Shown here: positions 1 to 64,000 of the stretch, one piece after another | Layout of the letters: each line of letters starts with the position of its first letter | Numbering within the stretch: the first letter of the stretch is position 1 | NCBI GenBank assembly: GCA_964496095.1 | Contig: CAZBWU010000003.1 | Location: 65,901 to 129,900 of the forward strand | Origin: an uncultured Gammaproteobacteria bacterium | GTDB taxonomy: Bacteria; Patescibacteriota; Patescibacteriia; Magasanikbacterales; GWA2-37-8 | Length of the DNA: 64,000 nucleotides | Reading direction: 5' to 3' | The notes under the pieces: generated by a model | Database searches by the model: none | Seen by the model: only the letters and a program-made list of their open reading frames with translations | Told to the model about the DNA's origin: nothing | Made by a program: the position numbers and the translations under genes

Positions 1-85
1 ACGAAGCCAATCTTGCATGATACGCTACTAATTCACCATGCGCGACAGACTCCATACCCTCTCCTGTCCCTGGTTTTCTTGCCAT
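1..85 (-). CDS. hypothetical protein, 5' fragment (continues beyond window start)
   Basis: ATG at 85..83 on the minus strand opens a frame (MARKPGTGEGMESVAHGELVAYHARLAS...) that runs off the window edge. It starts 13 nt after the stop of the 97..387 gene on the same strand. No motif recognised. Confidence 0.2.
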   Translation of the reverse strand, partial: MARKPGTGEGMESVAHGELVAYHARLAS

Positions 86-96
86 ATAATTCAAAA

Positions 97-387
97 TTAA
101 ATTATAGAATCTAGCGCCTGATTTGTACCTGCATTTATTTTTAATATTTTTGCTTGAAACTCTTCCTCTGCTTTTTGTAAATCTTGGGCAAGTTTACTAT
201 CTGGATCTTGGGTCATAGCCTGCAAATAATTTATTTCTAAAGCATTGATTAAGTTATCAATTTGTATTTCTGTCATGTGCGGTAACAAGCCAAGCATAGC
301 TTCACGCTCTTGGTCAGTAATTTTTAAAGACACAATCAAAATTCCTAATTTCCTGCCTTTTTCTTCGGCTGTTTGTATATTGGACAT
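97..387 (-). CDS. hypothetical protein (96 aa)
   Basis: Intact ORF tightly spaced with neighbouring genes. No recognisable domain. Confidence 0.35.
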   Translation of the reverse strand: MSNIQTAEEKGRKLGILIVSLKITDQEREAMLGLLPHMTEIQIDNLINALEINYLQAMTQDPDSKLAQDLQKAEEEFQAKILKINAGTNQALDSII

Positions 388-402
388 AAATTTTAAAATA
401 AA

Positions 403-1032
403 TTACCCACCAAACAAATTATGCTTACGATAACGAAGAACCCATAAACTAGAAATCAAAACACCCACCAAAAATCCAATACCGGCGTTAGCAAAAAAGT
501 TTGGGCGGTCAGGCCAGCGAGAGATAAGAGGGTCACTTACGGACTTAATAGCCACATCACCACCAAGGTATTCCCATCCTTGAGTTACCATAGTTTGCGT
601 GATGGCGTTTGACAAAGCCATAGCTTCATCTTGAGTATAACTATAGACTTTAATATTCATAATACTAACGCCATAGGACATATTTGCCTGTACATCCTTT
701 GTCCATTTCTTGCGCTGTTTTATGTCTTCTAAATTTTTCCAAGGTTCTCTGTCAAAAGAATAGGTAGTATTATTCATCACTTTGTTAAAAAAATCTGTAG
801 TATTGATAAGTTCTGTGAGATTGGCGCCAACTTTTTCGGCAGATCTGGCTTGGGTATAAGGATCTACCCCACTTTTATCTCGTGAAATAATTAAGACTTG
901 AGTAGTGGCGCTATATTGTTTTGGGAAAAACAAACTAGCAAAAATTGAACTGGTTAAAAAAACTAAACCCCAAACAATAATTAGAGCGCTGTGTTTTTTT
1001 AAGATATTGAACATATTTATTCTAATTGTCAT
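403..1032 (-). CDS. polysaccharide chain-length determinant, Wzz/CapA-like
   Basis: N-terminal TM, then ...KQYSATTQVLIISRDKSGVDPYTQARSAEKVGANLTELINT..., then a C-terminal TM (GIGFLVGVLISSLWVL). This is the two-TM topology and N-terminal motif of Wzz-family modulators. Confidence 0.5.
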   Translation of the reverse strand: MTIRINMFNILKKHSALIIVWGLVFLTSSIFASLFFPKQYSATTQVLIISRDKSGVDPYTQARSAEKVGANLTELINTTDFFNKVMNNTTYSFDREPWKNLEDIKQRKKWTKDVQANMSYGVSIMNIKVYSYTQDEAMALSNAITQTMVTQGWEYLGGDVAIKSVSDPLISRWPDRPNFFANAGIGFLVGVLISSLWVLRYRKHNLFGG

Positions 1033-1150
1033 TCCGAACCCTTTACAGGGTGAGGAATCTCTGTCAAATTTCTATCCTAGTAGATTCTGAAATAAATTCA
1101 GAATGACAGACGGGACAGAGATCCTTCGGCATGTAAGCCTCAGGATGACA
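1027..1150. repeat. MITE-like palindromic element, family A (composite copy)
   Basis: tgtcattccgaacc...ggaatctctgtc ... gggacagagatccttcgg...caggatgaca. Termini and core are shared with about 10 other copies in the window. Confidence 0.7.
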
Positions 1151-1164
1151 GATATGTTAAATTT

Positions 1165-2229
1165 TTATTTTGTTTGTATTACCTTTACATCTATCTCCAA
1201 AACTTTTCCCGCACGTAAAACTTTTATTTTTACCATTTCAGCGTTGCTAATAATATACCACAAATTGTCAACTGAAACAATTCTGCCATTTATTTCTGTG
1301 AGCAAATCTCCTTTACGAAGCAAATTTCCAACAGACAAAACATTGGAAACAAAAAATCCTTGTACTTTTTCTTTGGCGCCGGTTTCATTTTTTGAATCCA
1401 CAAAAATTGTTTGCTCTTCGCTAAACCAACCCTCCACACCCAGAGAAGAATAAGATAATACTTGTTTACTCAATACTTTTGACAGAACACGAGTAATATT
1501 GGCAACAGGTAAAAGCAAATTATTTTCTGAAACCAAACCAACTACTCGACCTTGATTATTTATCGCTACTCCCCCACTAGCAAAAACACCATTCAAAGAA
1601 TAGCTACGGACGGGCGCCATATCCACATGCGGAATTTTATAATTTAAGACCGGATACAGCACAGTGCCATGATACCAATTAGTATCTTGCCAAACAAAGA
1701 TATCGTCTAACGGCGCATTTTCATCGACAAACTCTACAACTTTAAACTGATCGTTTTTAATCTTTAAATACAAAACACTAGAATATTTATCCCAAACCGC
1801 GCTTTCGGCAGAATAAATCTTATCCCCATTACCCACCACATAAATGTTTTTATATATGCCATCATAGTTAGGTTGATAGGTAGCCAACCAACCATCGGAG
1901 CTCAACATAATGCCATCACCAATTTTTTTACTAAAATAATTAACACCGGCCAAACTTGTAGAACCTCTATGCACACTTACCAAGCGAGAAGATATTTCCT
2001 CACGAATAAGATTTTCTAATTGCGCGCGAGATAATCCTGGGCGAGTATATGAGTTTATCCAAGTGTCGTCTTCGGTAAATCGTGGCCACACCCAACCAAG
2101 CATCATCGAGGCGCCAGTAACACCGGCCAAAAGACTAATAGAGATAATAAACAAAAACCATTTCAGCCTTTGCAAAAATTTTTGAGTTTCCGGATTTTGT
2201 GTTTTTGGAGGAAGGTGCGGAGGAATCAT
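1165..2229 (-). CDS. membrane-anchored trypsin-like serine peptidase with C-terminal PDZ domain (HtrA-like)
   Basis: N-terminal TM. A Gly-rich ...GVFASGGVAINNQGRVVGLVSEN... segment resembles the GNSGG active-site region. The C-terminal ...GVEGWF...KGDLLTEINGRIV... is PDZ-like. Confidence 0.5.
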   Translation of the reverse strand: MIPPHLPPKTQNPETQKFLQRLKWFLFIISISLLAGVTGASMMLGWVWPRFTEDDTWINSYTRPGLSRAQLENLIREEISSRLVSVHRGSTSLAGVNYFSKKIGDGIMLSSDGWLATYQPNYDGIYKNIYVVGNGDKIYSAESAVWDKYSSVLYLKIKNDQFKVVEFVDENAPLDDIFVWQDTNWYHGTVLYPVLNYKIPHVDMAPVRSYSLNGVFASGGVAINNQGRVVGLVSENNLLLPVANITRVLSKVLSKQVLSYSSLGVEGWFSEEQTIFVDSKNETGAKEKVQGFFVSNVLSVGNLLRKGDLLTEINGRIVSVDNLWYIISNAEMVKIKVLRAGKVLEIDVKVIQTK

Positions 2230-2300
2230 ATTATAATTACTAAGGATGAGTATAAAATAAAATATTTTTTTTCGAAGCCTGACGTAATTTCAAGCTTTGC

Positions 2301-3101
2301 TTATTTCCATCTAACGATAAAAATCAAAAAAATAATAAATAAAAAAATGTTGGTACTCAAAAATAAAATTTGTTTTTTCCAATGTATACCTTCGGGACTT
2401 AGATTAAAGCGCACCAGTAGCCAGACCACATACCAACACCAAATAAGAATCAGGGTACTTACCAAATAACCCATTGGCAAAATATTTAAAACCCAAAATA
2501 ATTCTAGGGTAACTAAAAACCAAGCTCCCAACCAAACCCAAAAACGTTTATTTACAACTATACCATATTCCCACCACCACCAACCGGCAAACAAAGATGC
2601 GAATAATGACGCAAATGAAAGCCAAACCCAAGGAGCAATATTTGGTGTAATTTGAAATGAAATAATAGCTTGAGCGCCTTCAAAAATACCTGCCAAACCA
2701 ACTGCTGACATCAAAAATCGCCAACGTAAATGCGGTTTGAGAAAAGCCGTTAAACTAACATGTGAGTCGGGTAGCAACCAAAAACTAAAAAAGGACAGAA
2801 GTGAAAAGAGTGTGGCAAATAAATACCAAGCAAAATCCCATTCTATAAATAAAAGAAAAGCTAGAGACCCAAGTGTTAAGGCGACTAGAGAGACCAAGTG
2901 CTTCCATCGACTCATTTCCTTTGGATAATAGACCATCCACATGGCTCCCGCCCAAACTGCAACTCTTGCCCCGAACCAAATACCTACCACCCACCAAGAA
3001 TGTAAAAAAGTTTTGAAACCAAACAATAAAGCCACATTGATTACCAAATCTATGACGGCTGCTAATTTTGGATGAAGAGAAATTGATTTTAATTTAAGCA
3101 T
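2301..3101 (-). CDS. polytopic membrane protein, Trp-rich, hypothetical
   Basis: 8+ predicted hydrophobic helices. No motif recognised. Confidence 0.4.
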   Translation of the reverse strand: MLKLKSISLHPKLAAVIDLVINVALLFGFKTFLHSWWVVGIWFGARVAVWAGAMWMVYYPKEMSRWKHLVSLVALTLGSLAFLLFIEWDFAWYLFATLFSLLSFFSFWLLPDSHVSLTAFLKPHLRWRFLMSAVGLAGIFEGAQAIISFQITPNIAPWVWLSFASLFASLFAGWWWWEYGIVVNKRFWVWLGAWFLVTLELFWVLNILPMGYLVSTLILIWCWYVVWLLVRFNLSPEGIHWKKQILFLSTNIFLFIIFLIFIVRWK

Positions 3102-3260
3102 AAGTGTTTAATCTTAAAGAATTGTACTCGTTTTTTTAAGGAAAAGCAAACATCAAACATCTCAATATTAACGGCTTAATATAATACGAAAGGCCTAATT
3201 TGTCAATCATAACTATTTCTGCTAATATTGAACAATTATAAACGTAATCAATTATACAAT

Positions 3261-3373
3261 TGTCATTCGAGCAAAGTGTAGAATCTCTGCCCATACAACC
3301 GCCATTCGCTCGACTTGACCGAAGACAACAACGAAAAACCGGACAGAGATCCTTCATTTCATTCAGGATGACA
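3261..3373. repeat. MITE-like palindromic element, family A
   Basis: tgtcattcgagcaaagtgtagaatctctgcc...ggacagagatccttc...caggatgacaa. It lies directly upstream of smpB and explains the spurious N-terminal extension of ORF 3260..3823. Confidence 0.7.
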
Positions 3374-3381
3374 AACAATAC

Positions 3382-3823
3382 TATGCCCCTTGCCCAAAAC
3401 AAAAAAGCCGAGTTTGAATATGAAATCCTAGAGAAATACGAGGCTGGTTTGGTATTATCAGGACAAGAGGTAAAATCCGCTAAACTTGGACAAATAAACT
3501 TAAAAGGCTCATACATAACTTTCCACGGTACCAATGCTTCCGTGTTAAATATGCATATTAATAAATACAAAGCTGTGGGTCCCCTACCTGACTATGACCC
3601 GACCCAATCCCGCCGAGTTCTTCTCCATAAAAAACAAATCGCCTATTTAAGGGCAAAATCTATGGAAAAGGGCTTGACAATTGTGCCTTTGCGAGTGTAT
3701 ACTAAGGGACGACTTCTAAAAATAGAAGTGGCTGTAGCTAGAGGAAAAAAACTTTACGACAAAAGAGAAACTCTAAAACAAAGAGATTCTAAAAGAGAAA
3801 TGGCTAGAGAAAGAAAGAATTAA
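3382..3823 (+). CDS. smpB: SsrA-binding protein SmpB
   Basis: MPLAQNKKAEFEYEILEKYEAGLVLSGQEVKS...LLHKKQIAYLRAK...EVAVARGKKLYDKRE. Typical SmpB length and motifs, and it is followed immediately by a tmRNA. Confidence 0.85.
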
Positions 3824-3832
3824 ATTATTTTT

Positions 3833-3911
3833 TGTCATTCTGAACAAAGTGAAGAATCCCTGTCTAAATTACCGAACGGACAGAGATCCTTCGTTACACT
3901 CAGGATGACAA
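3833..3911. repeat. MITE-like palindromic element, family A
   Basis: tgtcattctgaacaaagtgaagaatccctgtc...gacagagatccttcgttacactcaggatgacaa, between smpB and ssrA. Confidence 0.75.
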
Positions 3912-3926
3912 ACGTTTTTTTACAAA

Positions 3927-4323
3927 GGGGGTGCCGGGCTTTCGATAGAAGCTGCTGGCTACACTCGCATACCGAGGAAGCTCTGATCCTCGTTAATCAC
4001 AAAGGGCAACATAATAAGTGCAAACTTGTTATCAAAAGCTAAAGTTGCTTTCAGTAAAATGTTTACTGTCAACGCTTTCGCTCCGGTAATGGCTTAATAC
4101 CCATTTACCCATCACGCCGGCAACACCTAGTAGCCGAATCGTGGTGTCATTCACTAGGCGTAGTCATATAGGAGCGCCGGCTGTTATATGGCGAAGTTAC
4201 TCGGCTCGTCAATCCAATTTTCGTCCTCTTCTATTGGATTGATTAAAGAACAAGAGACACTAAGTATGTAGACGGTTTAGTCAAAGTTATCTAGACGCGA
4301 GTTCAACTCTCGCCACCTCCACA
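3927..4323 (+). ncRNA. ssrA: tmRNA (ssrA)
   Basis: Begins GGGGTGCCGGGCTTTCGATAG and ends with a tRNA-like T-arm and acceptor GACGCGAGTTCAACTCTCGCCACCTCCACA. An internal tag frame ends ...NAFAPVMA-TAA. Position directly downstream of smpB. Confidence 0.75.
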
Positions 4324-4429
4324 GAGAAATCCGGATTTACGGATAACTCAGATATACAGATGATAACGTCTGGACAAACGGTTCAAATCCGTAAATCTGG
4401 ATTATCTGCATATCCGGATAAATCTTAAT

Positions 4430-4975
4430 ATGAGAATATCCCACAAAAAACATAAACCAGAGCCAAAAAAAGTATTTTTCTATAACCAAGGTATTACTGT
4501 ACCAGAAGTTATGGTCTTGGCAAATGACGGCACAAATTTAGGTATCACAAAAACTCCCGACGCCTTAAAAATGGCTCGCGAGCAAGAACTTGATTTGGTT
4601 CTTATCAATCCTAAATCTTCTCCGCCAGTTGCTAAAATTATCGATTTTGGACAATTCCGTTACCAGCAAGAAAAAGAAGAGCGTCTCAAACAAGCTCACG
4701 CCCATGTGACAGAAGTAAAAGGTATCAGATTGTCCTTACGCATCTCTCCTCATGATATGGAGATAAGACAAAACCAAGCTATGCAATTTCTAAATGAAGG
4801 CGATAAAGTAAAAGTAGAAATAATTCTCAAAGGTAGAGAACAACAACAAAGACCAATGGCTGCAGCAGTGGTAGAAAAATTTGTCAGTAATGTTAATGCC
4901 ATTTTACCGGTACGCAAAGACCAAGAAGTAGAATTCCAATTTAACAAAGTGACAGCAATAATCGCTAAAAAGTAA
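4430..4975 (+). CDS. infC: translation initiation factor IF-3
   Basis: ...VMVLANDGTNLGI...ALKMAREQELDLVLINPKSSPPVAKIIDFGQFRYQQEK...GDKVKVEIILKGRE.... Conserved infC-rpmI-rplT order. Exact start uncertain, since IF-3 often uses a non-ATG start. Confidence 0.85.
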   Translation: MRISHKKHKPEPKKVFFYNQGITVPEVMVLANDGTNLGITKTPDALKMAREQELDLVLINPKSSPPVAKIIDFGQFRYQQEKEERLKQAHAHVTEVKGIRLSLRISPHDMEIRQNQAMQFLNEGDKVKVEIILKGREQQQRPMAAAVVEKFVSNVNAILPVRKDQEVEFQFNKVTAIIAKK

Positions 4976-4988
4976 ATTTAATAATAAC

Positions 4989-5060
4989 ACGAATGGGCTC
5001 GAGCCCCACAAATTACACAAATTTATTAGTGTCATTAGTGAGTCGAGAATCGACCATTCG
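4989..5060. repeat. palindromic repeat, second family (acgaatg...cattcg)
   Basis: acgaatgggctcgagcccc...gagtcgagaatcgaccattcg. Same termini and internal GC palindrome as the copy at 20531..20605. Confidence 0.55.
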
Positions 5061-5077
5061 CATTTATCCTAACTTAT

Positions 5078-5272
5078 ATGCCTAAAATGAAAACACACAA
5101 GGCCACAGCCAAAAGATACCAAGTCACTAAGACTGGTAAAATCATGAAACGTACAGCCGGACAAAACCATTTTAATTCCCGTGAAAACGGAAATACCGGT
5201 CGAAACAAAAAGTCAGACGTGGTCACAAGCCAAACCTTACGCCAAGCCATGAAAACTAACTTACCTTATTAA
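5078..5272 (+). CDS. rpmI: 50S ribosomal protein L35
   Basis: MPKMKTHKATAKRYQVTKTGKIMKR... matches the L35 N-terminus. Downstream of infC. Confidence 0.9.
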   Translation: MPKMKTHKATAKRYQVTKTGKIMKRTAGQNHFNSRENGNTGRNKKSDVVTSQTLRQAMKTNLPY

Positions 5273-5301
5273 AAGATTAATCCAGATAAATCTAAAATAA
5301 T

Positions 5302-5649
5302 ATGACACGTATCAAAGGTGGTTTACTCCACGCTAAACGCAGACGAGGCATTCTCAAACACACAAAAGGTTTCCGCTGGGGAAGAAAATCAAAAATCAAG
5401 TTAGCTAAACCAGCTAAAATGAAAGCTGGTCAATATGCTTTCAATGACCGCAAGATCAAGAAGCGCACCAGCCGAGGTTTGTGGAATATAAAAATCAACG
5501 CTGCTGTTCGCAACTTCCAAATGAGCTACAGCAAATTCATTGACGCTCTCAAGAAAAACAATATTGCTCTTGATAGAAAAGTCTTAGCCGACTTGGCTCA
5601 GAATCACGAAGCTATATTTGCTAAAATAGTTGATGCAGTGAAGAAATAA
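5302..5649 (+). CDS. rplT: 50S ribosomal protein L20
   Basis: MTRIKGGLLHAKRRRGILKHTKGF...KAGQYAFNDRKIKKR...LWNIKINAAVRN..SYSKFI matches L20. Confidence 0.9.
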   Translation: MTRIKGGLLHAKRRRGILKHTKGFRWGRKSKIKLAKPAKMKAGQYAFNDRKIKKRTSRGLWNIKINAAVRNFQMSYSKFIDALKKNNIALDRKVLADLAQNHEAIFAKIVDAVKK

Positions 5650-5729
5650 AACACTTCAGTCCACAGACAAACCCTTGAGCCTGCTAAATGTCGCTTTGCG
5701 ACAATCCCCAAGGGGATTATTTAATAGGC

Positions 5730-5855
5730 TTGACAAAAATCTAAAAATTAGTAGTATATAACTACCTCCAAGGCCCAGAGAATGCGTGGTATAAGGAGGA
5801 AACTTACCCTCCTTAGTTTCCTCTCCTCTTACCACGCACTATCTGGGTCTTTTTG
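5730..5855 (+). ncRNA. candidate small structured RNA with own promoter-like element (may also act as a convergent terminator)
   Basis: TTGACA at 5730 and a TAGTAT/TATATA -10 about 17-19 nt later. Then an approximately 85 nt extended hairpin (cccagagaatgcgtggta...taaggagg/cctcctta...taccacgcactatctggg) followed by a T-run. It sits between convergent genes and has no ORF. Confidence 0.3.
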
Positions 5856-5856
5856 T

Positions 5857-6129
5857 TTACAAATTTTTATAAATATCATGCTTACCAATAGAGATAAACA
5901 AAATATCGCCATTTTTTTGGCGCTCAAAAATAATACGATAATTACCAGTAATAGAAATTGACCATAACTCACTTAACTTTCCATGCAAGGCATGAAGGCG
6001 AAGGGATGGATGTAAAGGATTTTCTTTAAAAATTTTTTCTTTTCTCGCCGCTAAAACAAAGAGATCTTTTGGTAATTTTTTTAACTCCACCACAAATTTA
6101 GAAGAATACAAAATACTTGTGATAATCAT
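5857..6129 (-). CDS. type II toxin, RelE/ParE family
   Basis: 90 aa, ...HPSLRLHALHGKLSELWSISITGNYRIIF.... Its start overlaps the upstream small gene by 4 nt. Confidence 0.6.
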   Translation of the reverse strand: MIITSILYSSKFVVELKKLPKDLFVLAARKEKIFKENPLHPSLRLHALHGKLSELWSISITGNYRIIFERQKNGDILFISIGKHDIYKNL

Positions 6130-6353
6130 ACCAGATCAGCCAAAGAATTTGCTTTGATTGACTTGCCGGCTACATACTCCTTACGTGCGTCTCGCGCTGT
6201 TTTTAAAAGCTCAGTTTCAGAAATAAGCTCCTCATCGGCTTTAAACAAATACTTCACATAGGAGCTAACGGAATTATAGCCCCGTTTCTTCGCAAAGATT
6301 TTGATTTGTTTAAGATCGGAAGTAGGTAATGATAAGCTAGTAATTTGACGCAT
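6126..6353 (-). CDS. antitoxin of type II TA pair (RelB/ParD-like)
   Basis: 75 aa acidic/basic small protein immediately upstream of and overlapping the RelE-like gene. Classic TA gene order. Confidence 0.5.
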   Translation of the reverse strand: MRQITSLSLPTSDLKQIKIFAKKRGYNSVSSYVKYLFKADEELISETELLKTARDARKEYVAGKSIKANSLADLV

Positions 6354-6451
6354 AAATATACTGAAGTGAATTATAGAATATAGTGTAATACAGATGTACT
6401 ACAATGTCAAGAGTTAGAGAAATATGTTATCCAATGAAATCAACTACTATG

Positions 6452-7102
6452 CTAATCCACTATACCGCTTGGATTAAGTGTAATATCCCCACTCAAACCA
6501 TAAATACTGCTTTCTAAAACTGCTGATATTGTATACCTGATAGCACCATCGTACGTAGTATAAATGTAAGATTGATTAGGCAATGGATCTGATGGAATCA
6601 ATCCCATATATGGCATAGAGCATCCAAGTATTTTAAAACCATCATTATTTAAACAAGCAAAGTTGGCACTTCCTAAAACAGCGCCTGTGCCCGCTGGATA
6701 AACATTATGATCGGTATAATAAAGTTCTAAAGCTACTTGTAATTGCTTTAAATCTGAAAGGCGCCTATTATCACGTTCTTTTTGTTTTGTATTCTCAACA
6801 GCTACAGGATTTGGAGCGACCAATAATAGTTTAGCTTTTTTCAATGCTTCTTGGTAAGATTTATTAGCAGCCGCTATTTTGGCTCTACGTTCATCTTGCG
6901 CTTTTTTTATGGCTACGTTATAGGCTGTATTTCTAGCTTTTCGATCAGTTTCTTTTCTCTTTATCTCAGCCTTCTGCGCCTCAATTTTTTGTTTTGCTTG
7001 TAATTGAGTTTGCCCAACCGAGACGGAAGTAGCTTTGACCAAAGACGCGCTGGCGGAAAACATAACTACTGCCATCAGAAAAATTCCTACTATTTTTTTC
7101 AT
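6452..7102 (-). CDS. Sec-exported pilin-domain protein (type IV pilin paralog lacking the prepilin leader)
   Basis: The C-terminal 110 aa (RDNRRLSDLKQLQVALELYYTDHNVYP...SMPYMGLIPSDPLPNQSYIYT...ITLNPSGIVD) is about half identical to the pilin at 21484..21933. The N-terminus is a classical signal peptide (MKKIVGIFLMAVVMFSASASLV) followed by a K/A/E/R-rich helical stretch, not the G|FTLIE prepilin motif. Confidence 0.5.
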   Translation of the reverse strand: MKKIVGIFLMAVVMFSASASLVKATSVSVGQTQLQAKQKIEAQKAEIKRKETDRKARNTAYNVAIKKAQDERRAKIAAANKSYQEALKKAKLLLVAPNPVAVENTKQKERDNRRLSDLKQLQVALELYYTDHNVYPAGTGAVLGSANFACLNNDGFKILGCSMPYMGLIPSDPLPNQSYIYTTYDGAIRYTISAVLESSIYGLSGDITLNPSGIVD

Positions 7103-7220
7103 ATTCAAATGAGTGAGAGACAAAATTAAATATGGTTAATTTTGTCCGAGCGAGTGAGAATATATACGCTAAAGCAAATATATTTTGAATTATTTTAATT
7201 ATAATTTTTATGTTCTTGTA

Positions 7221-7547
7221 TTAATTTAATGAGTCCATCTCTGATGTAAGCTCTAATAATTTTTTATCTGAAATTTTTTTTCCCAATTCGAATGCATAGT
7301 CTTCTATACTAGAATCTAGTTTAATACCTGACATATCTATACCAGTTTTTTTATACACTTCCTGATTTAAAGGCCCTAAAATTGACCCGCCTAATTTATG
7401 GTCTACGGGATATTCTCTGGCCCGAATACTATCATAGGAACTAACCATGAATTCCTTTACTAATCTACCCAACAAGGCTAACTTGTCTAATTCTTCCTGA
7501 AATTTTTTCTCAAACGTAATTGATAGCTCTGACTTTTTTTCATTCAT
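7221..7547 (-). CDS. hypothetical protein (108 aa)
   Basis: Intact ORF. No motif recognised. Confidence 0.35.
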   Translation of the reverse strand: MNEKKSELSITFEKKFQEELDKLALLGRLVKEFMVSSYDSIRAREYPVDHKLGGSILGPLNQEVYKKTGIDMSGIKLDSSIEDYAFELGKKISDKKLLELTSEMDSLN

Positions 7548-8042
7548 ATAAACTTATGAGTTAACTTATACCAGCAAGTATACCAAAAAGCCCATAATTT
7601 ACAACATAACCTAGACATCACAAAAACTCCTATCATAAACATCTTTCAACCTTGCTTTGTCCATAACATGTAGTTCTAAAATCGCTCGGGTAAGCGCAAC
7701 ATTCAACAAATCTCGCTGCACCTTTTTAATTTCTGGGATTATCCAATATACAAACAACAAAAAAATTGGCTAACATAAGCCAACTAATTTTAGCGAGGAG
7801 TATGGGACGAAGTGGGAACCTGGGTGGCTAGGGTTAGCCAAATTTAATGATAAAGGATTGACAAAAGCTTAATTATATGATATTATTATTTGTTCTATTA
7901 GTTATTAACTAATAGACTTTGTTCCTTATACATCATGGTAGAAGATACTTTTTAAAGCAGGTACATCTTGCTTTACAGAACATCTTCTACCACACAACAA
8001 CAGGTGAGCGTCAATGACGCCACACCAAGGGAGAGAGATTCT

Positions 8043-8555
8043 ATGAAGAAGGAAAGTCTCTGGCTACTGCCGCTCGCGATCGCCATCGTCTTCTGGATCA
8101 CGGCGATGATCGTCGCTATCCACAACGATTATGTGGGACGGGCCATCCTCTACGGCACGATCTTCGTCCTCAACTTGATCATGCTCGTCGAGTACATGAT
8201 CAAGGTGGAGGTTGCGAAGCTGACCAAGAAGTACGACATCGGCTCTTCGTTCATCATGGTTCCCGTGACGAAGGCCGACACGGCCAGCTGCCCCGAGCAC
8301 GCCGCACAGATCAGCTACGATCGATACACGATTACGTTCCAGGGCTGTCTGGAGCACGGTGCCGATCTAGCGCTCTTCGTGAATGGCAATGCCAAGGAAG
8401 TGGCCGAGCACGCGCGCACCCTCACGGACGCAGGCTCCTTCCTGGATCAGGTCGCGAAGCGACAGCAGATCCCGACGGAGATCGTCGCGAGCCTGCGCGC
8501 CAAGCTGCCGGAGCTGTTCCCCCAGCAACCAGACCCCGACGGCGGCGTACACTGA
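8043..8555 (+). CDS. hypothetical membrane protein encoded by a GC-rich (foreign-composition) cassette
   Basis: Start MKKESLWLL follows aagggagagagattct (SD-like). Two TM helices, then a soluble domain. Codons are G/C-ending throughout, unlike all flanking genes. Opposite-strand ORFs here are treated as GC artefacts. Confidence 0.5.
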   Translation: MKKESLWLLPLAIAIVFWITAMIVAIHNDYVGRAILYGTIFVLNLIMLVEYMIKVEVAKLTKKYDIGSSFIMVPVTKADTASCPEHAAQISYDRYTITFQGCLEHGADLALFVNGNAKEVAEHARTLTDAGSFLDQVAKRQQIPTEIVASLRAKLPELFPQQPDPDGGVH

Positions 8556-8676
8556 ACAACTCGAAGCTCCCAACAACATTCCTATGGAGTAAGGATCAGG
8601 AGGCCTTCACGTAGCTTTATATATAATATAGATTTTGTATACATAGCTACGAAGGTCTCTGAAAAAAATTTATTTA

Positions 8677-8711
8677 AAAAACAACCTTTCTAACAGAAGG
8701 TTGTTTTTTGT
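8677..8711 (+). terminator. rho-independent terminator
   Basis: aaaaacaacctttctaacagaaggttgttttttg, a perfect stem plus a T-run downstream of the GC-rich gene. Confidence 0.6.
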
Positions 8712-8716
8712 TTAAC

Positions 8717-8790
8717 CTGACGGATGTGGTGACCGTCCGTCTACGCAAATTATGGCCATTTTTATATAATTTTTGGTCACAACGTGGACA
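8717..8790. repeat. island boundary element, copy 1 (tgtggtgacYgtccg ... tatggccat ... tttggtcacaaNNtggNcacaatt)
   Basis: About 70% identical to 13948..14030 and to a shorter copy at 10491..10568. Contains a tandem TGGNCACAA direct repeat. Confidence 0.55.
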
Positions 8791-9097
8791 CAATTTTATA
8801 TGTCTAGCCAGTACAAAAAAATAGCGACTGAATTTACAGAATTATCTATATATGATATAGTTATTTTGTCTTTGACAATTGAGCCTAACAGCCGCAGCAC
8901 AGGGTGCAATCCCCTGGGTAATAGTTGGAGTATTTTTCTCTACTGCTCTGAATTATTCATCTTATTTTGAATTTATTATGGAAAATAAAAAAACTTTAAA
9001 TTTAAGAAAACTATCCTTTAAAATGAACTTAAAATTAAGTACCAAAATAATTACCGTGGCAGGCCAACTGCTGTAAGGCTAAATTGTTAAGATTAAA

Positions 9098-9129
9098 ATA
9101 AAAGACAGGGTTTTAAACCCTGTCTTTTT
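9098..9129 (-). terminator. rho-independent terminator (bidirectional hairpin)
   Basis: aaaagacagggttttaaaccctgtcttttt, just downstream of the minus-strand gene ending at 9161. Confidence 0.6.
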
Positions 9130-9160
9130 GAATTTTTATATTCAAGCTATATATATAATT

Positions 9161-9508
9161 TTACAGCAAACTTTCAATACTTACATGCTTTGCTTTAAAA
9201 CTATAAGCCTTTTCTTCTGGTATTGCTCTGTTTGCAGCAACTACCCGAAACATGTCTCTTATCTCATTATTTGTGTTAATAAAAGAAACTTCTTTCTTAT
9301 TCCAAGTTTTTCTCTGTAAATCTTCTTTTAAACGAAGCATGGCGTGAGCTGCAGAACGAGAAATAAATTCTACATCCTCAAAATCTAAATTAACCGTTTT
9401 TGAATCGGTTTTTAAAATTAGCTTTTCTAAATTCTCTATTAAATCTCGAGAGCTTATAATAGGGGCTAAAATGCTAATTAATTTTAAGTTTGCAATTGTT
9501 TCTTTCAT
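9161..9508 (-). CDS. STAS-like small protein (DUF4325-type)
   Basis: 115 aa with ...VNLDFEDVEFISRSAAHAML..., the hallmark of the STAS-like DUF4325 family. Immediately downstream of a GHKL ATPase gene. Confidence 0.5.
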   Translation of the reverse strand: MKETIANLKLISILAPIISSRDLIENLEKLILKTDSKTVNLDFEDVEFISRSAAHAMLRLKEDLQRKTWNKKEVSFINTNNEIRDMFRVVAANRAIPEEKAYSFKAKHVSIESLL

Positions 9509-9536
9509 ATGTATTTATTATACCTGACCAATCATT

Positions 9537-10388
9537 TTATTCCAAATATGGACTGATGTCAATAGTACCTTTTGGCTTCATAATTCTATAAGCGATAATA
9601 ACTCCATGCCATGAAAAATCTCCTAATTTTACTATTTTTTCTTCTTTATTATCCGCAATCAAAGCAGATGATCCGGAAATAATCATAAAAGATCCTCCCA
9701 GAGCTTCACAGACCACTCTTTTTGAAGTCCGAACTCCATAACCTCTTTCCTTATCTTTTTTAGTAGAATGTCCATCCATTGCTTGAATTATAGCCTCATC
9801 ATCAGAAATTTTTAGATTCTTCTCGTCAGCATATGTTGCCGCCAAACCTTTTCCTGTATCTACAATACACATATCTAGATACTCTTTATTTGGATAATAC
9901 TGCCCAAAGATATACCCTTTACTCTCTTTACTATGCTCAAAAATATTAGTTACTAACTCACTTATAGGATAATAGATAGCATTTCGTGCACCTAGAGTTG
10001 CCCCTACTACTTTATAAATCATCTGACTAAATAAAGACTCTAGTCTTTCTCTTTCTGCACCTGCTTCACGCCGTAAAACACTAATGGGAACATAGGTTTT
10101 TCCTTGCTGAACTTCTGCTTCCAAATCAGACACACTATTTACACCATCAGGAAATTTTATCGTATTGGCATATGATTTTGTGGCGTGATTTTCGTTATTC
10201 ACTGTACTGTTAGTTTTATGGATATAAGCACTAATTGGAAGAGAAATTAGAGGGCACAAAAATTTAATCTGAGACACGTCAAATTCAATTTTCTCACCCC
10301 ATTCAATACCTTTAAGAGTATTATAAAGTGAAACAAAAGAGCTAATTAATTTATCATTTTTAGGCGCAGGTACTATGATTTTTCTCAT
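9537..10388 (-). CDS. histidine-kinase-like (GHKL) ATPase
   Basis: N-box ...ISELVTNIFEHS..., G1 ...VDTGKG..., G2 ...ERGYGVRT.... No receiver, HisKA or DNA-binding domain. Confidence 0.55.
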   Translation of the reverse strand: MRKIIVPAPKNDKLISSFVSLYNTLKGIEWGEKIEFDVSQIKFLCPLISLPISAYIHKTNSTVNNENHATKSYANTIKFPDGVNSVSDLEAEVQQGKTYVPISVLRREAGAERERLESLFSQMIYKVVGATLGARNAIYYPISELVTNIFEHSKESKGYIFGQYYPNKEYLDMCIVDTGKGLAATYADEKNLKISDDEAIIQAMDGHSTKKDKERGYGVRTSKRVVCEALGGSFMIISGSSALIADNKEEKIVKLGDFSWHGVIIAYRIMKPKGTIDISPYLE

Positions 10389-10490
10389 AAAATAAGGCAG
10401 GTCAAAATTCTAAATAACTTATCAATTTTAAATTTACTACATTTTATTGTACTTAAACAATGATAAAAAAGCAATTTAAAATTTTCTAAA

Positions 10491-10568
10491 CAGGTATCGA
10501 GGCTGTCTGAATATCAAAAATATGGCCATAATAGGCAAGAAGTTTGATCACAAAGTGGGCACAAGTTT
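10491..10568. repeat. island boundary element, copy 2 (shorter)
   Basis: gaggctgtctgaatatcaaaaatatggccataataggcaagaagtttgatcacaaagtgggcacaagtttt aligns with copies at 8717 and 13948. Confidence 0.45.
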
Positions 10569-10589
10569 TAAATTTGTAATCTCAAAATA

Positions 10590-10636
10590 AAAAGATGCAA
10601 ATCACTAACGTGGACTTCACTGGTTCGATCCCAGCC
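10590..10636 (+). tRNA. tRNA 3' fragment (pseudo-tRNA: T-arm, acceptor 3' strand and CCA only)
   Basis: ...cactggTTCGATCccagccctcgaagCCA has a T-loop consensus and terminal CCA, but no complementary 5' acceptor strand (ttcgagg) upstream. Followed by a hairpin and T-run. Confidence 0.35.
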
Positions 10637-10707
10637 CTCGAAGCCAAGATAAAATAAAAAAGCCCTACTTTTGAAAGGCTTTTTTATTTATATATATATT
10701 ATGAACC

Positions 10708-11097
10708 TTATTTTTTATAATGTAAATAAATAAGGCTAGAAATTTTTGTAAGGTTAACGATAATTATGGTGGCTAGCAACCACCAGTCTATATGATGTGT
10801 CACAAAAATCTGATAAATCAATCCGCCAGAAATAAATATTGTCGCTGCTATGGTTGCGACTCGGTTGGAAAGGTTCCGATGCATAACCTCTCTCTCATCC
10901 TCACTTTTTATCTCTCCCGCCAAGGATATTAAAACTGAGTATAAAACCAAAAAAGTGCAGATAGAAATAATTGCCGGCATAGACATTTCATTCATTGGCT
11001 CAAACAGTAAATAACCAGTGACCAGGGCAATGAGTGCCAGAAGTAAAATATAGTAGATCAAAATTTTGAGACGCGGCATAAAAAATAAATTAAACAA
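10708..11097 (-). CDS. small 4-TM membrane protein (partner of upstream XRE regulator)
   Basis: 129 aa with four hydrophobic helices. Directly downstream of a short HTH gene, as in known HTH plus small membrane protein pairs. Confidence 0.4.
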   Translation of the reverse strand: MFNLFFMPRLKILIYYILLLALIALVTGYLLFEPMNEMSMPAIISICTFLVLYSVLISLAGEIKSEDEREVMHRNLSNRVATIAATIFISGGLIYQIFVTHHIDWWLLATIIIVNLTKISSLIYLHYKK

Positions 11098-11293
11098 TTA
11101 ATTAATAGTAAATATTTTTTCCACCGGCAGATCAAAAAATTTAGCTACTTTTAAAGCCAGCCCCAAAGATGGTTCGTAATTGCCTTTTTCCATAGCAATA
11201 ATTGTCTGGCGGGAAACTTTAAGCGCGCTGGCAAATTCTTCCTGCGTAGCGCCTTGAGTTTCCCGCAATTGTTTTATTTTATTTTTAATCATG
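11098..11293 (-). CDS. XRE-family helix-turn-helix transcriptional regulator
   Basis: [61 protein letters not shown] is a canonical Cro/C1-type HTH, 65 aa. The longer ORF upstream of this ATG overlaps the preceding gene. Confidence 0.7.
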
Positions 11294-11296
11294 TAT

Positions 11297-12958
11297 TTAT
11301 CCAAAAGTAAATGTATATACTTCAAGGCCTGGAGCTGGAATCTCAATAATAATTTCATGCGACGTATAACTTGTGGAATCAAATAAAGTATACAGATCCG
11401 AGCCGGAAATAGTGACCGGCTTTTGTTTTTGGCCATCAACCGTAATTTGTACAGTTATCGGTTGTTTGGCCTCAGCTACCATATGGATTTTACCAGCAAA
11501 AAAATTCATTTTTATTTTACCCGCACCTTTACTTAACTGAACAACCTCTGGAGTAAAGTTCCAAGTACCCTGTAGCGCAAAGTGATTGCTCTCCAATTGT
11601 CTTGGTAAGTAGTATTCATTTTCAGATTTATCTGGAGATTGAGACTTAGTTAAATATTCTAATCTGTTAGTACCAAAATAAATTTCTGGAGTGCCAATAT
11701 TTTGATTTGTTTCTACTTCTGCTTTGGTAACTGTTTTATTCATCCCCAAAAGTTCGGCAATGGCATTTTCGGTTTCTTCGTATTTACCTTCGCCAAAATG
11801 ATAATAACGTATATTACCATCACGATCAATAAGATAGTGAGCAGGCCAGTAATTATTATTAAAATTATTCCAGGTGCCAAAGTTATTATCCAAAGCGACT
11901 GGATAATTAATCCCATGTCGTTTAACCGCAGTTTTTACATTATCCAATACTTTTTCAAATTCAAATTCTGGTGTATGTACACCAATAACTACAAAACCCT
12001 GATCTTTGAATTTTTCATACCAGGACGTTACGTACGGTAATGTACGAATACAATTAATACAAGAATATGTCCAAAAATCTACCAGCACCACCTTACCTTT
12101 CAGATCGTTCATTGTCAGATTTTTATCTGTGTTAATCCAAGCTTTAATATTTTTAAAATCAGGCGCCTGCCCATAGTCGGGAAGGTCAACCGCAGTATTT
12201 TTGATATTGGTTTCTTGATTAATTATAGGCAAGACATTTAATTGTGGTTTTATTAATTTTTGTTCGAGCGTCGGGAAGCTGTAGTAATCCAATAGTTTCG
12301 CTTGCAACTTGAGATCATATTGAAAGTACATAGCCACTGCCAATAGCAAAATAATGGCACCAAATATTTTTTGAATACTATTAGCATATTTTGCGACAGA
12401 TCGTACTTTGGTAGTGATAGCTTGTCCCCCATAGGAAATAGCCAACATCGGCACACCGGCACCAACAGCGTAGGCAATGAGCATAGGAATTGCTTGTCCA
12501 AAGTTTGATTGAGTAGCAATAAGAGTAAGGATACTCCCCAAGATTGGCCCAGCACACGGGGTCCAGATAAGACCCAAAATCATACCCAAGACAAAACCAC
12601 CAAAATTTTTATTGCCTGCTTTTTGACTTATATTTTGGGCTTTGGTGGAAAATCCGGATAATCGTTGCGCTAATATTTCAAACAGTTTTGGAAAAAGCAT
12701 AAGCAACCCAAAAATTGCCAAACCAGCCACGGCAATATTGCGCAATAAGTCTGGCGCAATCATTAATTTTTGGACAATAAGAGACAAAGTCAATCCAGCT
12801 ATGGAAAACGTCGTAATAAATCCAAGTGTAATAAAGATTGGCCTGGTTTTACTAGTATGACCAACCGATACCCCCAAAATAATTGGGAGCATCGGCAGGA
12901 TGCAGGGCGCGCCAATTGTGAGCACGCCCGCGAGAAAAGAGAAAATAATTTGCAACAT
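11297..12958 (-). CDS. DipZ-like fusion: CcdA/DsbD-type membrane thiol-disulfide transporter, TlpA/ResA-like thioredoxin domain and a C-terminal domain
   Basis: TM1 ...[10 protein letters not shown]... and TM4 ...[11 protein letters not shown]... are the CcdA cysteines. The periplasmic ...[19 protein letters not shown]... is a thioredoxin CxxC. This is the Mycobacterium DipZ architecture. Confidence 0.7.
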
Positions 12959-12959
12959 T

Positions 12960-13607
12960 TTATTTTAAATTACTGATTAATTCGGCAATGCCACCACCAT
13001 TCCATCTACTAATTTGGTTGCCGTTAGCATCAACCTGTATAAATGTATGTTGGTAAGTAACCCCATATTTTGTTTTCAGCTCTTTTTCAGTATCGTAGTT
13101 AGTTTTAAGTACCGTTACATTTTTAGGAATTTGACTGGTATGATCCAGAAAGTCTGCATTGGCTTCCTTACAATTCGGACACCATGAAGCCCAAAAGAAT
13201 AACACTGCTTTGCCATCATTTTTGGTGGCTTCAGCGAGTGCCGCAGGAGAGTAGTCCTTATACATTCCCACTGTGTTTGCAGTCATCATTTTTTCCTTTT
13301 CCATAGCCGCTTCTTTTTCGGCCATCATTTTTTCTTCTGGAGTCATTATCTTTTCTTTTTCCATCATCGCCGCTTTTTCTTTGTCCTCCATTTTTTGTTT
13401 TTCCATCGCTACTTGTTCAGATTCCATTTTCTCTTTCTCCATCATGGCGGTCTTTTTCTGCGATTCGGTCATGGCGTCTTCTTTTTTTATCATATTTGCA
13501 GACTGATCAGCCGAATTCTTTGTTTGGTTAGTATTAGCACAACCGGCTCCGGCAATAGCTATTACTCCCAATAACATAGTCACGCCGACGACTAACTTGT
13601 ATTGCAT
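12960..13607 (-). CDS. lipoprotein thioredoxin with N-terminal Met-rich repeat region
   Basis: Lipobox ...AIAGAGC.... About seven M-E-K-E-K-M-type repeats, mirrored by imperfect tandem DNA repeats at about 13290-13450. C-terminal thioredoxin ...VLFFWASWCPNCK.... Confidence 0.6.
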   Translation of the reverse strand: MQYKLVVGVTMLLGVIAIAGAGCANTNQTKNSADQSANMIKKEDAMTESQKKTAMMEKEKMESEQVAMEKQKMEDKEKAAMMEKEKIMTPEEKMMAEKEAAMEKEKMMTANTVGMYKDYSPAALAEATKNDGKAVLFFWASWCPNCKEANADFLDHTSQIPKNVTVLKTNYDTEKELKTKYGVTYQHTFIQVDANGNQISRWNGGGIAELISNLK

Positions 13608-13947
13608 AAGATTTTAAATTATCACCCAATTTAAATAAAGGGCTGATTTATATTAATTTTTTGTCTAGAGCAAAAAATTAAATTTATTTATTACTTAATT
13701 GTAAAGTAATAAAAAAGTAATGTCAAGTCTACTTTACATTGTTTATATCCTTACATGTTGATAACTTTACATCAATACTAATATTAGCTCTATTTTTATA
13801 GCAATTTTTCAGGTATCAAAAAACTCAGCGTGTGTTCCATTGTACAAATCACTAATATATCCAAGTAACTTGCAGAATACTAAAATTAAAAAAGCTTTTC
13901 TTAATGAAGGGTTTTTATAATTAAAAGTTTTAAATAAGTATCTGTAC

Positions 13948-14030
13948 AGGCTGTGGTGACTGTCCGAAGGTGTGAAATATCGCCATAATCCCCTCTTTTT
14001 TTGGTCACAAAATGGTCACAATTTACAAAA
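13948..14030. repeat. island boundary element, copy 3
   Basis: ggctgtggtgactgtccg...aaatatcgccataat...tttttggtcacaaaatggtcacaattt. About 105 bp from the 3' end of tRNA-Asp. Confidence 0.55.
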
Positions 14031-14135
14031 TGTGACCGCCGTACCAAGTTTAAAATAACAAAAGTTGTAGGCTCGATTTCCGCTCTACTAAAACAAAAAA
14101 ACACCATTGTGTAGTGTAATATTTGTTTCTAGCTA

Positions 14136-14212
14136 TGGCGGGTCGGACGGGACTCGAACCCGCAACTTCTGCCGTGACAGGGCAGTGCTCTAACCAGTTG
14201 AACTACCGACCC
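14136..14212 (-). tRNA. tRNA-Asp (GTC), CCA encoded
   Basis: Reverse complement GGGTCGGTAGTTCAACTGGTTAGAGCACTGCCCTGTCACGGCAGAAGTTGCGGGTTCGAGTCCCGTCCGACCCGCCA. Cloverleaf fits with anticodon loop CUGUCAC, and it closely resembles E. coli tRNA-Asp. Confidence 0.9.
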
Positions 14213-14283
14213 AAATTGTCTATTTACAATAAGAAAATTATACAAAAAAACTTGGATTATGTCAACTGGCTGAATTTGTAACA

Positions 14284-14313
14284 TTGACAAAATGAGCGTT
14301 TTAGAAATATACT
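14284..14313 (+). promoter_or_regulatory. sigma70-like promoter (TTGACA-N18-TATACT)
   Basis: ttgacaaaatgagcgttttagaaatatact, 25 nt upstream of the ATG at 14338. Confidence 0.5.
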
Positions 14314-14337
14314 CTAGCATATGAAAGAGTCCCAGCC

Positions 14338-14595
14338 ATGATGAAAAAAGAGGATGCCCGAAAGTGGCTACTGGTCACAGTGAAGCTCGCGGGTGGACCG
14401 TCAAGGTGCACCAAGAGAACAGTACTAAACGGTAAAGTACTGGCAACCATCAAGGGCTTCGCCTACAACAATTTCGGTGACGAACTCACCCTCGAGGAGT
14501 CGACTACATTCGGAAAGCTCCTCAAAATCATAAAGGGAAACATCTCCAGAATGAAGCCCTACAGGGCAGTTATTCTCCAGAAAAAGGAGTCGTAA
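14338..14595 (+). CDS. hypothetical small protein (85 aa), first gene of a GC-rich two-gene cassette
   Basis: G/C-rich codon usage unlike the host genes. Promoter upstream. Its stop overlaps the next start (TAAATG), suggesting coupled translation. Confidence 0.45.
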   Translation: MMKKEDARKWLLVTVKLAGGPSRCTKRTVLNGKVLATIKGFAYNNFGDELTLEESTTFGKLLKIIKGNISRMKPYRAVILQKKES

Positions 14596-14898
14596 ATGCC
14601 AGGCCCAATCTGGATCATGATCCTCGCGATCCCCAACTGCTTCTTCTCGCCACCAGTCAAGATGGATCTGGGAAACCTGACATTCCTGGTCGGTTCCAGA
14701 TTCAACGTGATGGAAGATCACATTGACCCTGTCGGCAACCTGAAGTTCAATCTTTCCTGGTTGCTCAAGGGCCTGGGCAGTGACGCAGAGAAAACACTGC
14801 GCGAACTGCTCGACACCTGGGAAGTGGACATGGATCAAATCACGATCACGATCCCATGGGGATGCTACGAACCAGCGACCCGAGACAAGAACGACTAG
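14596..14898 (+). CDS. hypothetical small protein (100 aa), second gene of the GC-rich cassette
   Basis: Same composition as the first gene. Followed at about 15064 by a strong terminator. A 165 aa antisense ORF (14425..14922) is considered a GC artefact. Confidence 0.45.
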   Translation: MPGPIWIMILAIPNCFFSPPVKMDLGNLTFLVGSRFNVMEDHIDPVGNLKFNLSWLLKGLGSDAEKTLRELLDTWEVDMDQITITIPWGCYEPATRDKND

Positions 14899-15063
14899 AT
14901 CAGAGAGAAGGCCTGACAGCAACGGTGCTCTGCAGAGGAGGTCAACCTCAAGACAAGGGACATCAACCTCGTTCGCAACACCTGATTTGTTTCTAAAAAA
15001 TTGGAAGCAGATCAGGAGGGCGACCGCGAACGAGATTTGTTTGTTCCTAAACTTTCTTAAAAT

Positions 15064-15098
15064 AAAAACCCCGCTCTATAAAGCGGGGTTTTTATTTT
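15064..15098. terminator. bidirectional rho-independent terminator
   Basis: aaaaaccccgctctataaagcggggtttttatttt lies between the convergent GC-rich cassette and the 15108..15437 gene. Confidence 0.7.
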
Positions 15099-15107
15099 AT
15101 AAATTTT

Positions 15108-15437
15108 CTACTTAAGACTACTAGTCACCTGATCCTCCAACTGTTGCGCATCTTCCGCATACTGCCAATTACCCATCATTCCTCCCCTGTACCCAGCATC
15201 ATAAGTATCTCCGCGATACATCATCATTTGGTGTGGATAATTTCTTCCATGACCATACCCGAAACCACCAAGATAAGCTCTTAACATTCCGAGCTTGTAA
15301 CCCATGCAAAAAACTATCATAAGTACCACCGCGCCCAGAAGCCAACAAAGCCAAGATTTATGACCCCAAACCATGCTATGTCCTCCACAACAACTTCCAC
15401 CTTCTTTACTACCGTTTCCCATTTTGTCGTCGCACAT
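15108..15437 (-). CDS. small Gly/Cys/His/Met-rich membrane protein, hypothetical
   Basis: N-terminus ...GGSCCGGHSMVWGH..., one TM, then a tail rich in G, Y, M and H. Downstream of ppsA on the same strand. Confidence 0.4.
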   Translation of the reverse strand: MCDDKMGNGSKEGGSCCGGHSMVWGHKSWLCWLLGAVVLMIVFCMGYKLGMLRAYLGGFGYGHGRNYPHQMMMYRGDTYDAGYRGGMMGNWQYAEDAQQLEDQVTSSLK

Positions 15438-15460
15438 ATGCTTCTAAGTTAGTTAGTTAA

Positions 15461-18439
15461 TTAATTTATTTTAAAATCTTTTATGCTTTGAAATATTTCA
15501 TCAAACACATCAATAGAACCTTTAAATACAATAACATATTTTGATTGTTCGGAGCCATTTGGAAAAAGAATTACGACCCCTGTTGCACCTTCATCTCCAC
15601 TATCTCGAGGAGGATATTCAAATTTTTTTATTTGAAATCCATTCCAAACAGACGAACTTGTAATATACTCTGTTTTTCCAAGACTAAAAGATTCTTTAGA
15701 AACAGAAAATTCGGAGAAAAATCCAGTATTGCTTTCACCTTGACTAGTAAAATAAACCCGATTTTTAGACCTTTTTACACTTAACGCATAGGGATAGGAA
15801 ATTGTAAAACTAGGCAAGTCATCACCGTTTTCCACATAGGTAGAAGCTGAATTTGCTTTTTGTTGGGCTAAAGCTAAATCCATTTCTCTCTTTGCATCAG
15901 ACTTTGCCAAAGCCACCTGATTTGCCACCTCTATCTTTACCTCCTCCGCCGACATTTTATTTGCATTTACATTCTGGCAAGTATAACCACCCAATATTGT
16001 CGTGAGTCCCAATACCCCAAAAATCAAAAGCATCTTAGAAGCCACATTCATCTTGAAACTGCTGGTTGGTTTGGCAGCGACTTTTTTCTCCATACTGGCA
16101 ATCCGCTCACGAGTTTTGATTACTGTGTCCGGATTGAGAGAAATACTATCTATTCCCTCTTGCACCAAAAATTCAGCAAACTCAGGATAATCACTTGGCG
16201 CTTGACCACAGATACCAACTTTACGCTTATTTTCATGCGCAACTTTTATTACTTGTCTAATCAAAGTTTTTACCGCTTCGTTTTTTTCATCATAAACATG
16301 ACTCACAAGAGCCGAATCTCTATCTACACCGAGTGTAAGCTGGGTCAAATCATTTGAGCCAATACTAAACCCATCAAAAATTTCACAGAATTCTTTGGCT
16401 AAAATTACATTCGCCGGAATCTCACACATCACATAGACTTTGAGACCGTCTTTGCCTCGCTCCAGGCCAAATTCTTTCATCACTGCCAAAACTTTTTTAC
16501 CTTCTTCTATTGTCCGACAAAATGGCACCATCACTATCAAATTTTTCATCCCCCACTCATTGCGGACTTTTTTGATAGCTTCACATTCTAGTTTAAATCC
16601 AGCTTTATATTTTGGATCATAATAACGAGATGCGCCTCTCCAACCAATCATTGGATTTTCTTCTTTTGGTTCGTAGGCTTGCCCACCGATTAACGTTGCA
16701 TATTCATTGGTCTTAAAATCTGACAAACGGACAATCACATCGTTAGGATGAAAAGCAGAAGTGATAAAGGCAATACCCTCGGCGAGCTTGTCTACACAGT
16801 ACTTGGATTTATCTTTATAATCGCTTGTGAGCGCGTCTATCTTGGCTTTAACATCTTTGGGCTGATCTTTATAATTGACTAGCGCCAAGGGGTGAATTTT
16901 AACAAAATTTGTAAAAATAAATTCTTCGCGAGCTAGACCGACACCGTCATTTGGTAAATTAGCGAGCGTGAAAGCATTGCTCGGATCACCCACATTCATC
17001 ATGATCTTGGTGCGAGTATCAGGGACATTTTTTATTTCAGTACGAATAACTTCAAATGGTAATAGGCCTTTGTACACATAACCAGTTTCGCCCTCGGCAC
17101 AAGACACAGTAACCTCATCTCCGGTTTTGATAGTTTGTCTGGCTTTGGCAGCGCCCACAATAGCCGGTGTGCCTAGTTCACGACTGACGATAGCGGCGTG
17201 TGAAGTCTTACCACCTTGTTCGGTGACAATAGCGCTAGCAATACGCATGATAGGCTCCCAGTCAGGATCAGTAATACGAGTAATCAAAACTTCTCCAGGT
17301 TTGAACTGTTTCATTTGCTTGGGCGAGTTGATAACTCTAGCTCTGCCCTGGCCAATTTTTTGACCAACACTTGAACCAGTGAGCAATACTTTTCCTTTTT
17401 CTTTTTGTTTTATTTGATATTGCTCTATGGTATTTATTATTTTTGATTGAACAGTTTCAGATCTAGCTTGTACAATAAATAGCTGCCCGCTAATTCCGTC
17501 TTTGGCCCATTCTATATCCATCGGATGACCATAGTGTTCTTCTATCAATACGCCCCATTTGGATAATTGCAAAACTTCGTCATCGGTCAAACAATAATTT
17601 CTTTGATCTGATGGTTTTACTTTTTCTTGCTTAGTACCAATTTTTCCGTAAATTAACTTTACTTCTTTACTTCCCAAGCGCCTACTAATAATCGACTTAA
17701 AATCATTTTTAATTCCATCTTTAAAAACATAAAACTGATCCGGAGTCACCCGGCCTTTGACCACATACTCACCAAGTCCATAAGAAGCATTGATAAGGAC
17801 TACGCCTTTGAAGCCTGATTCGGTATCTAGAGTAAACATTACACCACTAGTACCCATATCAGATCGCACCATTTCTTGTACACCCACTGAAAGAGCAATC
17901 GCTGTATGCTCATAGCCTTTATCTTCGCGATACGAGATAGCTCGGTCGGTAAATAGCGAAGCAATACATTTTTTACTTGCCAGCAACAATTCTTTTTCAC
18001 CACAAACATTGAGATAAGTTTCTTGCTGTCCAGCAAAACTAGCATCAGGCAAATCTTCGGCCGTGGCGCTAGAGCGCACAGCCACATCTAAATTAGCTTT
18101 CTTAGAAGATTTACAAAGCGCTTTATAAGCAATACCTATTTCTTTTTCTATTTGTTTAGGAAATTTGGAATCAAGAATCATTTTGCGAATTTTGCTTCCT
18201 ACTACTGCCAAATCATGCACATTTTTTTTATCTAAGCCTCTTAGAGTATCTTTTATTTTTTTATCTAAATTATTTTCTTTTATAAAGTCCCAATAAACAT
18301 CGGCGGTCAACGCAAAACCATTGGGTACTTTCATACCCTTAGAAGTAAGTTTGGCATACATTTCACCAAGGGAAGCGTTTTTACCTCCAACCGAAGGAAT
18401 GTCTTTGATGGTTAGGTCTTTAAACCAGCTTATATACAT
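15461..18439 (-). CDS. ppsA: phosphoenolpyruvate synthase (pyruvate, water dikinase) with an approximately 196 aa C-terminal extension
   Basis: N-terminal ...SVGGKNASLGEMYAKLT... and a PEP-utilising TIM-barrel C-domain are collinear with PpsA for about 790 aa. The frame then continues without a stop into MNVASKMLLIFGVLGLTTILGGYTCQ..., a signal/lipobox-like segment plus about 170 aa. Confidence 0.8.
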   Translation of the reverse strand: MYISWFKDLTIKDIPSVGGKNASLGEMYAKLTSKGMKVPNGFALTADVYWDFIKENNLDKKIKDTLRGLDKKNVHDLAVVGSKIRKMILDSKFPKQIEKEIGIAYKALCKSSKKANLDVAVRSSATAEDLPDASFAGQQETYLNVCGEKELLLASKKCIASLFTDRAISYREDKGYEHTAIALSVGVQEMVRSDMGTSGVMFTLDTESGFKGVVLINASYGLGEYVVKGRVTPDQFYVFKDGIKNDFKSIISRRLGSKEVKLIYGKIGTKQEKVKPSDQRNYCLTDDEVLQLSKWGVLIEEHYGHPMDIEWAKDGISGQLFIVQARSETVQSKIINTIEQYQIKQKEKGKVLLTGSSVGQKIGQGRARVINSPKQMKQFKPGEVLITRITDPDWEPIMRIASAIVTEQGGKTSHAAIVSRELGTPAIVGAAKARQTIKTGDEVTVSCAEGETGYVYKGLLPFEVIRTEIKNVPDTRTKIMMNVGDPSNAFTLANLPNDGVGLAREEFIFTNFVKIHPLALVNYKDQPKDVKAKIDALTSDYKDKSKYCVDKLAEGIAFITSAFHPNDVIVRLSDFKTNEYATLIGGQAYEPKEENPMIGWRGASRYYDPKYKAGFKLECEAIKKVRNEWGMKNLIVMVPFCRTIEEGKKVLAVMKEFGLERGKDGLKVYVMCEIPANVILAKEFCEIFDGFSIGSNDLTQLTLGVDRDSALVSHVYDEKNEAVKTLIRQVIKVAHENKRKVGICGQAPSDYPEFAEFLVQEGIDSISLNPDTVIKTRERIASMEKKVAAKPTSSFKMNVASKMLLIFGVLGLTTILGGYTCQNVNANKMSAEEVKIEVANQVALAKSDAKREMDLALAQQKANSASTYVENGDDLPSFTISYPYALSVKRSKNRVYFTSQGESNTGFFSEFSVSKESFSLGKTEYITSSSVWNGFQIKKFEYPPRDSGDEGATGVVILFPNGSEQSKYVIVFKGSIDVFDEIFQSIKDFKIN

Positions 18440-18485
18440 AGCGCGTATATTTTACCACTTTTTGGAGAAAACTAAAAGGCCGTAA

Positions 18486-20525
<2,040 letters not shown>

Positions 20526-20530
20526 TTAAT

Positions 20531-20605
20531 TTCACGAATGCGCTCGAGCGCCACGAATGAGACTAATATTTCTATCATTCGTGGGCCTCAAGGCCATTCG
20601 TGAAA
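20531..20605. repeat. palindromic repeat, second family (cacgaatg...cattcgtg)
   Basis: ttcacgaatgcgctcgagcgccacgaatga...tcattcgtgggcctcaaggccattcgtgaa is related to the 4989..5060 copy. Confidence 0.55.
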
Positions 20606-20611
20606 TTCTCA

Positions 20612-21472
20612 TCACAATAGTCCCATATACCAATCTACAATTCTATTTCCCCAAACAATACAAACAAGTGTCGCCGCAGCCAGATAAGTTCCAAACGGTG
20701 TAGCGCTTTTTAAAGTTTTCTTCTTAAAAACTAATAATAGCAAACTTATAACTGCTCCGGAGATATAGGCGATAAAAAGCGCGGCCAAACTTATCGGCCA
20801 ACCCAACCACAAACCCATCATCACTCCCAAGCGCACATCCCCTCCTCCAATCCAACGTCCTTTGGAAACTGCAAATTGCAACAAGAAAAAACCACTAATT
20901 ACAACTGCGCCAAGCAACATTGACGTGATACTATAATCCAAATATAAATTAAAAAAAATGCCAATCAAAGATCCTAACCAAACAACTTCAGATAGAACTT
21001 CTTGATACAGGGCATCATAAACAAAAACTACAATTAAAATTATCAAAAAAATTATATTTCGCAAAAAATACAAATAATTTTCAGTCGGATGATTCAAAGA
21101 ATGTCTAGCTAACAGAACAAACAAGATGGAGGTAACAATTTCTACCAAAGTATAATGAAGTGGAATAGGATTTTTACAAGTCAGACATTTACCTTTTAAG
21201 GCGATAAAACTCAACACCGGAATATTTTCATACCAACGCAATTGACGATGACAAACCGGGCACATGCTCCGCCCACTGGTAATACGATAATTTTCACGAG
21301 TTCGCCAAATCCAAGCATTGAGAAAACTACCCACCGATAGACCTAGGAAGAAAATGATAAGGTAAGCAAACTTACCGAAAAATTGATAGTAATACATAAT
21401 GATATATAATAACACAATTGCAAAAAAACAAAAATCCCGCTCTTTTGCAAGGGCGGGAATCTTGTTTTTCAA
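20612..21472 (-). CDS. pilD: prepilin peptidase (A24 family)
   Basis: N-terminal CPVCHRQL...CLTCKNPI Zn-binding pair, multiple TM helices and a catalytic-region GGGDVRLG motif. Confidence 0.8.
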   Translation of the reverse strand: MKNKIPALAKERDFCFFAIVLLYIIMYYYQFFGKFAYLIIFFLGLSVGSFLNAWIWRTRENYRITSGRSMCPVCHRQLRWYENIPVLSFIALKGKCLTCKNPIPLHYTLVEIVTSILFVLLARHSLNHPTENYLYFLRNIIFLIILIVVFVYDALYQEVLSEVVWLGSLIGIFFNLYLDYSITSMLLGAVVISGFFLLQFAVSKGRWIGGGDVRLGVMMGLWLGWPISLAALFIAYISGAVISLLLLVFKKKTLKSATPFGTYLAAATLVCIVWGNRIVDWYMGLL

Positions 21473-21483
21473 ATTTGAAAAAA

Positions 21484-21933
21484 CTAGTTAGAAGTGTCTG
21501 CGATTCCAGATGGACTCAAGGTGATTCCACCAGTTAAGTTATTCATGGCTGTTTCCAAGGTAGCAGTGATTGTATATGTATTAACACCCTTTGTGTATAC
21601 ATAACTTTGAGCTGTTAATGGATCTGCTGGAACTTGTCCCATATATGGGCTAGCGCATAAAGCAACAGTTGTAAAACCATTACCATCCAAACAAGCGTAG
21701 TCAGAAATTCCTAAAGTGATAGGATTTGCAGCTACCGGATAATCCGTTTTGTCAGTATAGTAAAGTTCTAAAGCGGTTTGCATTTGCTTTAAGTCGGAAA
21801 GACGTTTAGCATCACGAGCTTTTTGTCTCGCATTGCCAAGTGCCACTACTGCCAAGGTTGACAGTAAACCGATAATAGCAATTACAACCAACAACTCAAT
21901 CAAAGTAAAACCTTTATTATTCTTTTTCATCAT
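21484..21933 (-). CDS. type IV pilin
   Basis: MMKKNNKGFTLIELLVVIAIIGLLSTLAVVAL has the class III signal with G|FTLIE cleavage motif. Disulfide-bonded C-terminal region. Confidence 0.8.
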   Translation of the reverse strand: MMKKNNKGFTLIELLVVIAIIGLLSTLAVVALGNARQKARDAKRLSDLKQMQTALELYYTDKTDYPVAANPITLGISDYACLDGNGFTTVALCASPYMGQVPADPLTAQSYVYTKGVNTYTITATLETAMNNLTGGITLSPSGIADTSN

Positions 21934-22022
21934 ATTGTCACCCCCTTCCTATTCTTTGTAGTCATAAGCCTAGTCTTTAAAAATCGATTGCTATATTTTC
22001 CCCTACGTATATTATACCACAT

Positions 22023-22406
22023 TTACAGATGCAAAATCTTTTTTACTTTATCCACAACCTCTGATGGTTTGAAATGAGTCTTGATTAGATAGTCCGCTGC
22101 GCCTTTTTCTAATCCGCGTTGCACATCGTCTTGCTGACCTAAATTGGTCAGTAATATTATAGGAATATTTTTTACCGCCGAATCTGCTTTGACTTTTTCA
22201 AGCACGGCAAAACCATCTAATTTTGGCAATAAGATGTCTAACAAGACCAAGTCTGGCATTTTTTTCTTGATATCTACCAAAGCTTTTTCACCATTGCCAG
22301 CAGTGCTTACCTTAAAGCCTTCCATTTCAAATTTTTTCTGATAAATATCAGCCAAAAAATTATCGTCTTCTACAATCAAGATATGAATTTGATTATTTTG
22401 CGCCAT
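22023..22406 (-). CDS. single-domain response regulator (CheY-like receiver)
   Basis: ...HILIVEDDNFLADIY...LVLLDILLPKLDGF...IPIILLTNLGQ...ADYLIKT, receiver domain only, inside the pilus gene block. Confidence 0.75.
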   Translation of the reverse strand: MAQNNQIHILIVEDDNFLADIYQKKFEMEGFKVSTAGNGEKALVDIKKKMPDLVLLDILLPKLDGFAVLEKVKADSAVKNIPIILLTNLGQQDDVQRGLEKGAADYLIKTHFKPSEVVDKVKKILHL

Positions 22407-22429
22407 AAAATTAAATCTAATTTATTTTT

Positions 22430-23578
22430 TTATAACATATCTCTCATCGCCAACCCGACTGCCACTGACATTCTTGGTCCAATTTGGCGAAGTACAGGCT
22501 TGAGACCATCCTGATAAACAACTCTAGCCCAAGCATCGCCAACATAACATTTAATTCTAAATTTACTTTCAATATATTTTGTCAAAAACGGCATCAGCGC
22601 CATTCCGCCGGTCAAAATAATTTTTTCTGGACGCTTGCCTTCGTTGCCAGACTGACGTAAATAAACTTCCAAACTTATTTCTATTTCTTTAAGTATAGGA
22701 TCTATTACTGGCATAAAAATGTCAAGCCACTTTTGCTCACTCAAAATATTATTTCCATTTGTTGGGAGAAAATCAAACAAATCATGCTTTACCTGTTCTA
22801 GCAATTCGATATCCAGTCCCAAAATATTTTGCATTATCTTGTCTATCTTGTCTCCGCCCGCATCTATACTATGATGAGTTATTGGCACTCCTTGATCAAT
22901 GATAAAAAAACTAGTCCTCTCTGCTCCCACATCTATTATCATAGACACAGACTGGTCTCGGCCAATCAAACAACGAGTCAAGGCGGTTGATTCTGGCTCT
23001 AAGGCTTCCAGAGTCAAACCGGCTCTACCAAAAACCTTAGAATAAAAATCGATCAGTTTGTGAGAAACAGCGTTGACCAGCACCCGCTGATTTTTTTCAG
23101 CTGGATTGGTATTTTTTAACACTTGAAAATCCAAAGCCACCTCTTCTAGCGGAATAGGTAATAATTTTTTGACTTCGGCTTTGACAGCGTGATCAAGTTC
23201 TTCTTTTTTGAGAGGAGGTAAAGTGACAACTGCGTGAAATACAGAAGATACAGGCAAACTGACCATGGCGGTCTTAGAAACTACTCGAGCTGTTTTACAT
23301 AGTACCTTTATTGTATCAGCGTATTTGATTATCTGCGCCTCGTTATCCATTTGATCTGAAGCAGCATTGATAGTGGCGGGCTTGTTTTCTTTATTGAGAA
23401 GCCTTGCTATATTTTTATCTTCGTTGGATTGAAATTTGTGAATATCTTGTTTGTCGGAAGTAAAACTATAGGTAAACAAAACTGGTCTTTTCTTTTCTAG
23501 ACGTAATTCTACTAATTTTATTCCACCAGCACCAACATCAATTCCTAAATATGATTTTGGTTTAAAAAAACCGAACAT
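22430..23578 (-). CDS. pilM: type IV pilus assembly protein PilM (actin-like ATPase)
   Basis: MFGFFKPKSYLGIDVGAGGIKLVELR... is the PilM N-terminus. The first 9 codons of the longer ORF overlap a MITE and are excluded. Confidence 0.75.
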   Translation of the reverse strand: MFGFFKPKSYLGIDVGAGGIKLVELRLEKKRPVLFTYSFTSDKQDIHKFQSNEDKNIARLLNKENKPATINAASDQMDNEAQIIKYADTIKVLCKTARVVSKTAMVSLPVSSVFHAVVTLPPLKKEELDHAVKAEVKKLLPIPLEEVALDFQVLKNTNPAEKNQRVLVNAVSHKLIDFYSKVFGRAGLTLEALEPESTALTRCLIGRDQSVSMIIDVGAERTSFFIIDQGVPITHHSIDAGGDKIDKIMQNILGLDIELLEQVKHDLFDFLPTNGNNILSEQKWLDIFMPVIDPILKEIEISLEVYLRQSGNEGKRPEKIILTGGMALMPFLTKYIESKFRIKCYVGDAWARVVYQDGLKPVLRQIGPRMSVAVGLAMRDML

Positions 23579-23599
23579 AAGACAAAGTTTAACTTTGGC

Positions 23600-23670
23600 T
23601 GTCATCCTGAATGCAACGAAGGATCCCTTCCACGGTTTAAGGATTCTTCGGCGTTGCCTCAGAACGACAA
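23600..23670. repeat. MITE-like palindromic element, family A
   Basis: tgtcatcctgaatgcaacgaaggatcccttcc...ggattcttcggcgttgcctcagaacgacaa. Confidence 0.7.
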
Positions 23671-23799
23671 TTACACCTAACAGCGTTTTAATTATACCAA
23701 GAATCAGAAGTTAAGTGTATAGCCCAGTTGATAACTGGGGATAAATAAGTTACAATATGAATATTGCTAATAGCCTGATGGCTCACAAATAATGCGAAT

Positions 23800-24171
23800 A
23801 TGGGAGATATAATTTACAAAGATTTATCATTCCAATTAAACGGCATTTTATTTACAACTCAAAACAAACTCGGAACCAAATTTCAAGAAAAACATTATTC
23901 CAAAGCTATCTGCGCCTATCTAGACGAACAAGATATTCCTTACAAAACAGAATTTCCATTCGACGTTAAAATAAATAATACGATTATTGGAAAATTTAGA
24001 GCCGATTTAATTGTTGACAATAAAATTCTTATAGAGTTAAAAGTTACGGACCGCTTAACGATTGACCATAAGATGCAAATGCTTCGGTATTTAGAAGCTC
24101 TTGACCTTAGACTAGGTTTATTAGTAAATTTCAGGATACGTCCTCTGCAAATTTGGAGGATACCTAACTAG
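23800..24171 (+). CDS. GxxExxY family protein (PD-(D/E)xK-like)
   Basis: 123 aa with ...YKTEFPFDV...IGKFRADLIVDNKILIELKV...GLLVNF typical of the GxxExxY family. Confidence 0.6.
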   Translation: MGDIIYKDLSFQLNGILFTTQNKLGTKFQEKHYSKAICAYLDEQDIPYKTEFPFDVKINNTIIGKFRADLIVDNKILIELKVTDRLTIDHKMQMLRYLEALDLRLGLLVNFRIRPLQIWRIPN

Positions 24172-24231
24172 AACATTCTAGAAAATTCGTATTATTAGTG
24201 GCCCACAAGGGCATTCGCAAATATCCTAATT

Positions 24232-25653
24232 ATGAAAATTTACAACACCCTCACTCGCGAAATCGAAGAATTCAAACCAATCAAAAAAGGTAAGGCTGGC
24301 CTCTATACCTGTGGCCCCACTGTTTATAATTATGCTCACATAGGCAACTTACGTACTTATGTTTTTGAAGATATTTTGAAAAGAGTTTTGGAATACAACA
24401 AATACAAAGTCAAACATATAATGAACATTACCGACGTTGGCCACCTCACAGACGACGCCGACCAAGGTGAAGATAAAATGGAAAAAGGTTCTGCTCGCGA
24501 AGGTAAAAGCGCTTGGGATATTGCGAAGTTTTATACCAAGGCTTTTGAAAACGACCTCAAAGATCTAAATATTATTTTCCCAACCAAATTTACCAAAGCC
24601 ACAGATAACATCAAAGAACAAATAAACTTAATCAAAAAACTAGAAAAAAAAGGTTTTACATACCAAACCAAAGATGGAGTTTATTTTGATACTTCCAAAT
24701 TAAAAGACTACGGCAAACTAGCTCAACTTGATAAACAAGATTTAAAAGCCGGATCAAGAGTAGAAATGGGTGATAAAAAAAATTCAACTGACTTTGCTCT
24801 CTGGAAATTTTCTACTCCGTTATCCCCTCCTGCCCGAGGAGGGGTTGGAGGTGGTGGGAGAAGACAAATGGAATGGAAGAGTCCTTGGGGCGTTGGTTTC
24901 CCTGGTTGGCATATAGAATGCTCGGCTATGGCTGCCAAATATCTTGGCCAACCTTTTGATATTCATTGTGGAGGTATAGACCATATTCCTGTGCACCATA
25001 CCAATGAAATTGCTCAGAGCGAAGCAGCTGAAGGCAAACCTTTAGCCAACTACTGGATGCATGGGGAGTTTTTGCTAATGGGAAGTGATAAAATGGCAAA
25101 ATCTGGCGATAACTTTGTCACTTTACAAACACTCAAAGAACATGGCATTTCTCCCCTAGCCTATCGCTATCTACTTTTGCAAACTCATTACCGAAAACAA
25201 CTCACGTTTAGTTGGGAGGCTTTACAGGCAGCGCAAAATGGTTTGGATCATCTCTATAAAGCCTCTGCAATGTTAAAAAACGATCCTACCATAGTAGATA
25301 AAGATTCAAACATGAAAGAAATTGAGTCATTTGAAAAATCAATTTATAACGACCTTGATATACCAGGCGCGCTCAGTTGGATGTGGATATTACTACAAAG
25401 ACGAGGGCTTACGTATAAAAAACTGTTAGAATTTGATAAAGTGCTTGGTCTACAGATAGACATAAATGTAAAAAGAATAAATAAAATAAAAACAGAAAAA
25501 AAACCTCCTGAGATTCAAAAACTAATCTCTGCTCGCAACGCTGCTCGCACATCAAAGGACTGGGTCAAGAGCGACGAACTACGAAAAGAAATAGAAGCTT
25601 TAGGATATACGGTTGAAGATAGAGCTGATGGAACAAAAATAATTAAAATTTAA
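24232..25653 (+). CDS. cysS: cysteine--tRNA ligase
   Basis: ...[17 protein letters not shown]... (HIGH), ...GWHIECSAM..., ...KMAKSGDN... (KMSKS). Contains an approximately 10-codon GC-rich palindromic in-frame insert. Confidence 0.9.
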
Positions 25654-26531
25654 AATTTCTTCTTATAGACAATATTTATCGCCGAGGGCAAGATGTGCAT
25701 CTGCAAATTTTTGGCACGAAAAACTTCACCATCAACTTGGATAAATTTTCCTCTCCGCTGATTTATTGATATTTCTTTCCCTGAAAATATTTGAACTCTC
25801 GGAGTTCTATCTATGCCACGCCAAAAAGAATACGCTAGAGAGTAAAAAATATCCCATAAGGTATAGGGATTAAAAACTACCACATCTAAAACGCCATCGC
25901 TAGGAGATATTTTTTTATCCAAAGGAATCCCCAAAACAGAGAGTCCGTTTAACACAATCGCAATTTTCCCCACTGTTTCGTATCGCTTGCCATCCACCAC
26001 AATCGTATAGCGGTGATTAAAATAAAGAAAAAAAGTTTTTAAAAAAGAAATTACATAAGCAAAAACCCCGTACTGTTTTTTAAGTTTACGTGTTGTTTGA
26101 TTTATGAGCGATGTATCATAGCCTTGCCCAGCACATATCAAGGCATAATATTGTCGATTTACACTAACAGCATCCAAAGTTTGCGACGAAGATGTCAGGG
26201 CGAAATCTAAAGAATTTGACAATGGAAACAAAGGTATTCCTAACGTAAGCGCTAAAATATTGGCTGAGCCTAATGGAATAATAGCTAATGGCACTGAAAT
26301 TTTATTCTCAATAAAAAACTGAGCTACTTCTCGCACCGTACCATCTCCCCCAACCACCAAAACTCTCTCATAGCTATCTTGCAAAAAAATACTAAAATCC
26401 TGATGAGGAACAGGCTTAGTTTCAAACCATGTATAATCTACTTTTCGATCTAGTAGAATTTTTTTAATTTTGCTTGCATTATCTATCCAACGCAAACCCG
26501 AAACTGGGTTATAAATAACAAAAATTTTCAT
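25650..26531 (-). CDS. diacylglycerol-kinase-family lipid kinase (DAGK_cat)
   Basis: ...[16 protein letters not shown]... has the GGDGT motif of the DAGK/YegS/sphingosine kinase catalytic domain. Confidence 0.6.
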
Positions 26532-27261
26532 ACATTATAATCACCGCGTTTAAAGGCTTGTCGAATCTTCATAAATTCTTTGGTGATTTTTATAGCATCT
26601 TTGATAGGATTTATTTTTGTACGCTGGTCATGCACCCAAGCCACCGGTAACTCTCTAATTTTATAACCCAAAGCCTGAGCCAGTGCCAAAACCTCCAAAT
26701 CAAAAGCCCAGCCATTAAATTTGGCACGCGAAAAGCAAGCTTGAGCTGATTCAGCGGTAAACAATTTAAAACCACACTGTGTATCACTAATTCCACTAAT
26801 AAGGCCTTTTCTCACGACTCTGTTAGCAATCCTAGACCAAACACGACGATACCAAGGAGCCTTTACTGCACCATATGCTCCAATCGCTCGACGCGAACCA
26901 ATCGCTATATGACTGCCAGCTGTAATAGCTGACAATAATTGTGGTAACTGCTCTATAGTAGTGGAATTATCCGCATCCATAAATAACCGTAAGTTGCCTT
27001 TTGCCTCAAGCATTCCTAGTCGTACCACATGGCCTTTTCCTTTATTTGGAAAACTTCTACCAAACGCAGGTATGGCAATTCCTTTGCAATAGCCGTAACA
27101 ACTTCGCTGGTATTGTCGCTGGATCCATCATTGACTACAATAATTTCATGAACAATATTTTGTTTGATTAACCATTCGCTAGTAGCACGCAAAGTCGGCA
27201 CGATACGCTCGGCTTCATTATAGGCTGGAATTATAACGGATAAATAGATACTTTCATTCAT
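26528..27261 (-). pseudogene. family 2 glycosyltransferase (dolichyl-phosphate mannose synthase-like), interrupted by a +/-1 frameshift near 27016-27030
   Basis: The upstream ORF (27016..27261) gives ...SVIIPAYNEAERI...VVNDGSSDNT... (GT2 N-terminus) and stops after ...LRLVEV. The adjacent frame reads ...FPNKGKGHVVRLGMLEAKGNLRLFMDADNS... into ORF 26528..27028. The conserved DxD and ED regions lie in different frames. Confidence 0.55.
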
Positions 27262-27354
27262 ATAATTGATTATAGCACACAGATAATAAAAACCAACTTA
27301 AAATTTATACCAAAAAATACTCCCCACAAAGTGAAGTAGGCTTATATTTTAATC

Positions 27355-28284
27355 CTAATCCATCCACTTCTTAATCTTAAATACCGAGAGCATCAGCATC
27401 GCGCCGATAAAAATAATAATAGAAATAATTGCAAATCCAAAAGGATTATCTATAAATGGTGTTCCCCCAGCATGAATGGCAAAAATAGTAGCTACGAGTG
27501 TCAAAGGAAAAGTGATTACCGAGATAATAGTAAGAGTCTTCATAATCTCATTCATCCGCAAACCAACCACCGACTCATTGGTTTCATCGAGAGCATCGGC
27601 GCTTTCTTTTTGGCTTTCTAGGGTATGCCAAATTTCAGCTACATGATCACGAGCGGTGTTTATATACAGTTGATAAGATTGTAGATCTAATTCCCTACCA
27701 CCACGACTGATTAAATGATCTAAAACTGTTTTATGACCTTGCATGGCTCGGCGGAAATTTACTACATTCATTTTCAATCTCAAAATCTCTTCGGCCATTT
27801 TTCTATCCGGAATTTTGACAAACAAAATTTTATCAATAGAATTCGTGTCGTCGTTCACATGTAACAAAATCGGAAAGATGGACTCCAACATACGATTGAG
27901 GAGTTCAAAAAATATATGAGCCGAAGTGCCATTAAAATATTTTTCTCTAAGCTCCGATTTCTTTTGGCAACTATTAAAAAACTCTTCTATAACAGCCAAA
28001 CTGCCATTATGTACGGTAATTAAACTACTGCTATTTAAGAAAAAATCCACTTCCGCAAAGCCTAAACGCCTAGTTTTACGGTCAAAAACCGGAAAATGTA
28101 AGACCAAAAAATAATAATTGTCGCGTTTGACAAACTTAGGACGCTGGAACGAAGGCAGGCTTTCTGAAATTTCTTGATCAGTAAATTGAAACCTTTTCTG
28201 CAAAGCGCGCAAAACCTTTTCTTCAGATTGGGTGACATTAACCCAGAGCAAACCATTATTTTGAATTTCGTTTAAATTTTTCAT
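27355..28284 (-). CDS. CorA-like divalent cation transporter family protein (GMN motif not conserved)
   Basis: Cytoplasmic N-domain plus two C-terminal TMs. The sequence before the last TM is ...TIFAIHAGGTPF instead of YGMNF. Start taken at MKNLNEI, because the longer ORF runs into a MITE. Confidence 0.5.
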   Translation of the reverse strand: MKNLNEIQNNGLLWVNVTQSEEKVLRALQKRFQFTDQEISESLPSFQRPKFVKRDNYYFLVLHFPVFDRKTRRLGFAEVDFFLNSSSLITVHNGSLAVIEEFFNSCQKKSELREKYFNGTSAHIFFELLNRMLESIFPILLHVNDDTNSIDKILFVKIPDRKMAEEILRLKMNVVNFRRAMQGHKTVLDHLISRGGRELDLQSYQLYINTARDHVAEIWHTLESQKESADALDETNESVVGLRMNEIMKTLTIISVITFPLTLVATIFAIHAGGTPFIDNPFGFAIISIIIFIGAMLMLSVFKIKKWMD

Positions 28285-28293
28285 AATTCTTTT

Positions 28294-28448
28294 TGTCATC
28301 CTGAACGTAGTGAAGAATCTCTGTCGGCTGTTCGTTGTCATCCCCGACCTGATCGGGGATCCAGCGTACAATTAAATTGCCTGGATTCCCGCTGTTGCGG
28401 GAATGACAATTGTTTGGGCAGGGATTCTTCGCCTTGCTCAGAATGACA
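28294..28448. repeat. nested MITE cluster: family A element carrying a family B element inside
   Basis: Outer tgtcatcctgaacgtagtgaagaatctctgtc...gggattcttcgccttgctcagaatgaca. Inner ttgtcatccccgacctgatcggggatccag...ctggattcccgctgttgcgggaatgacaa. Confidence 0.7.
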
Positions 28449-28536
28449 GTTGATAAAATCCTAAATAACAATGTAAATACATTATAGCACATTGTTGAAG
28501 AAGCTAAAATATGTTATCATACTTTATATCCATCTT

Positions 28537-29034
28537 ATGGCTTTCAAACCAATAAAGGAAAAAATTCCAGATAAAAACTCCTCTGAAATTAATAACCCTC
28601 AACAAGAGGTTGATTTAAAATTGGAAGAAGAAGCTAGTGTTGAAAATGAACAAGGTGAAAAGCGCGAAAAACAAGAAAAAATATCTAGAGAGTCTGGTGA
28701 ACAAAGAGCAAAGCCTACTATTAAACGCCGACCAGCAATGCCTCCTCCAGCCAAGGATGAGACAATTATCAAAATAGAAAAAATACTGGAAGACGGCTTA
28801 AACGATTCCTACCAACGTCTATCCCCTATTGCTCGTCAAGAATTCAAACTCAAAGGCGAACAAACCGCCACTCAAATTCGAGATTTACTAAAAGATAGTC
28901 ACGTTAAAGTCAAAAAAATCTTACGCTTAATCTTGGACTGGCTACGAATGCTTCCTGGTATTAATCACTTTTTCTTAGAACAAGAAGCAAAGATAAAAAC
29001 AGACAAAATAATTTCTCTAAAAAATAGATTCTAA
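28537..29034 (+). CDS. hypothetical charged protein
   Basis: ORF immediately upstream of the ATPase gene. Start at MAFKPIKEK preferred over the upstream ATG. No motif recognised. Confidence 0.35.
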   Translation: MAFKPIKEKIPDKNSSEINNPQQEVDLKLEEEASVENEQGEKREKQEKISRESGEQRAKPTIKRRPAMPPPAKDETIIKIEKILEDGLNDSYQRLSPIARQEFKLKGEQTATQIRDLLKDSHVKVKKILRLILDWLRMLPGINHFFLEQEAKIKTDKIISLKNRF

Positions 29035-29049
29035 TCCAGCTATCGTGGT

Positions 29050-31593
29050 ATGAATATTACGGATTTTTTTTACAGTACTATTTCCCTATTCTCCACCGAT
29101 TTTTTTATCATGATTTTTCCGTTTCTTCTAGGATTAGTTTTTTTGATTTCCTCTTTATATATTCTCAAAGCTATCCTCACTATTCGCGGACGCAAAGGCA
29201 AAGCCTTTCACAAAACAGTCCTACTTATCAAAGTACCAAAAGAAAAAAAAGGCGACAAACCCGAATCAGCCAGCGCCGAAGACAACATCAACCATGTACG
29301 TGAAGAAGTGGCCGTGGCTGAAACAATTTTTTCCGCTGTCGCCGGTCTCAAACAAGAAAAAGGTATCAAAGCATGGCTAATGGGTCGAAATGATCATATT
29401 GCTTTTGAAATTGTAGTCAAAGACAACAAGATTTCTTTTTATGTAGTGATGCCAGACAAAGTCAAAGGCTTTATGGAACAACAAATCCACGCTCAGTATC
29501 CTCACGCAGAAATCACAGAAGAGCCGGATTACAACGCTTTCAAACCGCAAAGTCATATTGTCGGCGCTTATCTATGGCTCAAACATAAATCCGCTTTCCC
29601 GCTCAAAACATACAAAAAACTGGATAGCGATCCACTTATCGCTCTTCTTAATCCCCTAAGTAAAGTTGGCGAAGATGAAGGGGCTATAATCCAATACATA
29701 GTACGGCCTGCCTCTCGCAAATGGCGCAGTCAAGGCGTGCATATGGTACGTGATATTAAGAGTGGCGAAAAATTTGAAGATGTCGCCAAAAGAAATTATG
29801 TCTTGAAATTTTTCAAAGATTTTCTCAAATATTTAGCTCCTAGCAAAAAAAGCGAGGGTGGTATGGATCAAAGATATCAGATGACACAAATGGAAGAAGA
29901 GATGATAAAAAACATGGAAGAAAAAATTAGTCGTGGCGGTCTTGAAGCAACCATTCGCATAGTAAGTTCTGCCAACAACAAAGAAAAAGCCGTGATGAAT
30001 CTAGAAAATATTATTAATGCCTTCAGTCAATACAATCTATATAGATACGGTAATACTCTAGCGGCAGCTGTGCCTCGCAAACCAAATACTTTGATTCGTG
30101 ACTACATATATAGAGGCATGAAAGAAAGCCACTACATGGTCTTTAACACCGAAGAGATGGCAAGTTTTTGGCATATGCCAATCCCAAGTACCGAAACACC
30201 AAATATAAATTGGCTTGGAGCGCGCAAGTCTCCCCCACCAACCAACGTCGCCAAAGAAGGCATTACTCTTGGCAGAGCGGTATATAGAGGCGAAGAAACA
30301 ATTATTAAAATGAAACGTGAGGACCGTCGTCGTCATCTCTATACTATCGGTAAATCAGGTAGTGGTAAATCTGTCTTTATCCAAAACATGGCTGTGCAAG
30401 ATATTATCGCCGGCGAAGGTGTCTGTGTTATCGATCCGCACGGAGATTTTGTGGATTATGTTTTGCAACATGTGCCAAAAGAACGCGCCGAAGATGTTAT
30501 TTATTTTAATCCTTCCGATACAGACAGACCAATTGGTTTAAATATTATCGAAGTCTCAACCGAAGAACAAAAAGATTTTGCTACCCAAGAAATGATTTCT
30601 ATTTTCTATAAGTTGGTGACTGACCCATCTATGATTGGTCCGATGTTTGAACACAGTATGCGTAACGTCATGTTGACGCTCATGGCTGACATGGTCAACC
30701 CCGGAACAATTGCCGAAATCCCTCGCATGTTTACCGATGACGAGTTTGTGAAAAAATGGAAAAGCAAACTTAATGACCCGATGGTTCTTGCTTTCTGGGA
30801 TAAAGAAATGGCCAAGACTTCTGACTTCCACAAATCTGAAATGCTTGGTTATTTAATTTCCAAAGTGGGTCGCTTTATCGAAAATTCCATGATCAGAAAT
30901 ATTATCGGACAAACCCATTCTGGTTTTAATTTCCGCGAAGTCATGGATAACAAAAAAATATTATTAGTTAATCTTGCCAAAGGTTTGGTGGGAGAAATGA
31001 ACTCAAACTTACTTGGTTTAATTATTGTATCCAAATTACAAATGGCCGCTCTGGAGCGCGCCTCCCTACCAGAAGATCAACGTCATGATTTTTATTTGTA
31101 TATCGATGAGTTCCAAAACTTTATCACCGACTCTATCGCCACCATTCTTTCTGAAGCTCGTAAATATCGCTTAGAACTTATTATTGCCCACCAGTATATG
31201 AAGCAGTTGGAAGATAATAAAGGTAAAACTACCGTACGCGATGCCGTGCTTGGTAATGCGGGTACACTTGTATCATTCCGTATCGGTGTAGAAGATGCTG
31301 AAGTCCTGGCCAAAGAATACGCTCCTGTGTTTAGCGCTTATGATCTGGTAAACGTTGAACAATTTACCGCTTATGTTAAACTGTTGATTGACAATACAGC
31401 TGCCAAACCGTTTAATATGCTTACCTACCCTCCTCGCTCTGGCAATAAACAGCTAGCAGCAGCTATAAAAGAGCTTTCTAGATTAAAATACGGCCGACCA
31501 AGAGAGATTGTGGAAGCAGAAATTGAAGAAAGAGCACAGTTAGGCGCAGTTACCAAAGAAAGTAAGGCTTCCATTAGTGAAATAGGGTTATAA
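29050..31593 (+). CDS. membrane-anchored P-loop ATPase of the FtsK/HerA/TraD(VirD4)-like superfamily with a large N-terminal domain
   Basis: N-terminal TM. Walker A ...HLYTIGKSGSGKSVFIQN.... ...VIDPHGDFVDYV...IYFNPSD... resembles the TrwB/TraD DPxG...NPLD region. Walker B ...FYLYIDEFQNF..., then ...RKYRLELIIAHQ.... Residues 100-400 are paralogous to 40524..41978. Confidence 0.5.
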   Translation: MNITDFFYSTISLFSTDFFIMIFPFLLGLVFLISSLYILKAILTIRGRKGKAFHKTVLLIKVPKEKKGDKPESASAEDNINHVREEVAVAETIFSAVAGLKQEKGIKAWLMGRNDHIAFEIVVKDNKISFYVVMPDKVKGFMEQQIHAQYPHAEITEEPDYNAFKPQSHIVGAYLWLKHKSAFPLKTYKKLDSDPLIALLNPLSKVGEDEGAIIQYIVRPASRKWRSQGVHMVRDIKSGEKFEDVAKRNYVLKFFKDFLKYLAPSKKSEGGMDQRYQMTQMEEEMIKNMEEKISRGGLEATIRIVSSANNKEKAVMNLENIINAFSQYNLYRYGNTLAAAVPRKPNTLIRDYIYRGMKESHYMVFNTEEMASFWHMPIPSTETPNINWLGARKSPPPTNVAKEGITLGRAVYRGEETIIKMKREDRRRHLYTIGKSGSGKSVFIQNMAVQDIIAGEGVCVIDPHGDFVDYVLQHVPKERAEDVIYFNPSDTDRPIGLNIIEVSTEEQKDFATQEMISIFYKLVTDPSMIGPMFEHSMRNVMLTLMADMVNPGTIAEIPRMFTDDEFVKKWKSKLNDPMVLAFWDKEMAKTSDFHKSEMLGYLISKVGRFIENSMIRNIIGQTHSGFNFREVMDNKKILLVNLAKGLVGEMNSNLLGLIIVSKLQMAALERASLPEDQRHDFYLYIDEFQNFITDSIATILSEARKYRLELIIAHQYMKQLEDNKGKTTVRDAVLGNAGTLVSFRIGVEDAEVLAKEYAPVFSAYDLVNVEQFTAYVKLLIDNTAAKPFNMLTYPPRSGNKQLAAAIKELSRLKYGRPREIVEAEIEERAQLGAVTKESKASISEIGL

Positions 31594-31605
31594 TACAAAT
31601 AAAAT

Positions 31606-33258
31606 ATGTCAACAATCTACCGTAAATACCGTCCTCAAGTTTTTGCCGATGTCACAGGTCAAGACCATATTATCAAAACTATTACCAACGAAATCGCAAC
31701 TAACAAAATCGCGCATGCTTATTTATTTTGTGGACCACGCGGTACGGGTAAAACTACCACTGCCCGCTTACTAGCCAAAGCGATAAATTGTGAAAATAAA
31801 AAAGATGGCGAATACGAACCTTGCAACATCTGCTCTTCTTGTGTTGAATCAACTGCGAGCCACAGTATAGATATTATTGAAATAGACGCAGCTTCCAATA
31901 CCGGCGTAGACAATGTCCGTGAAAATATTATTGAAAACGCTCAGTTCAAACCAACCAAATCAAAATACAAAGTCTTTATCATCGACGAAGTCCACATGCT
32001 TTCTACCGGTGCTTTCAACGCCCTGCTCAAGACCGTAGAAGAACCTCCAGTGCATGTTATATTTATCCTCGCTACTACCGAGACTCACAAATTACCAGCC
32101 ACCATTATTTCCCGTTGCCAACGTTTTAATTTCAAAAAAGTTGGCTACGATGACATGCTCAAACGCTTAGAAGAACTTTGCAAAAGTGAAAAAATAAAAG
32201 TTGATAAAAAAGTTTTGGAAAGAATAATCAACAAGAGCGACGGCTGTGTCCGTGATGCTGAAAGCCTGCTAGGACAAATTTTGAGTCTTGACTTAAAAAG
32301 TATTGGCCCGGAAGACGCCGAGATGATTCTCCCTACTTCAAATGTAGAATCTATTTTAGAGTTTATTAATCTTATCTTAGACAAAAACCCAGCGACCGCC
32401 ATTGAATTACTACAAAAATCGGTAGAAGACGGGATAAACCTTGAACAGTTTGCCTATGACACAGTTGAGGCTTTACGCCTAGCCATGATTGTCCAAACAA
32501 ACTTCCAAACCAAAAATCTCAATACCGATTATAGCGACAAAGATTTAGGGTCTATCAAAAAAATCGCAGAAAAAATCACTACTCCGAGACTAATCAAAAT
32601 GCTTGAATCTCTGATTATCCGCCACCGAGAAATCAAATCATCTCCCCTACCTCAATTACCTTTGGAATTATTTGCCGTTGAATTTGGGATAGAGGAAGAA
32701 ATAGCTACAACTAATCGTTCGTCCGGTGCAACATCTGTCATTCCGACCCCCGCAAGCGGGATAAATTCCACAGAGGAATCCCTTAAACCAAAGGATAAGG
32801 GATCTTTCGACTCGGCAAAAGCCTCACTCAAGATGACAGAAACGACAACTATAGTTGAAAAAGAAGAACCAAAAACACCGAATCCAATCACCCAAGCAAT
32901 CAAAGATACTATCACCCATATTGCAAGTGGAGACATAAAAACAACCTTTGATGAAATCAAAAATAAATGGAATAGTATCATTGAAGAAATAAGCAAAAAA
33001 AATCATTCCCTCAGCTTCATTCTCAAAATGAGCCAGCTACAACATGTTCAAGATGGACGTCTGTACATCACTGTTCCTTACTCTTTTCATAAAGATAAAA
33101 TCAACGAAATCAATACTAAAAAAACCATTGAACAAGCAATAACAAATTTCTTCTCAGAACATATTCCTCTGGTTTGCGATGTGATCGCAGCGCCAGCTAT
33201 CGAAGAGGATTCTGAATTAAACAAATTAGCCGCCGATTTTGGCGGAGAGGTTGTGTAA
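31606..33258 (+). CDS. dnaX: DNA polymerase III subunit gamma/tau
   Basis: ...YRPQVFADVTGQDHI...AYLFCGPRGTGKTTTARLLAKAINC... (clamp-loader AAA+ with C-x-x-C Zn module) and ...FIIDEVHMLS...SRCQRFNF.... Carries a MITE in-frame at 32736..32837. Confidence 0.85.
   Translation: MSTIYRKYRPQVFADVTGQDHIIKTITNEIATNKIAHAYLFCGPRGTGKTTTARLLAKAINCENKKDGEYEPCNICSSCVESTASHSIDIIEIDAASNTGVDNVRENIIENAQFKPTKSKYKVFIIDEVHMLSTGAFNALLKTVEEPPVHVIFILATTETHKLPATIISRCQRFNFKKVGYDDMLKRLEELCKSEKIKVDKKVLERIINKSDGCVRDAESLLGQILSLDLKSIGPEDAEMILPTSNVESILEFINLILDKNPATAIELLQKSVEDGINLEQFAYDTVEALRLAMIVQTNFQTKNLNTDYSDKDLGSIKKIAEKITTPRLIKMLESLIIRHREIKSSPLPQLPLELFAVEFGIEEEIATTNRSSGATSVIPTPASGINSTEESLKPKDKGSFDSAKASLKMTETTTIVEKEEPKTPNPITQAIKDTITHIASGDIKTTFDEIKNKWNSIIEEISKKNHSLSFILKMSQLQHVQDGRLYITVPYSFHKDKINEINTKKTIEQAITNFFSEHIPLVCDVIAAPAIEEDSELNKLAADFGGEVV
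32736..32837. repeat. MITE-like family A element inserted in-frame within dnaX
   Basis: tgtcattccgacccccgcaagcgggataaattccacagaggaatccctt...gggatctttcgactcggcaaaagcctcactcaagatgaca, 102 nt, encodes ...SVIPTPASGINSTEESLKPKDKGSFDSAKASLKMTE.... Confidence 0.65.
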
Positions 33259-33318
33259 ATAGCCTAAAATAAGGTATAGTACCGATGAGACGGGCTAATT
33301 AAACTAACCCTAATACAA

Positions 33319-34146
33319 ATGTTAAAATTGATTTTTGTAGCCCTGTTTGCGCTTCTTGGATTTGGTGCTTCTACCGCTCAGGCAACCGAAGAAAAAATAA
33401 ACTTACCCGTTCCATATATACCCGAAGCACCAGATGGTCTAATGGTAAAACCATGGAACAACTCTTGTGAAGAAGCTTCCACCGCCATGCTTGATGAATA
33501 CTATTTTGGCAATCATCAAAAAACCATTTCCGCAACAAAGGCCAAGCAACTTATTCTCAACTACATAGCTATTGAAAATAAGATTTTTGGGTTTAACGCA
33601 GATACCAACGCCACTGAAATGACTAAAGTTATCAACGAACATTCCAAATACTTTGAAGCTAAAATAAAAACCAATCCAACTCTAGAAGAAGTAAAAGCTG
33701 AACTACTTGCTGAGAGACCAGTTATCGCCTTGCTTTATGGAAAAAATTTAGAAAATCCCCGCATTCACTTTGCTCGTAATGGCTCTTATTATCACACTAT
33801 TGTAATAAAGGGTTTTGATGATGAAACGAATGAATTTATCGTGAATGACAATGGCGATTTTGAGCAAGGTCTTGACTTACGGTATTCGTATGATACAATC
33901 ATGGGCGCTTTACGTGATTTTGACCGTAAAATTCGAAAAACGGTTAAACCAGCCACCGTGCTGTTTTCTAGCCAAAGAATGCTAGTTAAAACAGCAAATT
34001 CCAACCGCATATATCTAATCAAGAATAATAAAAAACAGCACATTACTTCACCAGCATTGTTCAAAACCAATGGTTGGAAATGGAGCTTTGTGATGACAGT
34101 TTCACAGTCTTGGTTGGATAAGTTTGAAACTAGTTCAACAATTTAG
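33319..34146 (+). CDS. secreted protein, possibly C39-like (papain-fold) peptidase domain
   Basis: Signal peptide. ...KPWNNSCEEASTAMLDEYY... resembles the Q...N.CGP.S.AM...YY region of peptidase_C39_2-type proteins. Weak call. Confidence 0.3.
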   Translation: MLKLIFVALFALLGFGASTAQATEEKINLPVPYIPEAPDGLMVKPWNNSCEEASTAMLDEYYFGNHQKTISATKAKQLILNYIAIENKIFGFNADTNATEMTKVINEHSKYFEAKIKTNPTLEEVKAELLAERPVIALLYGKNLENPRIHFARNGSYYHTIVIKGFDDETNEFIVNDNGDFEQGLDLRYSYDTIMGALRDFDRKIRKTVKPATVLFSSQRMLVKTANSNRIYLIKNNKKQHITSPALFKTNGWKWSFVMTVSQSWLDKFETSSTI

Positions 34147-34155
34147 TCTTTCGCC

Positions 34156-34267
34156 TGTCATTCTGAACGAAGTGAAGAATCTCTGTCCGTACAATGTCAT
34201 TCCCGCCAAAGCGGGAATCCAGACAATTCGAACGTACCCTGGATTCCCAATCAAGTTGGGAATGACA
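34156..34267. repeat. MITE composite: family A half-element plus complete family B element, abutting tRNA-Gln
   Basis: tgtcattctgaacgaagtgaagaatctctgtccg then tgtcattcccgccaaagcgggaatccag...ctggattcccaatcaagttgggaatgacaa. Confidence 0.7.
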
Positions 34268-34274
34268 AAAACAT

Positions 34275-34345
34275 TCCGAGGTGGTCTAATGGTAGGACAA
34301 CGGACTCTGAATCCGTTTATCTTGGTTCGAATCCAAGCCTCGGAA
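34275..34345 (+). tRNA. tRNA-Gln (CTG)
   Basis: TCCGAGGTGGTCTAATGGTAGGACAACGGACTCTGAATCCGTTTATCTTGGTTCGAATCCAAGCCTCGGAA. 7 bp acceptor, D and T arms fold, anticodon loop CUCUGAA. CCA not encoded. Confidence 0.8.
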
Positions 34346-34465
34346 CAAATAAGTACATAATTAAGTGTTTTTTAACACCCCCAACAATAAAATTTTATAA
34401 TCTTGTCAAGAGAGTTATTAACAGCTATTTTTGGCTAACAATAAAGGTTATTTAAAGAAAATCAT

Positions 34466-34592
34466 TGACAAACTGCCAAGTATGGTATATAATAGAATTG
34501 TCGTAAGTTCTATGGGGAGCTTAATGCAAGTAAGTGTACTGTAAGTGCACCGAACCATAGACAGACTGAAATCACCCTGCGGGGTGGTTTTT
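34466..34592 (+). ncRNA. candidate small RNA with consensus promoter and intrinsic terminator
   Basis: TTGACA-N16-TATAAT (34466..34493), then about 90 nt of ORF-less sequence with internal hairpins (ctatgg...ccatag), ending in caccctgcggggtg plus a T-run. No plus-strand gene downstream. Confidence 0.4.
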
Positions 34593-35232
34593 AGTTACCA
34601 AATTTTTCAAACGGGAATTTTATACGATGCCTAAAGTTTGGTTCGCATAAATTATATAAATGATCCGCGTTATAATTATACTTTGCAAATACAGCATTTG
34701 AAACTACGTCGATTAACTGTATTCCTTTGCAATTTTTTGAATCAAGCATTACCACTTCAATGGGAAAATCAAACCTCCAGCGCGCTCTTGCTTCTAATAT
34801 AATGTAATCCTTTAAGGAATTAAGAGAGTTTGTTTTAATACTGTGATTATCTAATACTATTGTTACTGGCTCATGATACGAGAGTATGCATTTTTTTATT
34901 AATTTGCCAATCAAATAATTATAACAAATATTTTTTTCTTGAAAAAGAGAAGGGATTAAATGATTTTTATCGGTAACTAAATAATCTAAGCGAAAACATC
35001 CTAATTTATTAAGTCGGTTTAAAATATCTTGCTTTGTCGGAAAACTCAACCTACTCGCATGTAGCTCGACAAACCCTTGCTTCAAACAATGATCAACAAA
35101 AAGACGGCTGTGCAGATTTTTTAAAGTTCGCCTATGAGAGTCATCCTCGGTGACCAAAGCTCCGATTACAAAATACCTTTCTTTGGGTTTATTGTTTAGA
35201 GCGCCAGATTCATCTAAATATATAACTGGCAT
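34591..35232 (-). CDS. DUF3800 family protein
   Basis: MPVIYLDESGALNNKPKERYFVIGALV... is the IYxDESG N-terminal hallmark of DUF3800. Confidence 0.6.
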   Translation of the reverse strand: MPVIYLDESGALNNKPKERYFVIGALVTEDDSHRRTLKNLHSRLFVDHCLKQGFVELHASRLSFPTKQDILNRLNKLGCFRLDYLVTDKNHLIPSLFQEKNICYNYLIGKLIKKCILSYHEPVTIVLDNHSIKTNSLNSLKDYIILEARARWRFDFPIEVVMLDSKNCKGIQLIDVVSNAVFAKYNYNADHLYNLCEPNFRHRIKFPFEKFGN

Positions 35233-35235
35233 AGA

Positions 35236-35991
35236 TCAATCCTTTCTCCCCTCCAAAAACAAAAACAAAGGAAACTCCTTACGCGATTTATCCTCTGCTG
35301 TAAAGCGCGGACCTCTAGTAGGTTCACGATGAGAAATCCATTCTTCAAGTTTTGTCACCGCCAAACCATGCTTGCGAAGCATTTTGAAATACCATTGCAA
35401 CGGTCTATGAAAAGAAACAGTTTTTTCTGAGTTTTTTTGTCCCGGGTGCATATCTATTTCTGTTTGAAATTCTGACAAATAAGCATCCAGTCGGCGATAC
35501 TGTACTTTCTCCACTTCATCCCACTGCCAACTAGAAACCTTTGGGGTTCTATATGCCGGATGATTCAAAACCAAAAACAAACTCCCCTTTTCTTTGAGAA
35601 CTCTGGCACATTCTTTAAACACTCCGTCTACATTTTTTATATTTTGCAAAGCAAGAATAATTATTATTTGGTCCACAGATTTATCTGCGCAAAAACTAAT
35701 ATTGTCTGCTGGCGCTACATGATAATCTATAGGTTGTGATTTATGTTTTTTAGCAAGATTGATTAATTCTGGAGAAATATCTGAGGCAACAACTTTGGCA
35801 CCACCCTCAGCGATAATACGAGAAAAAAATCCTTGCCCACAAGCCAAATCCAAAATCACTTGGTTTTTATCCAATTTTATAGATCTAAGCAAATTTGGCA
35901 AAATAACTTTTTGCTGAAAAGAATCGTCGTCTTTTTCAAGAAGCTTGTCATACCAATTCGCGACTTTGTTCCAGGATGTATCTTTTTTCAT
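35236..35991 (-). CDS. class I SAM-dependent methyltransferase
   Basis: Motif I ...VILDLACGQGFFSRIIAEGGAKVVASDIS.... Small-molecule-type MTase fold, no DNA-MTase motifs. Confidence 0.7.
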   Translation of the reverse strand: MKKDTSWNKVANWYDKLLEKDDDSFQQKVILPNLLRSIKLDKNQVILDLACGQGFFSRIIAEGGAKVVASDISPELINLAKKHKSQPIDYHVAPADNISFCADKSVDQIIIILALQNIKNVDGVFKECARVLKEKGSLFLVLNHPAYRTPKVSSWQWDEVEKVQYRRLDAYLSEFQTEIDMHPGQKNSEKTVSFHRPLQWYFKMLRKHGLAVTKLEEWISHREPTRGPRFTAEDKSRKEFPLFLFLEGRKD

Positions 35992-36041
35992 GGAGTTATT
36001 CTAATCGAAATACAACAATCGGTCAATTAAAAAGGTTGTGC

Positions 36042-36153
36042 TGTCATCCTGAGCAAAGCCGTAGCGAAGTCGAAGGATCCCTTATACTAAGGGTTCTGCA
36101 AATACTATGTTTAAGGGATTCCTCCACTCGTCTCGAGACTCGGTCGGAATGAC
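36042..36153. repeat. MITE-like palindromic element, family A variant
   Basis: tgtcatcctgagcaaagccgtagcgaagtcgaaggatccctt...aagggattcctcc...cggaatgaca. Confidence 0.65.
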
Positions 36154-36209
36154 ATTACAAAACAAAGCTTACCTTGCAAAAACTCTTTAAAAATGATAAT
36201 ATCTCCGAT

Positions 36210-37061
36210 ATGTCAACCATTATAGACGGCAAAAAACTAGCCTCAAAAATAGAAAAAAGCACTGCCAAAGAGGTGGCTATTTTGAAAACCAAAGGCATTG
36301 TGCCAAAGCTGGCAGTTATTTTGGTTGGCAATGACAAACCTTCACAAACTTATATAAATAGAAAAAAAGAAGCAGCCGAGCGCATTGGCATAGATTTTGC
36401 TTTATATCAATTTCCAAAAAATATTTCCAAAGATGATTTGATTAGTAATCTTAAAAAAATTCAAGAAGATAAAAAACTGACTGGTCTGATAGTTCAGCTT
36501 CCTCTGCCAGAAAGATTATACAACTCAGAAGTTTTAAACTCCATTAACCCAGCCATAGACGTGGACTGTTTGACCGATAGCAACATCGGCAAATTGGTAA
36601 TGGAAACAAATCATATCGAACCCCCAACTCCTTGGGCAGTCATAAAAACTCTTAAAGAAATTAAATTTAATTTAAAAGGAAAAAATATTACCATCGTTGG
36701 CACAGGCGCACTGGTCGGTAAACCGCTTTCTATAATGCTTGTTAACGAACTTGCAAGCGTCACCACCTGCAATATTCACACCCAAGATCTAAAAAAGAAA
36801 TGCCTAGAGGCAGATGCGATCATCTCGGCAGTCGGCAAACAAAATCTGATTACCAAAGATATGGTGAAGAAAAATGCAGTTGTGATTGATACGGGCATTG
36901 TCTATGTAGATGGCAAAATGCATGGCGATGTTGACTTCCAAAATGTTTCCAAAAAAACTAGCTTCATCACGCCTACTCCTGGCGGTATAGGTCCAATTAC
37001 CGTTGCTAAATTACTTCTCAATACAGTCACTTGCGCAAAAAAAATAAACAGTATACTCTAG
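36210..37061 (+). CDS. folD: bifunctional methylenetetrahydrofolate dehydrogenase/cyclohydrolase
   Basis: MSTIIDGKKLASKI..., ...LAVILVGNDKPSQTYINRKKEAAERIGI..., ...GLIVQLPLP..., ...TPTPGGIGPITVA.... FolD collinear. Confidence 0.85.
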   Translation: MSTIIDGKKLASKIEKSTAKEVAILKTKGIVPKLAVILVGNDKPSQTYINRKKEAAERIGIDFALYQFPKNISKDDLISNLKKIQEDKKLTGLIVQLPLPERLYNSEVLNSINPAIDVDCLTDSNIGKLVMETNHIEPPTPWAVIKTLKEIKFNLKGKNITIVGTGALVGKPLSIMLVNELASVTTCNIHTQDLKKKCLEADAIISAVGKQNLITKDMVKKNAVVIDTGIVYVDGKMHGDVDFQNVSKKTSFITPTPGGIGPITVAKLLLNTVTCAKKINSIL

Positions 37062-37086
37062 ATTAAAGATAGGGGGGGCAACGATC

Positions 37087-37332
37087 ATGTCGCAGGTGCA
37101 TGGCAAAGTCGAACTCCCGTGCAATTACTTCAAACACCCAAACAAAGGAGCTAATAACGGCTGTACCGGCATCTTCGTTGAAGTGGGCGGAGAAAACGGC
37201 TCTACCGTTCGCACCCGTCTACGATGCAACCACGCCGGTTGTCAGCGCGTCATCCACATCGACGTTGCAGAGCTTCTGCAGATCTACCAGCACGAGCGCC
37301 AAAAACGCTACAAGCCTAGCAAAAAAGACTAG
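37087..37332 (+). CDS. hypothetical small Cys4 protein (81 aa) in a GC-rich cassette
   Basis: Strong SD (agggggggcaacgatcATG). G/C-rich codons. Four Cys (C12, C26, C47, C52) may form a zinc-ribbon. Confidence 0.4.
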   Translation: MSQVHGKVELPCNYFKHPNKGANNGCTGIFVEVGGENGSTVRTRLRCNHAGCQRVIHIDVAELLQIYQHERQKRYKPSKKD

Positions 37333-37469
37333 GCTAGCTGCAAATATCTGGGGAGTCTCTTAGAGTTTGGCGGTCACTCTTTAAAAACCGTCAGCCTTTC
37401 TATTTGTTGAATATCCACACCTACCATTTGACATCTTAAACTAACGTGATAGTCTAACTATACAATTCA

Positions 37470-37645
37470 ATATGTATCTGTGGAAATGAGGTTAGATTCC
37501 TCTACTGTGCCGCAACGGTAAACCAAGTTTAACTTAAACTTGGAAGTCCGGTCTTCAGATATACAACTTCACGAGCGAAGTTGCGTCCCGAGCAGGAAAA
37601 TATTCTTATATTTTTTAATCTTTCCTGCCCGGTAAAGATTTTTTT
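37470..37645 (+). promoter_or_regulatory. candidate cobalamin (AdoCbl-type) riboswitch with terminator expression platform
   Basis: GGAAAUGAGGUUAGAUUCCUCUACUGUGCCGCAACGGUAAA resembles the conserved GGGAA...GGUGAAAAUCC...GCUGUCCCGCAACUGUAA core of Rfam RF00174 as recalled. The downstream AGCAGGAAA...UUUCCUGCCCGG stem plus U-run ends 6 nt before the DUF4430 gene. Confidence 0.5.
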
Positions 37646-37650
37646 ATTTT

Positions 37651-38211
37651 ATGACCAAATCACTTCACCGACTACTAATAATACTAATTTTTATTTTTGT
37701 TTCTGCTTCGGCCTATTTATTTTCTACTCAAAATAAACAACCTACCGTTTCTCAAATTTCAAATCCAACTTCTGCACCTAAAATAAATCTGCAAGAAGAA
37801 GATATAAAACCAGCTGTCCTAGAAAACAAAAAAAATAACAAACCCATTGATAAAAAAATAGAGACTCCCCCACCAACCACAACTCCCAACACAAAAACCG
37901 ACGAACAGAAACCAGAAACTACACCGATAATAATCGCAATTGAAGATAAAGAATATAAAATAGAAGTAAAACCAAACTCATCTGCCTACGAAGCCATGAA
38001 TAGCCTAAAAGGCTTAGGACAGATATCATTTTCTAGCAAAAACTTTGCTGGACTGGGATATTTCATAGAAGAAATAAACGGCATAAAAAATAATCCCTCC
38101 ACTGGATTTTATTGGACACTATATATAAATAACGAAGAGGCAAAAATTGGAGTCTCAGGCTATATTCTTAAACCTAACGATTTAATTACTTGGAAATATG
38201 TCCGCAAATAA
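37651..38211 (+). CDS. membrane-anchored DUF4430 domain protein (transcobalamin beta-domain-like)
   Basis: N-terminal TM, Pro/Thr linker, C-terminal ...GFYWTLYINNEEAKIGVSGYILKPNDLITWKY typical of DUF4430. Confidence 0.6.
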   Translation: MTKSLHRLLIILIFIFVSASAYLFSTQNKQPTVSQISNPTSAPKINLQEEDIKPAVLENKKNNKPIDKKIETPPPTTTPNTKTDEQKPETTPIIIAIEDKEYKIEVKPNSSAYEAMNSLKGLGQISFSSKNFAGLGYFIEEINGIKNNPSTGFYWTLYINNEEAKIGVSGYILKPNDLITWKYVRK

Positions 38212-39868
38212 ACAAGCCATCATTAAGACTCTAATTATCCTCAGTTGTTTTGTTTGGCTTTTACCTGCCAAGGCGGACGAGACTACTTCTACAATAGACG
38301 TAGTTAGTTCTACTCCAGAAATTACAACTTCTACAACAGATACTGTTACTACCACACCCCCAACTGATACAAACCTAACCACATCTACATCTGACACAGA
38401 TTTAACACCTACCTCCACAGTAGAAACAAGCACCACAACCACTTCTATAATAGACATCGTCACTACCACAATCTTTAATACATCCACTGAAGCAAATACT
38501 ACCACCGAACAAGTTCAAACTAGTGGTGGGGGCAATGCCCAAACCCAAATATTTATAAATAATAGTGAAATAAATAATGCCGTTCAAAAAATCTTAAACT
38601 TCTTAAAATCAAACCAGCTTGAAAATGGCAGTATTATTGATTTACAAACATCAGACTGGTCGGCCATGTCATTTGGCGCAAACAATACTTACGCTAATGA
38701 AATAAAAAATCCAACGTTATCGCTCTACGATTATTTAACTAACACGTCAATAACTGCCGATACTGGCACGCTAAATAATTGCACAGAATACCCCCGACAT
38801 ATCCTGGGATTACTGGCCAGCGGAACTGCCAAAACCAACGCGCAAATTATTGATTTAAAAAATAAAATTAAAACAGAATGTCTGACCAATAATCAGGTGG
38901 GTCAGGCGGGAATCAACGATGATATTTTTATTTCACTGGCTCTACTTGCAACTGACGAAAACCCAAATTCTGAAATAATCCAAACAGCTATTTCCACCAT
39001 CAAAGCAGATCAACAAACAGACGGATCTTTTACCTGGAACGGTTGGTCTGGGCAAGATGTGACTGGCGCAGCGATAAACGCCTTAAAATACGCTTCCGGT
39101 TTTGGTATAACAATAGACAATTCAATCTTTGATAAAGCCAAAAACTATTTACATACCACCCAGCTTAGCGATGGAGGTTGGGGTTTTGGCGCTTCTGATC
39201 CGCTTACTACCGCTTGGGCAATGTACGGCCTAAATTCTATCGGAGAAGGCCAGGCGCAATGGATGAGCGCGCAAGGCAAAAACCCTTGGACTGTTCTCAC
39301 TAGTCAACTGACAAACAATGGGTACTATCCTAGTCCTTGGAGTGCCGATGGCATAGACTGGTTTGCCACCAAACACGCTGTTCCAGCTATCTTAGGCAGG
39401 TCTTGGCCTATAATCCTCGCTCCGCTTGCTAGCGCTCAAAATACAGCCAATTCTGTGTCTTCTGGAGGCTCAGGCACACCCTCGACTTCCACCCAAACTA
39501 CCAGTATAATAATCACTACCAGTACACCGACAACTACACCAATTATCATTACTCTAGAAACTTCTACCCTAGACCAAACTACCACAACCGGTGAGGTTCT
39601 AGGAGAAAAAATTATTAGAGAAGAAATTATACAAACAATAATTAGCAAACCAAAAAAATTAATTTCCAGAAATACTTTGCCGACTAATAAAACCGAACTT
39701 GCTCAAACAACTCAAACTGAACTTGAAACAATCAAACCTACAGTTTTACCAGAAATCAAACAGCCAACCGATTCGTCTCGAAATACAATAAAAATAATTT
39801 TGGCAGTTTCCGGTGGTGGCGCTTTATTAATTGGAATTTACTTAGGCTTAAAATCTTTAAAGAAATAA
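38198..39868 (+). CDS. cell-surface alpha/alpha-toroid (prenyltransferase/squalene-oxidase-repeat-like) protein with Thr-rich linkers and C-terminal TM anchor
   Basis: Signal peptide, T/S-rich low-complexity stretches, repeats ...QQTDGSFTWNGWSG... and ...QLSDGGWGFGASDP..., C-terminal TM (ILAVSGGGALLIGIYLGL). Overlaps the upstream gene by 14 nt. Confidence 0.55.
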   Translation: MSANKQAIIKTLIILSCFVWLLPAKADETTSTIDVVSSTPEITTSTTDTVTTTPPTDTNLTTSTSDTDLTPTSTVETSTTTTSIIDIVTTTIFNTSTEANTTTEQVQTSGGGNAQTQIFINNSEINNAVQKILNFLKSNQLENGSIIDLQTSDWSAMSFGANNTYANEIKNPTLSLYDYLTNTSITADTGTLNNCTEYPRHILGLLASGTAKTNAQIIDLKNKIKTECLTNNQVGQAGINDDIFISLALLATDENPNSEIIQTAISTIKADQQTDGSFTWNGWSGQDVTGAAINALKYASGFGITIDNSIFDKAKNYLHTTQLSDGGWGFGASDPLTTAWAMYGLNSIGEGQAQWMSAQGKNPWTVLTSQLTNNGYYPSPWSADGIDWFATKHAVPAILGRSWPIILAPLASAQNTANSVSSGGSGTPSTSTQTTSIIITTSTPTTTPIIITLETSTLDQTTTTGEVLGEKIIREEIIQTIISKPKKLISRNTLPTNKTELAQTTQTELETIKPTVLPEIKQPTDSSRNTIKIILAVSGGGALLIGIYLGLKSLKK

Positions 39869-39950
39869 GTATAGGGGCTAAAGCCACATATATTCTCACT
39901 CACTCGGAAAAGATAAAAAGCATTTTACCTTTTCCTCATTCATTTCAAAT

Positions 39951-40478
39951 ATGCAAAAATATATCCCCGCTTTTTTTCTTATAGCTCTTGGCCTGTTTTC
40001 CAGAGTTCTCCCCCACCCTGCCAACTTTGCGCCGATTGCTGGCATTGCTTTGTTCGCCGGAATATACTTACCAAAGAAACTTGCCGTCATTGTTCCGTTA
40101 GTAGTAATGGCTTTAAGTGATTTTATTATTGGAATTTACCAATGGCAAATCATGCTAACTGTTTATCTCGCTTTTATTATAACTGGTTTGATTGGTTTGG
40201 CAGTCAAAAATAAAAAAAACTTTGGTTCTATTGTGGGTGGAACTCTGCTAGCGAGTATTATCTTCTTTATTACTACCAACTGGTCAGTCTGGGCTTTTGG
40301 CACCATGTACCCGCACTCATTAAACGGCCTCTTACAAAGCTATGCTATGGCTTTGCCATTCTTTAGAAACAGTCTGCTTGGAGATTTATTCTATGTTGGG
40401 GTTTTAGTTGGTGGAATGGAAATATCTTTAAACTTCAACAAACAAAACATCCTGGAAACAAAAAAGATTGGAGTATAA
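39951..40478 (+). CDS. ECF-transporter S-component-like small membrane protein
   Basis: 175 aa and about 6 TM. N-terminal ...RVLPHPANFAPIAGIALFAGIY... resembles solitary S-component families. Substrate unproven. Confidence 0.45.
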   Translation: MQKYIPAFFLIALGLFSRVLPHPANFAPIAGIALFAGIYLPKKLAVIVPLVVMALSDFIIGIYQWQIMLTVYLAFIITGLIGLAVKNKKNFGSIVGGTLLASIIFFITTNWSVWAFGTMYPHSLNGLLQSYAMALPFFRNSLLGDLFYVGVLVGGMEISLNFNKQNILETKKIGV

Positions 40479-40523
40479 TCCAATCTTTTTTAGTTTATTT
40501 TTTATAATTTAAGGCTTCCAAAA

Positions 40524-41978
40524 TTATCCCCACATTAATTCTGGCGGTTCATCTTTCTTTTCTTCTACCGGCTCAGGGGCTGGCGCTACTTTCTTTTTTA
40601 GAGGACTCTCTGCAAATACTTCCACAGGAAGATTAATTGGAGGTTCGGCGCGTTTACTGCCTGTCTTTTGTACAAGAGGAGCTTTAACAAGCGGTAATGG
40701 AAAGTGCCAAATTGTAGCCAACTCTTCTACATTAAGAACATAAGGATTTTTTCCCATTTTAAGTTTTCTTTTTTTATAAGCCTTTACAAAATCTATTTTA
40801 AGATGAGCGGTCTTGCTTTTTTTAAAAGCATAATGAGCGGAGGTTGTCGCTTTTGGTACAATCCCATTGCGTTGTGGATAACTAAACTGGCTAAATGCAC
40901 CTACCAAACCATCCAAACAACGGCTAGGATTAAAAACTTCTTTGTTAGCTGCATACATAGCTCTAATTTTAGTCTTAAATCCAACTTTACTTATTTTTTC
41001 TTCTATAGCCTTCACAGTATCCTTAAGGCCGGGAGTTAAATCAGAAACTTTACCAGGTTTCTCTTCAGTAGCTGCTGCCCCGTGTTCTGCTTCATGAGGA
41101 GGAATTATTTGATGAATTATTGCATCCAAACCAACATTAATCCATTTAAGTAAAAAGTGCTGTTCGTGATGACCGTGGCTAGCCTTACCTTCAACTATAC
41201 CTTTTACTAACTTTTGACCCTTCTCTTGCAAACTACCCTTAACAATATCTATACCTTTTTTCTTCCACTCTCCGGAAACTGGCTCAATTATAATTTGTAA
41301 CCATAAGTTTTCTCCGGCACTAATACGAGTAAAATTTTCTAAAACCGCTGCCATCGGATCGGCAAAGGTTATATCCTTAGAAATATTATGCTCAAATTCA
41401 TCATAATTTCTGATTGGATAAGGATCCTCAGCGACCAATCCAAATTCAACACCAAACATATCATGAGTTTCGTTTGGATATTTGTCAGGAATCATACTCA
41501 CATAATCTTCAACTTCAGTTATCTCTGCCATTGGATACTGCGCATAAACTGCCGCCTCTACCAAATCTCGGAACTTAACTTCTGTGTAAACCAAAAATTG
41601 AATATACCCTTCCAAACTAATAATCTCAAAACTAAACCATCTTTCCTTAACTCCACCCCAATATTTTTCACCAAAATTCGGATCGGCAAAGGCGCCACTA
41701 AGTTGGGAAAATATCTGCTCAACCGCCTTCGGGCTTTGCACCGTATCAACAGGAACATCTATTGCCAAAACTACCCATTGCCAATGATGTTTATAAAGAT
41801 CTTCTTTTAATTCAAGCCATAGATGAGCTCCGACCCAAAAGATAACAAGCGCTAAAACTGTCCAACCGCCAATCGCAAAAATCACCCTTATTAGTTGAGG
41901 TGTTGGTAAATTCAAAATCGTTTCCCAAACAGAAAAATCTATAGAGACACTAAATGGTAAATCAGCTAAAGGTGGCAT
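40524..41978 (-). CDS. membrane-anchored paralog of the N-terminal domain of the 29050..31593 ATPase (no ATPase domain)
   Basis: ...AVYAQYPMAEITEVEDY... vs ...QIHAQYPHAEITEEPDY.... ...VLNVEELATIWHFPLP...EPPINLP vs ...MVFNTEEMASFWHMPIP...SPPPTNV. Lacks Walker motifs. Confidence 0.45.
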   Translation of the reverse strand: MPPLADLPFSVSIDFSVWETILNLPTPQLIRVIFAIGGWTVLALVIFWVGAHLWLELKEDLYKHHWQWVVLAIDVPVDTVQSPKAVEQIFSQLSGAFADPNFGEKYWGGVKERWFSFEIISLEGYIQFLVYTEVKFRDLVEAAVYAQYPMAEITEVEDYVSMIPDKYPNETHDMFGVEFGLVAEDPYPIRNYDEFEHNISKDITFADPMAAVLENFTRISAGENLWLQIIIEPVSGEWKKKGIDIVKGSLQEKGQKLVKGIVEGKASHGHHEQHFLLKWINVGLDAIIHQIIPPHEAEHGAAATEEKPGKVSDLTPGLKDTVKAIEEKISKVGFKTKIRAMYAANKEVFNPSRCLDGLVGAFSQFSYPQRNGIVPKATTSAHYAFKKSKTAHLKIDFVKAYKKRKLKMGKNPYVLNVEELATIWHFPLPLVKAPLVQKTGSKRAEPPINLPVEVFAESPLKKKVAPAPEPVEEKKDEPPELMWG

Positions 41979-41991
41979 ACAAAAATTAAGC

Positions 41992-42154
41992 GCTAGTGTT
42001 TAAGAATCTTGAAAATTCCACCATAAACAATAAATACGGCAAAGACTGTCCACCACCAGCCAAACTGACTAGAGATCCAACCACTGTAATAGGCTAAAGC
42101 ACAAATAAGAGTGGCGCAAATCGCTACCAGATGTCGAATAGTATCATCAGACAT
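41992..42154 (-). CDS. candidate small 2-TM membrane peptide (53 aa)
   Basis: MSDDTIRHLVAICATLICALAYYSGWISSQFGWWWTVFAVFIVYGGIFKILKH. Stop lies 13 nt before the start of the 40524..41978 gene. Not in the ORF track because it is under 60 aa. Confidence 0.25.
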
Positions 42155-42212
42155 AATAATAAATATCAAATTTAAATTTGGATTTATTATACCATATCCC
42201 CTAGCCTAAAAC

Positions 42213-42250
42213 AAAAACCCAGCCTTCACGAAGGGCTGGGTTTTTTATTT
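42213..42250 (-). terminator. rho-independent terminator downstream of secF
   Basis: aaaaacccagccttcacgaagggctgggttttttattt. Confidence 0.65.
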
Positions 42251-42259
42251 ATTTTATTA

Positions 42260-43171
42260 TTATGCTCTACGTTTCTCTTGCCAATTATAAACTACTACCA
42301 AAAGCGGACTAGCGATAAAGATTGAAGAATAGGCACCACTAGCAATACCGATAAGCAAAGCTAATGCAAAATAATGAATACTGAAACCACCGATAAAGAA
42401 TAAGGCAAAAAGAGGTAACATGGTTTTGAAAGTGGTGTTGATTGAACGCATTAAAGTTTCGTTCAAGCCATTGTTAACAACTTCAGCAAAGTTATCGGCA
42501 CTATGGCGAAGCAAGTTCTCACGAATACGATCATAAACAACGATAGTGTCGTTTACCGAATAACCAAGGACAGTCATAATCGCCACCACAAAAGCAATAT
42601 CCACTTCTACGCCATGGAAATGCCCCAAGAAAGAAAAGACACCCATTACCAGTAATACATCATGAAACAAAGCCACGATAGCTAAAGTTCCATATTTCCA
42701 ACTTGCCACCGGACGAGAAACTTTTCTAAAGGCATAGGCCACATAGCCAATGATACCAAGATTTACAAGAATTATAGCTAACAAAGATCTGGACCTTAAT
42801 TGTTTGCTTACAGAAGCCCCGATTGTCTCAAAGCGCTCTTCGTGAAAACCATTATTTGTAATTTGTGCGTTTGCATTCAAAGCAGAAACTAAAGCCTGAT
42901 GTTCTTGCTCACTCAAAAAATCATTTCTAACTATCAAACCCTTATCACCGGTTTTTTGGAAAATAGCATTATTCAAGTTTAAGCCGTTAAACACTTTTTG
43001 TATTTCCGCAGTTTCGGGTCGAGTGGTAAAAGACATTTCCATGAGCGAACCGCTGGTAAAATCTATACCAGGCTTCAATCCCCACATTACCAAAAAAGCA
43101 ATGGCTACAGCTGTCACTAAACTACTAAAGACAAGTAAAATTTTTGAATATCTAATGAATGGAATAGTCAT
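42260..43171 (-). CDS. secF: protein translocase subunit SecF
   Basis: Six-TM SecF topology and characteristic ...DFTSGS...GHFHGVEVD... segments. Immediately downstream of secD. Confidence 0.85.
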   Translation of the reverse strand: MTIPFIRYSKILLVFSSLVTAVAIAFLVMWGLKPGIDFTSGSLMEMSFTTRPETAEIQKVFNGLNLNNAIFQKTGDKGLIVRNDFLSEQEHQALVSALNANAQITNNGFHEERFETIGASVSKQLRSRSLLAIILVNLGIIGYVAYAFRKVSRPVASWKYGTLAIVALFHDVLLVMGVFSFLGHFHGVEVDIAFVVAIMTVLGYSVNDTIVVYDRIRENLLRHSADNFAEVVNNGLNETLMRSINTTFKTMLPLFALFFIGGFSIHYFALALLIGIASGAYSSIFIASPLLVVVYNWQEKRRA

Positions 43172-43174
43172 AAA

Positions 43175-44929
43175 TTATTGAATATTATTTACTTCTTTTT
43201 TAGAATAACCCAAAAATAAAACATTGCCTTCTTCTTTTTTTACTAACAATAGAACGGCGCGTAAGATCGTACGAGTTAAAACAATAGCCGAGAACATACT
43301 GACCAAGACACCAATAGCTAAAACAACCGCAAAACCTTTCACAAATCCGCCCATCCAAACCATAAAGATACAACTAATTAAAGTAGTTATATTACTATCA
43401 CGAATAGAAGGCCAGGCTCTAACAAAAGCTTCTTCCATAGCAGACTTTAGACTTCTTCCTAATCTCAACTCTTCTTTAAGACGCTCAAATATCAAAACAT
43501 TAGCATCAACCGCCATACCGATAGAGAGGATAAAACCGGCAATACCAGACAATGTCAAAGTTACGCCCAAAGTCTTGAATAAGACCAGGTTGATAAGGGC
43601 ATAAATACTTAAAGAAATAGCGGCGATAAAACCAGGCAATCTATAATAAATAATCATGTAAATTAGCACAGCAATCAAACCATAAATACCAGCTTTAAAA
43701 CTTTTTTGCAGTGAGTCAGCGCCCAAAGTCGCATCAACCTTCTGTTGACTGATAAGTTCTACTGGCACTGGTAAAGCTCCAGAATTGAGGCGTTGTGCCA
43801 AAAGTCTAGCTTCTTGCATAGAGAAACTACCGCTAATAACGGCACTACCGGTAAGAATCGCTTCATTTACTCTCGGAATACTAAGTGCTGAGCCATCCAA
43901 AAATATCGCAACAGGCTTGCCTACATTTCTTTTTGTTAATTCAGCAAAAAGCTGTGTGCCCTCTTCGTCAAATTGCAAAGCAACTTGTACTTGACCAGTT
44001 TGACTATCCTGACTAACCTCGGCTCTCTTTAGTTGTTTTCCAGACAAACCAGTGTTTTTCCATTGATCCGCTGGAGGCACGATATCGATTGGTTGTTTTG
44101 TTTTTATAAAAATTCTGGCAACATTATAGGTTTTGACAGTCGAAGAATTTTCATCTTTCTTTTCTTGAACAGACAATCTCTTGATAACATTTATACCGTC
44201 AAAACTCTTGATTAAATCTTTACTGACGTCTCCGTCTTTATGAGTACTAGCCCATTTATAAAATTCTGGAAAAACAGAATCGTCAATAAAACCAAGATCA
44301 CCCCCGGTAGATTTGGTTTTTTCATCTTCTGAATATTTCGTCACTGCGTCTTCAAAAGTCATTCCGCCTTTAATATCTTTTTGCGCGTCTTTGGCTTTGG
44401 TTTGCGCAGCAGTATTAAAAGTATCCATTTCTTTTTGCTCAGCAGGAGTGAGCGCTCGAAGTGGCTCGTCACTTTCTTCTTTAAATTCTAAAATTGGAGT
44501 TTCGCCGATCATTTTGATAGCTTGACTGACATCAGTCACACCAGGTAATTCTACAATTACTCTATAATCATTGTTTACTCTGGTAGTCTGGACGAGTGGC
44601 TCGGAAACTCCCAAACCTCCACGCACACGACGTTCTATTACGTCACGCACACCTTCCACAGCACTAGCCTTGTCGCTTCCAGGAATTACGTCTGTATTTG
44701 CTTGATAGACCAAATGAGCTCCGCCTTGCAAATCAAGACCGAGATTAAAGCCACTAGATGGCAAGTTTGGAATACCAACGTTTGCCTTTTTATTTGCCCA
44801 ATTTATACCACGGTTGGCATAGGTTGGAAAAACAACTAACAAACAAAAAACTGTCAAAGCGACAATGGAGAAAATACGCCATTTTAGAGAATCTTTGGAT
44901 ACGCCTCTGGATTTGGTTTTCACGGCCAT
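43175..44929 (-). CDS. secD: protein translocase subunit SecD
   Basis: N-terminal TM, large periplasmic domain (...LGLDLQGGAHLVYQA...), C-terminal 5-TM bundle. Confidence 0.85.
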   Translation of the reverse strand: MAVKTKSRGVSKDSLKWRIFSIVALTVFCLLVVFPTYANRGINWANKKANVGIPNLPSSGFNLGLDLQGGAHLVYQANTDVIPGSDKASAVEGVRDVIERRVRGGLGVSEPLVQTTRVNNDYRVIVELPGVTDVSQAIKMIGETPILEFKEESDEPLRALTPAEQKEMDTFNTAAQTKAKDAQKDIKGGMTFEDAVTKYSEDEKTKSTGGDLGFIDDSVFPEFYKWASTHKDGDVSKDLIKSFDGINVIKRLSVQEKKDENSSTVKTYNVARIFIKTKQPIDIVPPADQWKNTGLSGKQLKRAEVSQDSQTGQVQVALQFDEEGTQLFAELTKRNVGKPVAIFLDGSALSIPRVNEAILTGSAVISGSFSMQEARLLAQRLNSGALPVPVELISQQKVDATLGADSLQKSFKAGIYGLIAVLIYMIIYYRLPGFIAAISLSIYALINLVLFKTLGVTLTLSGIAGFILSIGMAVDANVLIFERLKEELRLGRSLKSAMEEAFVRAWPSIRDSNITTLISCIFMVWMGGFVKGFAVVLAIGVLVSMFSAIVLTRTILRAVLLLVKKEEGNVLFLGYSKKEVNNIQ

Positions 44930-45008
44930 AATATACGAGTTAGAATTTATCCCGCCGCAGCGGGACCCCGCCTAACGGCGGTGGGAATATAGAATTAAAC
45001 ACCTTAAC

Positions 45009-45096
45009 TGTCATCCCGAGCGAAGCCGCTCCTGCGGCTGACGAGGGATCTTTCCGTGTACGGACAGAGATTCCTTCTTCGTCGTCGGAATGACAA
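45009..45096. repeat. MITE-like palindromic element, family A
   Basis: tgtcatcccgagcgaagccgctcctgcggctgacgagggatc...cggacagagattccttcttcgtcgtcggaatgacaa. Preceded by a GC-rich palindrome (44951..44987). Confidence 0.7.
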
Positions 45097-45192
45097 GTGA
45101 CAACTGTATTGCAATATAGCAATTTGCTACAATTTTAATGTATTTAAACCTTTTTGGCAAGGGCTAAATATCAGTTTACAGGGGATAAAATT

Positions 45193-45414
45193 TTATGGCT
45201 CAACCTCGCCAATATACTGGAATCTTGGGACAATTTTGCCATCAATTTCTATGTTTTCTGTAAATACCCCCAAAGGCCGCACCCATAACTTATCTTCGGT
45301 TTCGTAAAGTGGTTTATAGACTACCATATCCTCTAAAGTCGATTCTAATTTGGCAACACCTAACACTTCGTAATCTTTACCTTTGTAGTGTCTGTATTTT
45401 CCAAGTTTGAGCAT
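45193..45414 (-). CDS. DUF1653 family protein
   Basis: ...KYRHYKGKDYEVLGVAKLESTLEDMVVYKPLYE...LWVRPLGVF... matches the DUF1653 signature. Confidence 0.6.
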   Translation of the reverse strand: MLKLGKYRHYKGKDYEVLGVAKLESTLEDMVVYKPLYETEDKLWVRPLGVFTENIEIDGKIVPRFQYIGEVEP

Positions 45415-45470
45415 AAAATTAATTTGACTTAATTATTATATATTGTAGTACCTAGGTAAGGAGAACCAAC

Positions 45471-45797
45471 ATGCTTACCGATGAGAGTCTAGAACCACAA
45501 GGAGAGAAAGAGCCGCTAAGGCTCGTTGAGTTTCACACTCCGTGTGAACGAAGTCGTACGCTGTCAGGACCGATAGTCCTGACTGCACAAGGTCTGAACG
45601 GCAGGCGTAAAGCTGTTCAGGATGCAATGTCGAACATCCAAGACGCTGCACGAACTTCTGTGGCCTACGCTCACTGGCAAGTGGTCGCCTACAAGCTCAC
45701 AGAGGAAGAGGGCGCCATCTTCATCGTTCCCCAAAATGGGGCCATCCATGACGGTCAAAGCACCACGAGAATTCGGGTGATCAAGTACCAACGGTGA
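45471..45797 (+). CDS. hypothetical protein (108 aa) in a GC-rich cassette
   Basis: SD taaggagaaccaacATG, G/C-rich codons, followed by a GC-rich terminator. Antisense ORF 45564..45791 regarded as a GC artefact. Confidence 0.4.
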   Translation: MLTDESLEPQGEKEPLRLVEFHTPCERSRTLSGPIVLTAQGLNGRRKAVQDAMSNIQDAARTSVAYAHWQVVAYKLTEEEGAIFIVPQNGAIHDGQSTTRIRVIKYQR

Positions 45798-45830
45798 ACC
45801 ACAACATCCACAAGTTCGGAGGCATGCAAC

Positions 45831-45866
45831 CCCGCCCGGCTCAACGAGCCGGGCGTTTGATTTTAT
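45831..45866. terminator. rho-independent terminator (GC-rich stem)
   Basis: cccgcccggctcaacgagccgggcgtttgatttta. It overlaps the last 4 codons of the minus-strand gene 45841..46236. Confidence 0.6.
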
Positions 45867-46236
45867 TTAATTTTTTACCTTTTGTCTCATTAGATATATA
45901 CCCATCTTCCTCAGACCAGACAAGCCAAAATCGATTCTTAAATCGGCCTTTAAGTTTTATATTTTCTTTCCAGACTTTTCGCAGTTCTTTAAAAAAGTCT
46001 ATTCTCTTATGCTTTAAAATAGCCTCAATAACAGCGAGCACATCACAGATTTCATTCATTAATTCTTTGCGGGTCTTAGCATTTTGTATACCCCCAGCTT
46101 CTTCTACAACTTTTGCCAACAGTGCTTTTTCAAATTCATTTTTATTCAGCCGCTGGGTTTCAAAGGCTATGCCTTTTTTCTTCATTTTTTCAGCAACTCT
46201 ATCACGAATTAGTTTATTGTAATATATTTTTTTCAT
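45841..46236 (-). CDS. MazG-like (all-alpha) nucleoside triphosphate pyrophosphohydrolase
   Basis: MKKIYYNKLIRDRVAEKMKKKGIA...EEAGG...ELMNEICDVLAVIEAIL resembles the YpjD/MazG-like KLVRDRIPEI family. Confidence 0.5.
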   Translation of the reverse strand: MKKIYYNKLIRDRVAEKMKKKGIAFETQRLNKNEFEKALLAKVVEEAGGIQNAKTRKELMNEICDVLAVIEAILKHKRIDFFKELRKVWKENIKLKGRFKNRFWLVWSEEDGYISNETKGKKLNKIKRPAR

Positions 46237-46239
46237 ATT

Positions 46240-46641
46240 CTACCCTATTTCCAGTTCCTTAAATCCAGTTTCAGAATCATAAACTCTATCAAAAGACACG
46301 TCCTCAAAAATTCCTATAACCACTTCTACAGTGTACATAATTTTACAACCATCTTTTAAATGTCCGCCCACCACATTCCCCTCGCTATCAGATAGCGAAA
46401 TATGAATATGAGAGCCTTTATTTGAAACAGTGCCAGTTCCAGACACAATTTCAAATTTTTTATTCCATTCTTTTACAATTTGATTGTCTGGTGTAGAGCC
46501 AGCCATTCTCAGTACGGCATTTTCAAGACCACCAACAATAGATAATATAACTCCCGCAGCGATATTATTTTCTTCAACAACTTTTTTAATCTCTTCTTTT
46601 AAAAATTGTCCTGGCTTTAATCTAAAGGTGATTTGTTTCAT
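46240..46641 (-). CDS. PPC (DUF296) domain DNA-binding protein
   Basis: ...AGVILSIVGGLENAVLRMAG...HIHISLSDSEGNVVGGHL... is the PPC/DUF296 signature. Start taken at MKQITFRL. Confidence 0.6.
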   Translation of the reverse strand: MKQITFRLKPGQFLKEEIKKVVEENNIAAGVILSIVGGLENAVLRMAGSTPDNQIVKEWNKKFEIVSGTGTVSNKGSHIHISLSDSEGNVVGGHLKDGCKIMYTVEVVIGIFEDVSFDRVYDSETGFKELEIG

Positions 46642-47071
46642 ATTTCTGTTTCTCAAAACCAAAAAGTCTTTCACAAATTAATTCAATCTTCTTTGGTTTT
46701 AGTACATACCAAGAATCACCCTGTAAAATATCTTCGGTTTCTGCTGGTTGAGGCTTTTTTCTTTTGGCAAAATGTTTTATAGCCAAATCATAGCGCGCGC
46801 CTTCTATCTTTTCGGCAATACCTTCAAATTGAATCCCTAAATTATCTTCGCCTTGAGCGCTTACCGTAATAGTTCCAGCCATTTGAGGATTTTTTATGAC
46901 TGCTTGTGAGTGCCTTGCGCTTGGATCAGACATCCAATAAATATTTAAGTTTTCATCGAAAATATAAATAACATCCGACACCCAAACTCCCCCACTATCT
47001 ACAGTAGCTAAACTCATGAGATAGCCTTTTTCTAGTACTTCTAAAATTAAAGCCCTAATGCCAGATGACAT
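46622..47071 (-). CDS. pyridoxamine 5'-phosphate oxidase-like FMN-binding split-barrel protein
   Basis: ...ILEVLEKGYLMSLATVDSGG.W.S.V.Y.FDENLNIYWMS...S.HSQAV..NPQMAGTI resembles general-stress-protein-26/PNPOx-like proteins. Confidence 0.5.
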   Translation of the reverse strand: MSSGIRALILEVLEKGYLMSLATVDSGGVWVSDVIYIFDENLNIYWMSDPSARHSQAVIKNPQMAGTITVSAQGEDNLGIQFEGIAEKIEGARYDLAIKHFAKRKKPQPAETEDILQGDSWYVLKPKKIELICERLFGFEKQKYETNHL

Positions 47072-47083
47072 AAAAAACAATCC

Positions 47084-47656
47084 TTATTGTTTTATTTTTC
47101 CTACTGTTATGCGTACCGTATTAGTTGGTAAGTTAACATCACTCATTATCGGATTTACTTGTACACCTTCACTAATTAAGGCATTATTTAAATCAATAAT
47201 AAATCCAGGAATTTTTGTACCATAATCCCCATATCCATAAATTTTAATACCGTTATATGCACCCACTAAATCTTCTCCTCCACTTAATTTCCATCTGGCT
47301 TCTTTAAATATTCTAGCTAATTTACCAGCAAATATAAAAATCTCCGGTGAATTTTCATGAATCATTTCAACATTAATATTTTCATATTTTGCTAACTTTT
47401 TTGAAATTTTTAAAATTTGCTCATTATTTAATTGCCAAACTTTGTTTTTATCCTCAATAATTGTTAGAGAGGCGTTCGGACTATTTTGAGCAATCAAGCT
47501 ATTGCTTATATTATTACTACTACCAATGGAAATTTTTGAGAAGTCAGAATTTTTTATAAATATAAGGCCATATATAGTAGCACCTAAACTAAAAATGATG
47601 ATGACAGGAGCGATAATTTTATGTTTTGTTAAATAATAAAGCAAGCTGTGTTTCAT
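47084..47656 (-). CDS. hypothetical membrane-anchored protein
   Basis: N-terminal TM. No motif recognised. Confidence 0.35.
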   Translation of the reverse strand: MKHSLLYYLTKHKIIAPVIIIFSLGATIYGLIFIKNSDFSKISIGSSNNISNSLIAQNSPNASLTIIEDKNKVWQLNNEQILKISKKLAKYENINVEMIHENSPEIFIFAGKLARIFKEARWKLSGGEDLVGAYNGIKIYGYGDYGTKIPGFIIDLNNALISEGVQVNPIMSDVNLPTNTVRITVGKIKQ

Positions 47657-47668
47657 AATAAAAAATCA

Positions 47669-50518
47669 TTAAGCCCCATGGCACTTCTTATACTTCTTTC
47701 CACTTCCACAAGGGCATAAATCATTTCTTCCAATTACTTTTCCATCTGCGTCTTTTTCTTTAGTCTTACTAACCACTTGTTCTTCAACTTCTGCGTCTGT
47801 AGTTTTACTTGCGCCCTTAAAACGCAAAGCATTGCTTCTATCCATTACCGATGGCGCCAACTGAATACCTAAGTTTACTTTATAGATGAGATAAACCACT
47901 TCTTTTTGAATCAAACTCAAAAGCTCATTAAACATTCTAAATGTTTCTTTCTTATACTCTACCAGTGGATCTTGTTGAGCATAACCGCGCAGGCCAATAC
48001 CAGTACGAAGATAATCAACTGCCACCAAGTGATCTACCCAAAGATTATCCATCGCACGAAGCAACACTTGTTTTTCAATTTCAAGTAGCATTTCCGGATT
48101 TGGAACAGCTTTAACCAAGAGAACTTCGTATTTTTCCTTTGCCAAACCAACCAAGTATTCAATAGTTTTGGTACGGATTTCCACATCATCCATTTTTTGC
48201 TCACGCTCCCCAGAAGCCAAGTCCGTAATAAATTTCTTTTCCTCATCTGACAAAGCAAAGATAGTAGAAACTGTTTCTAAGATTTCTTTAACATTCCATT
48301 CGCGACGACTTTCAGCATTGGTGTGAAAAGAAATAACTTGTTCGATCTCCTGCTCTACCATATCAAGAATCATTTGACGCAACGTCTTGGCGTCTGTCAT
48401 CTTGAGCGAAGATTTAGCTGAGTCGAGAGACGCCTTGTCCTCTGGTTTAAGGGATTCCTCCATTTCATCCGGAATGAGAAGTGAGTTATCCAGCGCTTTT
48501 TTTTCTCTATCAAACCCAAACAAAATTTCTCGACGCTTACCGTAAATAACTTCACGGTGACGATTAAGCACGTCATCATATTCCAACAAGTGTTTTCTTG
48601 AATCAAAATGCATGCCTTCTACTTTTTTCTGAGCAGACTCAATAATCCGGCTAATCATTTTTTGTTCGATTGGCATATCTTCCGGCACTTTGAGCGTCTC
48701 CATGACCGAGCGAATACGATCACCAGCAAAAATACGCATCAAATCATCTTGGGTAGAAAGATAAAATTGTGATTGACCAGGATCTCCCTGACGACCACTA
48801 CGACCACGAAGCTGGTTATCAATACGACGACTTTCGTGACGTTCAGTACCAATTACAAATAGACCTCCAGCATTGCGCACTTTTTCGGCCTCTTCTGGCA
48901 CAACCGGATTTCCTCCAAGCAAGATATCAACCCCGCGGCCAGCCATATTAGTAGCGAGCGTGACCGCACCGGCATGACCAGCCTGAGCGATAATCTCACC
49001 TTCTCGTTCGTGATTCTTGGCATTTAAAATTTCATGTTTTATTCCTTCTCTTTCCAAATACAAACTTAAGGCTTCGTTTTTATCTACGGCCACAGTACCG
49101 ATAAGCACTGGCTGGCCCTTGGTTTGCAATTCTTTAACAGTCTGGGCAATAGCTTTGTATTTTGCTTCTTCGGTCTTATAGATTCTGTCTGGATGATTGA
49201 TACGCTGATTGATTTTATTTGGTGGCACGACAACCACTTCTAATTTATAAATTTTGCCAAACTCTTCGGCTTCGGTCACCGCCGTTCCAGTCATACCGGA
49301 CAACTTTGGATATAATCTAAAATAATTCTGAAAAGTAACGGTGGCCATGGTCTGACTTTCTTGTTGGATATTTACGCCTTCTTGGGCTTCAATGGCTTGA
49401 TGCAAACCTTCACTATAACGTCGACCTGGCATCTTGCGACCAGTGAATTCATCAACGATTATTACCTCACCATTTTCAACTATATAATCCCGATCACGAG
49501 CAAATAACGCATGCGCGCGCAAAGCTTGCTCCACATGATGTACGGTTTTGATTCCACCTTCAGCATAAATATTATCTATACCCAACAATTTTTCCATTTT
49601 TGTAATGCCCGCTTCAGAAAGCGTGGCTGAACGCATTTTTTCATCAACATTATAATCTTCCTTTTCTACCAAAGTTCGCACCAAATCCGCAAACTTATAA
49701 TACATATCCGTTGCATCTTCAGCGGGAGCGGAAATAATCAGTGGGGTTCTCGCTTCATCAATCAGGATCGAATCTACTTCGTCAACAATCGCGTAGAAAA
49801 ATGGTCGTTGCGCCATCTCGGCGCTGTTTTGGACCATGTTATCGCGCAAATAATCAAAACCGAATTCATTGTTGGTACCATAGGTAATATCGCAAGCATA
49901 GGCATTTTTTCTAGAACATGATTCTAGATATTCTGTTTCAACTTTAAACATACCTTTAGCATCGCGCTCTTTGTCGGCCTCACTACCTTCGGATAAATTT
50001 TCACCTTGCAAAGTCTTTTGAGCATTATACTTAAAAGAAATTAATTGTTGCTGAATAATCCCCACAGTTAATCCCAAAGCGTCATAAATCTGACTCATCC
50101 AGACTGCATCACGTTTGGCCAAATAATCATTAACTGTCACCACATGCACGCCTTTACCCGCGAGTGCGTTGAGGTATGTTGGTAATGTTCCTACTAAAGT
50201 TTTCCCCTCACCAGTTCCCATTTCTACTATATTACCGCGATGAAGAGCAATACCACCAATAAGCTGAACATCAAAATGACGCATACCAGTGATGCGTTTT
50301 GAAGTTTCACGAATAACAGCATAGGCTTCAGGTAAAATATCGTCTAAAGTTTCGCCCTCGGTCAAACGTTTTTTGAATTCATCAGTTTTGGCACGCAAAT
50401 CTACCAAAGATAACTTTTGCATCTCTGATTCCAACGCATTTATTTCTTCTACAATCGGCTTGATACCTGCGACTACTTTGGCGTTTGGATCTCCAAAAAT
50501 TTTAGTGAGAAATGACAT
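47669..50518 (-). CDS. secA: preprotein translocase ATPase SecA
   Basis: MSFLTKIFGDPNAK... start, DEAD-like motor (...MGTGEGKTLV..., ...VDEVDSILIDEARTPLIIS...), C-terminal Zn finger CPCGSGKKYKKCHG. Carries a MITE in-frame at about 48395..48479. Confidence 0.9.
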   Translation of the reverse strand: MSFLTKIFGDPNAKVVAGIKPIVEEINALESEMQKLSLVDLRAKTDEFKKRLTEGETLDDILPEAYAVIRETSKRITGMRHFDVQLIGGIALHRGNIVEMGTGEGKTLVGTLPTYLNALAGKGVHVVTVNDYLAKRDAVWMSQIYDALGLTVGIIQQQLISFKYNAQKTLQGENLSEGSEADKERDAKGMFKVETEYLESCSRKNAYACDITYGTNNEFGFDYLRDNMVQNSAEMAQRPFFYAIVDEVDSILIDEARTPLIISAPAEDATDMYYKFADLVRTLVEKEDYNVDEKMRSATLSEAGITKMEKLLGIDNIYAEGGIKTVHHVEQALRAHALFARDRDYIVENGEVIIVDEFTGRKMPGRRYSEGLHQAIEAQEGVNIQQESQTMATVTFQNYFRLYPKLSGMTGTAVTEAEEFGKIYKLEVVVVPPNKINQRINHPDRIYKTEEAKYKAIAQTVKELQTKGQPVLIGTVAVDKNEALSLYLEREGIKHEILNAKNHEREGEIIAQAGHAGAVTLATNMAGRGVDILLGGNPVVPEEAEKVRNAGGLFVIGTERHESRRIDNQLRGRSGRQGDPGQSQFYLSTQDDLMRIFAGDRIRSVMETLKVPEDMPIEQKMISRIIESAQKKVEGMHFDSRKHLLEYDDVLNRHREVIYGKRREILFGFDREKKALDNSLLIPDEMEESLKPEDKASLDSAKSSLKMTDAKTLRQMILDMVEQEIEQVISFHTNAESRREWNVKEILETVSTIFALSDEEKKFITDLASGEREQKMDDVEIRTKTIEYLVGLAKEKYEVLLVKAVPNPEMLLEIEKQVLLRAMDNLWVDHLVAVDYLRTGIGLRGYAQQDPLVEYKKETFRMFNELLSLIQKEVVYLIYKVNLGIQLAPSVMDRSNALRFKGASKTTDAEVEEQVVSKTKEKDADGKVIGRNDLCPCGSGKKYKKCHGA
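48395..48479. repeat. MITE-like family A element inserted in-frame within secA
   Basis: Minus strand tctcattccggatgaaatggaggaatccctt...gtctctcgactcagctaaatcttcgctcaagatgaca. Encodes ...LLIPDEMEESLKPEDKASLDSAKSSLKMTD..., almost the same peptide as the dnaX insert. Confidence 0.6.
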
Positions 50519-50580
50519 AAATAATATTAAAAATAAGCCCTCTTTAGGCTTTTGCATTTTATCATAGATAATAGAGATAA

Positions 50581-50901
50581 TCAAGGATTTTGAGGAGTGT
50601 TCTGAGATAACAAAAGCGCACTTATTCTTTCCCCTTCTCGTTCCACCACTTCCCCATCATACTCACCTGAATGAGCCGTCACACCTTCATAAATTGGCCG
50701 TTTTTGATCCAAATGTAAATCAAAACTAACAAAGTCGCCTTCTTGTTTTATATAAACATGATACCTGGGATAAAAATCACGATGGATACGTTTGGCAAAA
50801 CTAGTTTTGCCCATGCGCCTGTCTATTATCTTGGCATAACCACAGCGCATGAGATTTTTTTCCGGATCACTAATTTGTTCTTTTTTGAATTTGATTATCA
50901 T
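50581..50901 (-). CDS. conserved hypothetical protein
   Basis: Start at MIIKFKKEQ.... Contains ...FYPRYHVYIKQEGDFVSFDLHLDQKRPIYEGVTAHSGEYDGEVVEREGER. No family assigned. Confidence 0.35.
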   Translation of the reverse strand: MIIKFKKEQISDPEKNLMRCGYAKIIDRRMGKTSFAKRIHRDFYPRYHVYIKQEGDFVSFDLHLDQKRPIYEGVTAHSGEYDGEVVEREGERISALLLSQNTPQNP

Positions 50902-50908
50902 AATTTGA

Positions 50909-51460
50909 TTAATTTTTAGCAACCACAAAACAGTGACGACAAACAGGTTGATAAGTAAAAGTACCATCATCAGGAATAACTGAAGGCATACCAGACACTA
51001 CTGGTTCACCTTTGCTAAATACTTGGGTATAAACCGCTTCAGGTAAACGACAAATTTCACAAGCGGCTCTTCGATATCGTACTTCCTTTGGCCCAAGCTC
51101 AAGTAAGCCTTTGACTATGTCAAAAATCTTACCCTTATAATCCATATCTAGTCCGGCAGCCACGACCTTAACTCCGTTTTTTAATAACTGCGACACCACG
51201 GCCACGTCGGCTGGATCAAACATATGCACTTCATCTATACCAATCACAGAATAATTTTTTTCAAGGGCTTCTTGCAAACTAATAATTTTTTTAGCTTCTA
51301 TACCCACGCCATTGCGAGAAGAAATTTTTTCATCGCGAACATTACGATTTGACTGATAAAGGACATGAGAAATATCTGTATATTGTAATGGCGCAAAATG
51401 ACTTATCAAATCAAACGACTTTCCGCTTTTCATTGGTCCAAGTATCAATGTGAGATCCAT
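50909..51460 (-). CDS. tdk: thymidine kinase
   Basis: MDLTLILGPMKSGKSF (P-loop), ...IGIDEVHMF..., C-terminal Zn ribbon ...CEICRLPEAVYTQ...CRHCF. Confidence 0.85.
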   Translation of the reverse strand: MDLTLILGPMKSGKSFDLISHFAPLQYTDISHVLYQSNRNVRDEKISSRNGVGIEAKKIISLQEALEKNYSVIGIDEVHMFDPADVAVVSQLLKNGVKVVAAGLDMDYKGKIFDIVKGLLELGPKEVRYRRAACEICRLPEAVYTQVFSKGEPVVSGMPSVIPDDGTFTYQPVCRHCFVVAKN

Positions 51461-51485
51461 AGGATAATAATAAACAGTAAAAAAA

Positions 51486-52112
51486 TTATCTTAATAAGAT
51501 TGCCCGCACCGGCGATCCGTCTACATCCTGTAAAGCCAAGGGCACAGCCATCAAAAAATATTCCCCTTCTTCAACGTTTGCCAAATTTATACTTTCCAAG
51601 ATCGGAATATTTTTTTCTAAGAAAGCAGTGTGAGGCGTATTATCCACAGAACCTTTTTGTTTTACAGACAGATAATCTACACCAATCAATTTTATATTTT
51701 TATCTGCCAAATACTTGGCTGCGTCGCTAGCGAGATAAACATAATCATTATAAAATTCATCATACCCACGGTCTGAATTTTTTGTTTTCAACAAAATTCT
51801 TTCATCACTAGCAATATTAAATTTTTCCAAAACTTCTTTTGTGACAGCTTCCTGGCATTCTCGCACATCCAAAACTCTACAAGATCCTACAAAATTTTCC
51901 AAAGGCATTTCATTTATATTTTTTCCAAAATCAAAGACATGGCTAGGCGCGTCTACATGCGAACCAAAATGTGTACCCAAGCTAAGTTTGGTCAATTGAG
52001 AACCGCTCGGTTTTTTTATTTTTTCCATACTCAAAGACGGATCACCCGGGTAGACAATTGTTTTTTCATTCAAAGGTAGAGATATGTCGATAATTTTTTT
52101 ATACTCAAACAT
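51486..52112 (-). CDS. cyclase family protein (kynurenine/aryl formamidase-like)
   Basis: ...LSLGTHFGSHVDAPSHV... His-x-Gly-Thr-His-x-Asp motif, about 208 aa. Confidence 0.65.
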   Translation of the reverse strand: MFEYKKIIDISLPLNEKTIVYPGDPSLSMEKIKKPSGSQLTKLSLGTHFGSHVDAPSHVFDFGKNINEMPLENFVGSCRVLDVRECQEAVTKEVLEKFNIASDERILLKTKNSDRGYDEFYNDYVYLASDAAKYLADKNIKLIGVDYLSVKQKGSVDNTPHTAFLEKNIPILESINLANVEEGEYFLMAVPLALQDVDGSPVRAILLR

Positions 52113-52123
52113 AATATGGTAAC

Positions 52124-52198
52124 TGTCATTCCCAACTTAATTGGGAATCCAGTGTCGAATTAAATTGTCTGGATTCCCGCTTTTGGCGGGAATGACAA
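52124..52198. repeat. MITE-like palindromic element, family B
   Basis: tgtcattcccaacttaattgggaatccagtgtcgaattaaattgtctggattcccgcttttggcgggaatgacaa. Confidence 0.7.
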
Positions 52199-52208
52199 TT
52201 GAATAAAT

Positions 52209-54710
52209 TTATTTTTTAATATTAATCTTTTTAGTAACACTGTGTCCACCAAACTGATTACGCAAAGCCGAGACTACCTTGCCGGTATAACTTGGATTTT
52301 TGGCAGAATGATAACGGAATAATAATGAATCAGCAATCACTTTTGCCGCCACCTTAAACTCTTTAGCAGTTTTGACAGTCCAAGCCCCTTCTCCCAAATG
52401 AGAAACCGTGCTAGAAATATCTTTCAAATCTTTCCCGTATTCTTCTAGCCCTTTTTTGAGCCAACCGATAAGACGGGACTCAACCACACTACCGTGATTA
52501 TAGATACTAGCAATTTTTATTAGATCAAGCTTAAACGGCGCTTTTTTCATAATTGCAAAACCTTCACCAATTGCTTGCATCATACCATACTCAATGCCAT
52601 TGTGGATCATTTTTACAAAATGCCCGGCTCCCAAACCATCAAAATGTTCGGTACCGCCAGCGGTTGCCCCATCGACAAACAATGGTAATAGTTCATTGTA
52701 TAATTTTCTATCCCCACCAACCATAAAACAAGCGCCATTGCGCGCCCCGCCCGGACCGCCCGAGAAGCCCACATCAGCAAACCTGATCCCCAATTTTGCC
52801 AATTTTTTTCCACGACGAATTGTATCTTTATAATATGAATTTCCTGCATCAAGAATAATATCGCCCTTCTGCAAAAAATCTACCAATCCGCCTTTATCAA
52901 AAATACTACGGTATTTTCTAGGCACGCTCGGAGATGAAAATAATTTTTCATCTCTCTCACTTTGCCCGAAAATTGTTTGATCAATCACTTCTCCGGACGG
53001 CAACATCAGCCAAACAATTTTTGGCTTACTTGATAGTTGAGAACAAAATTCCGGTAAAGAAAAGGATCCTACCATGCCGTGTTTAATCATCTCCTGAGTT
53101 TTTTCCGGAGACCTGTTATAACCAACCACTCGCCAACCTTTTTCGATAAGTTGCCAAGCAAAATTGTTTCCCATTTTTCCTAATCCAATAATGCCAATTT
53201 CTTTATTTAAAGGTTTTAAATTATCTACTGGCAAAACAAAATCGTTTTTAGCGCCTATCTTGTAAGTCAATAATTCTGTTTTATTTTTTTGCCAAGCTTG
53301 CATAATCGCTTCCACGAACCGCCACTCGGCGGTAATTTCTGCGGTGGAAATAAACAGGGTCTGATCACCTTTTACAATATCTAAAATCAACTGTTCATAG
53401 TCTGGAATAAAATCCTTCTTATCAATGTCGTTATAATTAAAATTAAAATCTACTTGGCTCAGCGTATGATTATGCCCTGGTTTTTTAGCCAAAAAACCTA
53501 CCTTAATATTTTCATCAGGCTTGATATTGTAGCGCAAAGTATTTTGATAGTGCCCGCCAGCAGGACAGAGCAAACACGGCGTCGGATGTTTAAATGTTAA
53601 TTTAATCTCACCACGACTCTCAGCCAGACCCTTACCGCCTTCTATATAGAGAGGCACGCCCGCAAAAGGTCCTGAATGCATTGTGGCCTTAACTTTAAAA
53701 TATGTCTCTGTATTTGAGTTTGGGTGTATCTTGTTCTGTGTGCGATAACCCTCGTACTGAGCGCGGAGAGTATTACTTTTTACTCCGTCAATGTCTAGCA
53801 CTTCCAAACGAGCCAAGCTCTCGGCGCGCTTTTTACGAATTTCGTCAGCCGTAAAACTATCGGGGTTGTCCATCGTAAACAAAGCTATAAGTTGTAATAA
53901 ATGATTCTGACCAACATCACGCAAAGCGCCTACCTTATCATAAAAATCCCCTCTTTCTTCTATATCTTCTGCTTCATTTAAAATAAACTCTATTTTTTCT
54001 ACATATTTATTATTCCAAGCCGGCGTCAAAAATAAATTACTAAAACGAAAAGCGATAATGTTTCGGACTGTTTCTTTTCCTAAATAATGATCTATGCGAT
54101 AAATCTGGTCTTCTCTAAATAGTTTACCCAATAACATATCCAGCTCTTGAGCGGATTTGAGATCAGAACCAAAAGGTTTTTCAATCACAATTCTATTCAC
54201 ACCATCTTTAGGATCACAAGGTTCGGCCAACCCTGAATTTTTCAATCCTAACAAAATAGTTTTGTAATTATTCGGAGGCACAGCCAAATAGAAAATTTTA
54301 TCTGAACAAAAACTCCAACCAGTATTAGTTTTTCCCAAAGCGTTGGCTAATTTTTTATAAGCGTTTTTATCTTCAAAATTTCCACTGATATAAAAAAAAC
54401 AATTTAGAAAATTTTCCAACTCTACTTCGCGAGTACCACGAGAAGCCCCGCTCTCAACCAAAATATTACGAATATAATCTCTTAAAGACTGATCAGTCAA
54501 ATCTCGTCTAGAAAAACCATAGATCTGCAATTTTTCCGGCAATAACTTTTTGGTATATAGGCTAAAAAATGATGGTAAAATCTTGGTCCTTACCAAATCG
54601 CCAGTAACACCAAATAGTACAAAAACACTAGGCACGGCAAAACGGGGTATATGATTAGACATAAAATAATTTAAGCTTTTATGAATTAAAACCTTAATTT
54701 TAAAAGCCAA
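52209..54710 (-). CDS. apparent fusion: glucose-6-phosphate 1-dehydrogenase (N) plus decarboxylating 6-phosphogluconate dehydrogenase (C)
   Basis: N-terminal ...FVLFGVTGDLVRTKILPSFF... (NADP-binding G-x-x-G-D-L-A), ...RIDHYLGKE.... C-terminal third ...IGIIGLGKMGNNFAWQL...DAGNS...GAGHFVKMIHNGIEYGMMQ... is the 6PGD fold. One uninterrupted frame. The start may be 54662 (MSNHIPRF). Confidence 0.7.
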   Translation of the reverse strand: MAFKIKVLIHKSLNYFMSNHIPRFAVPSVFVLFGVTGDLVRTKILPSFFSLYTKKLLPEKLQIYGFSRRDLTDQSLRDYIRNILVESGASRGTREVELENFLNCFFYISGNFEDKNAYKKLANALGKTNTGWSFCSDKIFYLAVPPNNYKTILLGLKNSGLAEPCDPKDGVNRIVIEKPFGSDLKSAQELDMLLGKLFREDQIYRIDHYLGKETVRNIIAFRFSNLFLTPAWNNKYVEKIEFILNEAEDIEERGDFYDKVGALRDVGQNHLLQLIALFTMDNPDSFTADEIRKKRAESLARLEVLDIDGVKSNTLRAQYEGYRTQNKIHPNSNTETYFKVKATMHSGPFAGVPLYIEGGKGLAESRGEIKLTFKHPTPCLLCPAGGHYQNTLRYNIKPDENIKVGFLAKKPGHNHTLSQVDFNFNYNDIDKKDFIPDYEQLILDIVKGDQTLFISTAEITAEWRFVEAIMQAWQKNKTELLTYKIGAKNDFVLPVDNLKPLNKEIGIIGLGKMGNNFAWQLIEKGWRVVGYNRSPEKTQEMIKHGMVGSFSLPEFCSQLSSKPKIVWLMLPSGEVIDQTIFGQSERDEKLFSSPSVPRKYRSIFDKGGLVDFLQKGDIILDAGNSYYKDTIRRGKKLAKLGIRFADVGFSGGPGGARNGACFMVGGDRKLYNELLPLFVDGATAGGTEHFDGLGAGHFVKMIHNGIEYGMMQAIGEGFAIMKKAPFKLDLIKIASIYNHGSVVESRLIGWLKKGLEEYGKDLKDISSTVSHLGEGAWTVKTAKEFKVAAKVIADSLLFRYHSAKNPSYTGKVVSALRNQFGGHSVTKKINIKK

Positions 54711-54794
54711 TATATTTTACTACACTTGTCAACAAGTGGCAATTTAAACAACAAAAAACCCGCTCTTCTTGACGGGCGGGTTTTTCTAATTTGA

Positions 54795-56063
54795 TTAATA
54801 TCGTCTGCGGAAATTTCTATTACCGCTTCCGGCACTACTACCACCAAACGGACGTCTTGGCGGAAAACTACTGCGACGTTGGTTGTTTTCTTCTTTGAAG
54901 AAACTTGGCGCAGAGTTGGCTCGGCGTGGAGGCAATACTGGCAAGGACAAAACCGGAATTGTTTTTTTGATTAATCTTTCAATTTGCTTGATATCTCCGC
55001 GTTCGTCGGGAGTAGCAAAAGAAATCGCTTTACCAAAACTTTCGGCGCGACCAGTACGACCGATGCGGTGCACATAATCTTCCGAGTTGTCAGGCAAATC
55101 ATAATTGATAACCAAGGAGATACCAGTGACGTCGATACCACGAGAAGCAATGTCAGTAGCCACAAGCACTCTATACTTGCCACGCTTAAAGCCTTCTAAG
55201 GCGTCTTTGCGTTGAGCAAGCGAACGGTTGGAGTGAATTTCAGCTGCGGTATGACCCATGCCACGAACATTGATGGTAATTCTTTTAGCGCCATGTTTGG
55301 TGCGAGAAAAAATCAAAACCGAACCTTTGTTATCATCTAGAATCTTATCAAGCAATTGAGTCTTACCATCTTTATTGATAATAAATAATTCTTGTTCAAC
55401 ATTCTTAGATGAAGTTCCAGCTGGAGCCACCTCAATACGCAAAGGGATTTTCATGTAGCGACTAGCAATCTCGGCAATGGCGCGAGGCATAGTAGCAGAA
55501 AACATAAGAGTCTGGCGATCAGTTGGCACCAAAGACAAGATCTGTTTGATCTGTGGCATAAAACCAATATCAAACATGCGATCAGCTTCATCAAGCACCA
55601 CAATCTTCATTCTATTTAAATTCAAATTTCTTTGTTCAAGATGATCCATCAATCTACCAGGAGTAGAAACGATAATATGTGGACCACGAGCCAGCATTTG
55701 TCTTTGTTGATAAGCAGAGGCGCCACCAATAAGCACAGCTGTACGAAGACCAAGAGGTCTGCCGATTTTTTGCAACACTTCATCTACCTGCAAAGCGAGT
55801 TCACGAGTAGGAAGCAAAATAAGGCCTTGAGCTGGACTAGTGATTTGGGACAAAATCTGAATCATTGGAATACCAAAAGCCATGGTTTTACCAGTTCCAG
55901 TCTGAGCAATACCAACAATATCTTTGCCTTGCAAAGCTTGAGGAATACACTGGTGCTGAATAGGCGTAGGTACCAAAAATTTCAATCGCTCGAGGTTATC
56001 AAGCAATTTTGGGGCGATCCCAAGGTCGCTAAAACGAGCCTGGGCTGGTGTGTTCTGTGTCAT
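54795..56063 (-). CDS. DEAD-box ATP-dependent RNA helicase
   Basis: Q-motif ...FSDLGIAPKLLD...PTPIQ, ...AQTGTGKT..., ...VLDEADRMFD..., SAT, ...HRIGRTGRA.... Arg/Ser/Gly-rich C-tail. Confidence 0.85.
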   Translation of the reverse strand: MTQNTPAQARFSDLGIAPKLLDNLERLKFLVPTPIQHQCIPQALQGKDIVGIAQTGTGKTMAFGIPMIQILSQITSPAQGLILLPTRELALQVDEVLQKIGRPLGLRTAVLIGGASAYQQRQMLARGPHIIVSTPGRLMDHLEQRNLNLNRMKIVVLDEADRMFDIGFMPQIKQILSLVPTDRQTLMFSATMPRAIAEIASRYMKIPLRIEVAPAGTSSKNVEQELFIINKDGKTQLLDKILDDNKGSVLIFSRTKHGAKRITINVRGMGHTAAEIHSNRSLAQRKDALEGFKRGKYRVLVATDIASRGIDVTGISLVINYDLPDNSEDYVHRIGRTGRAESFGKAISFATPDERGDIKQIERLIKKTIPVLSLPVLPPRRANSAPSFFKEENNQRRSSFPPRRPFGGSSAGSGNRNFRRRY

Positions 56064-56208
56064 ATTGTATTGTTTAGTGACCCAAGATACTGAGAAGGTC
56101 ACATAAATGACACAAAATAGATCTGAGTCCTTGGCTAACCAATAGCGGTAGCCATTATTAAGAAGTCGCTAGTATAGCAGAAAAACCTGGGTTTGTCAAG
56201 GGTAAAGC

Positions 56209-56811
56209 TTAAGCCGAAACTTTTTTATAAGCCTCGCGCTCACTCAACCTAGCCATCCAAGCCGTAATATTTGGGTAAGATGACAAATCAAAATTAACAA
56301 AGCTGGTCAAGCGTGCCACAGACATTGCGGCAATATCAGCCAAAGTAAACTTATCCATAACCATATATTCTTTGCCAGCCAAATGGCCTTCCAAAACGCC
56401 TAAGTAGCGAGGAAGTTCTTGTTCACGAGCCAACTTAGTTGCTTCTGAATCTGGAGTTTTGCGATAAGTCTGTAAAACTAATGGTTCAAAAGCATTAGCA
56501 AGATGAATAACTGACCAGAAATTCCATTGGTTAACTTCAGCATGTTCTTTGGCAGTGGTACCCACAAATTGCATGGCTTGGTATTTTTCCATTAGATAAT
56601 AACAAATAGCCATTGATTCCCACACGACTACATCACCATCTACCATAGTTGGCACTTTGCCGTTTGGATTGAGCTTGAGATACTCGGCTGATTTGTTTTC
56701 TCCCTTAGCAAAGTCTACTGATTGGGTTTCATATTCAATACCTCCAATTTCTTCCATCAACCAATAACAACGAAAAGCGGTCGAACGCGGTGTGCCGTAA
56801 ATTTTGATCAT
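56209..56811 (-). CDS. glutathione S-transferase family protein
   Basis: Thioredoxin-like N-domain ...KIYGTPRSTAFRCYWLMEEIG...KLNPNGKVPTMVDGDVVVWES.AI. and helical C-domain. Confidence 0.7.
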   Translation of the reverse strand: MIKIYGTPRSTAFRCYWLMEEIGGIEYETQSVDFAKGENKSAEYLKLNPNGKVPTMVDGDVVVWESMAICYYLMEKYQAMQFVGTTAKEHAEVNQWNFWSVIHLANAFEPLVLQTYRKTPDSEATKLAREQELPRYLGVLEGHLAGKEYMVMDKFTLADIAAMSVARLTSFVNFDLSSYPNITAWMARLSEREAYKKVSA

Positions 56812-56827
56812 ACAAAATATGGGTTAA

Positions 56828-56890
56828 TCCCGATTTTTCTGTGGCGAAAAATCGAGGATCCTCGATTCTGCCACGAAGCAGAATCGGGAT
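56828..56890. repeat. complex palindromic repeat (ggatcc-centred)
   Basis: cccgatttttctgtggcgaaaaatcgaggatcctcgattctgccacgaagcagaatcggg, nested inverted repeats. Confidence 0.5.
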
Positions 56891-56897
56891 AATTTAA

Positions 56898-57653
56898 TTA
56901 TTTCATTTTAATATTCCGCTTGGTCACCCACTGCATAGCTCCAAACAACAAAACCGAAACACCAAGCATGACCGCCAAAGAAATATTTGGATTCAAATCA
57001 GAATAACCGGTAATAGCATAACGGAAAAAATTAACATTATGATGAAGCGGGTTAAAAAGACTTATAATATTCCAAGGACTTGGCAACCCAGCAATTGGAT
57101 AAAAAACCCCCGCCAAAAATATCATTGGTTGCATCACAAACGTATTCATAAAAGTCAGCGCTTCAAAATTCTTGGCCGCAAAACCAAAAGCTACACCGAG
57201 CATCCCAAATTCCAAACCAGTAAAAAATAACGCTAAAATAAAATACAATGGATGCGCAGGCAAACCTAAACCAGGGATAAACCAAACTGTAGCCAAAATC
57301 GCAATACAAAAAGTAATTACTCCACGAGTGAGAGCGGCCAAGGCATAGGCAATTCCAATGCGCCACGGCGCAATTGGCACTAATTGCAAATCTATAATAT
57401 TGCCTAAATTTTTGGCAATTACGAGCGCAAAAGACGGATTGGAAAAACTATTATTGATTACTAGCATGGCAAGTAAACCAGTATAAACAAAAGTTAAATA
57501 CGGTAAACCGCTTACCTCGCGCCCAGATGTCACAATACCAAAAACCCCCAAATATAAAGCAATAGAAACAATCGGACTAAAAACCGTATCCATCCAAATT
57601 TTTTGGAAACGTTTTACTTCTCTGGAATATAATGCCCACATGTTTGTTTGCAT
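56898..57653 (-). CDS. ABC-2 type transporter permease
   Basis: 6 TM, 251 aa, directly downstream of the ABC ATPase. Confidence 0.65.
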   Translation of the reverse strand: MQTNMWALYSREVKRFQKIWMDTVFSPIVSIALYLGVFGIVTSGREVSGLPYLTFVYTGLLAMLVINNSFSNPSFALVIAKNLGNIIDLQLVPIAPWRIGIAYALAALTRGVITFCIAILATVWFIPGLGLPAHPLYFILALFFTGLEFGMLGVAFGFAAKNFEALTFMNTFVMQPMIFLAGVFYPIAGLPSPWNIISLFNPLHHNVNFFRYAITGYSDLNPNISLAVMLGVSVLLFGAMQWVTKRNIKMK

Positions 57654-57657
57654 ATTA

Positions 57658-58563
57658 TTATTTATTATCTGTCAATTTCAAAAATATATGTTCAAGAGAA
57701 GCCGCCTCAGAACGGATTGATTTTAGATTGTGATTATAATGACTAGTAAGCTTGGCCATATCGGTCGCCAAATCTTTACTAATTGGATATTCATATTCCA
57801 CTCCCACTTCTGACACTCCGACCAGTGGTGCCACGGCACGATCAAACAATTCAAAATGAATTGTGTTTTTGGAAAATTCTTGTTGAATATCTTTGAGCTT
57901 GCCGTTTTTGATCAAATGACCATGGTCCACTAAAGCGATATACTCGCACAACTGTTCTGCTTCTTCCAAATAATGTGTTGTAAATACAATAGTAGTCCCC
58001 TCATCATTTAGCCGACGCACCAGGCTCCAAATCTTTTGGCGCAAACTGACATCCACTCCGGCCGAAGGCTCATCCAAAATAAGTAACTTTGGTTTATGCA
58101 AAATCGCTTTGGCAACCATCAAACGTCGTTTCATACCACCAGAAAGATTGCGAGCGCGTTCGTGAATCTTGTCTTCAAGTCCCAAATCTTCTAATACTTG
58201 CTTGATTCTAATTTTGCGGTCAGCGCGAGACACGCCATACATCCCGGCAAAATAATACAGGACTTCTTCTACCGTAAAAGCCATTTCCACCACAATCTCT
58301 TGAGGCACAATACCAATCATCTGCTTGGTATTACTTGCTTCTTTGGCTACATCTAACCCAAACACTTCAATCTTGCCTTCAGAGGGACGCAAAATACCAC
58401 TAATCATATTGATCAGTGTTGATTTGCCAGCACCATTTGGCCCCAAAAGACCATAGATTTTGCCTTGTTCAATATCTAAAGAAATATTATCCACGGCTTT
58501 GAACTCTTCACCCTTGGAATTTTTGAAAACTTTTGTGACCTGATTGATACGGAGAGGGAGCAT
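57658..58563 (-). CDS. ABC transporter ATP-binding protein
   Basis: Walker A ...GLLGPNGAGKSTL..., signature ...LSGGMKRRL..., Walker B ...LLILDEPSAGVD.... Confidence 0.85.
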   Translation of the reverse strand: MLPLRINQVTKVFKNSKGEEFKAVDNISLDIEQGKIYGLLGPNGAGKSTLINMISGILRPSEGKIEVFGLDVAKEASNTKQMIGIVPQEIVVEMAFTVEEVLYYFAGMYGVSRADRKIRIKQVLEDLGLEDKIHERARNLSGGMKRRLMVAKAILHKPKLLILDEPSAGVDVSLRQKIWSLVRRLNDEGTTIVFTTHYLEEAEQLCEYIALVDHGHLIKNGKLKDIQQEFSKNTIHFELFDRAVAPLVGVSEVGVEYEYPISKDLATDMAKLTSHYNHNLKSIRSEAASLEHIFLKLTDNK

Positions 58564-58615
58564 AAAAAATATTTTAGAAGTGGCTATTATATCAGAAGAC
58601 CAAAAAAATTCAAAT

Positions 58616-59767
58616 CTAGATTTTCTTAATCAACCCCTTACTCACCCACTCCCCAAACCCAATTCGATACCAACCATTTTTTTCTTCAAACACACGCACG
58701 AAGTCTATTTTGTTAATTTTTCTCACAATCGCATACTTGGCAGCTGGACCGCTACGAACATTGAGACCGTCGGTTGTCGGTGTACCTCTAGCAATAATTG
58801 TCAGTGCCCCCATCATCACTGGCAAAGTACGAGACGGCTCGACAAAATATTGTCCAGGCAAATTATAGCCACAACTGGCACTACCTCCACCGTCGGCTTC
58901 CATTTGATTTTCTACTGGAACTCCAGCAAGGCTTAGAGCTTGGCTTGCTTCACCGATTGTAGCGGACTGACTGCAATAGATAACGACTTCTTGTTTGTTT
59001 GGCATTACGCCGATAAACAAACGAGCAGTTCTTCCGTTACCACCATCGGATTTTGCCACATTGGGAGCGAAGCCTTCTAGCCCTTGATCGCCACTGGTAG
59101 TGCCAACAAAAATATCAGCGTCAAAATCTTGGATATTGGCTTTGCCTGTTCGGTTGTTTATCAATAACATTTTACGTGAATTAGCCATATCAAAATCAGG
59201 ACGGCTACCACTAGAAATAAACGGATTACCTCCAATCGTAGTTTTAAGAGCCAAGCTAAGATCTGAAGTTGGTAAGTTAATATTAAAAAATGGCGCGTTC
59301 CAAACGAATTTTGCATCTGGGTTCATAGACTTACCAGATTCAGCCACAAACCGCGCAAAGGCAAAATTATGAAAATTACTTGTTACTGATACGGGAGCAT
59401 CTACAAGAATCGGCGGAATATTAACACCATCGGTGTTAGTCGGAGGAATAATCGTAATAGAGGGCGTAGAATCTCCGAGAGGTATAGTGATATTAAAATT
59501 AGCATTCGCTGGACCCCAGTCTAAAGGTACAGTTGAAGTTGACGCAATAAATTGAATTTGGTTTTGGGATAAATTAATACGAGTCAAAAAATCCAATGAA
59601 CCACTACCGCGTGGAGCTTTAAAAAAACTGGCGATGCCCGGCGCTTTCGCCCAACTGATAGAAGTATATTCTTCCGGGGTTGTTGGTTTCCAGGTAGCCG
59701 CTTGTGATACTAACGGCGTTGCCAAGAAAACCAAAAGCGCGAAGAGACTGATAAATATTTTCTTCAT
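58616..59767 (-). CDS. secreted phosphodiester-glycosidase-like protein with C-terminal bacterial SH3 domain
   Basis: Signal peptide. ...ENQMEADGGGSASCGY... fits the DGGGS motif of the NAGPA/phosphodiester glycosidase family. C-terminal ...GLNVRSGPAAKYAIVRKI...NGWYRI... is SH3b-like. Confidence 0.45.
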   Translation of the reverse strand: MKKIFISLFALLVFLATPLVSQAATWKPTTPEEYTSISWAKAPGIASFFKAPRGSGSLDFLTRINLSQNQIQFIASTSTVPLDWGPANANFNITIPLGDSTPSITIIPPTNTDGVNIPPILVDAPVSVTSNFHNFAFARFVAESGKSMNPDAKFVWNAPFFNINLPTSDLSLALKTTIGGNPFISSGSRPDFDMANSRKMLLINNRTGKANIQDFDADIFVGTTSGDQGLEGFAPNVAKSDGGNGRTARLFIGVMPNKQEVVIYCSQSATIGEASQALSLAGVPVENQMEADGGGSASCGYNLPGQYFVEPSRTLPVMMGALTIIARGTPTTDGLNVRSGPAAKYAIVRKINKIDFVRVFEEKNGWYRIGFGEWVSKGLIKKI

Positions 59768-59786
59768 AGATAATTTATATAATTAA

Positions 59787-60194
59787 TTATATCAATGGCG
59801 CAGCCTCACCCACTGCCTCATCGTCAGCATCGGCGTCAGCATCAGCTTTGGTGTGATGCACACGACCATCAATATGATTTGGTGGAGCATAGACAGTATA
59901 GACTTTTAGATCTTCTGTGCCGGTATTACGAAAATTATGTTTGGTACCAGGAGAAACTACATACACGTCCCCTTCGCCGATAGGAAATTTTTTATCATCA
60001 ATAATCGCTTCGCCTATGCCAGAGAGAAAAAATAATGTTTGCTCTGTAAACTTATGAGTTTCTTGTCCAATCTCACCATCAGGAGGAATACTCATTACCA
60101 CCAGTTGACTTTTCTTCCCAGTAAACAAAACCCGACGAAAATTGTCGTTCTCCTGGGTATCTTTGACGATATTTGTGTTGTAGCTCATATGCAT
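59787..60194 (-). CDS. cupin domain protein
   Basis: ...GQETHKFTEQTLFFLSGIGEAIID...GDVYVVSPGTKHNFRNTG... is a two-motif cupin. Asp/Ala-rich tail. Confidence 0.6.
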   Translation of the reverse strand: MHMSYNTNIVKDTQENDNFRRVLFTGKKSQLVVMSIPPDGEIGQETHKFTEQTLFFLSGIGEAIIDDKKFPIGEGDVYVVSPGTKHNFRNTGTEDLKVYTVYAPPNHIDGRVHHTKADADADADDEAVGEAAPLI

Positions 60195-60256
60195 TTAGTT
60201 ATATGAATTAAACAATATCTGTCTAAAGATATAGTAACACGCTTTGCTTTATATAC

Positions 60257-60583
60257 CTAAACCGAAGTCAAGGGATAACCAAGCTTACGCCAAGCTAGCA
60301 AACCACTACTGAGACTATATAATTCATCGGTCAAACCGGCAGTAGCTAGTTGCGCCAAAGCCAACTGACTGCGACCTCCCGATAAACAATATAAATATAT
60401 TTTTTTATAACTACGCAAAGCATCAACTTGAGTCATTATCTCGTCTACTGGCATATTCTTTGCTCCCGCAATCGCGCCCTTGGCAAACTCGGCAGGCGTG
60501 CGCACATCAACAATAATACTTTCAGGCATTCCTTGATTGATAAGAGCGTATAATTCTTCAGCGGAGATTTGTTTACCTGTCAT
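60257..60583 (-). CDS. rhodanese-like sulfurtransferase domain protein
   Basis: 108 aa, active-site loop ...YLYCLSGGRSQ.... Confidence 0.75.
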   Translation of the reverse strand: MTGKQISAEELYALINQGMPESIIVDVRTPAEFAKGAIAGAKNMPVDEIMTQVDALRSYKKIYLYCLSGGRSQLALAQLATAGLTDELYSLSSGLLAWRKLGYPLTSV

Positions 60584-60723
60584 AAAATTATAGTTTAAAA
60601 ATATCTTAAAGCTCTGTTATTCTATCTTTTTAAAATATTTTTGTCTACCCAAATAAAATCACAGACGATTGACGCTTTTTAATGTCAGGAATATAATATT
60701 GCTATTCTAAAATTTTAAAAAAT

Positions 60724-62391
60724 ATGCAAAATATTCTAAACAGGATGAAAACAAACTGGAAATCAGGCGTCACTGTTTCTCTTATCTCTATTCCCCTTTC
60801 AGTTTCACTTGCGGTCGCCTCACAGTCCACACCTATAGCTGGGATTATTACGGCTATTTGGGCTGGGCTAATCGCATCTTTACTAGGAGGTAGTATTTAT
60901 AATATCGTCGGTCCAACCGGCGCACTTTCCGGTGTTATCGCTGCCTACGCACTCACCCACGGCGCCGACACTATCAGCATGCTGGCCATTGTGACTGGAA
61001 TATTTGTCGCTGTTGCCTATATTTTCAAATTAGAAAAATATCTTGTCTTTGTGCCATCAAGCGTTATGCATGGCTTTACTCTTGGCGTGGCATTTATAAT
61101 CGGCTTTGGACAATTTAATTATGCTTTTGGTTTACATGGACTAACAAAACATGAAAAGTTTATTTCCAACCTGTCGGAATCCTTTCTTCATACTAACCAA
61201 ACCTACCTACCATCACTACTAGTTTTTCTCGCTTTTTTTATCGCCTTAATAATTTTGCGCAAACTATTACCGCGCGTGCCTGGAGCTATTGTCTTATCCC
61301 CGATTGGAATCTTGCTCGGCTATTTGGGTAGCCAACATATCATACCTTTACAACTGGACACTTTGGGCAGTAATTTTACCACTATTAGTGGCAAACTATT
61401 TCAAGCTCCTCATTTATTTTTTCACATGTCGCTTGTCAGCACTGGTTTTGCGGTAGCGCTAGTAGCAATTCTTGAGACCATGCTCTCTGCCAAAATTGCC
61501 GACGGCATGACCAAAACCAAACACAACGAACGCAAAGAAATGCTCGGACTATCCCTGGCCAATATCGCTTCTGGCCTCACAGGCGGTATTCCCGCCACCG
61601 CCGCGCTAGCTCGCACTTCGCTCAATATCAAAACTGGCGCCACTGACCGCATGTCTGGCACTATTAACAGTATTAGTATTGCTGTTATTTCCTTACTCTT
61701 CCTGGGCTACTTCAAATATATACCCATGGCCGTGATAGCTTCCATTCTCGCTATGGTCGCTGTAAACATGGTGGAGACCGAACATTTTATTCGTTACTAT
61801 CGTTTTGATAAAGTTGGTTTTGGCGTGGCCTTACTAGTGGCGTTTGTGACTGTCTATGAAGATCCAATTGTTGGTATCTTGCTTGGCACAGCTGTGGCGT
61901 TGGTTATTTTTATGGAAAAATTATCGCACGGACAATTTGATTTATATTTAAACAAATACAAAGAAGGACAAGTTGGTATGATGTCGGGAGAAAAATTAAC
62001 CGAGATAAAAGAAAATCCTGATATCCTTCTTTACTCTTTCAAAGGCACACTGATGTATATCAACAGTCAAGCGCATTTGCGTCGTTTTGAGACCAATCTG
62101 AAGGGCTACAGCGCTATTGTCTTGCGCTTACGTGAAGTGTATTTTGTGGATCTAGATGGGGTGGAAGCATTGGATGAAATAATAGAACTAATACGCCACA
62201 AAGGACAAAAGGTAGTAGTGACTGGCGTCAACGCTTGGATCGCGGAACTATGCGAACAAAACTCAAAACAATACCGCCATCTCAAAAATGAAGGTCTGGT
62301 CTTTGATAAGGCCACTCAAGCTCTAAGCTATTTAGGCGTGCAGGCTTCTGAAGCAACTTTACCACCAGCTACTGTACCAGTTCAAATTTAA
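60724..62391 (+). CDS. SulP family anion transporter with C-terminal STAS domain
   Basis: ...GVTVSLISIPLSVSLAVASQ... SulP signature region, about 11 TM, C-terminal STAS (...LRLREVYFVDLDGVEALDEI...). Confidence 0.85.
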   Translation: MQNILNRMKTNWKSGVTVSLISIPLSVSLAVASQSTPIAGIITAIWAGLIASLLGGSIYNIVGPTGALSGVIAAYALTHGADTISMLAIVTGIFVAVAYIFKLEKYLVFVPSSVMHGFTLGVAFIIGFGQFNYAFGLHGLTKHEKFISNLSESFLHTNQTYLPSLLVFLAFFIALIILRKLLPRVPGAIVLSPIGILLGYLGSQHIIPLQLDTLGSNFTTISGKLFQAPHLFFHMSLVSTGFAVALVAILETMLSAKIADGMTKTKHNERKEMLGLSLANIASGLTGGIPATAALARTSLNIKTGATDRMSGTINSISIAVISLLFLGYFKYIPMAVIASILAMVAVNMVETEHFIRYYRFDKVGFGVALLVAFVTVYEDPIVGILLGTAVALVIFMEKLSHGQFDLYLNKYKEGQVGMMSGEKLTEIKENPDILLYSFKGTLMYINSQAHLRRFETNLKGYSAIVLRLREVYFVDLDGVEALDEIIELIRHKGQKVVVTGVNAWIAELCEQNSKQYRHLKNEGLVFDKATQALSYLGVQASEATLPPATVPVQI

Positions 62392-63065
62392 ATTTGATCC
62401 TGATTTGAAAAAGAAGACTGACCACTCTCATGTTCTTTGCTGTGCGCCCGAAGATCAAAAAATATTTTAACAGCCACAAACACCGCAATTATCGGCTGCG
62501 GTAGACCCAAAAGCAATATAGCAAAAGCGCCGATAAGAATTGTCAGTTGCATTGTATAAATTCTTTTGTACGGTCTTATCATAATCGACCAGAAACTTTC
62601 TTTATCTAGTGGTAATAAATATTTTTTAGTTAAAATTTGATTTGTATAAAATGAATAGCCATGACTGACAAAAAGCGAAAGAATTGCCCAGCGAATAGAA
62701 GGTACCTGTCGCAATGTCTCAAATGCTTGTTGTATCAAACCACCCTGATCTGATTGCCCCAAAAATATAACAATAAAAAATAGATGCGCCATCATAAAAA
62801 TACCGAAATGGACAATAAAAAAAGGAATAGCAACTAATTTTGCATTAATCGGCACACCTTCTCGCAATAACGCTGGAATAGGCATTAGATATATCAAGGC
62901 AATAGTAGCCAGAGCGATGACTGCGCTTTCCATCCAGTAAAGAAAAACGGTCTCAAATACATTCCAACCAAAAAATAAAACTCCGGCCAAAGGCACAAGG
63001 TTGGTAAGAACTAGTACTAATGAAGATGTTTCCATATTACCAATGCGTTTAGGCAAAGCAGGCAT
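62388..63065 (-). CDS. polytopic membrane protein (DUF6498-like)
   Basis: ...NLVPLAGVLFFGWNVFETVFLYWMES... plus about 6 TM. Start may be the internal METSS. Confidence 0.35.
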   Translation of the reverse strand: MPALPKRIGNMETSSLVLVLTNLVPLAGVLFFGWNVFETVFLYWMESAVIALATIALIYLMPIPALLREGVPINAKLVAIPFFIVHFGIFMMAHLFFIVIFLGQSDQGGLIQQAFETLRQVPSIRWAILSLFVSHGYSFYTNQILTKKYLLPLDKESFWSIMIRPYKRIYTMQLTILIGAFAILLLGLPQPIIAVFVAVKIFFDLRAHSKEHESGQSSFSNQDQI

Positions 63066-63109
63066 AAAGTTATTTAAAAATATTTATTTAAACTAAATAT
63101 AGGGTAACA

Positions 63110-63142
63110 AAAAACAAGGTTTTGAGCAACCTTGTTTTTTTA
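63110..63142 (-). terminator. rho-independent terminator
   Basis: aaaaaacaaggttttgagcaaccttgtttttttag, downstream of the 63199..63957 gene. Confidence 0.55.
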
Positions 63143-63198
63143 GCAGGCCTTGTGGGATGAGATTGGAACCTTTTTGGCTAGACTATAAGACAAAAAAA

Positions 63199-63957
63199 CT
63201 ACTCTGACTGACTTATAACTTTTTCTAAGACCTCCTCATACTTCTCTGTATTAAGGACATCATTGATTGTTTTATAAAAGGCACAAATCCCCTTTAAATA
63301 TACTTCGTCAGTATTAAACTCATTAAAAGGTTCAAGGAGCTTGCTTTCGATTTTTTTAATATCCTTTCCTGTGGCTTGAAAATCTATATAGGTTTCCATT
63401 AACAAAATAGCTACTCTAAAATTAAATTGGTTAAAGCTATTCAGGTTATCGGCTGATTCAATATTACCAAGAAAAAAGGTGAACAGATAGTGAGATCCTT
63501 CTTCCTCTTCATTATTTACTATTGAATGCATTTTTTTTATTTTTAATATATTTTCTTTTGCTGCGTCAAGATCATTTTGATATATATTTAAGGAAGCTCT
63601 ATTGTAGAGACTTAAAAAAATCTGTCCCTTGTCTTTTTTATCAATATAACCATGAGCGTTATCCAAATTTTCTTTTGCGCTATCCAATTCACCGAGCTTT
63701 AGACACACAAAACCAAGATTATTATACAATTCAAACGTCGGCTCATAATGTAATTTTAATTGCTCAAAAATGAACTTACTTTTCTTATATTCTTTGTCTT
63801 CAATCGCAAAATCTACCCCAACAGAATCAACCAATTGATAAAGCGTTCTTTGGTCTTCTTTTTGTCCCTCTAGGAATTTTATTTTTTCAAAAATTTTTTC
63901 AACTGATAATTCTGGTGTACTATGAGTTTCTGCTTTTATGATTATAGAATTTTGCAA
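63199..63957 (-). CDS. TPR-like helical repeat protein, hypothetical
   Basis: 252 aa with tetratricopeptide-like periodicity (...YNNLGFVCLKLGELDSAKENLDNA...YNRASLNIYQNDLDAAKENI...). Confidence 0.35.
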   Translation of the reverse strand: MQNSIIIKAETHSTPELSVEKIFEKIKFLEGQKEDQRTLYQLVDSVGVDFAIEDKEYKKSKFIFEQLKLHYEPTFELYNNLGFVCLKLGELDSAKENLDNAHGYIDKKDKGQIFLSLYNRASLNIYQNDLDAAKENILKIKKMHSIVNNEEEEGSHYLFTFFLGNIESADNLNSFNQFNFRVAILLMETYIDFQATGKDIKKIESKLLEPFNEFNTDEVYLKGICAFYKTINDVLNTEKYEEVLEKVISQSE

Positions 63958-64000
63958 GTATTGGTCATCATAGGTTTTTATATGCTCATTTAACTTCTCA

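Follow-up and report, generated by a model that had tools for sequence, protein, structure and literature searches.

A GC-rich orphan mini-gene unit at the outer edge of a tRNA-Asp accessory array in an AT-rich genome

A self-contained GC-rich gene and its product

The window analysed here, i.e., the whole stretch of 64,000 nucleotides, carries at 8043-8555 on the + strand a real gene for a small membrane protein, a 170-aa orphan, which is written in codons foreign to its host. Windowed GC climbs from 0.33 to values of 0.55-0.61 across approximately 7996 to approximately 8610 and then returns to 0.29-0.33, while the ORF itself has a GC content of 0.598 with GC1/2/3 values of 0.59/0.37/0.84. 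The GC3 of 28 long ORFs in the window is 0.327 (sd 0.038, maximum 0.40), against which the ORF lies at z=13.5 for GC3 and z=8.1 for GC, and its CAI-like index, for which the window's own genes served as reference, is 0.40 versus 0.707 (sd 0.028). The original prediction of an abrupt GC-rich switch in AT-rich surroundings is therefore confirmed by windowed GC, by GC3 and by the codon index. The region is carried unchanged by three assemblies including the window: a Logan contig of SRR10036081 is 100% identical to window 3345-14172 and one of SRR10036080 to window 3983-9354, each spanning both GC junctions, although these two runs may share a study with the window's own contig. Public gene calls give, instead of the sense gene, an antisense 97-aa ORF (8064-8357, - strand) which is probably spurious; the searched protein collection likewise contains this antisense ORF and is devoid of the 170-, 183- and 195-aa sense products.

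The gene lies within an autonomous one-gene unit (7858-8712) consisting of a promoter, a leader of ~150 nt with predicted masking of the Shine-Dalgarno (SD) sequence, the ORF, a stem-loop and a terminator. The predicted sigma-70-type promoter (7858-7886, +) has the form TTGACA, 17 nt, TATTAT, with a TG preceding the -10 hexamer, and matches the consensus at 11 of 12 positions. At the predicted transcript start lies a perfect palindrome with 11-nt arms (7894-7916, +), predicted to be operator-like or to form the first hairpin of the leader. It is followed by a leader stem-loop at 7936-7992 (+), whose 24-nt arms (7936-7959 and 7969-7992) are 83% complementary, and which is the 60-nt inverted repeat that had been noted upstream of the start; the corresponding leader in contig L004, a comparator described below, does not contain this hairpin. 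The predicted fold of 7890-8060 has a free energy of -56.7 kcal/mol (z=-7.45) and pairs UUCCUU with the SD region, and translation of the ORF may be gated by this leader. The SD itself, read from the sequence as AAGGGAG at 8027-8033 (+), is located 9 nt before the ATG.

Downstream of the ORF, the motif GATCAGGAGG (8594-8603, +) marks the transition from GC-rich to AT-rich DNA and is found again in L004 as well as at 15010, where it lies at the 3' end of another GC-rich cassette, its significance being marginal at ~0.03, by our estimate, for any 10-mer common to both 3' flanks. A 3' stem-loop (8596-8662, +), in which 15 pairs are interrupted by a 2-nt bulge and the apical part is AT-rich, is conserved in L004, where every pair is preserved, a comparison of two sequences from which no covariation can be obtained. 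The fold of 8556-8810 has a z-score of -6.16, and the 3' module as a whole is 85% identical between window and L004 over 116 nt (E=7e-18). The unit ends in an intrinsic terminator (8676-8709, +) with a perfect 13-bp stem and a T run, which differs in L004 by a single change of an A-U to a G-U pair. Both the SD and the terminator that had been attributed to the gene as its own were thus recovered, and the description of a single-gene, self-contained GC-rich unit encoding a protein with two transmembrane (TM) segments is supported by these signals, by the promoter and by hydropathy.

The 170-aa protein possesses hydrophobic segments at approximately residues 6-26 and 31-53, followed by a C-terminal domain of ~110 aa with four strands and two helices, which the positive-inside rule places in the cytoplasm. 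No hit was returned from Pfam, NCBIfam, PHROGs, PADLOC or PDB, and the best Foldseek matches of its AF2 model, a model of moderate quality (pLDDT 65), were not significant (E=0.03 in BFVD and 0.13 in PDB). Word-indexed and exhaustive HMMER searches of ~15 billion proteins returned one homologue in all, P0001 (E=2e-17), which has a like architecture; the check by remote homology and blastp that had been proposed for the product therefore yielded this one relative, while it produced neither a known family nor a donor. The dN/dS of the ORF relative to its L004 orthologue (L004a) is 0.52; the product evolves fast (dN/dS about 0.5), is restricted to the lineage and has an N-terminal two-helix membrane hairpin. 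A bPH/DUF304-like architecture (two TM segments and a beta domain) was considered and found no Pfam support, and a holin identity was rejected on account of the protein's excessive length and the absence of lysis genes nearby. The protein probably serves a strain-specific membrane function at the interface with phages, competitors or a host cell.

The tRNA-Asp array and its variable slot

The unit is situated at the outer edge of stacked island remnants, devoid of an integrase, which adjoin the 3' end of a tRNA-Asp(GTC) gene (14136-14212, - strand); this tRNA gene represents the integration target. The accessory array extends from the tRNA 3' end (14136) leftwards to the GC-rich unit, and synteny between the window and contig L065 stops at approximately 5870. 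Three copies of a boundary element, all on the + strand, punctuate this array. Copy 1 (8719-8793) combines a segment readable as a hairpin or as a degenerate remnant of the tRNA-Asp 3' end (8719-8741) with a box, TTTGGTCACAACGTGGACACAA, at 8772-8793; copy 2 (10490-10646) has its box at 10543-10564, followed by the 3' fragment of another tRNA, ending in CCA, at 10590-10646; and in copy 3 (13940-14021) a spacing of 115 nt separates the box (14000-14021) from the tRNA-Asp 3' end. The three boxes, starting at 8772, 10543 and 14000, compare with a chance expectation of 0.11 copies. With its degenerate tRNA-Asp 3' end and paired GGTCACAA direct repeats, the element looks like an att remnant, and its layout suggests that the box repeats are putative integrase-binding sites. 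The proposed position of the GC-rich gene, at the edge of a tRNA-Asp accessory island and adjoining boundary-element copy 1, is hence supported.

Comparator contigs are consistent with such an origin of the array. In L071, the tRNA-Asp 3' end recurs as a second, partial copy 3.9 kb away; the repeat of this end is present in L071 (7862-7884) with one mismatch and in L004 (874-896) with three mismatches, whereas the window has no match at up to three mismatches, its only trace being the degenerate remnant at 8719-8741. L072 has box and spacing as in copy 3, and there a tyrosine integrase gene abuts the box at tRNA-Asp, the junction encoding a 365-aa Phage_integrase protein and an HTH_17 (Xis-like) protein. 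Window 10390-14013, which is the ~3.6 kb from box copy 2 to box copy 3, is missing from L071. No integrase was found between 5870 and 14136 in a protein scan and in precomputed domains of 3.3-14.2 kb, and no recombinase was seen among the scanned part of the window's proteins; yet one resides at the L072 junction, which indicates that the islands of the window are remnants or integrase-less. The GC-rich ORF is found beyond the outermost tRNA remnant and its box, on their outer side, in the window as well as in L004 and L071, and it may be the displaced original flank of the tRNA. A scan for the box pattern returned 18 metagenome loci, which were mostly unrelated iteron-like GGTCACAATTT repeats; at two unrelated metagenome loci box-like repeats adjoin tyrosine integrases with arm-binding domains, and at the metagenome locus L048 they lie 80 nt past a tRNA 3' end.

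The left border of the variable slot is formed by a conserved 29-nt element, GAGTATGGGACGAAGTGGGAAC..., at 7797-7825, which occurs once in the window and once in each relative, and which is 96.6% identical to L071 8599-8571, while elsewhere the window and L071 are only 72-86% identical. Between this element and the att remnant, a different GC-rich gene is present in each of the relatives L002 and L071 and in L004, a comparison that comprises only four informative comparator contigs. L002 is 99.0% identical to the window over 8771-11001, and its slot holds a GC-rich AIRS/PurM-like gene (GC1 0.64) instead; identity decays through boundary-element copy 1, and the breakpoint falls within the element, whose left half is closer to copy 3 than to copy 1. 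The L071 slot holds an unrelated GC-rich ORF (its 8043-8369; GC3 of 0.80 for a 141-aa call), flanked by the same 29-nt element and by the tRNA-Asp fragment and box. Cargo may take either orientation, as seen in L002 and L071, and the GC-rich ORFs of L071 are found on both strands relative to the window.

L004, which is known from only 1.3 kb and which has the 3' module and att-remnant layout in common with the window, encodes an orthologue of the 170-aa protein with about 33-35% identity. The order in this contig is orthologue, stem-loop, terminator, tRNA-Asp fragment, box and then a second GC-rich ORF. The two orthologous genes are separated by a dS of at least 1.07 and are both GC-rich (GC3 of 0.84 in the window and 0.68 in L004). 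A cassette swap between them, argued from divergent proteins within 85%-identical flanks, was withdrawn as proof, since intergenic DNA in this lineage is 85-95% identical at a dS of ~0.6, i.e., conserved above synonymous sites, so that this pair may equally well have descended vertically, with fast evolution of the protein. For the 108-aa ORF to the left of the unit a single distant homologue was recovered, whose context is uninformative.

Three further GC-rich cassettes

Three further GC-rich cassettes had been reported on the same strand as the unit at 8043 (cassette 1), and they do exist at 14338, 37087 and 45471, with GC3 values of 0.53-0.72 (z of 5.3-10.3). Cassette 2 (14338-14898, +) consists of two ORFs, 2a (14338-14595) and 2b (14596-14898), of 85 and 100 aa, with GC3 values of 0.63 and 0.72; cassette 3 (37087-37332, +) is an 81-aa Cys-rich ORF (GC3 0.63) between folD and an AdoCbl riboswitch; and cassette 4 (45471-45797, +) is a 108-aa ORF (GC3 0.53), in place of which a relative holds a restriction-modification system.

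Cassette 2 is also present in L072, where 2a shows a dN of 0.30 and a dS of 0.79, and 2b a dN of 0.08 and a dS of 0.17, the neighbouring genes having dS values of 0.52-0.68. In L074, the cassette 3 allele has just 47% nucleotide and 46% amino acid identity to that of the window, between flanks that are 92-100% identical and neighbours of low divergence (dS of 0.18 for FolD and 0.30 for DUF4430), and the left border of the variable segment coincides with the folD stop; whole-unit replacement at cassette 3 is thus demonstrated at the level of sequence comparison. Cassettes 2 and 3 are GC-rich in either of the two genomes compared, and since relatives have them at the same positions, they represent long-standing residents or exchanged alleles and not fresh imports. 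All four cassettes behave alike as orphans of atypical codon usage: slot content varies among relatives at cassettes 1 and 4, while 2a and 3 are far more diverged than their flanks.

The suggestion of a common insertion mechanism received no support from the sequences, as blastn-short and k-mer searches revealed no junction motif common to cassettes 1-4, apart from the marginal 10-mer GATCAGGAGG in cassettes 1 and 2; TATACTCTAG is common to cassettes 2 and 3 only. By eye, a CAACA(A/C)CATTC-like 3' motif recurs in some units, about which no claim is made.

Origin and maintenance of the GC-rich units

A common foreign source for the cassettes, as originally suggested, was not shown, in that no homologue from a GC-rich genome was present among the ~15 billion proteins; the sole homologue of the 170-aa protein is found on another contig, in the same AT-rich frame. 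No homologue was found in phage or plasmid records, tblastn of the gene against 50,697 phage records gave no match, and IMG/VR held no relatives. With the stem-loop arms CAGGAGGCCTTC...GAAGGTCTC as pattern, 185,579 species genomes yielded nothing beyond chance matches in GC-rich genomes, this pattern being too GC-rich, while a 23-mer of mixed AT/GC composition returned nothing from JGI metagenomes or IMG/VR. Moreover, the L004 orthologue lies within an AT-rich 3' frame and both genes are still GC-rich at a dS of at least 1.07, a situation that poorly fits a simple import followed by compositional drift. The gene at 8043-8555 therefore reads as a replaceable accessory mini-gene rather than as a simple recent import. 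The best explanation as a whole, and one in which we place moderate confidence, is that a pool of GC-rich orphan mini-genes is swapped as units in the slot adjacent to tRNA-Asp. Such a pool would circulate among related AT-rich genomes, its members being exchanged as promoter-to-terminator units through recombination in conserved flanks, with DNA uptake as the likely route because type IV pilus genes are present, and with an unsampled GC-rich gene pool as the ultimate source.

Several known systems resemble this arrangement in part. Among them are tRNA-anchored island arrays that grow as integrative elements, and remnants of these without an integrase, accrete in tandem, such as CIMEs beside ICEs and the Prochlorococcus tycheposon islands (bioRxiv 10.1101/2020.12.28.424599). 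The present region resembles these in its anchoring at a tRNA 3' end, in att-like junctions that recur in a single orientation and in content that varies between close relatives; L071 has a partial tRNA copy at the distal end, and L072 an intact integrase element at the corresponding site. The region differs in that the GC-rich gene is located just outside the outermost att remnant and not clearly inside an element, that the array in the window has no integrase, and that GC-rich units also occur far from any tRNA (cassettes 3 and 4); furthermore, island DNA is usually AT-richer than its host, whereas the cargo here is GC-richer. Phage morons carry their own promoter and terminator, are of atypical composition and are inserted between resident genes, and the unit matches them exactly in its single ORF, its own strong predicted promoter, its own terminator and its odd composition. 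However, its location is chromosomal and intergenic, with no prophage context: neither the 170-aa gene nor its 108-aa left neighbour has a PHROG match, and only two weak PHROG hits (E=0.006 and 0.02) were obtained for a pilin-like ORF located further left. Replacement-type flexible genomic islands hold very divergent alleles between conserved flanks and are thought to be kept by frequency-dependent selection; conserved flanks, divergent or non-homologous content and sharp borders are likewise observed here, most clearly at cassette 3 and in the cassette 1 slot, although here single mini-genes of 80-170 codons take the place of multi-gene surface-polysaccharide clusters, and every allele seen is a GC-rich orphan.

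The foremost alternative, which we regard as doubtful though deserving of consideration, is that these genes are old members of the accessory genome whose high GC3 is held by selection or by GC-biased gene conversion (gBGC) at recombination hotspots. Such selection might operate by rare-codon control of a potentially toxic membrane protein, by mRNA structure or stability, or by escape from A/U-specific RNases such as a neighbouring HigB-type toxin. This would accommodate the persistence of GC-richness in cassette 1 and its L004 orthologue at a dS of at least 1.07 and in cassettes 2 and 3 in both compared genomes, the databases being without a GC-rich donor, and the slots being evident recombination hotspots; gBGC is furthermore known to lift GC3 in recombining bacterial genes (PMC4450053). 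Against it, the AT-rich flanks adjoining the ORFs (GC of 0.25-0.35) lack the enrichment expected from gBGC tracts, direct evidence for a selective agent is nil, and GC1 and amino acid composition are shifted as well, including in the PurM-like gene (GC1 0.64), which looks like descent from a GC-rich genome.

Less probable still is a dedicated, integron-like system in which a recombinase encoded elsewhere captures or exchanges single genes at a structured site, either the att-like element or the 3' stem-loop. Like an integron cassette, the unit is a single gene whose ORF is immediately followed by an imperfect hairpin, conserved with its bulged bases in window and L004, and its content varies at a fixed position; two GC-rich ORFs stand in tandem in L004 with the module between them, the variable segment of cassette 3 has a sharp left border at the folD stop, and the L002 breakpoint lies inside a boundary element whose left half is nearer to copy 3 than to copy 1. 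Sharp borders, however, are also produced by homologous exchange in highly conserved flanks. Unlike integron cassettes, moreover, the units have their own promoter (TTGACA-17-TATTAT, 11/12) and terminator in place of a common Pc, and are scattered and of mixed orientation, with cargo in either direction in L002 and L071. Cassettes 1-4 have no site in common, the arms of the hairpin at 8596-8662, GAGGCCTTCACGTAGCT and AGCTACGAAGGTCTC, show no evident RYYYAAC...GTTRRRY attC cores, and no IntI integrase was found among the scanned window proteins or the domains of 3.3-14.2 kb, within the 64 kb of genome visible.

Local hypermutation, i.e., fast G/C-biased mutation in place through head-on transcription-replication conflict or a targeted mutator, is more improbable again. 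It would suit the random-level 47% nucleotide identity of cassette 3 between 92-100% identical flanks, and the five GC-rich ORFs of the window are all on the + strand, where the negative GC skew throughout makes them probably lagging-strand encoded. The dS of 2a is nonetheless normal (0.79 versus 0.52-0.68 for its neighbours) and that of 2b low (0.17), the GC-rich ORFs of L071 occupy both strands relative to the window, and conflict-driven acceleration as published is far smaller. A diversity-generating retroelement is likewise not indicated, as the window contains no template repeat and no second copy of any portion of 7996-8610, and the proteins scanned included no reverse transcriptase. Finally, an artefact, be it a chimeric assembly joining DNA of a GC-rich organism or a GC-rich non-coding RNA misread as an ORF, might be suspected from the abrupt GC switch and from the missing gene call, but is scarcely credible given the identical structure in three assemblies, the exact framing of the GC-rich part by promoter, SD and terminator, the GC-rich ORFs within the same frame in three other contigs, the strong 3-periodicity (GC1/2/3 of 0.59/0.37/0.84), the protein homologue at E=2e-17, a dN/dS below 1 and, for the RNA version, the lack of any Rfam match.

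Beyond the exchange of GC-rich mini-genes in the tRNA-Asp slot, it is conceivable, though we consider it rather unlikely, that this groundwater, Patescibacteria-like lineage harbours an undescribed class of mobile GC-rich single-gene units with AT-rich expression signals and precise slot replacement, whose GC-richness is held by a dedicated process. Candidate processes would be a cassette-exchange machinery, GC-biased diversification, or repeated capture from GC-rich partners of presumed symbionts; no published description of GC-rich mini-genes in CPR genomes was found.

If the pattern is lineage-wide, small AT-rich genomes of symbiont type would keep hidden, strain-specific and rapidly replaced mini-genes of the 'wrong' composition. 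Standard gene callers would mostly overlook such units, either by calling the wrong strand or by calling nothing at all: three of the five GC-rich ORFs are absent from the 15-billion-protein collection, and at 8043-8555 it is the antisense that is called. For the inference of horizontal transfer, composition alone would point to recent import, whereas the comparative data point to persistence or exchange within AT-rich relatives. The persistence of GC3 values of 0.6-0.84 amid a GC3 of 0.33 thus offers a test case for selection versus GC-biased conversion versus repeated capture, and the GC-rich units themselves are candidates for strain-distinguishing functions that face phages, competitors or a host.

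Composition and product of the GC-rich cassette

The abrupt switch to GC-rich codons in an AT-rich setting, on which the original prediction was built, is borne out by the computed composition. In 300-nt windows, GC rises from 0.33 to 0.55-0.61 at about 7996-8610 and returns to 0.29-0.33, representing the strongest excursion within the 64-kb window (overall GC 0.382). The open reading frame at 8043-8555 (+), here called cassette 1, has GC1/2/3 values of 0.59/0.37/0.84, of which the last corresponds to a z-score of 13.5 relative to 28 long window ORFs (0.327±0.038, maximum 0.40), while its codon-adaptation index, using the window's own genes as reference set, is 0.40 versus 0.707±0.028. Furthermore, two Logan assemblies, each from a different run, match the window over both cassette junctions with 100% identity. 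The SD (8027-8033), the inverted repeat (7936-7992), the terminator (8676-8709), the tRNA-Asp gene (14136-14212, -), the three boundary-element copies and the three additional GC-rich + strand units were all retrieved. The GC-rich cassette is a real feature, and its earlier description was right.

The ORF exhibits strong 3-periodicity, its product contains two clear hydrophobic segments, a homologue of 170 aa with the same layout was found (P0001; E=2e-17, 33-35% identity), and dN/dS between cassette 1 and its homologue is 0.52; together, these sequence features indicate that cassette 1 is a protein-coding gene. A predicted promoter (TTGACA-17-TATTAT with TG, 11/12 consensus match) lies upstream, and the leader of ~150 nt is predicted to fold far more stably than shuffled sequence (z=-7.45), with the SD paired. 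Downstream lie a 67-nt stem-loop and, after it, a terminator whose 13-bp stem is perfect; the predicted fold of this 3' region has a z-score of -6.16. The AF2 model of the product (pLDDT 65) comprises a hairpin of two helices, followed by a disordered linker and then by four strands along with two helices; since basic residues precede TM1 and follow TM2, we infer an N-in, C-in topology. No match to the product was found in Pfam, NCBIfam, PHROGs, PADLOC or PDB sequences, nor a fold match in PDB or BFVD, nor a match to cassette 1 among plasmid records, phage records or IMG/VR.

A variable slot beside tRNA-Asp junctions

The window represents ordinary chromosome, with tmRNA, infC-rpmI-rplT, PEP synthase, LigA, type IV pilus genes, CysS, SecDF and SecA. 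According to its record name, the assembly of a relative with an at least 90% identical L20 comes from the 0.1-µm fraction of groundwater, which, alongside the gene content, hints at a Patescibacteria-like organism. Synteny with contig L065 (82-92% nucleotide identity) stops at about 5870, just past rplT, and the rplT-PEP synthase interval is present in contigs L071 and L070 (72-86% identity) with different gene content, which places the cassette within ~9 kb of variable sequence. A long hairpin downstream of rplT (5766-5856), directly after which the L065 synteny stops, shows 94-96% identity to its L065 and L071 counterparts and is thus better conserved than the adjoining ribosomal protein genes. 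The accessory region opens with a HigB-like toxin and 75-aa antitoxin pair (5857-6353, -). A-rich codons are targets of HigB-type toxins and are largely absent from cassette 1, so that a link between the two is conceivable. On its left, the variable slot is bordered by a GC-richer 29-nt element (7797-7825) between two hairpins, which is single-copy per genome and 96.6% identical in L071. Intergenic regions contain dispersed REP/MITE-like repeat families with lengths of 32-74 nt, TGTCATTCTGAACGAAGTGAAGAATC… and TGTCATTCCCAAC…GGGAATCCAG… (3833, 23600, 28294 and 34156, with inverted partners at 3335-3385, 28282-28449, 34155-34268 and 52124-52185).

The contents of this slot differ among relatives. 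The contig of a closely related strain, L002, is 99.0% identical to window 8771-11001, and this identity decays across the boundary element; leftward of the element, L002 carries a GC-rich (0.61) AIR-synthase/PurM-like gene in opposite orientation, with its own predicted promoter (TTGACC-17-TTAAAT). L071 has, between the 29-nt element and a tRNA fragment plus box, an unrelated GC-rich ORF (GC3 0.80), inverted relative to cassette 1 and with its own promoter and terminator; other GC-rich orphans occupy its cassette-2 slot and, with 285 aa, the inside of its island. L004 carries an orthologue of cassette 1, then a stem-loop and terminator as in the window (116 nt, 85% identical, E=7e-18), and beyond these a tRNA fragment, a box and a second GC-rich ORF. 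We regard the cassette 1 unit as, most plausibly, an exchangeable accessory mini-gene located in a recombination hotspot; its exchange may proceed by homologous recombination within conserved flanking sequence or in a site-specific manner.

The boundary element (boxes at 8772-8793, 10543-10564 and 14000-14021, +) consists of a left half that aligns with the reversed tRNA-Asp 3' end and a right half with a pair of direct repeats, TTTGGTCACAAnnTGGnCACAA, at 11-nt spacing. L004 (874-896, 3 mismatches) and L071 (7862-7884, 1 mismatch) retain a recognisable tRNA-Asp 3' end. In L071, 3.9 kb are bracketed by the intact tRNA-Asp and its fragment, with a box ~110 nt inside each end, which is the layout of putative attL and attR with arm-type sites. 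In L072, the same box is found 115 nt from tRNA-Asp and is adjoined by a 365-aa tyrosine integrase and an HTH_17 protein. L071 lacks window 10390-14013, the segment between box copy 2 and box copy 3, and its tRNA-Asp directly adjoins the HATPase-STAS pair. Similar repeats adjoin integrases with arm-binding domains at the unrelated loci L050 and L063, and lie 80 nt past a tRNA 3' end at a third, L048. From these comparisons we conclude that the three boundary copies are probable junction scars of successive tRNA-Asp integrations, the box being a putative integrase-binding site.

The 3.6-kb island at 10390-14013 encodes a membrane protein, a 64-aa HTH protein, a DsbD-thioredoxin fusion and a thioredoxin. 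At 10590-10646 (+) lies a 3' fragment of a non-Asp tRNA (…GGTTCGATCCCAGCCCTCGAAGCCA, CCA encoded) followed by a terminator, identical in L002. This fragment may have been left behind by an element that formerly occupied a different tRNA, or may specify a small tRNA-like transcript expressed from box copy 2. The stretch separating boundary copy 1 from the STAS gene contains a promoter-like site at 8833-8861, a hydrophobic ORF of 65 aa (8879-9076, +) and a bidirectional terminator (9100-9128), and L002's copy of 8800-9130 contains a long-range complementary pair (GCCTAACAGC…GCTGTTAGGC); the interval 8800-9130 (+) may code for a small membrane protein or yield an RNA. The adjacent STAS-like (9161-9508, -) and 283-aa HATPase-like (9537-10388, -) proteins form a pair of the partner-switching type, kept in L002, L070 and L071 directly beside att sites; the latter weakly matches the N-terminal part of DrmA (DISARM; E=1e-6).

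Sister cassettes

The sister cassettes behave alike without sequence in common. When the junctions of cassettes 1-4 were compared, no motif common to all emerged: the only shared sequence, GATCAGGAGG, is confined to the 3' end of cassette 1 and that of cassette 2, with marginal significance. Cassette 2 is present in L072, where 2a (14338-14595) has 59% amino acid identity, dN 0.30 and dS 0.79, and 2b (14596-14898) dN 0.08 and dS 0.17, compared to dS 0.52-0.68 and dN/dS 0.03-0.13 for housekeeping genes.

Cassette 3 (37087-37332), an 81-aa Cys-rich ORF whose left border is the folD stop, is the clearest case. Its flanks are 92-100% identical to L074 over folD, an AdoCbl riboswitch and DUF4430 (dS 0.18 for folD and 0.30 for DUF4430), whereas the alleles themselves (window 37087-37440 versus L074 9394-9800) share 47% nucleotide and 46% amino acid identity with saturated dS, the cysteines being kept and both being GC-rich. 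Point mutation in place, at the neutral rate of this locus, cannot yield this pattern, which therefore implies allele replacement or local hypermutation. The riboswitch match (37457-37608, +; 49.8 bits, E=2e-8) is just below the Rfam gathering score of 50 and was not reported by a default Rfam run; it lies upstream of the DUF4430 gene, and its conservation in L074 is 98-100%.

At the position of cassette 4 (45471-45797), L074 carries an N6/N4 methyltransferase and a Tsp45I-type restriction enzyme; this DUF1653-SecA slot (L074 17637-19155) holds cassette 4 and four small genes in the window (45471-47656). GC skew is negative over all 64 kb on the + strand, which carries 5/5 GC-rich window ORFs, so that these are probably lagging-strand encoded and head-on to replication. 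The pattern fails in L071, and the strand bias is suggestive.

Annotation and origin of the GC-rich mini-genes

The public protein collection calls an antisense 97-aa ORF (8064-8357, -) in place of the 170-aa cassette 1 gene and leaves cassettes 2b and 3 uncalled; protein databases therefore under-sample such genes, and in AT-rich genomes GC-rich mini-genes are systematically mis-annotated.

Such composition is classically read as recent import from a GC-rich donor. This fits the PurM-like gene of L002, whose amino acid composition likewise resembles that of GC-rich genomes. For cassette 1 itself, recent import is not demonstrated, since a search of some 15 billion proteins gave no donor, the one relative of cassette 1 occupies the same AT-rich frame, and both copies are still GC-rich at a dS of at least 1.07. 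The proposal of a foreign source or common mechanism is thus partly supported, lacking a cassette 1 donor and a common junction motif. A rough two-state estimate, in which GC3 tends towards an assumed equilibrium of 0.33 and each branch accumulates ~0.5 substitutions per synonymous site, predicts that GC3 would decay from 0.9 to about 0.55, versus observed values of 0.84 (cassette 1) and 0.68 (L004 orthologue), which, for this assumed decay time, hints at maintenance or a shorter residence. Three ideas are therefore retained: selection on GC or codon choice, or GC-biased conversion (PMC4450053), may keep the mini-genes GC-rich, or repeated capture may supply them. None of the three explains the AT-rich immediate flanks. 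The wider pattern of GC-rich units is more unusual than one HGT event.

What the first reader, a model, noticed from the sequence alone, without database searches (positions are those of the whole stretch)
8717..14030. tRNA-Asp-adjacent accessory island partitioned by three copies of a 60-80 bp boundary element
Copies at 8717..8790, 10491..10568 and 13948..14030 share tgtggtgacYgtccg ... (t)atggccat ... tttgRtcacaaNNtggNcacaaKttt. The tail is a tandem TGGNCACAA repeat one helical turn apart, as in arm-type or iteron-like protein-binding sites. They divide the region 3' of tRNA-Asp into two cargo modules: the GHKL-STAS pair, and the XRE-membrane-DipZ-Trx set. No integrase is present. This may be a degraded or tandemly accreted integrative-element array, or a site-specific recombination hotspot served by a recombinase encoded elsewhere.
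Basis: seen in the sequence. Interest (0 to 1): 0.6.

Follow-up and report, generated by a model that had tools for sequence, protein, structure and literature searches.

The report
Leftover integrase docking sites beside tRNA-Asp
Three 80-base repeats next to a tRNA-Asp gene of a Magasanikbacteria (CPR) genome look like leftover integrase docking sites from mobile elements that have lost their integrase, so the region is most likely a decayed patchwork island, an ordinary kind of feature apart from one unexplained half of the repeat.

Summary
There are three direct copies (8721-8800, 10492-10571, 13949-14028, + strand), and the tandem TGGNCACAA-NN-TGGNCACAA occurs nowhere else in the 64 kb window.

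The tandem pair behaves like an integrase arm-type binding site. Among 112 genome loci from many phyla that carry it, 35 have it within 300 bp downstream of a tRNA/tmRNA 3' end. About a quarter of the loci examined have it abutting or overlapping the 3' end of a tyrosine integrase gene, in different frames and on both strands.

In close Magasanikbacteria relatives the same tRNA-Asp carries integrase-excisionase-Rep elements, once two in tandem. Their integrase ends with this same tandem pair, 115 nt from the tRNA.

Copy 3 fuses the last 17 to 19 codons of such a lost integrase, plus its arm, to a 50-nt left half shared with copies 1 and 2. The window has no integrase.

The GHKL-STAS pair lies in an integrase-less, att-bounded element in one relative. 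The Trx-DipZ-XRE-membrane operon sits elsewhere in two relatives.

The left half (GGTGACCGTCCGAAG...) is conserved in two other assemblies and is not explained.

The parts
8721..8800 (+). Unit 1. Box5 GGTGACCGTCCG at 8728-8739; palindrome ATGGCCAT at 8752-8759; tandem arm-type pair TGGTCACAA-CG-TGGACACAA at 8774-8793.
10492..10571 (+). Unit 2, the most diverged copy. Degenerate box5 GAGGCTGTCTG at 10499-10509; ATGGCCAT at 10522-10529; tandem pair TGATCACAA-AG-TGGGCACAA at 10545-10564.
13949..14028 (+). Unit 3. Box5 GGTGACTGTCCG at 13955-13966; ATCGCCAT at 13979-13986; tandem pair TGGTCACAA-AA-TGGTCACAA at 14002-14021. From about 14000 rightwards it is homologous to the integrase 3' end of relative L123.
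13999..14058 (+). Remnant of the last codons of a lost tyrosine integrase gene (FWSQNGHNLQNVTAVPSLK*). It overlaps the tandem pair.
   Evidence: tblastn of the L123 integrase: residues 349-365 match 13999-14049 at 88%, E = 9e-5. Translation. L123 and L124 integrase C-termini.
14022..14135 (+). P' arm between the tandem pair and the tRNA. It includes an inverted arm-like site, TGTGACC, at 14032-14038.
   Evidence: Conserved with L123 (86%), L042 4118-4232 (86%) and L169 (76%). Sequences.
14136..14212 (-). tRNA-Asp(GTC), the integration target. The 22-nt att core TTCGAGTCCCGTCCGACCCGCC is its 3' end (14137-14158).
   Evidence: The core is duplicated at element ends in L124, L119, L042 and L169.
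9094..10390 (-). Cargo block 1: GHKL ATPase (9537-10388) and STAS protein (9161-9508).
   Evidence: Pfam. 86% nucleotide identity to L169 9999-11299, where the block lies inside an integrase-less element bounded by tRNA-Asp + P' arm and P arm + core fragment.
10605..13746 (-). Cargo block 2: thioredoxin, DsbD/DipZ-thioredoxin, XRE and membrane-protein operon, with its own promoter (13698-13726) and its 3' tRNA-like fragment plus terminator (10605-10690).
   Evidence: Pfam; promoter. The block is homologous as a whole to L171 and L172, where it sits in another context without units.
8688..8716 (+). Terminator hairpin directly upstream of unit 1. The terminator-plus-unit pair is conserved as a composite in other assemblies.
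   Evidence: window 8667-8801 aligns to L042 7130-7269 (72%); window 8669-8714 aligns to L016 1752-1796 (85%).
8833..8861 (+). Sigma-70-like promoter (TTTACA-17-TATAGT) 40 nt downstream of unit 1, pointing away from it.
   Evidence: Equivalent outward promoters follow 3 other units (L042a, L042b, L119).

Best explanation
The three repeats are relics of the attachment-site arms of integrative elements that target the 3' end of tRNA-Asp. Each ends in a pair of 9-bp direct repeats (TGGNCACAA, 11-bp period). This is the arm-type site that the N-terminal domain of a heterobivalent (lambda/P2-type) tyrosine integrase would bind.

In intact elements of close relatives, one such pair overlaps the last codons of the integrase gene (P' arm, 115 nt from the tRNA). 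A second pair lies in the P arm at the far end, next to a 22-nt copy of the tRNA-Asp 3' end.

In this genome the integrase, excisionase and replication genes have been lost. What remains is a patchwork island of cargo blocks separated by arm relics. Copy 3 is a fusion of the lost integrase's C-terminal codons and P' arm with the 50-nt left half that all three copies share.

Shown:
- the repeats themselves;
- the association of the motif with integrase and tRNA genes;
- the integrase remnant in copy 3;
- the intact and tandem elements in relatives;
- the variability of the locus.

Inferred:
- that an integrase binds the pair;
- that the array arose by serial integration followed by deletion or recombination at the sites;
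- that an integrase supplied in trans might still use them.
For: Motif versus context
- 35 of 112 genome loci carrying the tandem pair have it 1-300 bp downstream of a tRNA/tmRNA 3' end. Only 2.2% of the bases in those loci qualify.
- The only recurrent neighbouring protein family is a tyrosine integrase (27 loci), confirmed as PF00589 with arm-binding or SAM-like N-terminal domains.
- The integrase 3' end abuts or overlaps the pair in three reading frames and on both strands, so the conservation is at the DNA level.
- In Methylotenera L033 the pair occurs in both arms, next to a duplicated tmRNA 3' end.

Relatives
- L123 and L124 have int-HTH_17-Rep elements at tRNA-Asp. The pair lies in the integrase tail, 115-116 nt from the tRNA.
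- L124 has two elements in tandem, with a core fragment and a P-arm pair between them.

Window
- Window 14000-15505 matches L123 at 86%, and homology ends at the pair.
- An integrase remnant survives in copy 3.
- There is no integrase in the 64 kb.

Cargo
- GHKL-STAS lies inside an att-bounded, integrase-less element in L169.
- The Trx-DipZ operon is elsewhere in L171 and L172.
- L173 and L138 have the interval without any of this.

Literature
Against: - No second copy of the tRNA-Asp core exists in the window (at most 5 mismatches in 23 allowed). Copies 1 and 2 are therefore not canonical attL/attR junctions.
- The left 50 nt of the unit is absent from the canonical P and P' arms of relatives. 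Yet it is conserved, with a sharp left edge, in seven copies from three assemblies. A plain deletion scar would not be expected to behave this way.
- No integrase was seen next to a full unit in any locus held.
- Integrase binding is inferred from context only.
Confidence: 0.75

Rival explanations
1. The 80-nt unit is a live, self-contained recombination site. It would consist of an inverted arm-like site, a core-like 8-mer CCGTCCGA identical to the centre of the tRNA-Asp core, an AT-rich spacer and two direct arm sites. An integrase encoded elsewhere would use it to insert, excise or shuffle gene cassettes, giving an integron-like cassette array built on a lambda/P2-type integrase.
For: - Box5 and the tandem pair are identical in 6-7 of 7 copies from three assemblies, while the spacers vary.
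- The left edge is sharp, and the terminator-plus-unit composite is conserved.
- L042 and the window both show unit-cargo-unit-cargo arrays in direct orientation.
- Block 2 is a chromosomal operon that has moved in between two units.
- Box5 contains GGTGACC, the inverse of the arm-site core.
- Box5 shares the 8-mer CCGTCCGA with the att core. My estimate of the chance of such a shared 8-mer is about 0.004.
Against: - No presence/absence polymorphism with breakpoints exactly at two units was found. L169 lacks block 2 but keeps only a half-site and no unit.
- No integrase was seen beside a unit.
- The 8-mer is inverted relative to the tRNA core in the window.
- Only seven copies are known, and scans of metagenome and viral collections found no more.
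Confidence: 0.12
2. The units are transcription control regions. Operator or activator sites for a DNA-binding protein would govern the promoter that lies just downstream, and the resemblance to integrase arm sites would be secondary.
For: - 4 of 7 units have a strong sigma-70-like promoter 30-53 nt downstream pointing outward. In L119 that promoter drives tRNA-Asp.
- The ATTATGGCCATAAT-like palindrome in the window copies would suit a dimeric HTH protein.
Against: - Units 2 and 3 and the L016 unit have no such promoter.
- The palindrome is not conserved outside the window.
- The Trx and GHKL genes keep their own upstream regions in relatives without units.
- The tandem pair is the same motif that sits in integrase tails and att arms in many phyla.
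Confidence: 0.08
3. The tandem repeats are iterons of a replication origin belonging to the integrated plasmid-like elements, or the unit is a small RNA gene.
For: - Elements in relatives encode Rep-like proteins (PF23343, HTH_36).
- A viral contig (L002) carries nine or more tandem TTTGGTCACAA copies.
Against: - In relatives the pairs lie at the element ends beside the core, kilobases from rep.
- The association across phyla is with integrases and tRNAs, not with rep.
- No Rfam match.
- Fold z-scores of the copies run from -1.9 to +1.45.
- No covariation in the alignment of seven copies.
- Cumulative GC skew falls steadily through the region with no reversal.
Confidence: 0.03

Closest known systems
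Arm-type (arm-binding) sites of heterobivalent tyrosine integrases, especially the P2 type (consensus tgTGGaCa; PMC3448106). Lambda arm sites C/AAGTCACTAT are cited from memory.
   Same: - Short direct repeats in helical phase.
- At least two on either side of a core.
- Next to an integrase with an arm-binding N-terminal domain.
- The target is a tRNA 3' end.
- TGGACA is shared with the P2 consensus, and GTCAC with lambda.
   Different: - In the window the integrase and the second core copy are missing.
- One pair overlaps the integrase's own last codons.
- The motif is found almost unchanged across many phyla.
- Binding has not been shown.
CIMEs (cis-mobilizable elements) and accretion arrays of genomic islands at tRNA genes, as described for streptococcal ICESt1/ICESt3-type elements (cited from memory).
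   Same: - Integrase-less segments that retain att-site relics.
- They sit at a site where related genomes carry integrase-bearing elements.
- Tandem accretion is seen in relative L124.
- L169 holds an att-bounded, integrase-less element.
   Different: - The window lacks duplicated cores around its modules.
- The junction relic is an 80-nt unit whose left half is not part of the canonical arms.
- The host is a CPR bacterium and the elements are small (int-xis-rep), not conjugative.
Integron cassette arrays (attC sites)
   Same: Direct array of short conserved sites separating unrelated gene modules.
   Different: - No IntI-type integrase, attI or Pc.
- The units do not fold as attC-like hairpins.
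- The cargo genes carry their own promoters and are mostly on the strand opposite to the units.

Membership tests
att-site arm of a heterobivalent tyrosine integrase | Two or more short direct repeats spaced about one helical turn apart | tested here: met
   TGGNCACAA-NN-TGGNCACAA in all three copies, with 0.03 expected by chance.
att-site arm of a heterobivalent tyrosine integrase | Repeats lie in arms on both sides of a core that is duplicated at the element ends | tested here: inconclusive
   Met in relatives and other phyla (L124, L169, L119, L042, L033). In the window only copy 3 lies next to a core (the tRNA-Asp 3' end). No second core copy exists.
att-site arm of a heterobivalent tyrosine integrase | Cognate integrase with an N-terminal arm-binding domain encoded beside the site | tested here: not met
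   No integrase in the 64 kb, only a remnant of its last 17 to 19 codons. The feature is met in L123 and L124 and in 27 loci of other phyla.
att-site arm of a heterobivalent tyrosine integrase | Integrase N-terminal domain binds the repeats | not testable with these tools
   Needs EMSA or footprinting.
Integrase-less att-bounded element (CIME-like) | Segment flanked by attL- and attR-type sites at a locus where relatives carry integrase-bearing elements | tested here: inconclusive
   The same locus carries integrase-bearing elements in relatives. L169 has a fully bounded integrase-less element holding GHKL-STAS. In the window the flanks are units, not core-containing att sites.
Integron attC array | IntI integrase with attI and Pc; attC sites that form imperfect hairpins | tested here: not met
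   No integrase. No significant fold on either strand. The consensus structure has 7 pairs and no covariation.
Iterons of a replication origin | Repeat cluster adjacent to a rep gene or origin | tested here: not met
   No rep gene in the window. In relatives the pairs lie at the element ends, far from rep.
Known RNA family (Rfam) | Covariance-model match | tested here: not met
   No hit over the units at the gathering threshold or at E up to 10.

The most novel reading that the evidence does not exclude
The 80-nt unit may be a compact, autonomous att-like site that a lambda/P2-type integrase encoded elsewhere uses to capture and shuffle promoter-bearing gene cassettes. Its parts are an inverted arm site, an 8-bp core-like segment identical to the centre of the tRNA-Asp core, a spacer and two direct arm sites. 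Cassettes moved this way could include relocated chromosomal operons and the odd GC-rich cassettes. This would be an integron-like system in CPR bacteria built on a different recombinase architecture.
Probability: 0.12. Interest if true: 0.75.

Novelty: new member of a known kind. Interest (0 to 1): 0.4.

Why it matters
- It identifies the L20-ppsA/tRNA-Asp interval of Magasanikbacteria as an integration hotspot. CPR bacteria have small genomes in which mobile elements are little described.
- It shows how integrase-less islands there can still be read through their arm-site relics.
- The near-invariant TGGTCACAA pair at integrase 3' ends and tRNA flanks in many phyla could be a practical marker for delimiting integrative elements.
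- The conserved left half of the unit, and its link to outward promoters and GC-rich cassettes, is a small open question.

Tried and rejected
- **tRNA-like fragment as att core.** The 3' fragment at 10622-10646 matches neither the tmRNA nor tRNA-Asp. It belongs to cargo block 2, which L171 carries without units.
- **RNA gene.** No Rfam hit, no significant folds, and no covariation. The z = -3.2 fold of unit 2 plus the tRNA-like fragment has no counterpart in the other copies.
- **Left half as decayed integrase coding sequence (LGH...YAH region).** All frames contain stops and there is no profile match to integrase 3' regions.
- **Fourth degenerate unit upstream of the GC-rich cassette at about 7800-7850.** Not supported.
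- **Collection scans for the full unit.** The metagenome scan gave 9 chance-like hits in GC-rich DNA. The viral scans gave none or chance hits. The first genome scan needed CACAA in both half-sites and therefore missed units with CACAG, so the census of units is incomplete.
- **Literature search for the motif itself.** It returned only primer matches.
- **Protein family searches on the GC-rich cassette proteins.** Pfam and PADLOC gave nothing.
- **Weak PADLOC hit.** The GHKL protein hit DrmA at E = 1e-6 over 125 residues. I treated this as GHKL-fold similarity only.
Full report
**Observation**

The three copies exist as described. The repeat finder recovers both halves of the repeat as three-member direct families, and MAFFT aligns them. 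A search for TGGNCACAA-NN-TGGNCACAA with up to two mismatches finds exactly three sites in 64 kb (8774, 10545, 14002, all + strand), against 0.03 expected. A profile built from seven copies (the three here plus four in other assemblies) delimits them as 8721-8800, 10492-10571 and 13949-14028; nothing else in the window scores better than E = 0.9.

tRNA-Asp(GTC) is at 14136-14212 on the minus strand, so the region lies 3' of it. The genes between the copies are all on the minus strand: STAS, GHKL, a membrane protein, XRE, DsbD/DipZ-thioredoxin and thioredoxin.

**What the tandem pair is**

I scanned one genome per species for TTTGRTCACAANNTGGNCACAA. This returned 112 loci from very diverse phyla.

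- 35 of the 112 loci have the pair 1-300 bp downstream of a tRNA or tmRNA 3' end, in either orientation. Only 2.2% of the bases of those loci qualify.
- Clustering all ORFs within 2 kb of the pair gave one dominant family, present in 27 loci. Pfam identifies it as tyrosine integrase PF00589 with Arm-DNA-bind or SAM-like N-terminal domains.
- The integrase 3' end abuts or overlaps the pair. The pair is read as FGHNLVT, as WSQNGH, or on the opposite strand as LVTNL. The conservation is therefore in the DNA, not in a peptide.
- In Methylotenera L033 one pair lies 125 nt after the tmRNA. A second overlaps the integrase 3' end, just before a repeat of the tmRNA 3' end. The sites are thus in both arms around a duplicated core.

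[quoted passage not shown] The CPR versions (TGGACACAA) contain that consensus core.

**The same locus in relatives**

ppsA homologues identify the organism as Candidatus Magasanikbacteria. The interval between L20 and ppsA differs in every relative examined.

| Relative | Identity to window | Content of the interval |
|---|---|---|
| L123 | ppsA 88% aa | Integrase (365 aa), HTH_17, HTH_36/Rep-like element directly 3' of tRNA-Asp. The pair lies in the last 17 codons of the integrase (...KIWSQNGHNLQNVTRVPS*), 115 nt from the tRNA. |
| L124 | ppsA 80% aa | Two such elements in tandem. The junction between them holds a 22-nt copy of the tRNA-Asp 3' end and a P arm with its own pair plus an inverted site. 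|
| Contig carrying P0002 | ppsA 86% aa | An integrase near ppsA (no DNA available). |
| L169 | GHKL 90% aa | No integrase, but a 3.9-kb segment bounded by tRNA-Asp + P' arm (one half-site) and P-arm pair + core fragment. It carries GHKL-STAS. |
| L170 | GHKL 74% aa | The island is inverted, with tRNA-Asp next to L20. |
| L138, L173 | ppsA 78% aa | No integrase, no units, no pairs. |

Contigs of several relatives end at or just after tRNA-Asp.

**Copy 3**

Window 14000-15505 aligns to L123 at 86% over 1.5 kb, and the homology ends at the left edge of the pair. The window keeps the integrase's terminal codons (FWSQNGHNLQNVTAVPSLK*); tblastn gives 88% identity over 17 residues. It also keeps the P' arm, which is conserved in L042 and L169 as well.

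To the left of the pair the window has, instead of the integrase, the 50 nt shared with copies 1 and 2. Copy 1 retains a similar short tail (WSQRGHNFICLASTKK*), while copy 2 is interrupted by stops. No integrase, excisionase or Rep homologue occurs elsewhere in the window.

**The cargo**

- **Block 1 (9094-10390, GHKL-STAS).** It is 86% identical to the block inside the L169 element.
- **Block 2 (10605-13746).** This is the four-gene Trx-DipZ-XRE-membrane operon with its own promoter and terminator. It is conserved as a whole in L171 and L172 at 73-75% nucleotide identity. There it lies next to OmdA-family genes, with no units, no pairs and no tRNA-Asp nearby. DipZ identities track ppsA identities. 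The operon is therefore an ordinary lineage gene set that has been relocated into the island in this genome.
- **The tRNA-like fragment.** The fragment with its terminator at 10605-10690 belongs to block 2, not to an att site.

**The unexplained half**

Full units occur, among everything fetched, only in the window (3 copies), L016 and L119 (one MAG) and L042 (2 copies). L042 is syntenic with window 3401-5854, and its assembly also holds the DipZ relative L171. All of these are therefore related CPR genomes, despite their 'Gammaproteobacteria' labels.

Across the seven copies, GGTGACCGTCCGAAG, GAAATAT and the pair are identical in 6-7 of 7, while the spacers vary. The left edge is sharp, and a preceding terminator is conserved with the unit. 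Four units are followed within 30-53 nt by a strong outward promoter; in L119 that promoter drives tRNA-Asp.

RNAalifold only pairs GTGACCG with the first arm site and finds no covariation. Box5 therefore contains an inverted arm-like site. The adjoining CCGTCCGA equals the centre of the 22-nt att core.

The canonical P and P' arms of relatives lack this half. The unit may be the arm of a second element type, or a compact att-like site. The data do not decide between these.

**Mechanism**

The most likely account (confidence 0.75):

1. Integrative elements of the int-xis-rep type repeatedly entered at tRNA-Asp.
2. Their arm-type pairs, being direct repeats in both arms and within the integrase tail, became breakpoints for deletion and rearrangement.
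3. The recombination genes were lost.
4. Cargo remained, including a captured chromosomal operon, separated by arm relics.

Binding by an integrase, and any present-day activity, are inferences.

The rivals are a live cassette site (0.12), a transcription control region (0.08), and iterons or an RNA gene (0.03). The evidence for and against each is given in the rival explanations section.

**Novelty**

This is a decayed, accreted island at a tRNA gene with arm-site relics. That is a known kind of feature, here in a little-studied lineage. The cross-phylum constancy of the pair and the conserved left half of the unit are the parts worth a further look.

Noticed in passing
window 7858-8716 and 14284-15099; also L016 2026-2726, L042 3293-3877 / 4611-6227 / about 6600-6900, L119 3243-3881 / 4327-4734 / 5228-6562: Self-contained cassettes with 57-66% GC sit in genomes of about 37% GC, next to the att relics. 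Each has a strong sigma-70-like promoter, a leader, an ORF and a similar terminator. None of the proteins hits Pfam or PADLOC. The cassette at 14284-15099 is conserved in relative L123. Their origin and function are unknown.
   Followed up: partly
window 10605-10690; L171 12250-12377 and 14101-14183: A tRNA-like 3' fragment (T-arm, acceptor strand, CCA: GGTTCGATCCCAGCCCTCGAAGCCA) followed by a terminator ends the Trx-DipZ-XRE-membrane operon. It is conserved with the operon in L171, which has a second, inverted copy. Together with unit 2 it folds with z = -3.2, but the other units lack such a partner.
   Followed up: partly
L011-L122 and viral loci L002-L010: The pair TTTGGTCACAA-NN-TGGTCACAA is nearly invariant at integrase 3' ends and tRNA/tmRNA flanks in Proteobacteria, Bacillota, Actinomycetota, Bacteroidota, Planctomycetota, Nitrospirota, Omnitrophota, CPR and other groups. 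Viral contig L002 carries nine or more tandem TTTGGTCACAA units preceded by three TTTGTTCACAC units.
   Followed up: partly
L016, L119 (CAYNEQ01) and L042, L171 (CAZETA01): These MAGs are titled 'uncultured Gammaproteobacteria'. However, L042 is syntenic with the window's SmpB-tmRNA-IF3-L35-L20 region at 75-85% nucleotide identity, and L171 carries a DipZ 85% identical to the window's. The taxonomic labels look wrong.
   Followed up: partly
window 13288-13486 (inside the thioredoxin gene 12960-13607, minus strand): The N-terminal half of the thioredoxin-like protein is a Met/Glu/Lys-rich repeat region (MEKEK-type units). It shows up as direct-repeat families D4, D8 and D10.
   Followed up: no
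window 5857-6353: A HigB-like toxin with an upstream small antitoxin-like ORF lies between L20 and the island. The same pair is found at the other end of the inverted island in L170.
   Followed up: no
L001, L135-L137: Short-read contigs of the source sample and of several relatives break at or within about 50 nt of tRNA-Asp. This fits repeated or polymorphic DNA at that site.
   Followed up: no
L138 14023-14037 and 14189-14263; L119 4934-4955 and 6793-6867: Extra copies of the tRNA-Asp 3' end occur in relatives that have no integrase. In L119 the fragment and the intact tRNA are in inverted orientation around a 1.9-kb segment. The tRNA-Asp orientation relative to ppsA differs among relatives, which suggests past inversions.
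   Followed up: partly

Follow-up and report, generated by a model that had tools for sequence, protein, structure and literature searches.

Phage morons are autonomous promoter-gene-terminator units of deviant composition, as found in lambdoid prophages. The small two-gene unit considered here, which lies in a window of 64,000 nucleotides (the whole stretch of DNA that was analyzed), resembles them in its own sigma-70 promoter, its short ORFs, its factor-independent terminator and its odd composition, as well as in a presence that differs among close relatives. Unlike morons, this cassette is not part of a prophage (no PHROG matches, no phage genes nearby and no phage DNA match were found) and its slot is chromosomal, with tRNA-Asp on one side and an ECF sigma/orf109 gene pair on the other. 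Sister cassettes of this slot kept their deviant GC3 over saturated divergence and the units shared a conserved terminator module, which again differs from morons.

Integron cassettes also consist of tandem short ORFs, each followed by an imperfect palindrome of 60-130 nt, with an ORF content unrelated between strains; and the hairpin of the slot resembles attC sites in that its basal stem is conserved, its internal loop asymmetric and its apex variable. In contrast to integrons, every slot unit displayed its own promoter, no integrase or attI was found in the surveyed neighborhood, and homology breakpoints fitted a replacement through flanking homology. The RYYYAAC/GTTRRRY pair of attC was lacking, the aligned hairpin ends being C(C/T)CGTTCGC ... 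GCGAACG(A/G)G. G-U pairs, the U-tract and a strand-specific model score argue for a transcript-level terminator rather than attC.

Type II toxin-antitoxin operons are comparable by their two abutting small genes, own promoter, more conserved second product and location in variable DNA. They differ from the present unit, which was homologous to none of the toxin or antitoxin families, displayed a distribution that is not mobile or multi-locus, and is replaced by single-gene cassettes at the same place in relatives. With Rho-independent terminators, attenuators and 3'-UTR elements (including 3'-UTR-derived small RNAs), the unit shares a stable hairpin with a U-rich tract at its 3' end, a single-stranded motif (GGUGCUCUG) upstream, and conservation independent of the coding sequence. 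Its hairpin is unusually long for a Rho-independent terminator (at least 26 bp with internal loops), and, unlike in those elements, the stem is invariant between genomes and up to three copies occur in one locus.

The features of the unit and its immediate surroundings are the following (window coordinates):

14136..14212, minus strand: tRNA-Asp (GTC), from ARAGORN (Rfam tRNA 66.8 bits); context, outside the cassette
14237..14265, minus strand: divergent sigma-70-type tRNA-Asp promoter TTGACA-17-TATAAT, 12/12 matches
14284..14313, plus strand: cassette promoter TTGACA-N18-TATACT, 11/12 consensus matches
14338..14595, plus strand: ORF1, 85 aa, basic orphan protein, from the ORF list
14425..14922, minus strand: antisense ORF, 165 aa, rejected as a gene
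14584..14589, plus strand: Shine-Dalgarno AAGGAG, 6 nt ahead of the ORF2 ATG, read from the sequence
14596..14898, plus strand: ORF2, 100 aa, orphan with a hydrophobic N-terminus, from the ORF list
14918..15057, plus strand: structured RNA element, the putative "cassette terminator", from fold, covariation and conservation
14924-14932, plus strand: motif GGTGCTCTG, within the element
14937-14949, plus strand: small hairpin, within the element
14967-14976/15026-15035, plus strand: long hairpin, basal stem, within the element
14981-14996/15001-15016, plus strand: long hairpin, upper stem, within the element
15036-15047, plus strand: U-rich tail, within the element
15058..15099, both strands: palindromic bidirectional intrinsic terminator, 18-bp stem with 6 GC pairs and a T-run
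15108..15437, minus strand: orf109, small Cys/Gly-rich membrane protein; right conserved flank, context

A preliminary description of this DNA had announced a consensus promoter, a strong terminator, a distance of about 125 bp to the tRNA-Asp of the opposite strand and two coupled ORFs of high-GC codon usage. Promoter and terminator were recovered as listed above and the start of ORF1 lies 126 nt from tRNA-Asp. The sizes of the two ORFs stood as well, while the claimed overlap of stop and start did not: TAA and ATG simply abut, and ORF1 and ORF2 share a frame in the window. GC3 amounted to 0.63 for ORF1 and 0.72 for ORF2 versus 0.34 +/- 0.09 for 48 long ORFs of the window, and T3 to 0.09 (the ribosomal protein gene rplT displayed a GC3 of 0.41 and a T3 of 0.28). 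The composition, which might have turned out ordinary, was clearly deviant: segment 14340-14990 had a GC content of 51.3 % versus 38.2 +/- 3.6 % across windows of 650 nt, a z of 3.6 that puts it in the top 0.5 %. ORF2 is followed by a 3' UTR of 160 nt and then by the strong bidirectional terminator, which is common to the cassette and to the convergent orf109 and whose equivalent ends the sigma/orf109 pair in relatives L083 and L105. This 3' UTR, with its conserved and structured segment 14918-15057, had been missed in the preliminary description. Neighboring genes in the window were tRNA-Asp, thioredoxin/DsbD genes, orf109 and ppsA.

The slot recurred in relatives (Patescibacteria, Magasanikbacteria-like), with tRNA-Asp and an ECF sigma gene at its borders and unrelated GC-rich small ORFs, mostly single, inside. 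Each of their units displayed its own promoter and a copy of the hairpin (~70-130 nt) with a U-tract at its end, and up to three such ORF-plus-hairpin units were arrayed before the sigma gene. The same tRNA-Asp flanked the slot in L002, L083, L084 and L105, and each held different ORFs, so that the variation at this tRNA envisaged in the preliminary description was encountered. L002 carried a GAF-domain gene, L083 a different 98-aa ORF followed by the hairpin and the sigma gene, L084 two other GC-rich units, and L105 three ORF-plus-hairpin units, each with its own promoter, before the sigma gene. In L090 the order was hairpin, ORF176, hairpin and sigma gene. The ECF sigma gene was absent in the window and in sibling strain L001; orf109 (nine homologues, dN/dS 0.08-0.15) was convergent with it in relatives. 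The pair ORF1-ORF2 was absent from L002, L083 and L105 and was found at this one locus only, in two close strains.

The tRNA-Asp promoter region was conserved with L083 and L105. Homology to L083 ran from the tRNA through the -35 box of the cassette promoter (14213-14292, 89 %) and ended there; the -10 box therefore lies in the variable segment, whereas the -35 box is still part of the conserved left flank. The breakpoints with L083 fell at window positions 14292 and 14924. Constant landmarks bound the slot: the promoter region of tRNA-Asp at one end, and the hairpin, the ECF sigma gene and orf109 at the other. Integrative elements usually insert at the 3' end of tRNA genes. The cassette sits at the opposite, promoter-bearing (5') end of tRNA-Asp, upstream of the promoter, and the earlier idea of a tRNA hotspot is weakened by this position and by these landmarks.

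Kinship between the ORFs of the window and the cassette ORFs of relatives was not detectable, and the ORF families of relatives were mutually unrelated. A resemblance noticed by eye across cassette ORFs ("LLxAI...YWE") held only inside family A of L105 and L090, and a HxxxCxxC motif of zinc anti-sigma type in ORF177 of L105 received no Pfam support. Cassette genes of relatives displayed GC3 values of 0.5-0.7 across saturated divergence versus 0.2-0.3 in their neighbors. Its persistence across saturated dS indicates that high GC3 is a stable trait of the genes of the slot, not a fading donor signature.

Nowhere in the unit were conservation and structure stronger than in segment 14918-15057, a ~130-nt element and the one part in common with relatives. 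Its local fold z-score was -6.55 for the plus strand versus -2.45 for the minus strand, while scores outside 14920-15060 were modest and alike on both strands. Only one out of 123 positions differed from L001, and identity to L083 reached 94 % between unrelated flanks. Across the hairpin alignment, 95.7 % of cells were paired and six pairs displayed compensatory changes (none of 500 shuffles scored as high; slid alignments paired 34-52 %). The covariance model gave 125 bits on the sense versus 38.6 bits on the antisense strand, all hairpin instances had fold z-scores of -5 to -8.7, and each was followed by a T-run. On the evidence of covariation in aligned sequences, the hairpin is an RNA-level structure of the plus strand.

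Like a Rho-independent terminator, the hairpin is a stable stem-loop that closes the unit and leads, on the transcribed strand, into a U-rich tract. In the window this U-tract is interrupted (AUUUGUUUGUU; ATTTGTTTGTT) and a canonical terminator follows 20 nt further on (15058-15099); with such an interruption and a second terminator, termination at the hairpin is something that we infer rather than observe. Rfam searches of the window and L105, at gathering and at permissive thresholds, returned only generic terminator-like matches below threshold. Orthologous copies of the hairpin were more alike than paralogous ones, which points to purifying selection rather than concerted evolution. The hairpin evolved far slower than neighboring genes, and its stem sequence was invariant across genomes whose neighboring proteins were only 50-60 % identical; this invariance suggests that the hairpin is recognized by some factor. 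Motif GGUGCUCUG, located directly upstream, was conserved and single-stranded. The best reading of the element is that of a previously undescribed, clade-specific terminator module.

On balance, these comparisons lean toward a strain-specific accessory operon housed in a cassette slot, at a hypervariable locus of a Patescibacteria (Magasanikbacteria-like) genome. Placed between co-oriented transcription units, the hairpin would serve as intrinsic terminator or as insulator. Cassettes may be exchanged by homologous recombination, to judge by breakpoints in three genomes only, the left homology arm being the region of the tRNA-Asp promoter as far as the -35 box and the right arm the hairpin element. 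A recent exchange would also explain why the 5' half of ORF2 is near-identical in two otherwise diverged strains. The products of ORF1 and ORF2 would be a co-expressed pair, in which ORF2, with its hydrophobic N-terminus and predicted beta-rich core, is probably envelope-bound and ORF1 may be its small basic cytoplasmic partner.

The genomes of Patescibacteria are tiny, and these bacteria live attached to host cells; to our knowledge, little is known about how their accessory gene content varies. The locus would be a compact slot in which unrelated, self-transcribed small genes, all with a codon usage that sets them apart from the remaining genome, are swapped between strains, and whose units are separated and closed by a sequence-conserved RNA hairpin. 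Should this hairpin be a protein-recognized insulator, a recombination site or a regulatory RNA ahead of the ECF sigma gene, it would represent a new class of RNA/DNA element for this radiation; if it is more than a terminator, it would provide a handle for finding accessory genes in metagenomes.

The preliminary description had proposed a toxin-antitoxin, immunity or anti-defense pair, while stating that neither product was recognizable. The second statement was borne out. ORF1 and ORF2 gave no significant match in Pfam, PHROGs, PADLOC, NCBIfam or PDB sequences, and the only database match to ORF1 was one identical contig of 784 nt. Exhaustive HMMER searches with ORF2 returned only its L001 counterpart P0001 and two weak matches to repeat proteins. 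Apart from the sibling strain, no homologue was detected among 5.8 billion clustered proteins and 1.84 billion representatives, and scans of genome, viral and metagenome contigs with the ORF2 protein found nothing; the homologues of the cassette thus amounted to the one in L001 and the identical contig. Structure models, which had been suggested as a check, were obtained with AlphaFold2 at low confidence (pLDDT 58 for ORF2 and 44 for ORF1) and gave no Foldseek match with E < 1 against PDB. Residues 20-100 of ORF2 displayed 30 % identity to single repeats of P0012, a 30-repeat Big_9 protein (pairwise E = 3e-4). The similarity of ORF2 to the bacterial Ig-like domain Big_9 (PF17963) stayed weak (profile-profile probability 3.7 %, no Pfam match). 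By these searches both proteins are true orphans, a mainly negative yet useful result.

A type II (or membrane-acting) toxin-antitoxin system, or another two-component conflict module, is rather unlikely, the database and profile searches above having given it no support. ORF1 would then be a labile, fast-evolving neutralizer, ORF2 the conserved toxin and the consensus promoter autoregulated. A couple of small genes that abut, are flanked by a promoter and a terminator of their own and lie in a strain-variable island would suit such a module, as would the hydrophobic N-terminus of ORF2 and its higher conservation (89 % identity to P0001 versus 68 % for ORF1), and such modules do occur in this genome: a genuine RelE/HigB-like pair lies elsewhere in the window, at 5857-6353. 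The conservation of ORF2 is however of nucleotide level, not of protein level. Neither product belonged to a family in the searches above, including exhaustive HMMER, and the ORF1 model displayed no helix-turn-helix or ribbon-helix-helix, which at its pLDDT is uninformative. The mostly single, unrelated ORFs of relatives indicate that the locus as such does not call for a gene pair, and a pair restricted to one locus in two close strains is unlike mobile toxin-antitoxin families.

Alternatively, the GC-rich stretch might be a structured non-coding RNA, or an mRNA in which part of ORF2 acts mainly as RNA, the ORFs being fortuitous products of a GC-rich sequence with few stop codons. This is improbable, and plus-strand ORF1 and ORF2 are most likely coding, as judged from GC periodicity, the AAGGAG of ORF2 and the location of the sole indel. 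Three-base GC periodicity was significant for both ORFs jointly (p = 1e-8) and absent from the 3' UTR; GC by codon position was 0.44/0.37/0.63 in ORF1 (p = 2e-3) and 0.52/0.37/0.72 in ORF2 (p = 2e-6). The sense frame was purine-rich at position 1 and T-poor at position 3, and a codon model, for which cassette genes from relatives had served as training set, gave its best score to the plus frame. The single indel that separates the window from L001 in 560 nt, an extra A in L001, falls exactly at the junction of the ORFs, so that both lengths are kept, as is the perfect AAGGAG (with a spacing of 7 nt in L001). ORF1 was of equal length and free of indels between the two strains, and its dN/dS (0.41) was the lowest among the frames tested. 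Analogous slot ORFs of relatives were clearly coding (dN/dS 0.09-0.10 at saturated dS).

In favor of an RNA, the full 781-nt transcript folded with a z-score of -7.56, protein homologues were limited to one sibling strain, structure models were of low confidence, and ORF2 and the 3' UTR were conserved at all codon positions. The 16 substitutions of ORF2 were spread over codon positions without bias (4/7/5; dN/dS 1.1), and protein-level selection on ORF2 is therefore not demonstrated. Synonymous divergence from L001 was 0.047 in ORF2 versus 0.79 in the adjacent orf109, and the divergence profile displayed two cold patches, 14613-14760 and 14963-15062. Against an RNA, fold z-scores were, as noted, modest and strand-symmetric outside the hairpin element, and no Rfam match was obtained. 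The 51 substitutions of ORF1 kept 19 predicted pairs and broke 23, the opposite strand faring no worse; a conserved RNA structure across the whole ORFs was rejected, as pair-preserving changes were not in excess and strand asymmetry was lacking. As a mechanism for coupling the two genes, an occlusion of the ORF2 Shine-Dalgarno by a hairpin pairing it with the end of ORF1 was predicted, but the fold z-scores were not significant and the folds differed between the two strains. Read-through or recoding of the TAA, which would fuse ORF1 and ORF2, was ruled out by the L001 insertion, which puts them in different frames.

No less improbable is that the unit was recently acquired by horizontal transfer and inserted beside the tRNA gene, its GC-rich source being a phage moron, a plasmid or an integrative element. 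The foreign-like GC3 and T3 of the cassette, its autonomous, moron-like promoter-plus-terminator organization and its absence from L002, L083 and L105 would agree with such an origin. It is opposed by the lack of any homologue beyond the sibling strain in the protein collections named above, by the position on the 5' side of the tRNA gene and by the other cassette families of the slot, which hold a high GC3 across saturated synonymous divergence. Moreover, the cassette DNA had no match in phage and plasmid collections or viral contigs, and neither att duplications nor phage genes were found near the cassette. A phage-type integrase was encountered in one relative, ~2.5 kb away and past another gene; none was present among the scanned ORFs at 4.4-13.6 kb or beside the cassette. 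A literature search combining Magasanikbacteria and sigma factor returned no papers.

Still less probable is that the hairpin serves as the recognition site of an integron-like cassette-capture system or, in a variant of this proposal, that the element gives rise to a conserved 3'-UTR-derived regulatory RNA with GGUGCUCUG as its seed. In the capture system, a recombinase encoded elsewhere would insert or exchange promoter-bearing small-gene cassettes at the structured site ahead of the ECF sigma gene, and the persistently GC3-rich orphan genes would be a dedicated reservoir from which functions are exchanged. No target of the putative seed was found within the 64-kb window.

That the real gene is instead the 165-aa minus-strand ORF (14425-14922) is effectively refuted: it is the longest ORF of the region and its GC by codon position (0.69/0.35/0.48) would not disqualify it as a gene, but the 1-nt indel of L001 splits it into two frames, it lies downstream of the bidirectional terminator with no promoter or Shine-Dalgarno found in the sequence and no family matches, the conserved 3' element is plus-strand specific, and the codon model placed it below the plus frame. 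It is codon-aligned antisense to ORF1 and ORF2, a frame in which long shadow ORFs are to be expected opposite GC3-rich genes, and is such a shadow. Besides the cassette, the 38 %-GC window displayed one other GC-rich island, at 7750-8600.

The segment at 14284-15099, between tRNA-Asp and orf109 (a gene for a small Cys/Gly-rich membrane protein), was shown here to be an autonomous transcription unit in a slot of strain-differing, promoter-bearing and GC-rich small genes, each unit ending in its own copy of a hairpin with U-tract that is conserved in sequence and supported by covariation. Its architecture makes this cassette a variant of the 'moron-like' accessory units already known. The promoter, the two ORFs, the terminator and tRNA-Asp announced in the preliminary description were all recovered (14136-15099).

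Features of the cassette and its left flank
14136-14212, minus strand: tRNA-Asp(GTC), with its own divergent promoter (12/12 matches)
14284-14313, plus strand: sigma-70 type promoter TTGACA-N18-TATACT (11/12 matches)
14338-14595, plus strand: ORF1, 85 aa
14596-14898, plus strand: ORF2, 100 aa
15058-15099: palindromic, very strong terminator (18-bp stem and T-run)

Stop and start codons of the two ORFs had been described as overlapping; instead, TAA abuts ATG and both ORFs lie in one frame. AAGGAG precedes the ATG of ORF2 by 6 nt. The abutting codons, together with a predicted pairing of this Shine-Dalgarno sequence with the end of ORF1, point to a possible coupling of ORF2 translation to ORF1 translation, but the predicted folds did not reach significance. 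The terminator stood as described, and a 160-nt 3' UTR separating it from ORF2 has to be added. The window was AT-rich (38.2 % GC) while positions 14340-14990 reached 51.3 % (z = 3.6, top 0.5 % among 650-nt windows). A comparable island occurs just once more in the 64 kb (7750-8600). GC3 was 0.63 in ORF1 and 0.72 in ORF2 against 0.34 +/- 0.09 in long ORFs, which bears out the high-GC codon usage and deviant composition noted earlier. Third codon positions displayed T at a frequency of 0.09 in the cassette, against 0.26-0.40 in host genes (0.28 in the ribosomal protein gene rplT).

GC displayed a three-base periodicity in ORF1 (p = 2e-3) and ORF2 (p = 2e-6; joint p = 1e-8), which was absent from the 3' UTR. 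First positions of the plus frame were purine-rich and third positions T-poor, and this frame scored best of all six under a codon model trained on clearly coding cassette genes from relatives. The only related cassette was encountered on L001, a 1,061-nt JGI contig syntenic with the downstream gene, where both ORFs are kept and where the sole indel in 560 nt adds one A at the very junction of TAA and ATG. This indel puts the ORFs in different frames, ruling out read-through of TAA into a joint product. It also splits the frame of the 165-aa antisense ORF (14425-14922, minus strand), which was rejected as a gene and is a codon-aligned shadow of the GC3-rich sense frames. The coding periodicity, which the preliminary description had considered might reside in the antisense frame, was thus assigned to the plus strand by the codon-based test, and the two small ORFs are probably translated. 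Readings of the cassette as an antisense gene or as a non-coding RNA were each contradicted by several tests.

Searches of Pfam, PHROGs, PADLOC, NCBIfam and PDB sequences returned nothing significant for ORF1, ORF2 or the antisense ORF. Structure prediction, proposed earlier as a check, yielded poor AlphaFold2 models (pLDDT 58 and 44) for which Foldseek returned no match in PDB. Among 5.8 billion clustered proteins, ORF2 matched only its homologue P0001 from L001, while the sole match of ORF1 was its identical copy on a contig of 784 nt in GCA_013565595.1, a highly fragmented assembly at NCBI (>740,000 contigs). This contig (JACCDK010740566.1) was 100 % identical to window positions 14029-14812, which indicates that the same strain occurs in a dataset unrelated to this one, possibly as a contaminant or as associated DNA. 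When 1.84 billion representatives were searched exhaustively with an HMMER profile, two weak matches to giant repeat proteins were added. Residues 20-100 of ORF2 were 30 % identical to one of these, a 30-repeat Big_9 Ig-like protein, and since the profile-profile probability was just 3.7 % this resemblance is a lead and not a finding. Scans of genomes, viruses and metagenomes, as well as searches of phage and plasmid DNA, gave no match. Both proteins are orphans. It may be weakly guessed that ORF2 is envelope-directed and ORF1 its small basic partner. The toxin-antitoxin module initially suggested is a less probable reading, supported by nothing specific. A conventional type II toxin-antitoxin pair, which the cassette does not resemble, is located at 5857-6353 (minus strand), where a RelE/HigB/ParE-like toxin gene (90 aa) overlaps a 75-aa ORF upstream.

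The nearest matches of the neighbouring PpsA were ~65 % identical, one being a Magasanikbacteria MAG, which places the genome among Patescibacteria. In the ancestral order shown by the orf109 homologues and their contigs, ppsA - orf109 faces a convergent ECF sigma-70 gene. Comparison at the tRNA-Asp locus, as the preliminary description had advised, uncovered a content between the sigma gene and tRNA-Asp that differs from genome to genome.

Slot content in related genomes
L002: GAF-domain gene
L083: consensus promoter, unrelated GC-rich 98-aa ORF, element, sigma gene
L085/L086: orthologue of the L083 98-aa ORF, element, sigma gene
L090: element, promoter, 176-aa ORF, element, sigma gene
L105 (389-kb contig, oriented as the window): tRNA-Asp, then ORF99, ORF90 and ORF177 with an element after each, then sigma gene
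L084: a pair of other GC-rich ORF units that share a distinct 3' motif

ORF90, ORF177 and the sigma gene of L105 each displayed their own promoter-like site. The window and L001 carried ORF1 and ORF2 in the slot and lacked the sigma gene, of which no homologue was found throughout the 64 kb. Slot ORF families were unrelated to one another. Families A (L105 ORF177 and L090 ORF176) and B (L083 ORF98 and L085 ORF99) were under strong purifying selection (dN/dS 0.10 and 0.09, both at saturated dS) and kept a GC3 of 0.5-0.7 beside sigma genes at 0.2-0.3. Codon usage here follows a stable local regime, for which recent transfer is no explanation; several tests contradicted the view of the cassette as recent foreign DNA. 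Similarity between the window and L083 ended just past the -35 box (14292) and restarted at 14924; these breakpoints delimit an exchanged segment with -10 box, 5' UTR, ORFs and ~25 nt past the stop codon. Cassettes would be swapped by homologous recombination between conserved flanks. Differing MITE-like palindromic insertions were observed between tRNA-Asp and its promoter in L083 (~4390-4480, minus strand) and L105 (1527-1585, plus strand). The 5' end of the tRNA (CCGACCCAA) was duplicated in L083, and in L002 a 25-nt stretch (3775-3799) duplicates the 5' half of tRNA-Asp.

Parts of the conserved element (14918-15057)
Part 1: motif GGTGCTCTG
Part 2: small hairpin, optional
Part 3: long hairpin with basal stem C(C/T)CGTTCGC / GCGAACG(A/G)G, 4-nt bulge A(N)CA, upper stem CCTGATTT... 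/ ...AAATCAGG with variable apex, and optional 3' internal loop with GGAGG
Part 4: U-rich tract

All instances of the element folded alike (z-scores -5 to -8.7), the window copy having a local score of -6.55 for its plus strand against -2.45 for its minus strand. Pairing was found in 95.7 % of cells among nine aligned sequences, with compensatory double changes in six pairs (12 cells); none of 500 column shuffles reached the observed values and slid controls paired at 34-52 %. Frequent G-U pairs mark the element as a plus-strand RNA (or top-strand) structure. A covariance model scored 125 bits sense against 38.6 bits antisense in the window and detected single copies there and in each of L001, L083, L085/L086 and L107, two copies in L090 and three in L105. 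A pattern scan of JGI metagenomes (23 loci) returned only those same copies as true matches; the element was not found in viral contigs and had no match in Rfam. Orthologous copies were 87 % and 79 % identical, against 68-73 % between copies within one genome, which shows that copies are old and individually maintained, not homogenised. The L001 and L083 copies shared 99 % and 94 % identity with the window copy (adjacent orf109 DNA: 88 % and 79 %).

In most relatives the element lies directly 5' of the ECF sigma gene promoter. It is very improbable that the element acts as a regulatory RNA or as a site for integron-like capture. The hairpin would rather act as an intrinsic terminator or insulator between co-oriented units, and the invariant sequence of its stem suggests that some factor recognises it, beyond mere folding. 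This terminator-type element and the persistent GC3-rich regime of slot genes are seemingly undescribed and, as far as sampled, restricted to a narrow clade within Patescibacteria.

Between the window and L001, orf109 displayed a dS of 0.79 and a dN/dS of 0.08. ORF1 (dS 0.44; dN/dS 0.41, the lowest among frames tested) behaves as a weakly constrained protein. ORF2 displayed a dS of 0.047 and a dN/dS of 1.1, with 16 substitutions (4/7/5 by codon position), its synonymous divergence being lower than those of ORF1 (p = 3e-5) and orf109 (p = 3e-8). Profiles in 50-nt bins uncovered two cold patches, 14613-14760 (three substitutions) and 14963-15062 (one), separated by a hot spacer (14863-14962). 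With two sequences, the patch in ORF2 may reflect either recent recombinational exchange or nucleotide-level constraint; for that in the element, further genomes settle the cause as maintenance of its copies.

Several other features of the window were recorded. The PEP synthase-like gene (15461-18439, minus strand; 992 aa) displayed a ~200-aa C-terminal extension with a hydrophobic segment; matches stop near residue 785 in most relatives, the extension being common only to the closest ones, L002 and L105. A STAS-domain protein adjoins a HATPase_c protein at 9161-10388 (minus strand), in a part of the genome from which the neighbouring ECF sigma gene has been lost, and they resemble a partner-switching pair of anti-sigma antagonist and anti-sigma kinase. 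The direct-repeat motif TTTTTGGTCACAAnnTGGnCACAATTT occurred three times (8770-8796, 10541-10567 and 13998-14024), once directly downstream of tRNA-Asp, and could be a regulator binding site. A family of REP-like palindromes (TGTCATTCTGAAC...GAAGAATC, plus a ~60-nt unit linked to it) was dispersed in both orientations, several copies adjoining tmRNA and tRNA-Gln genes.

Positions of the REP-like repeats
3340-3376
3829-3913
23596-23631
28282-28449
34152-34268
52124-52185

The second GC-rich island (7750-8600, up to 57 % GC) looks like an autonomous GC3-rich cassette of the same kind as the ORF1-ORF2 unit. Its ORF (7968-8555, plus strand; probable start ATG 8043) encodes an orphan of ~170 aa with two predicted hydrophobic helices and no Pfam match, GC by codon position being 0.57/0.39/0.79. 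An extended -10 promoter (7858-7886, 11/12) and a palindromic terminator (near 8676-8712) were present. Just 5' of this promoter, a 46-nt motif with GGGACGAAGTGGGAAC (7795-7840) is followed on the minus strand by a terminator (7785..7764). The GGGACGAAGTGGGAAC core occurred twice in L084 as reverse complement (5390-5405 and 5976-5991), each copy 3' of its own GC-rich cassette ORF and ahead of a terminator, and may represent a second type of conserved cassette-end motif.
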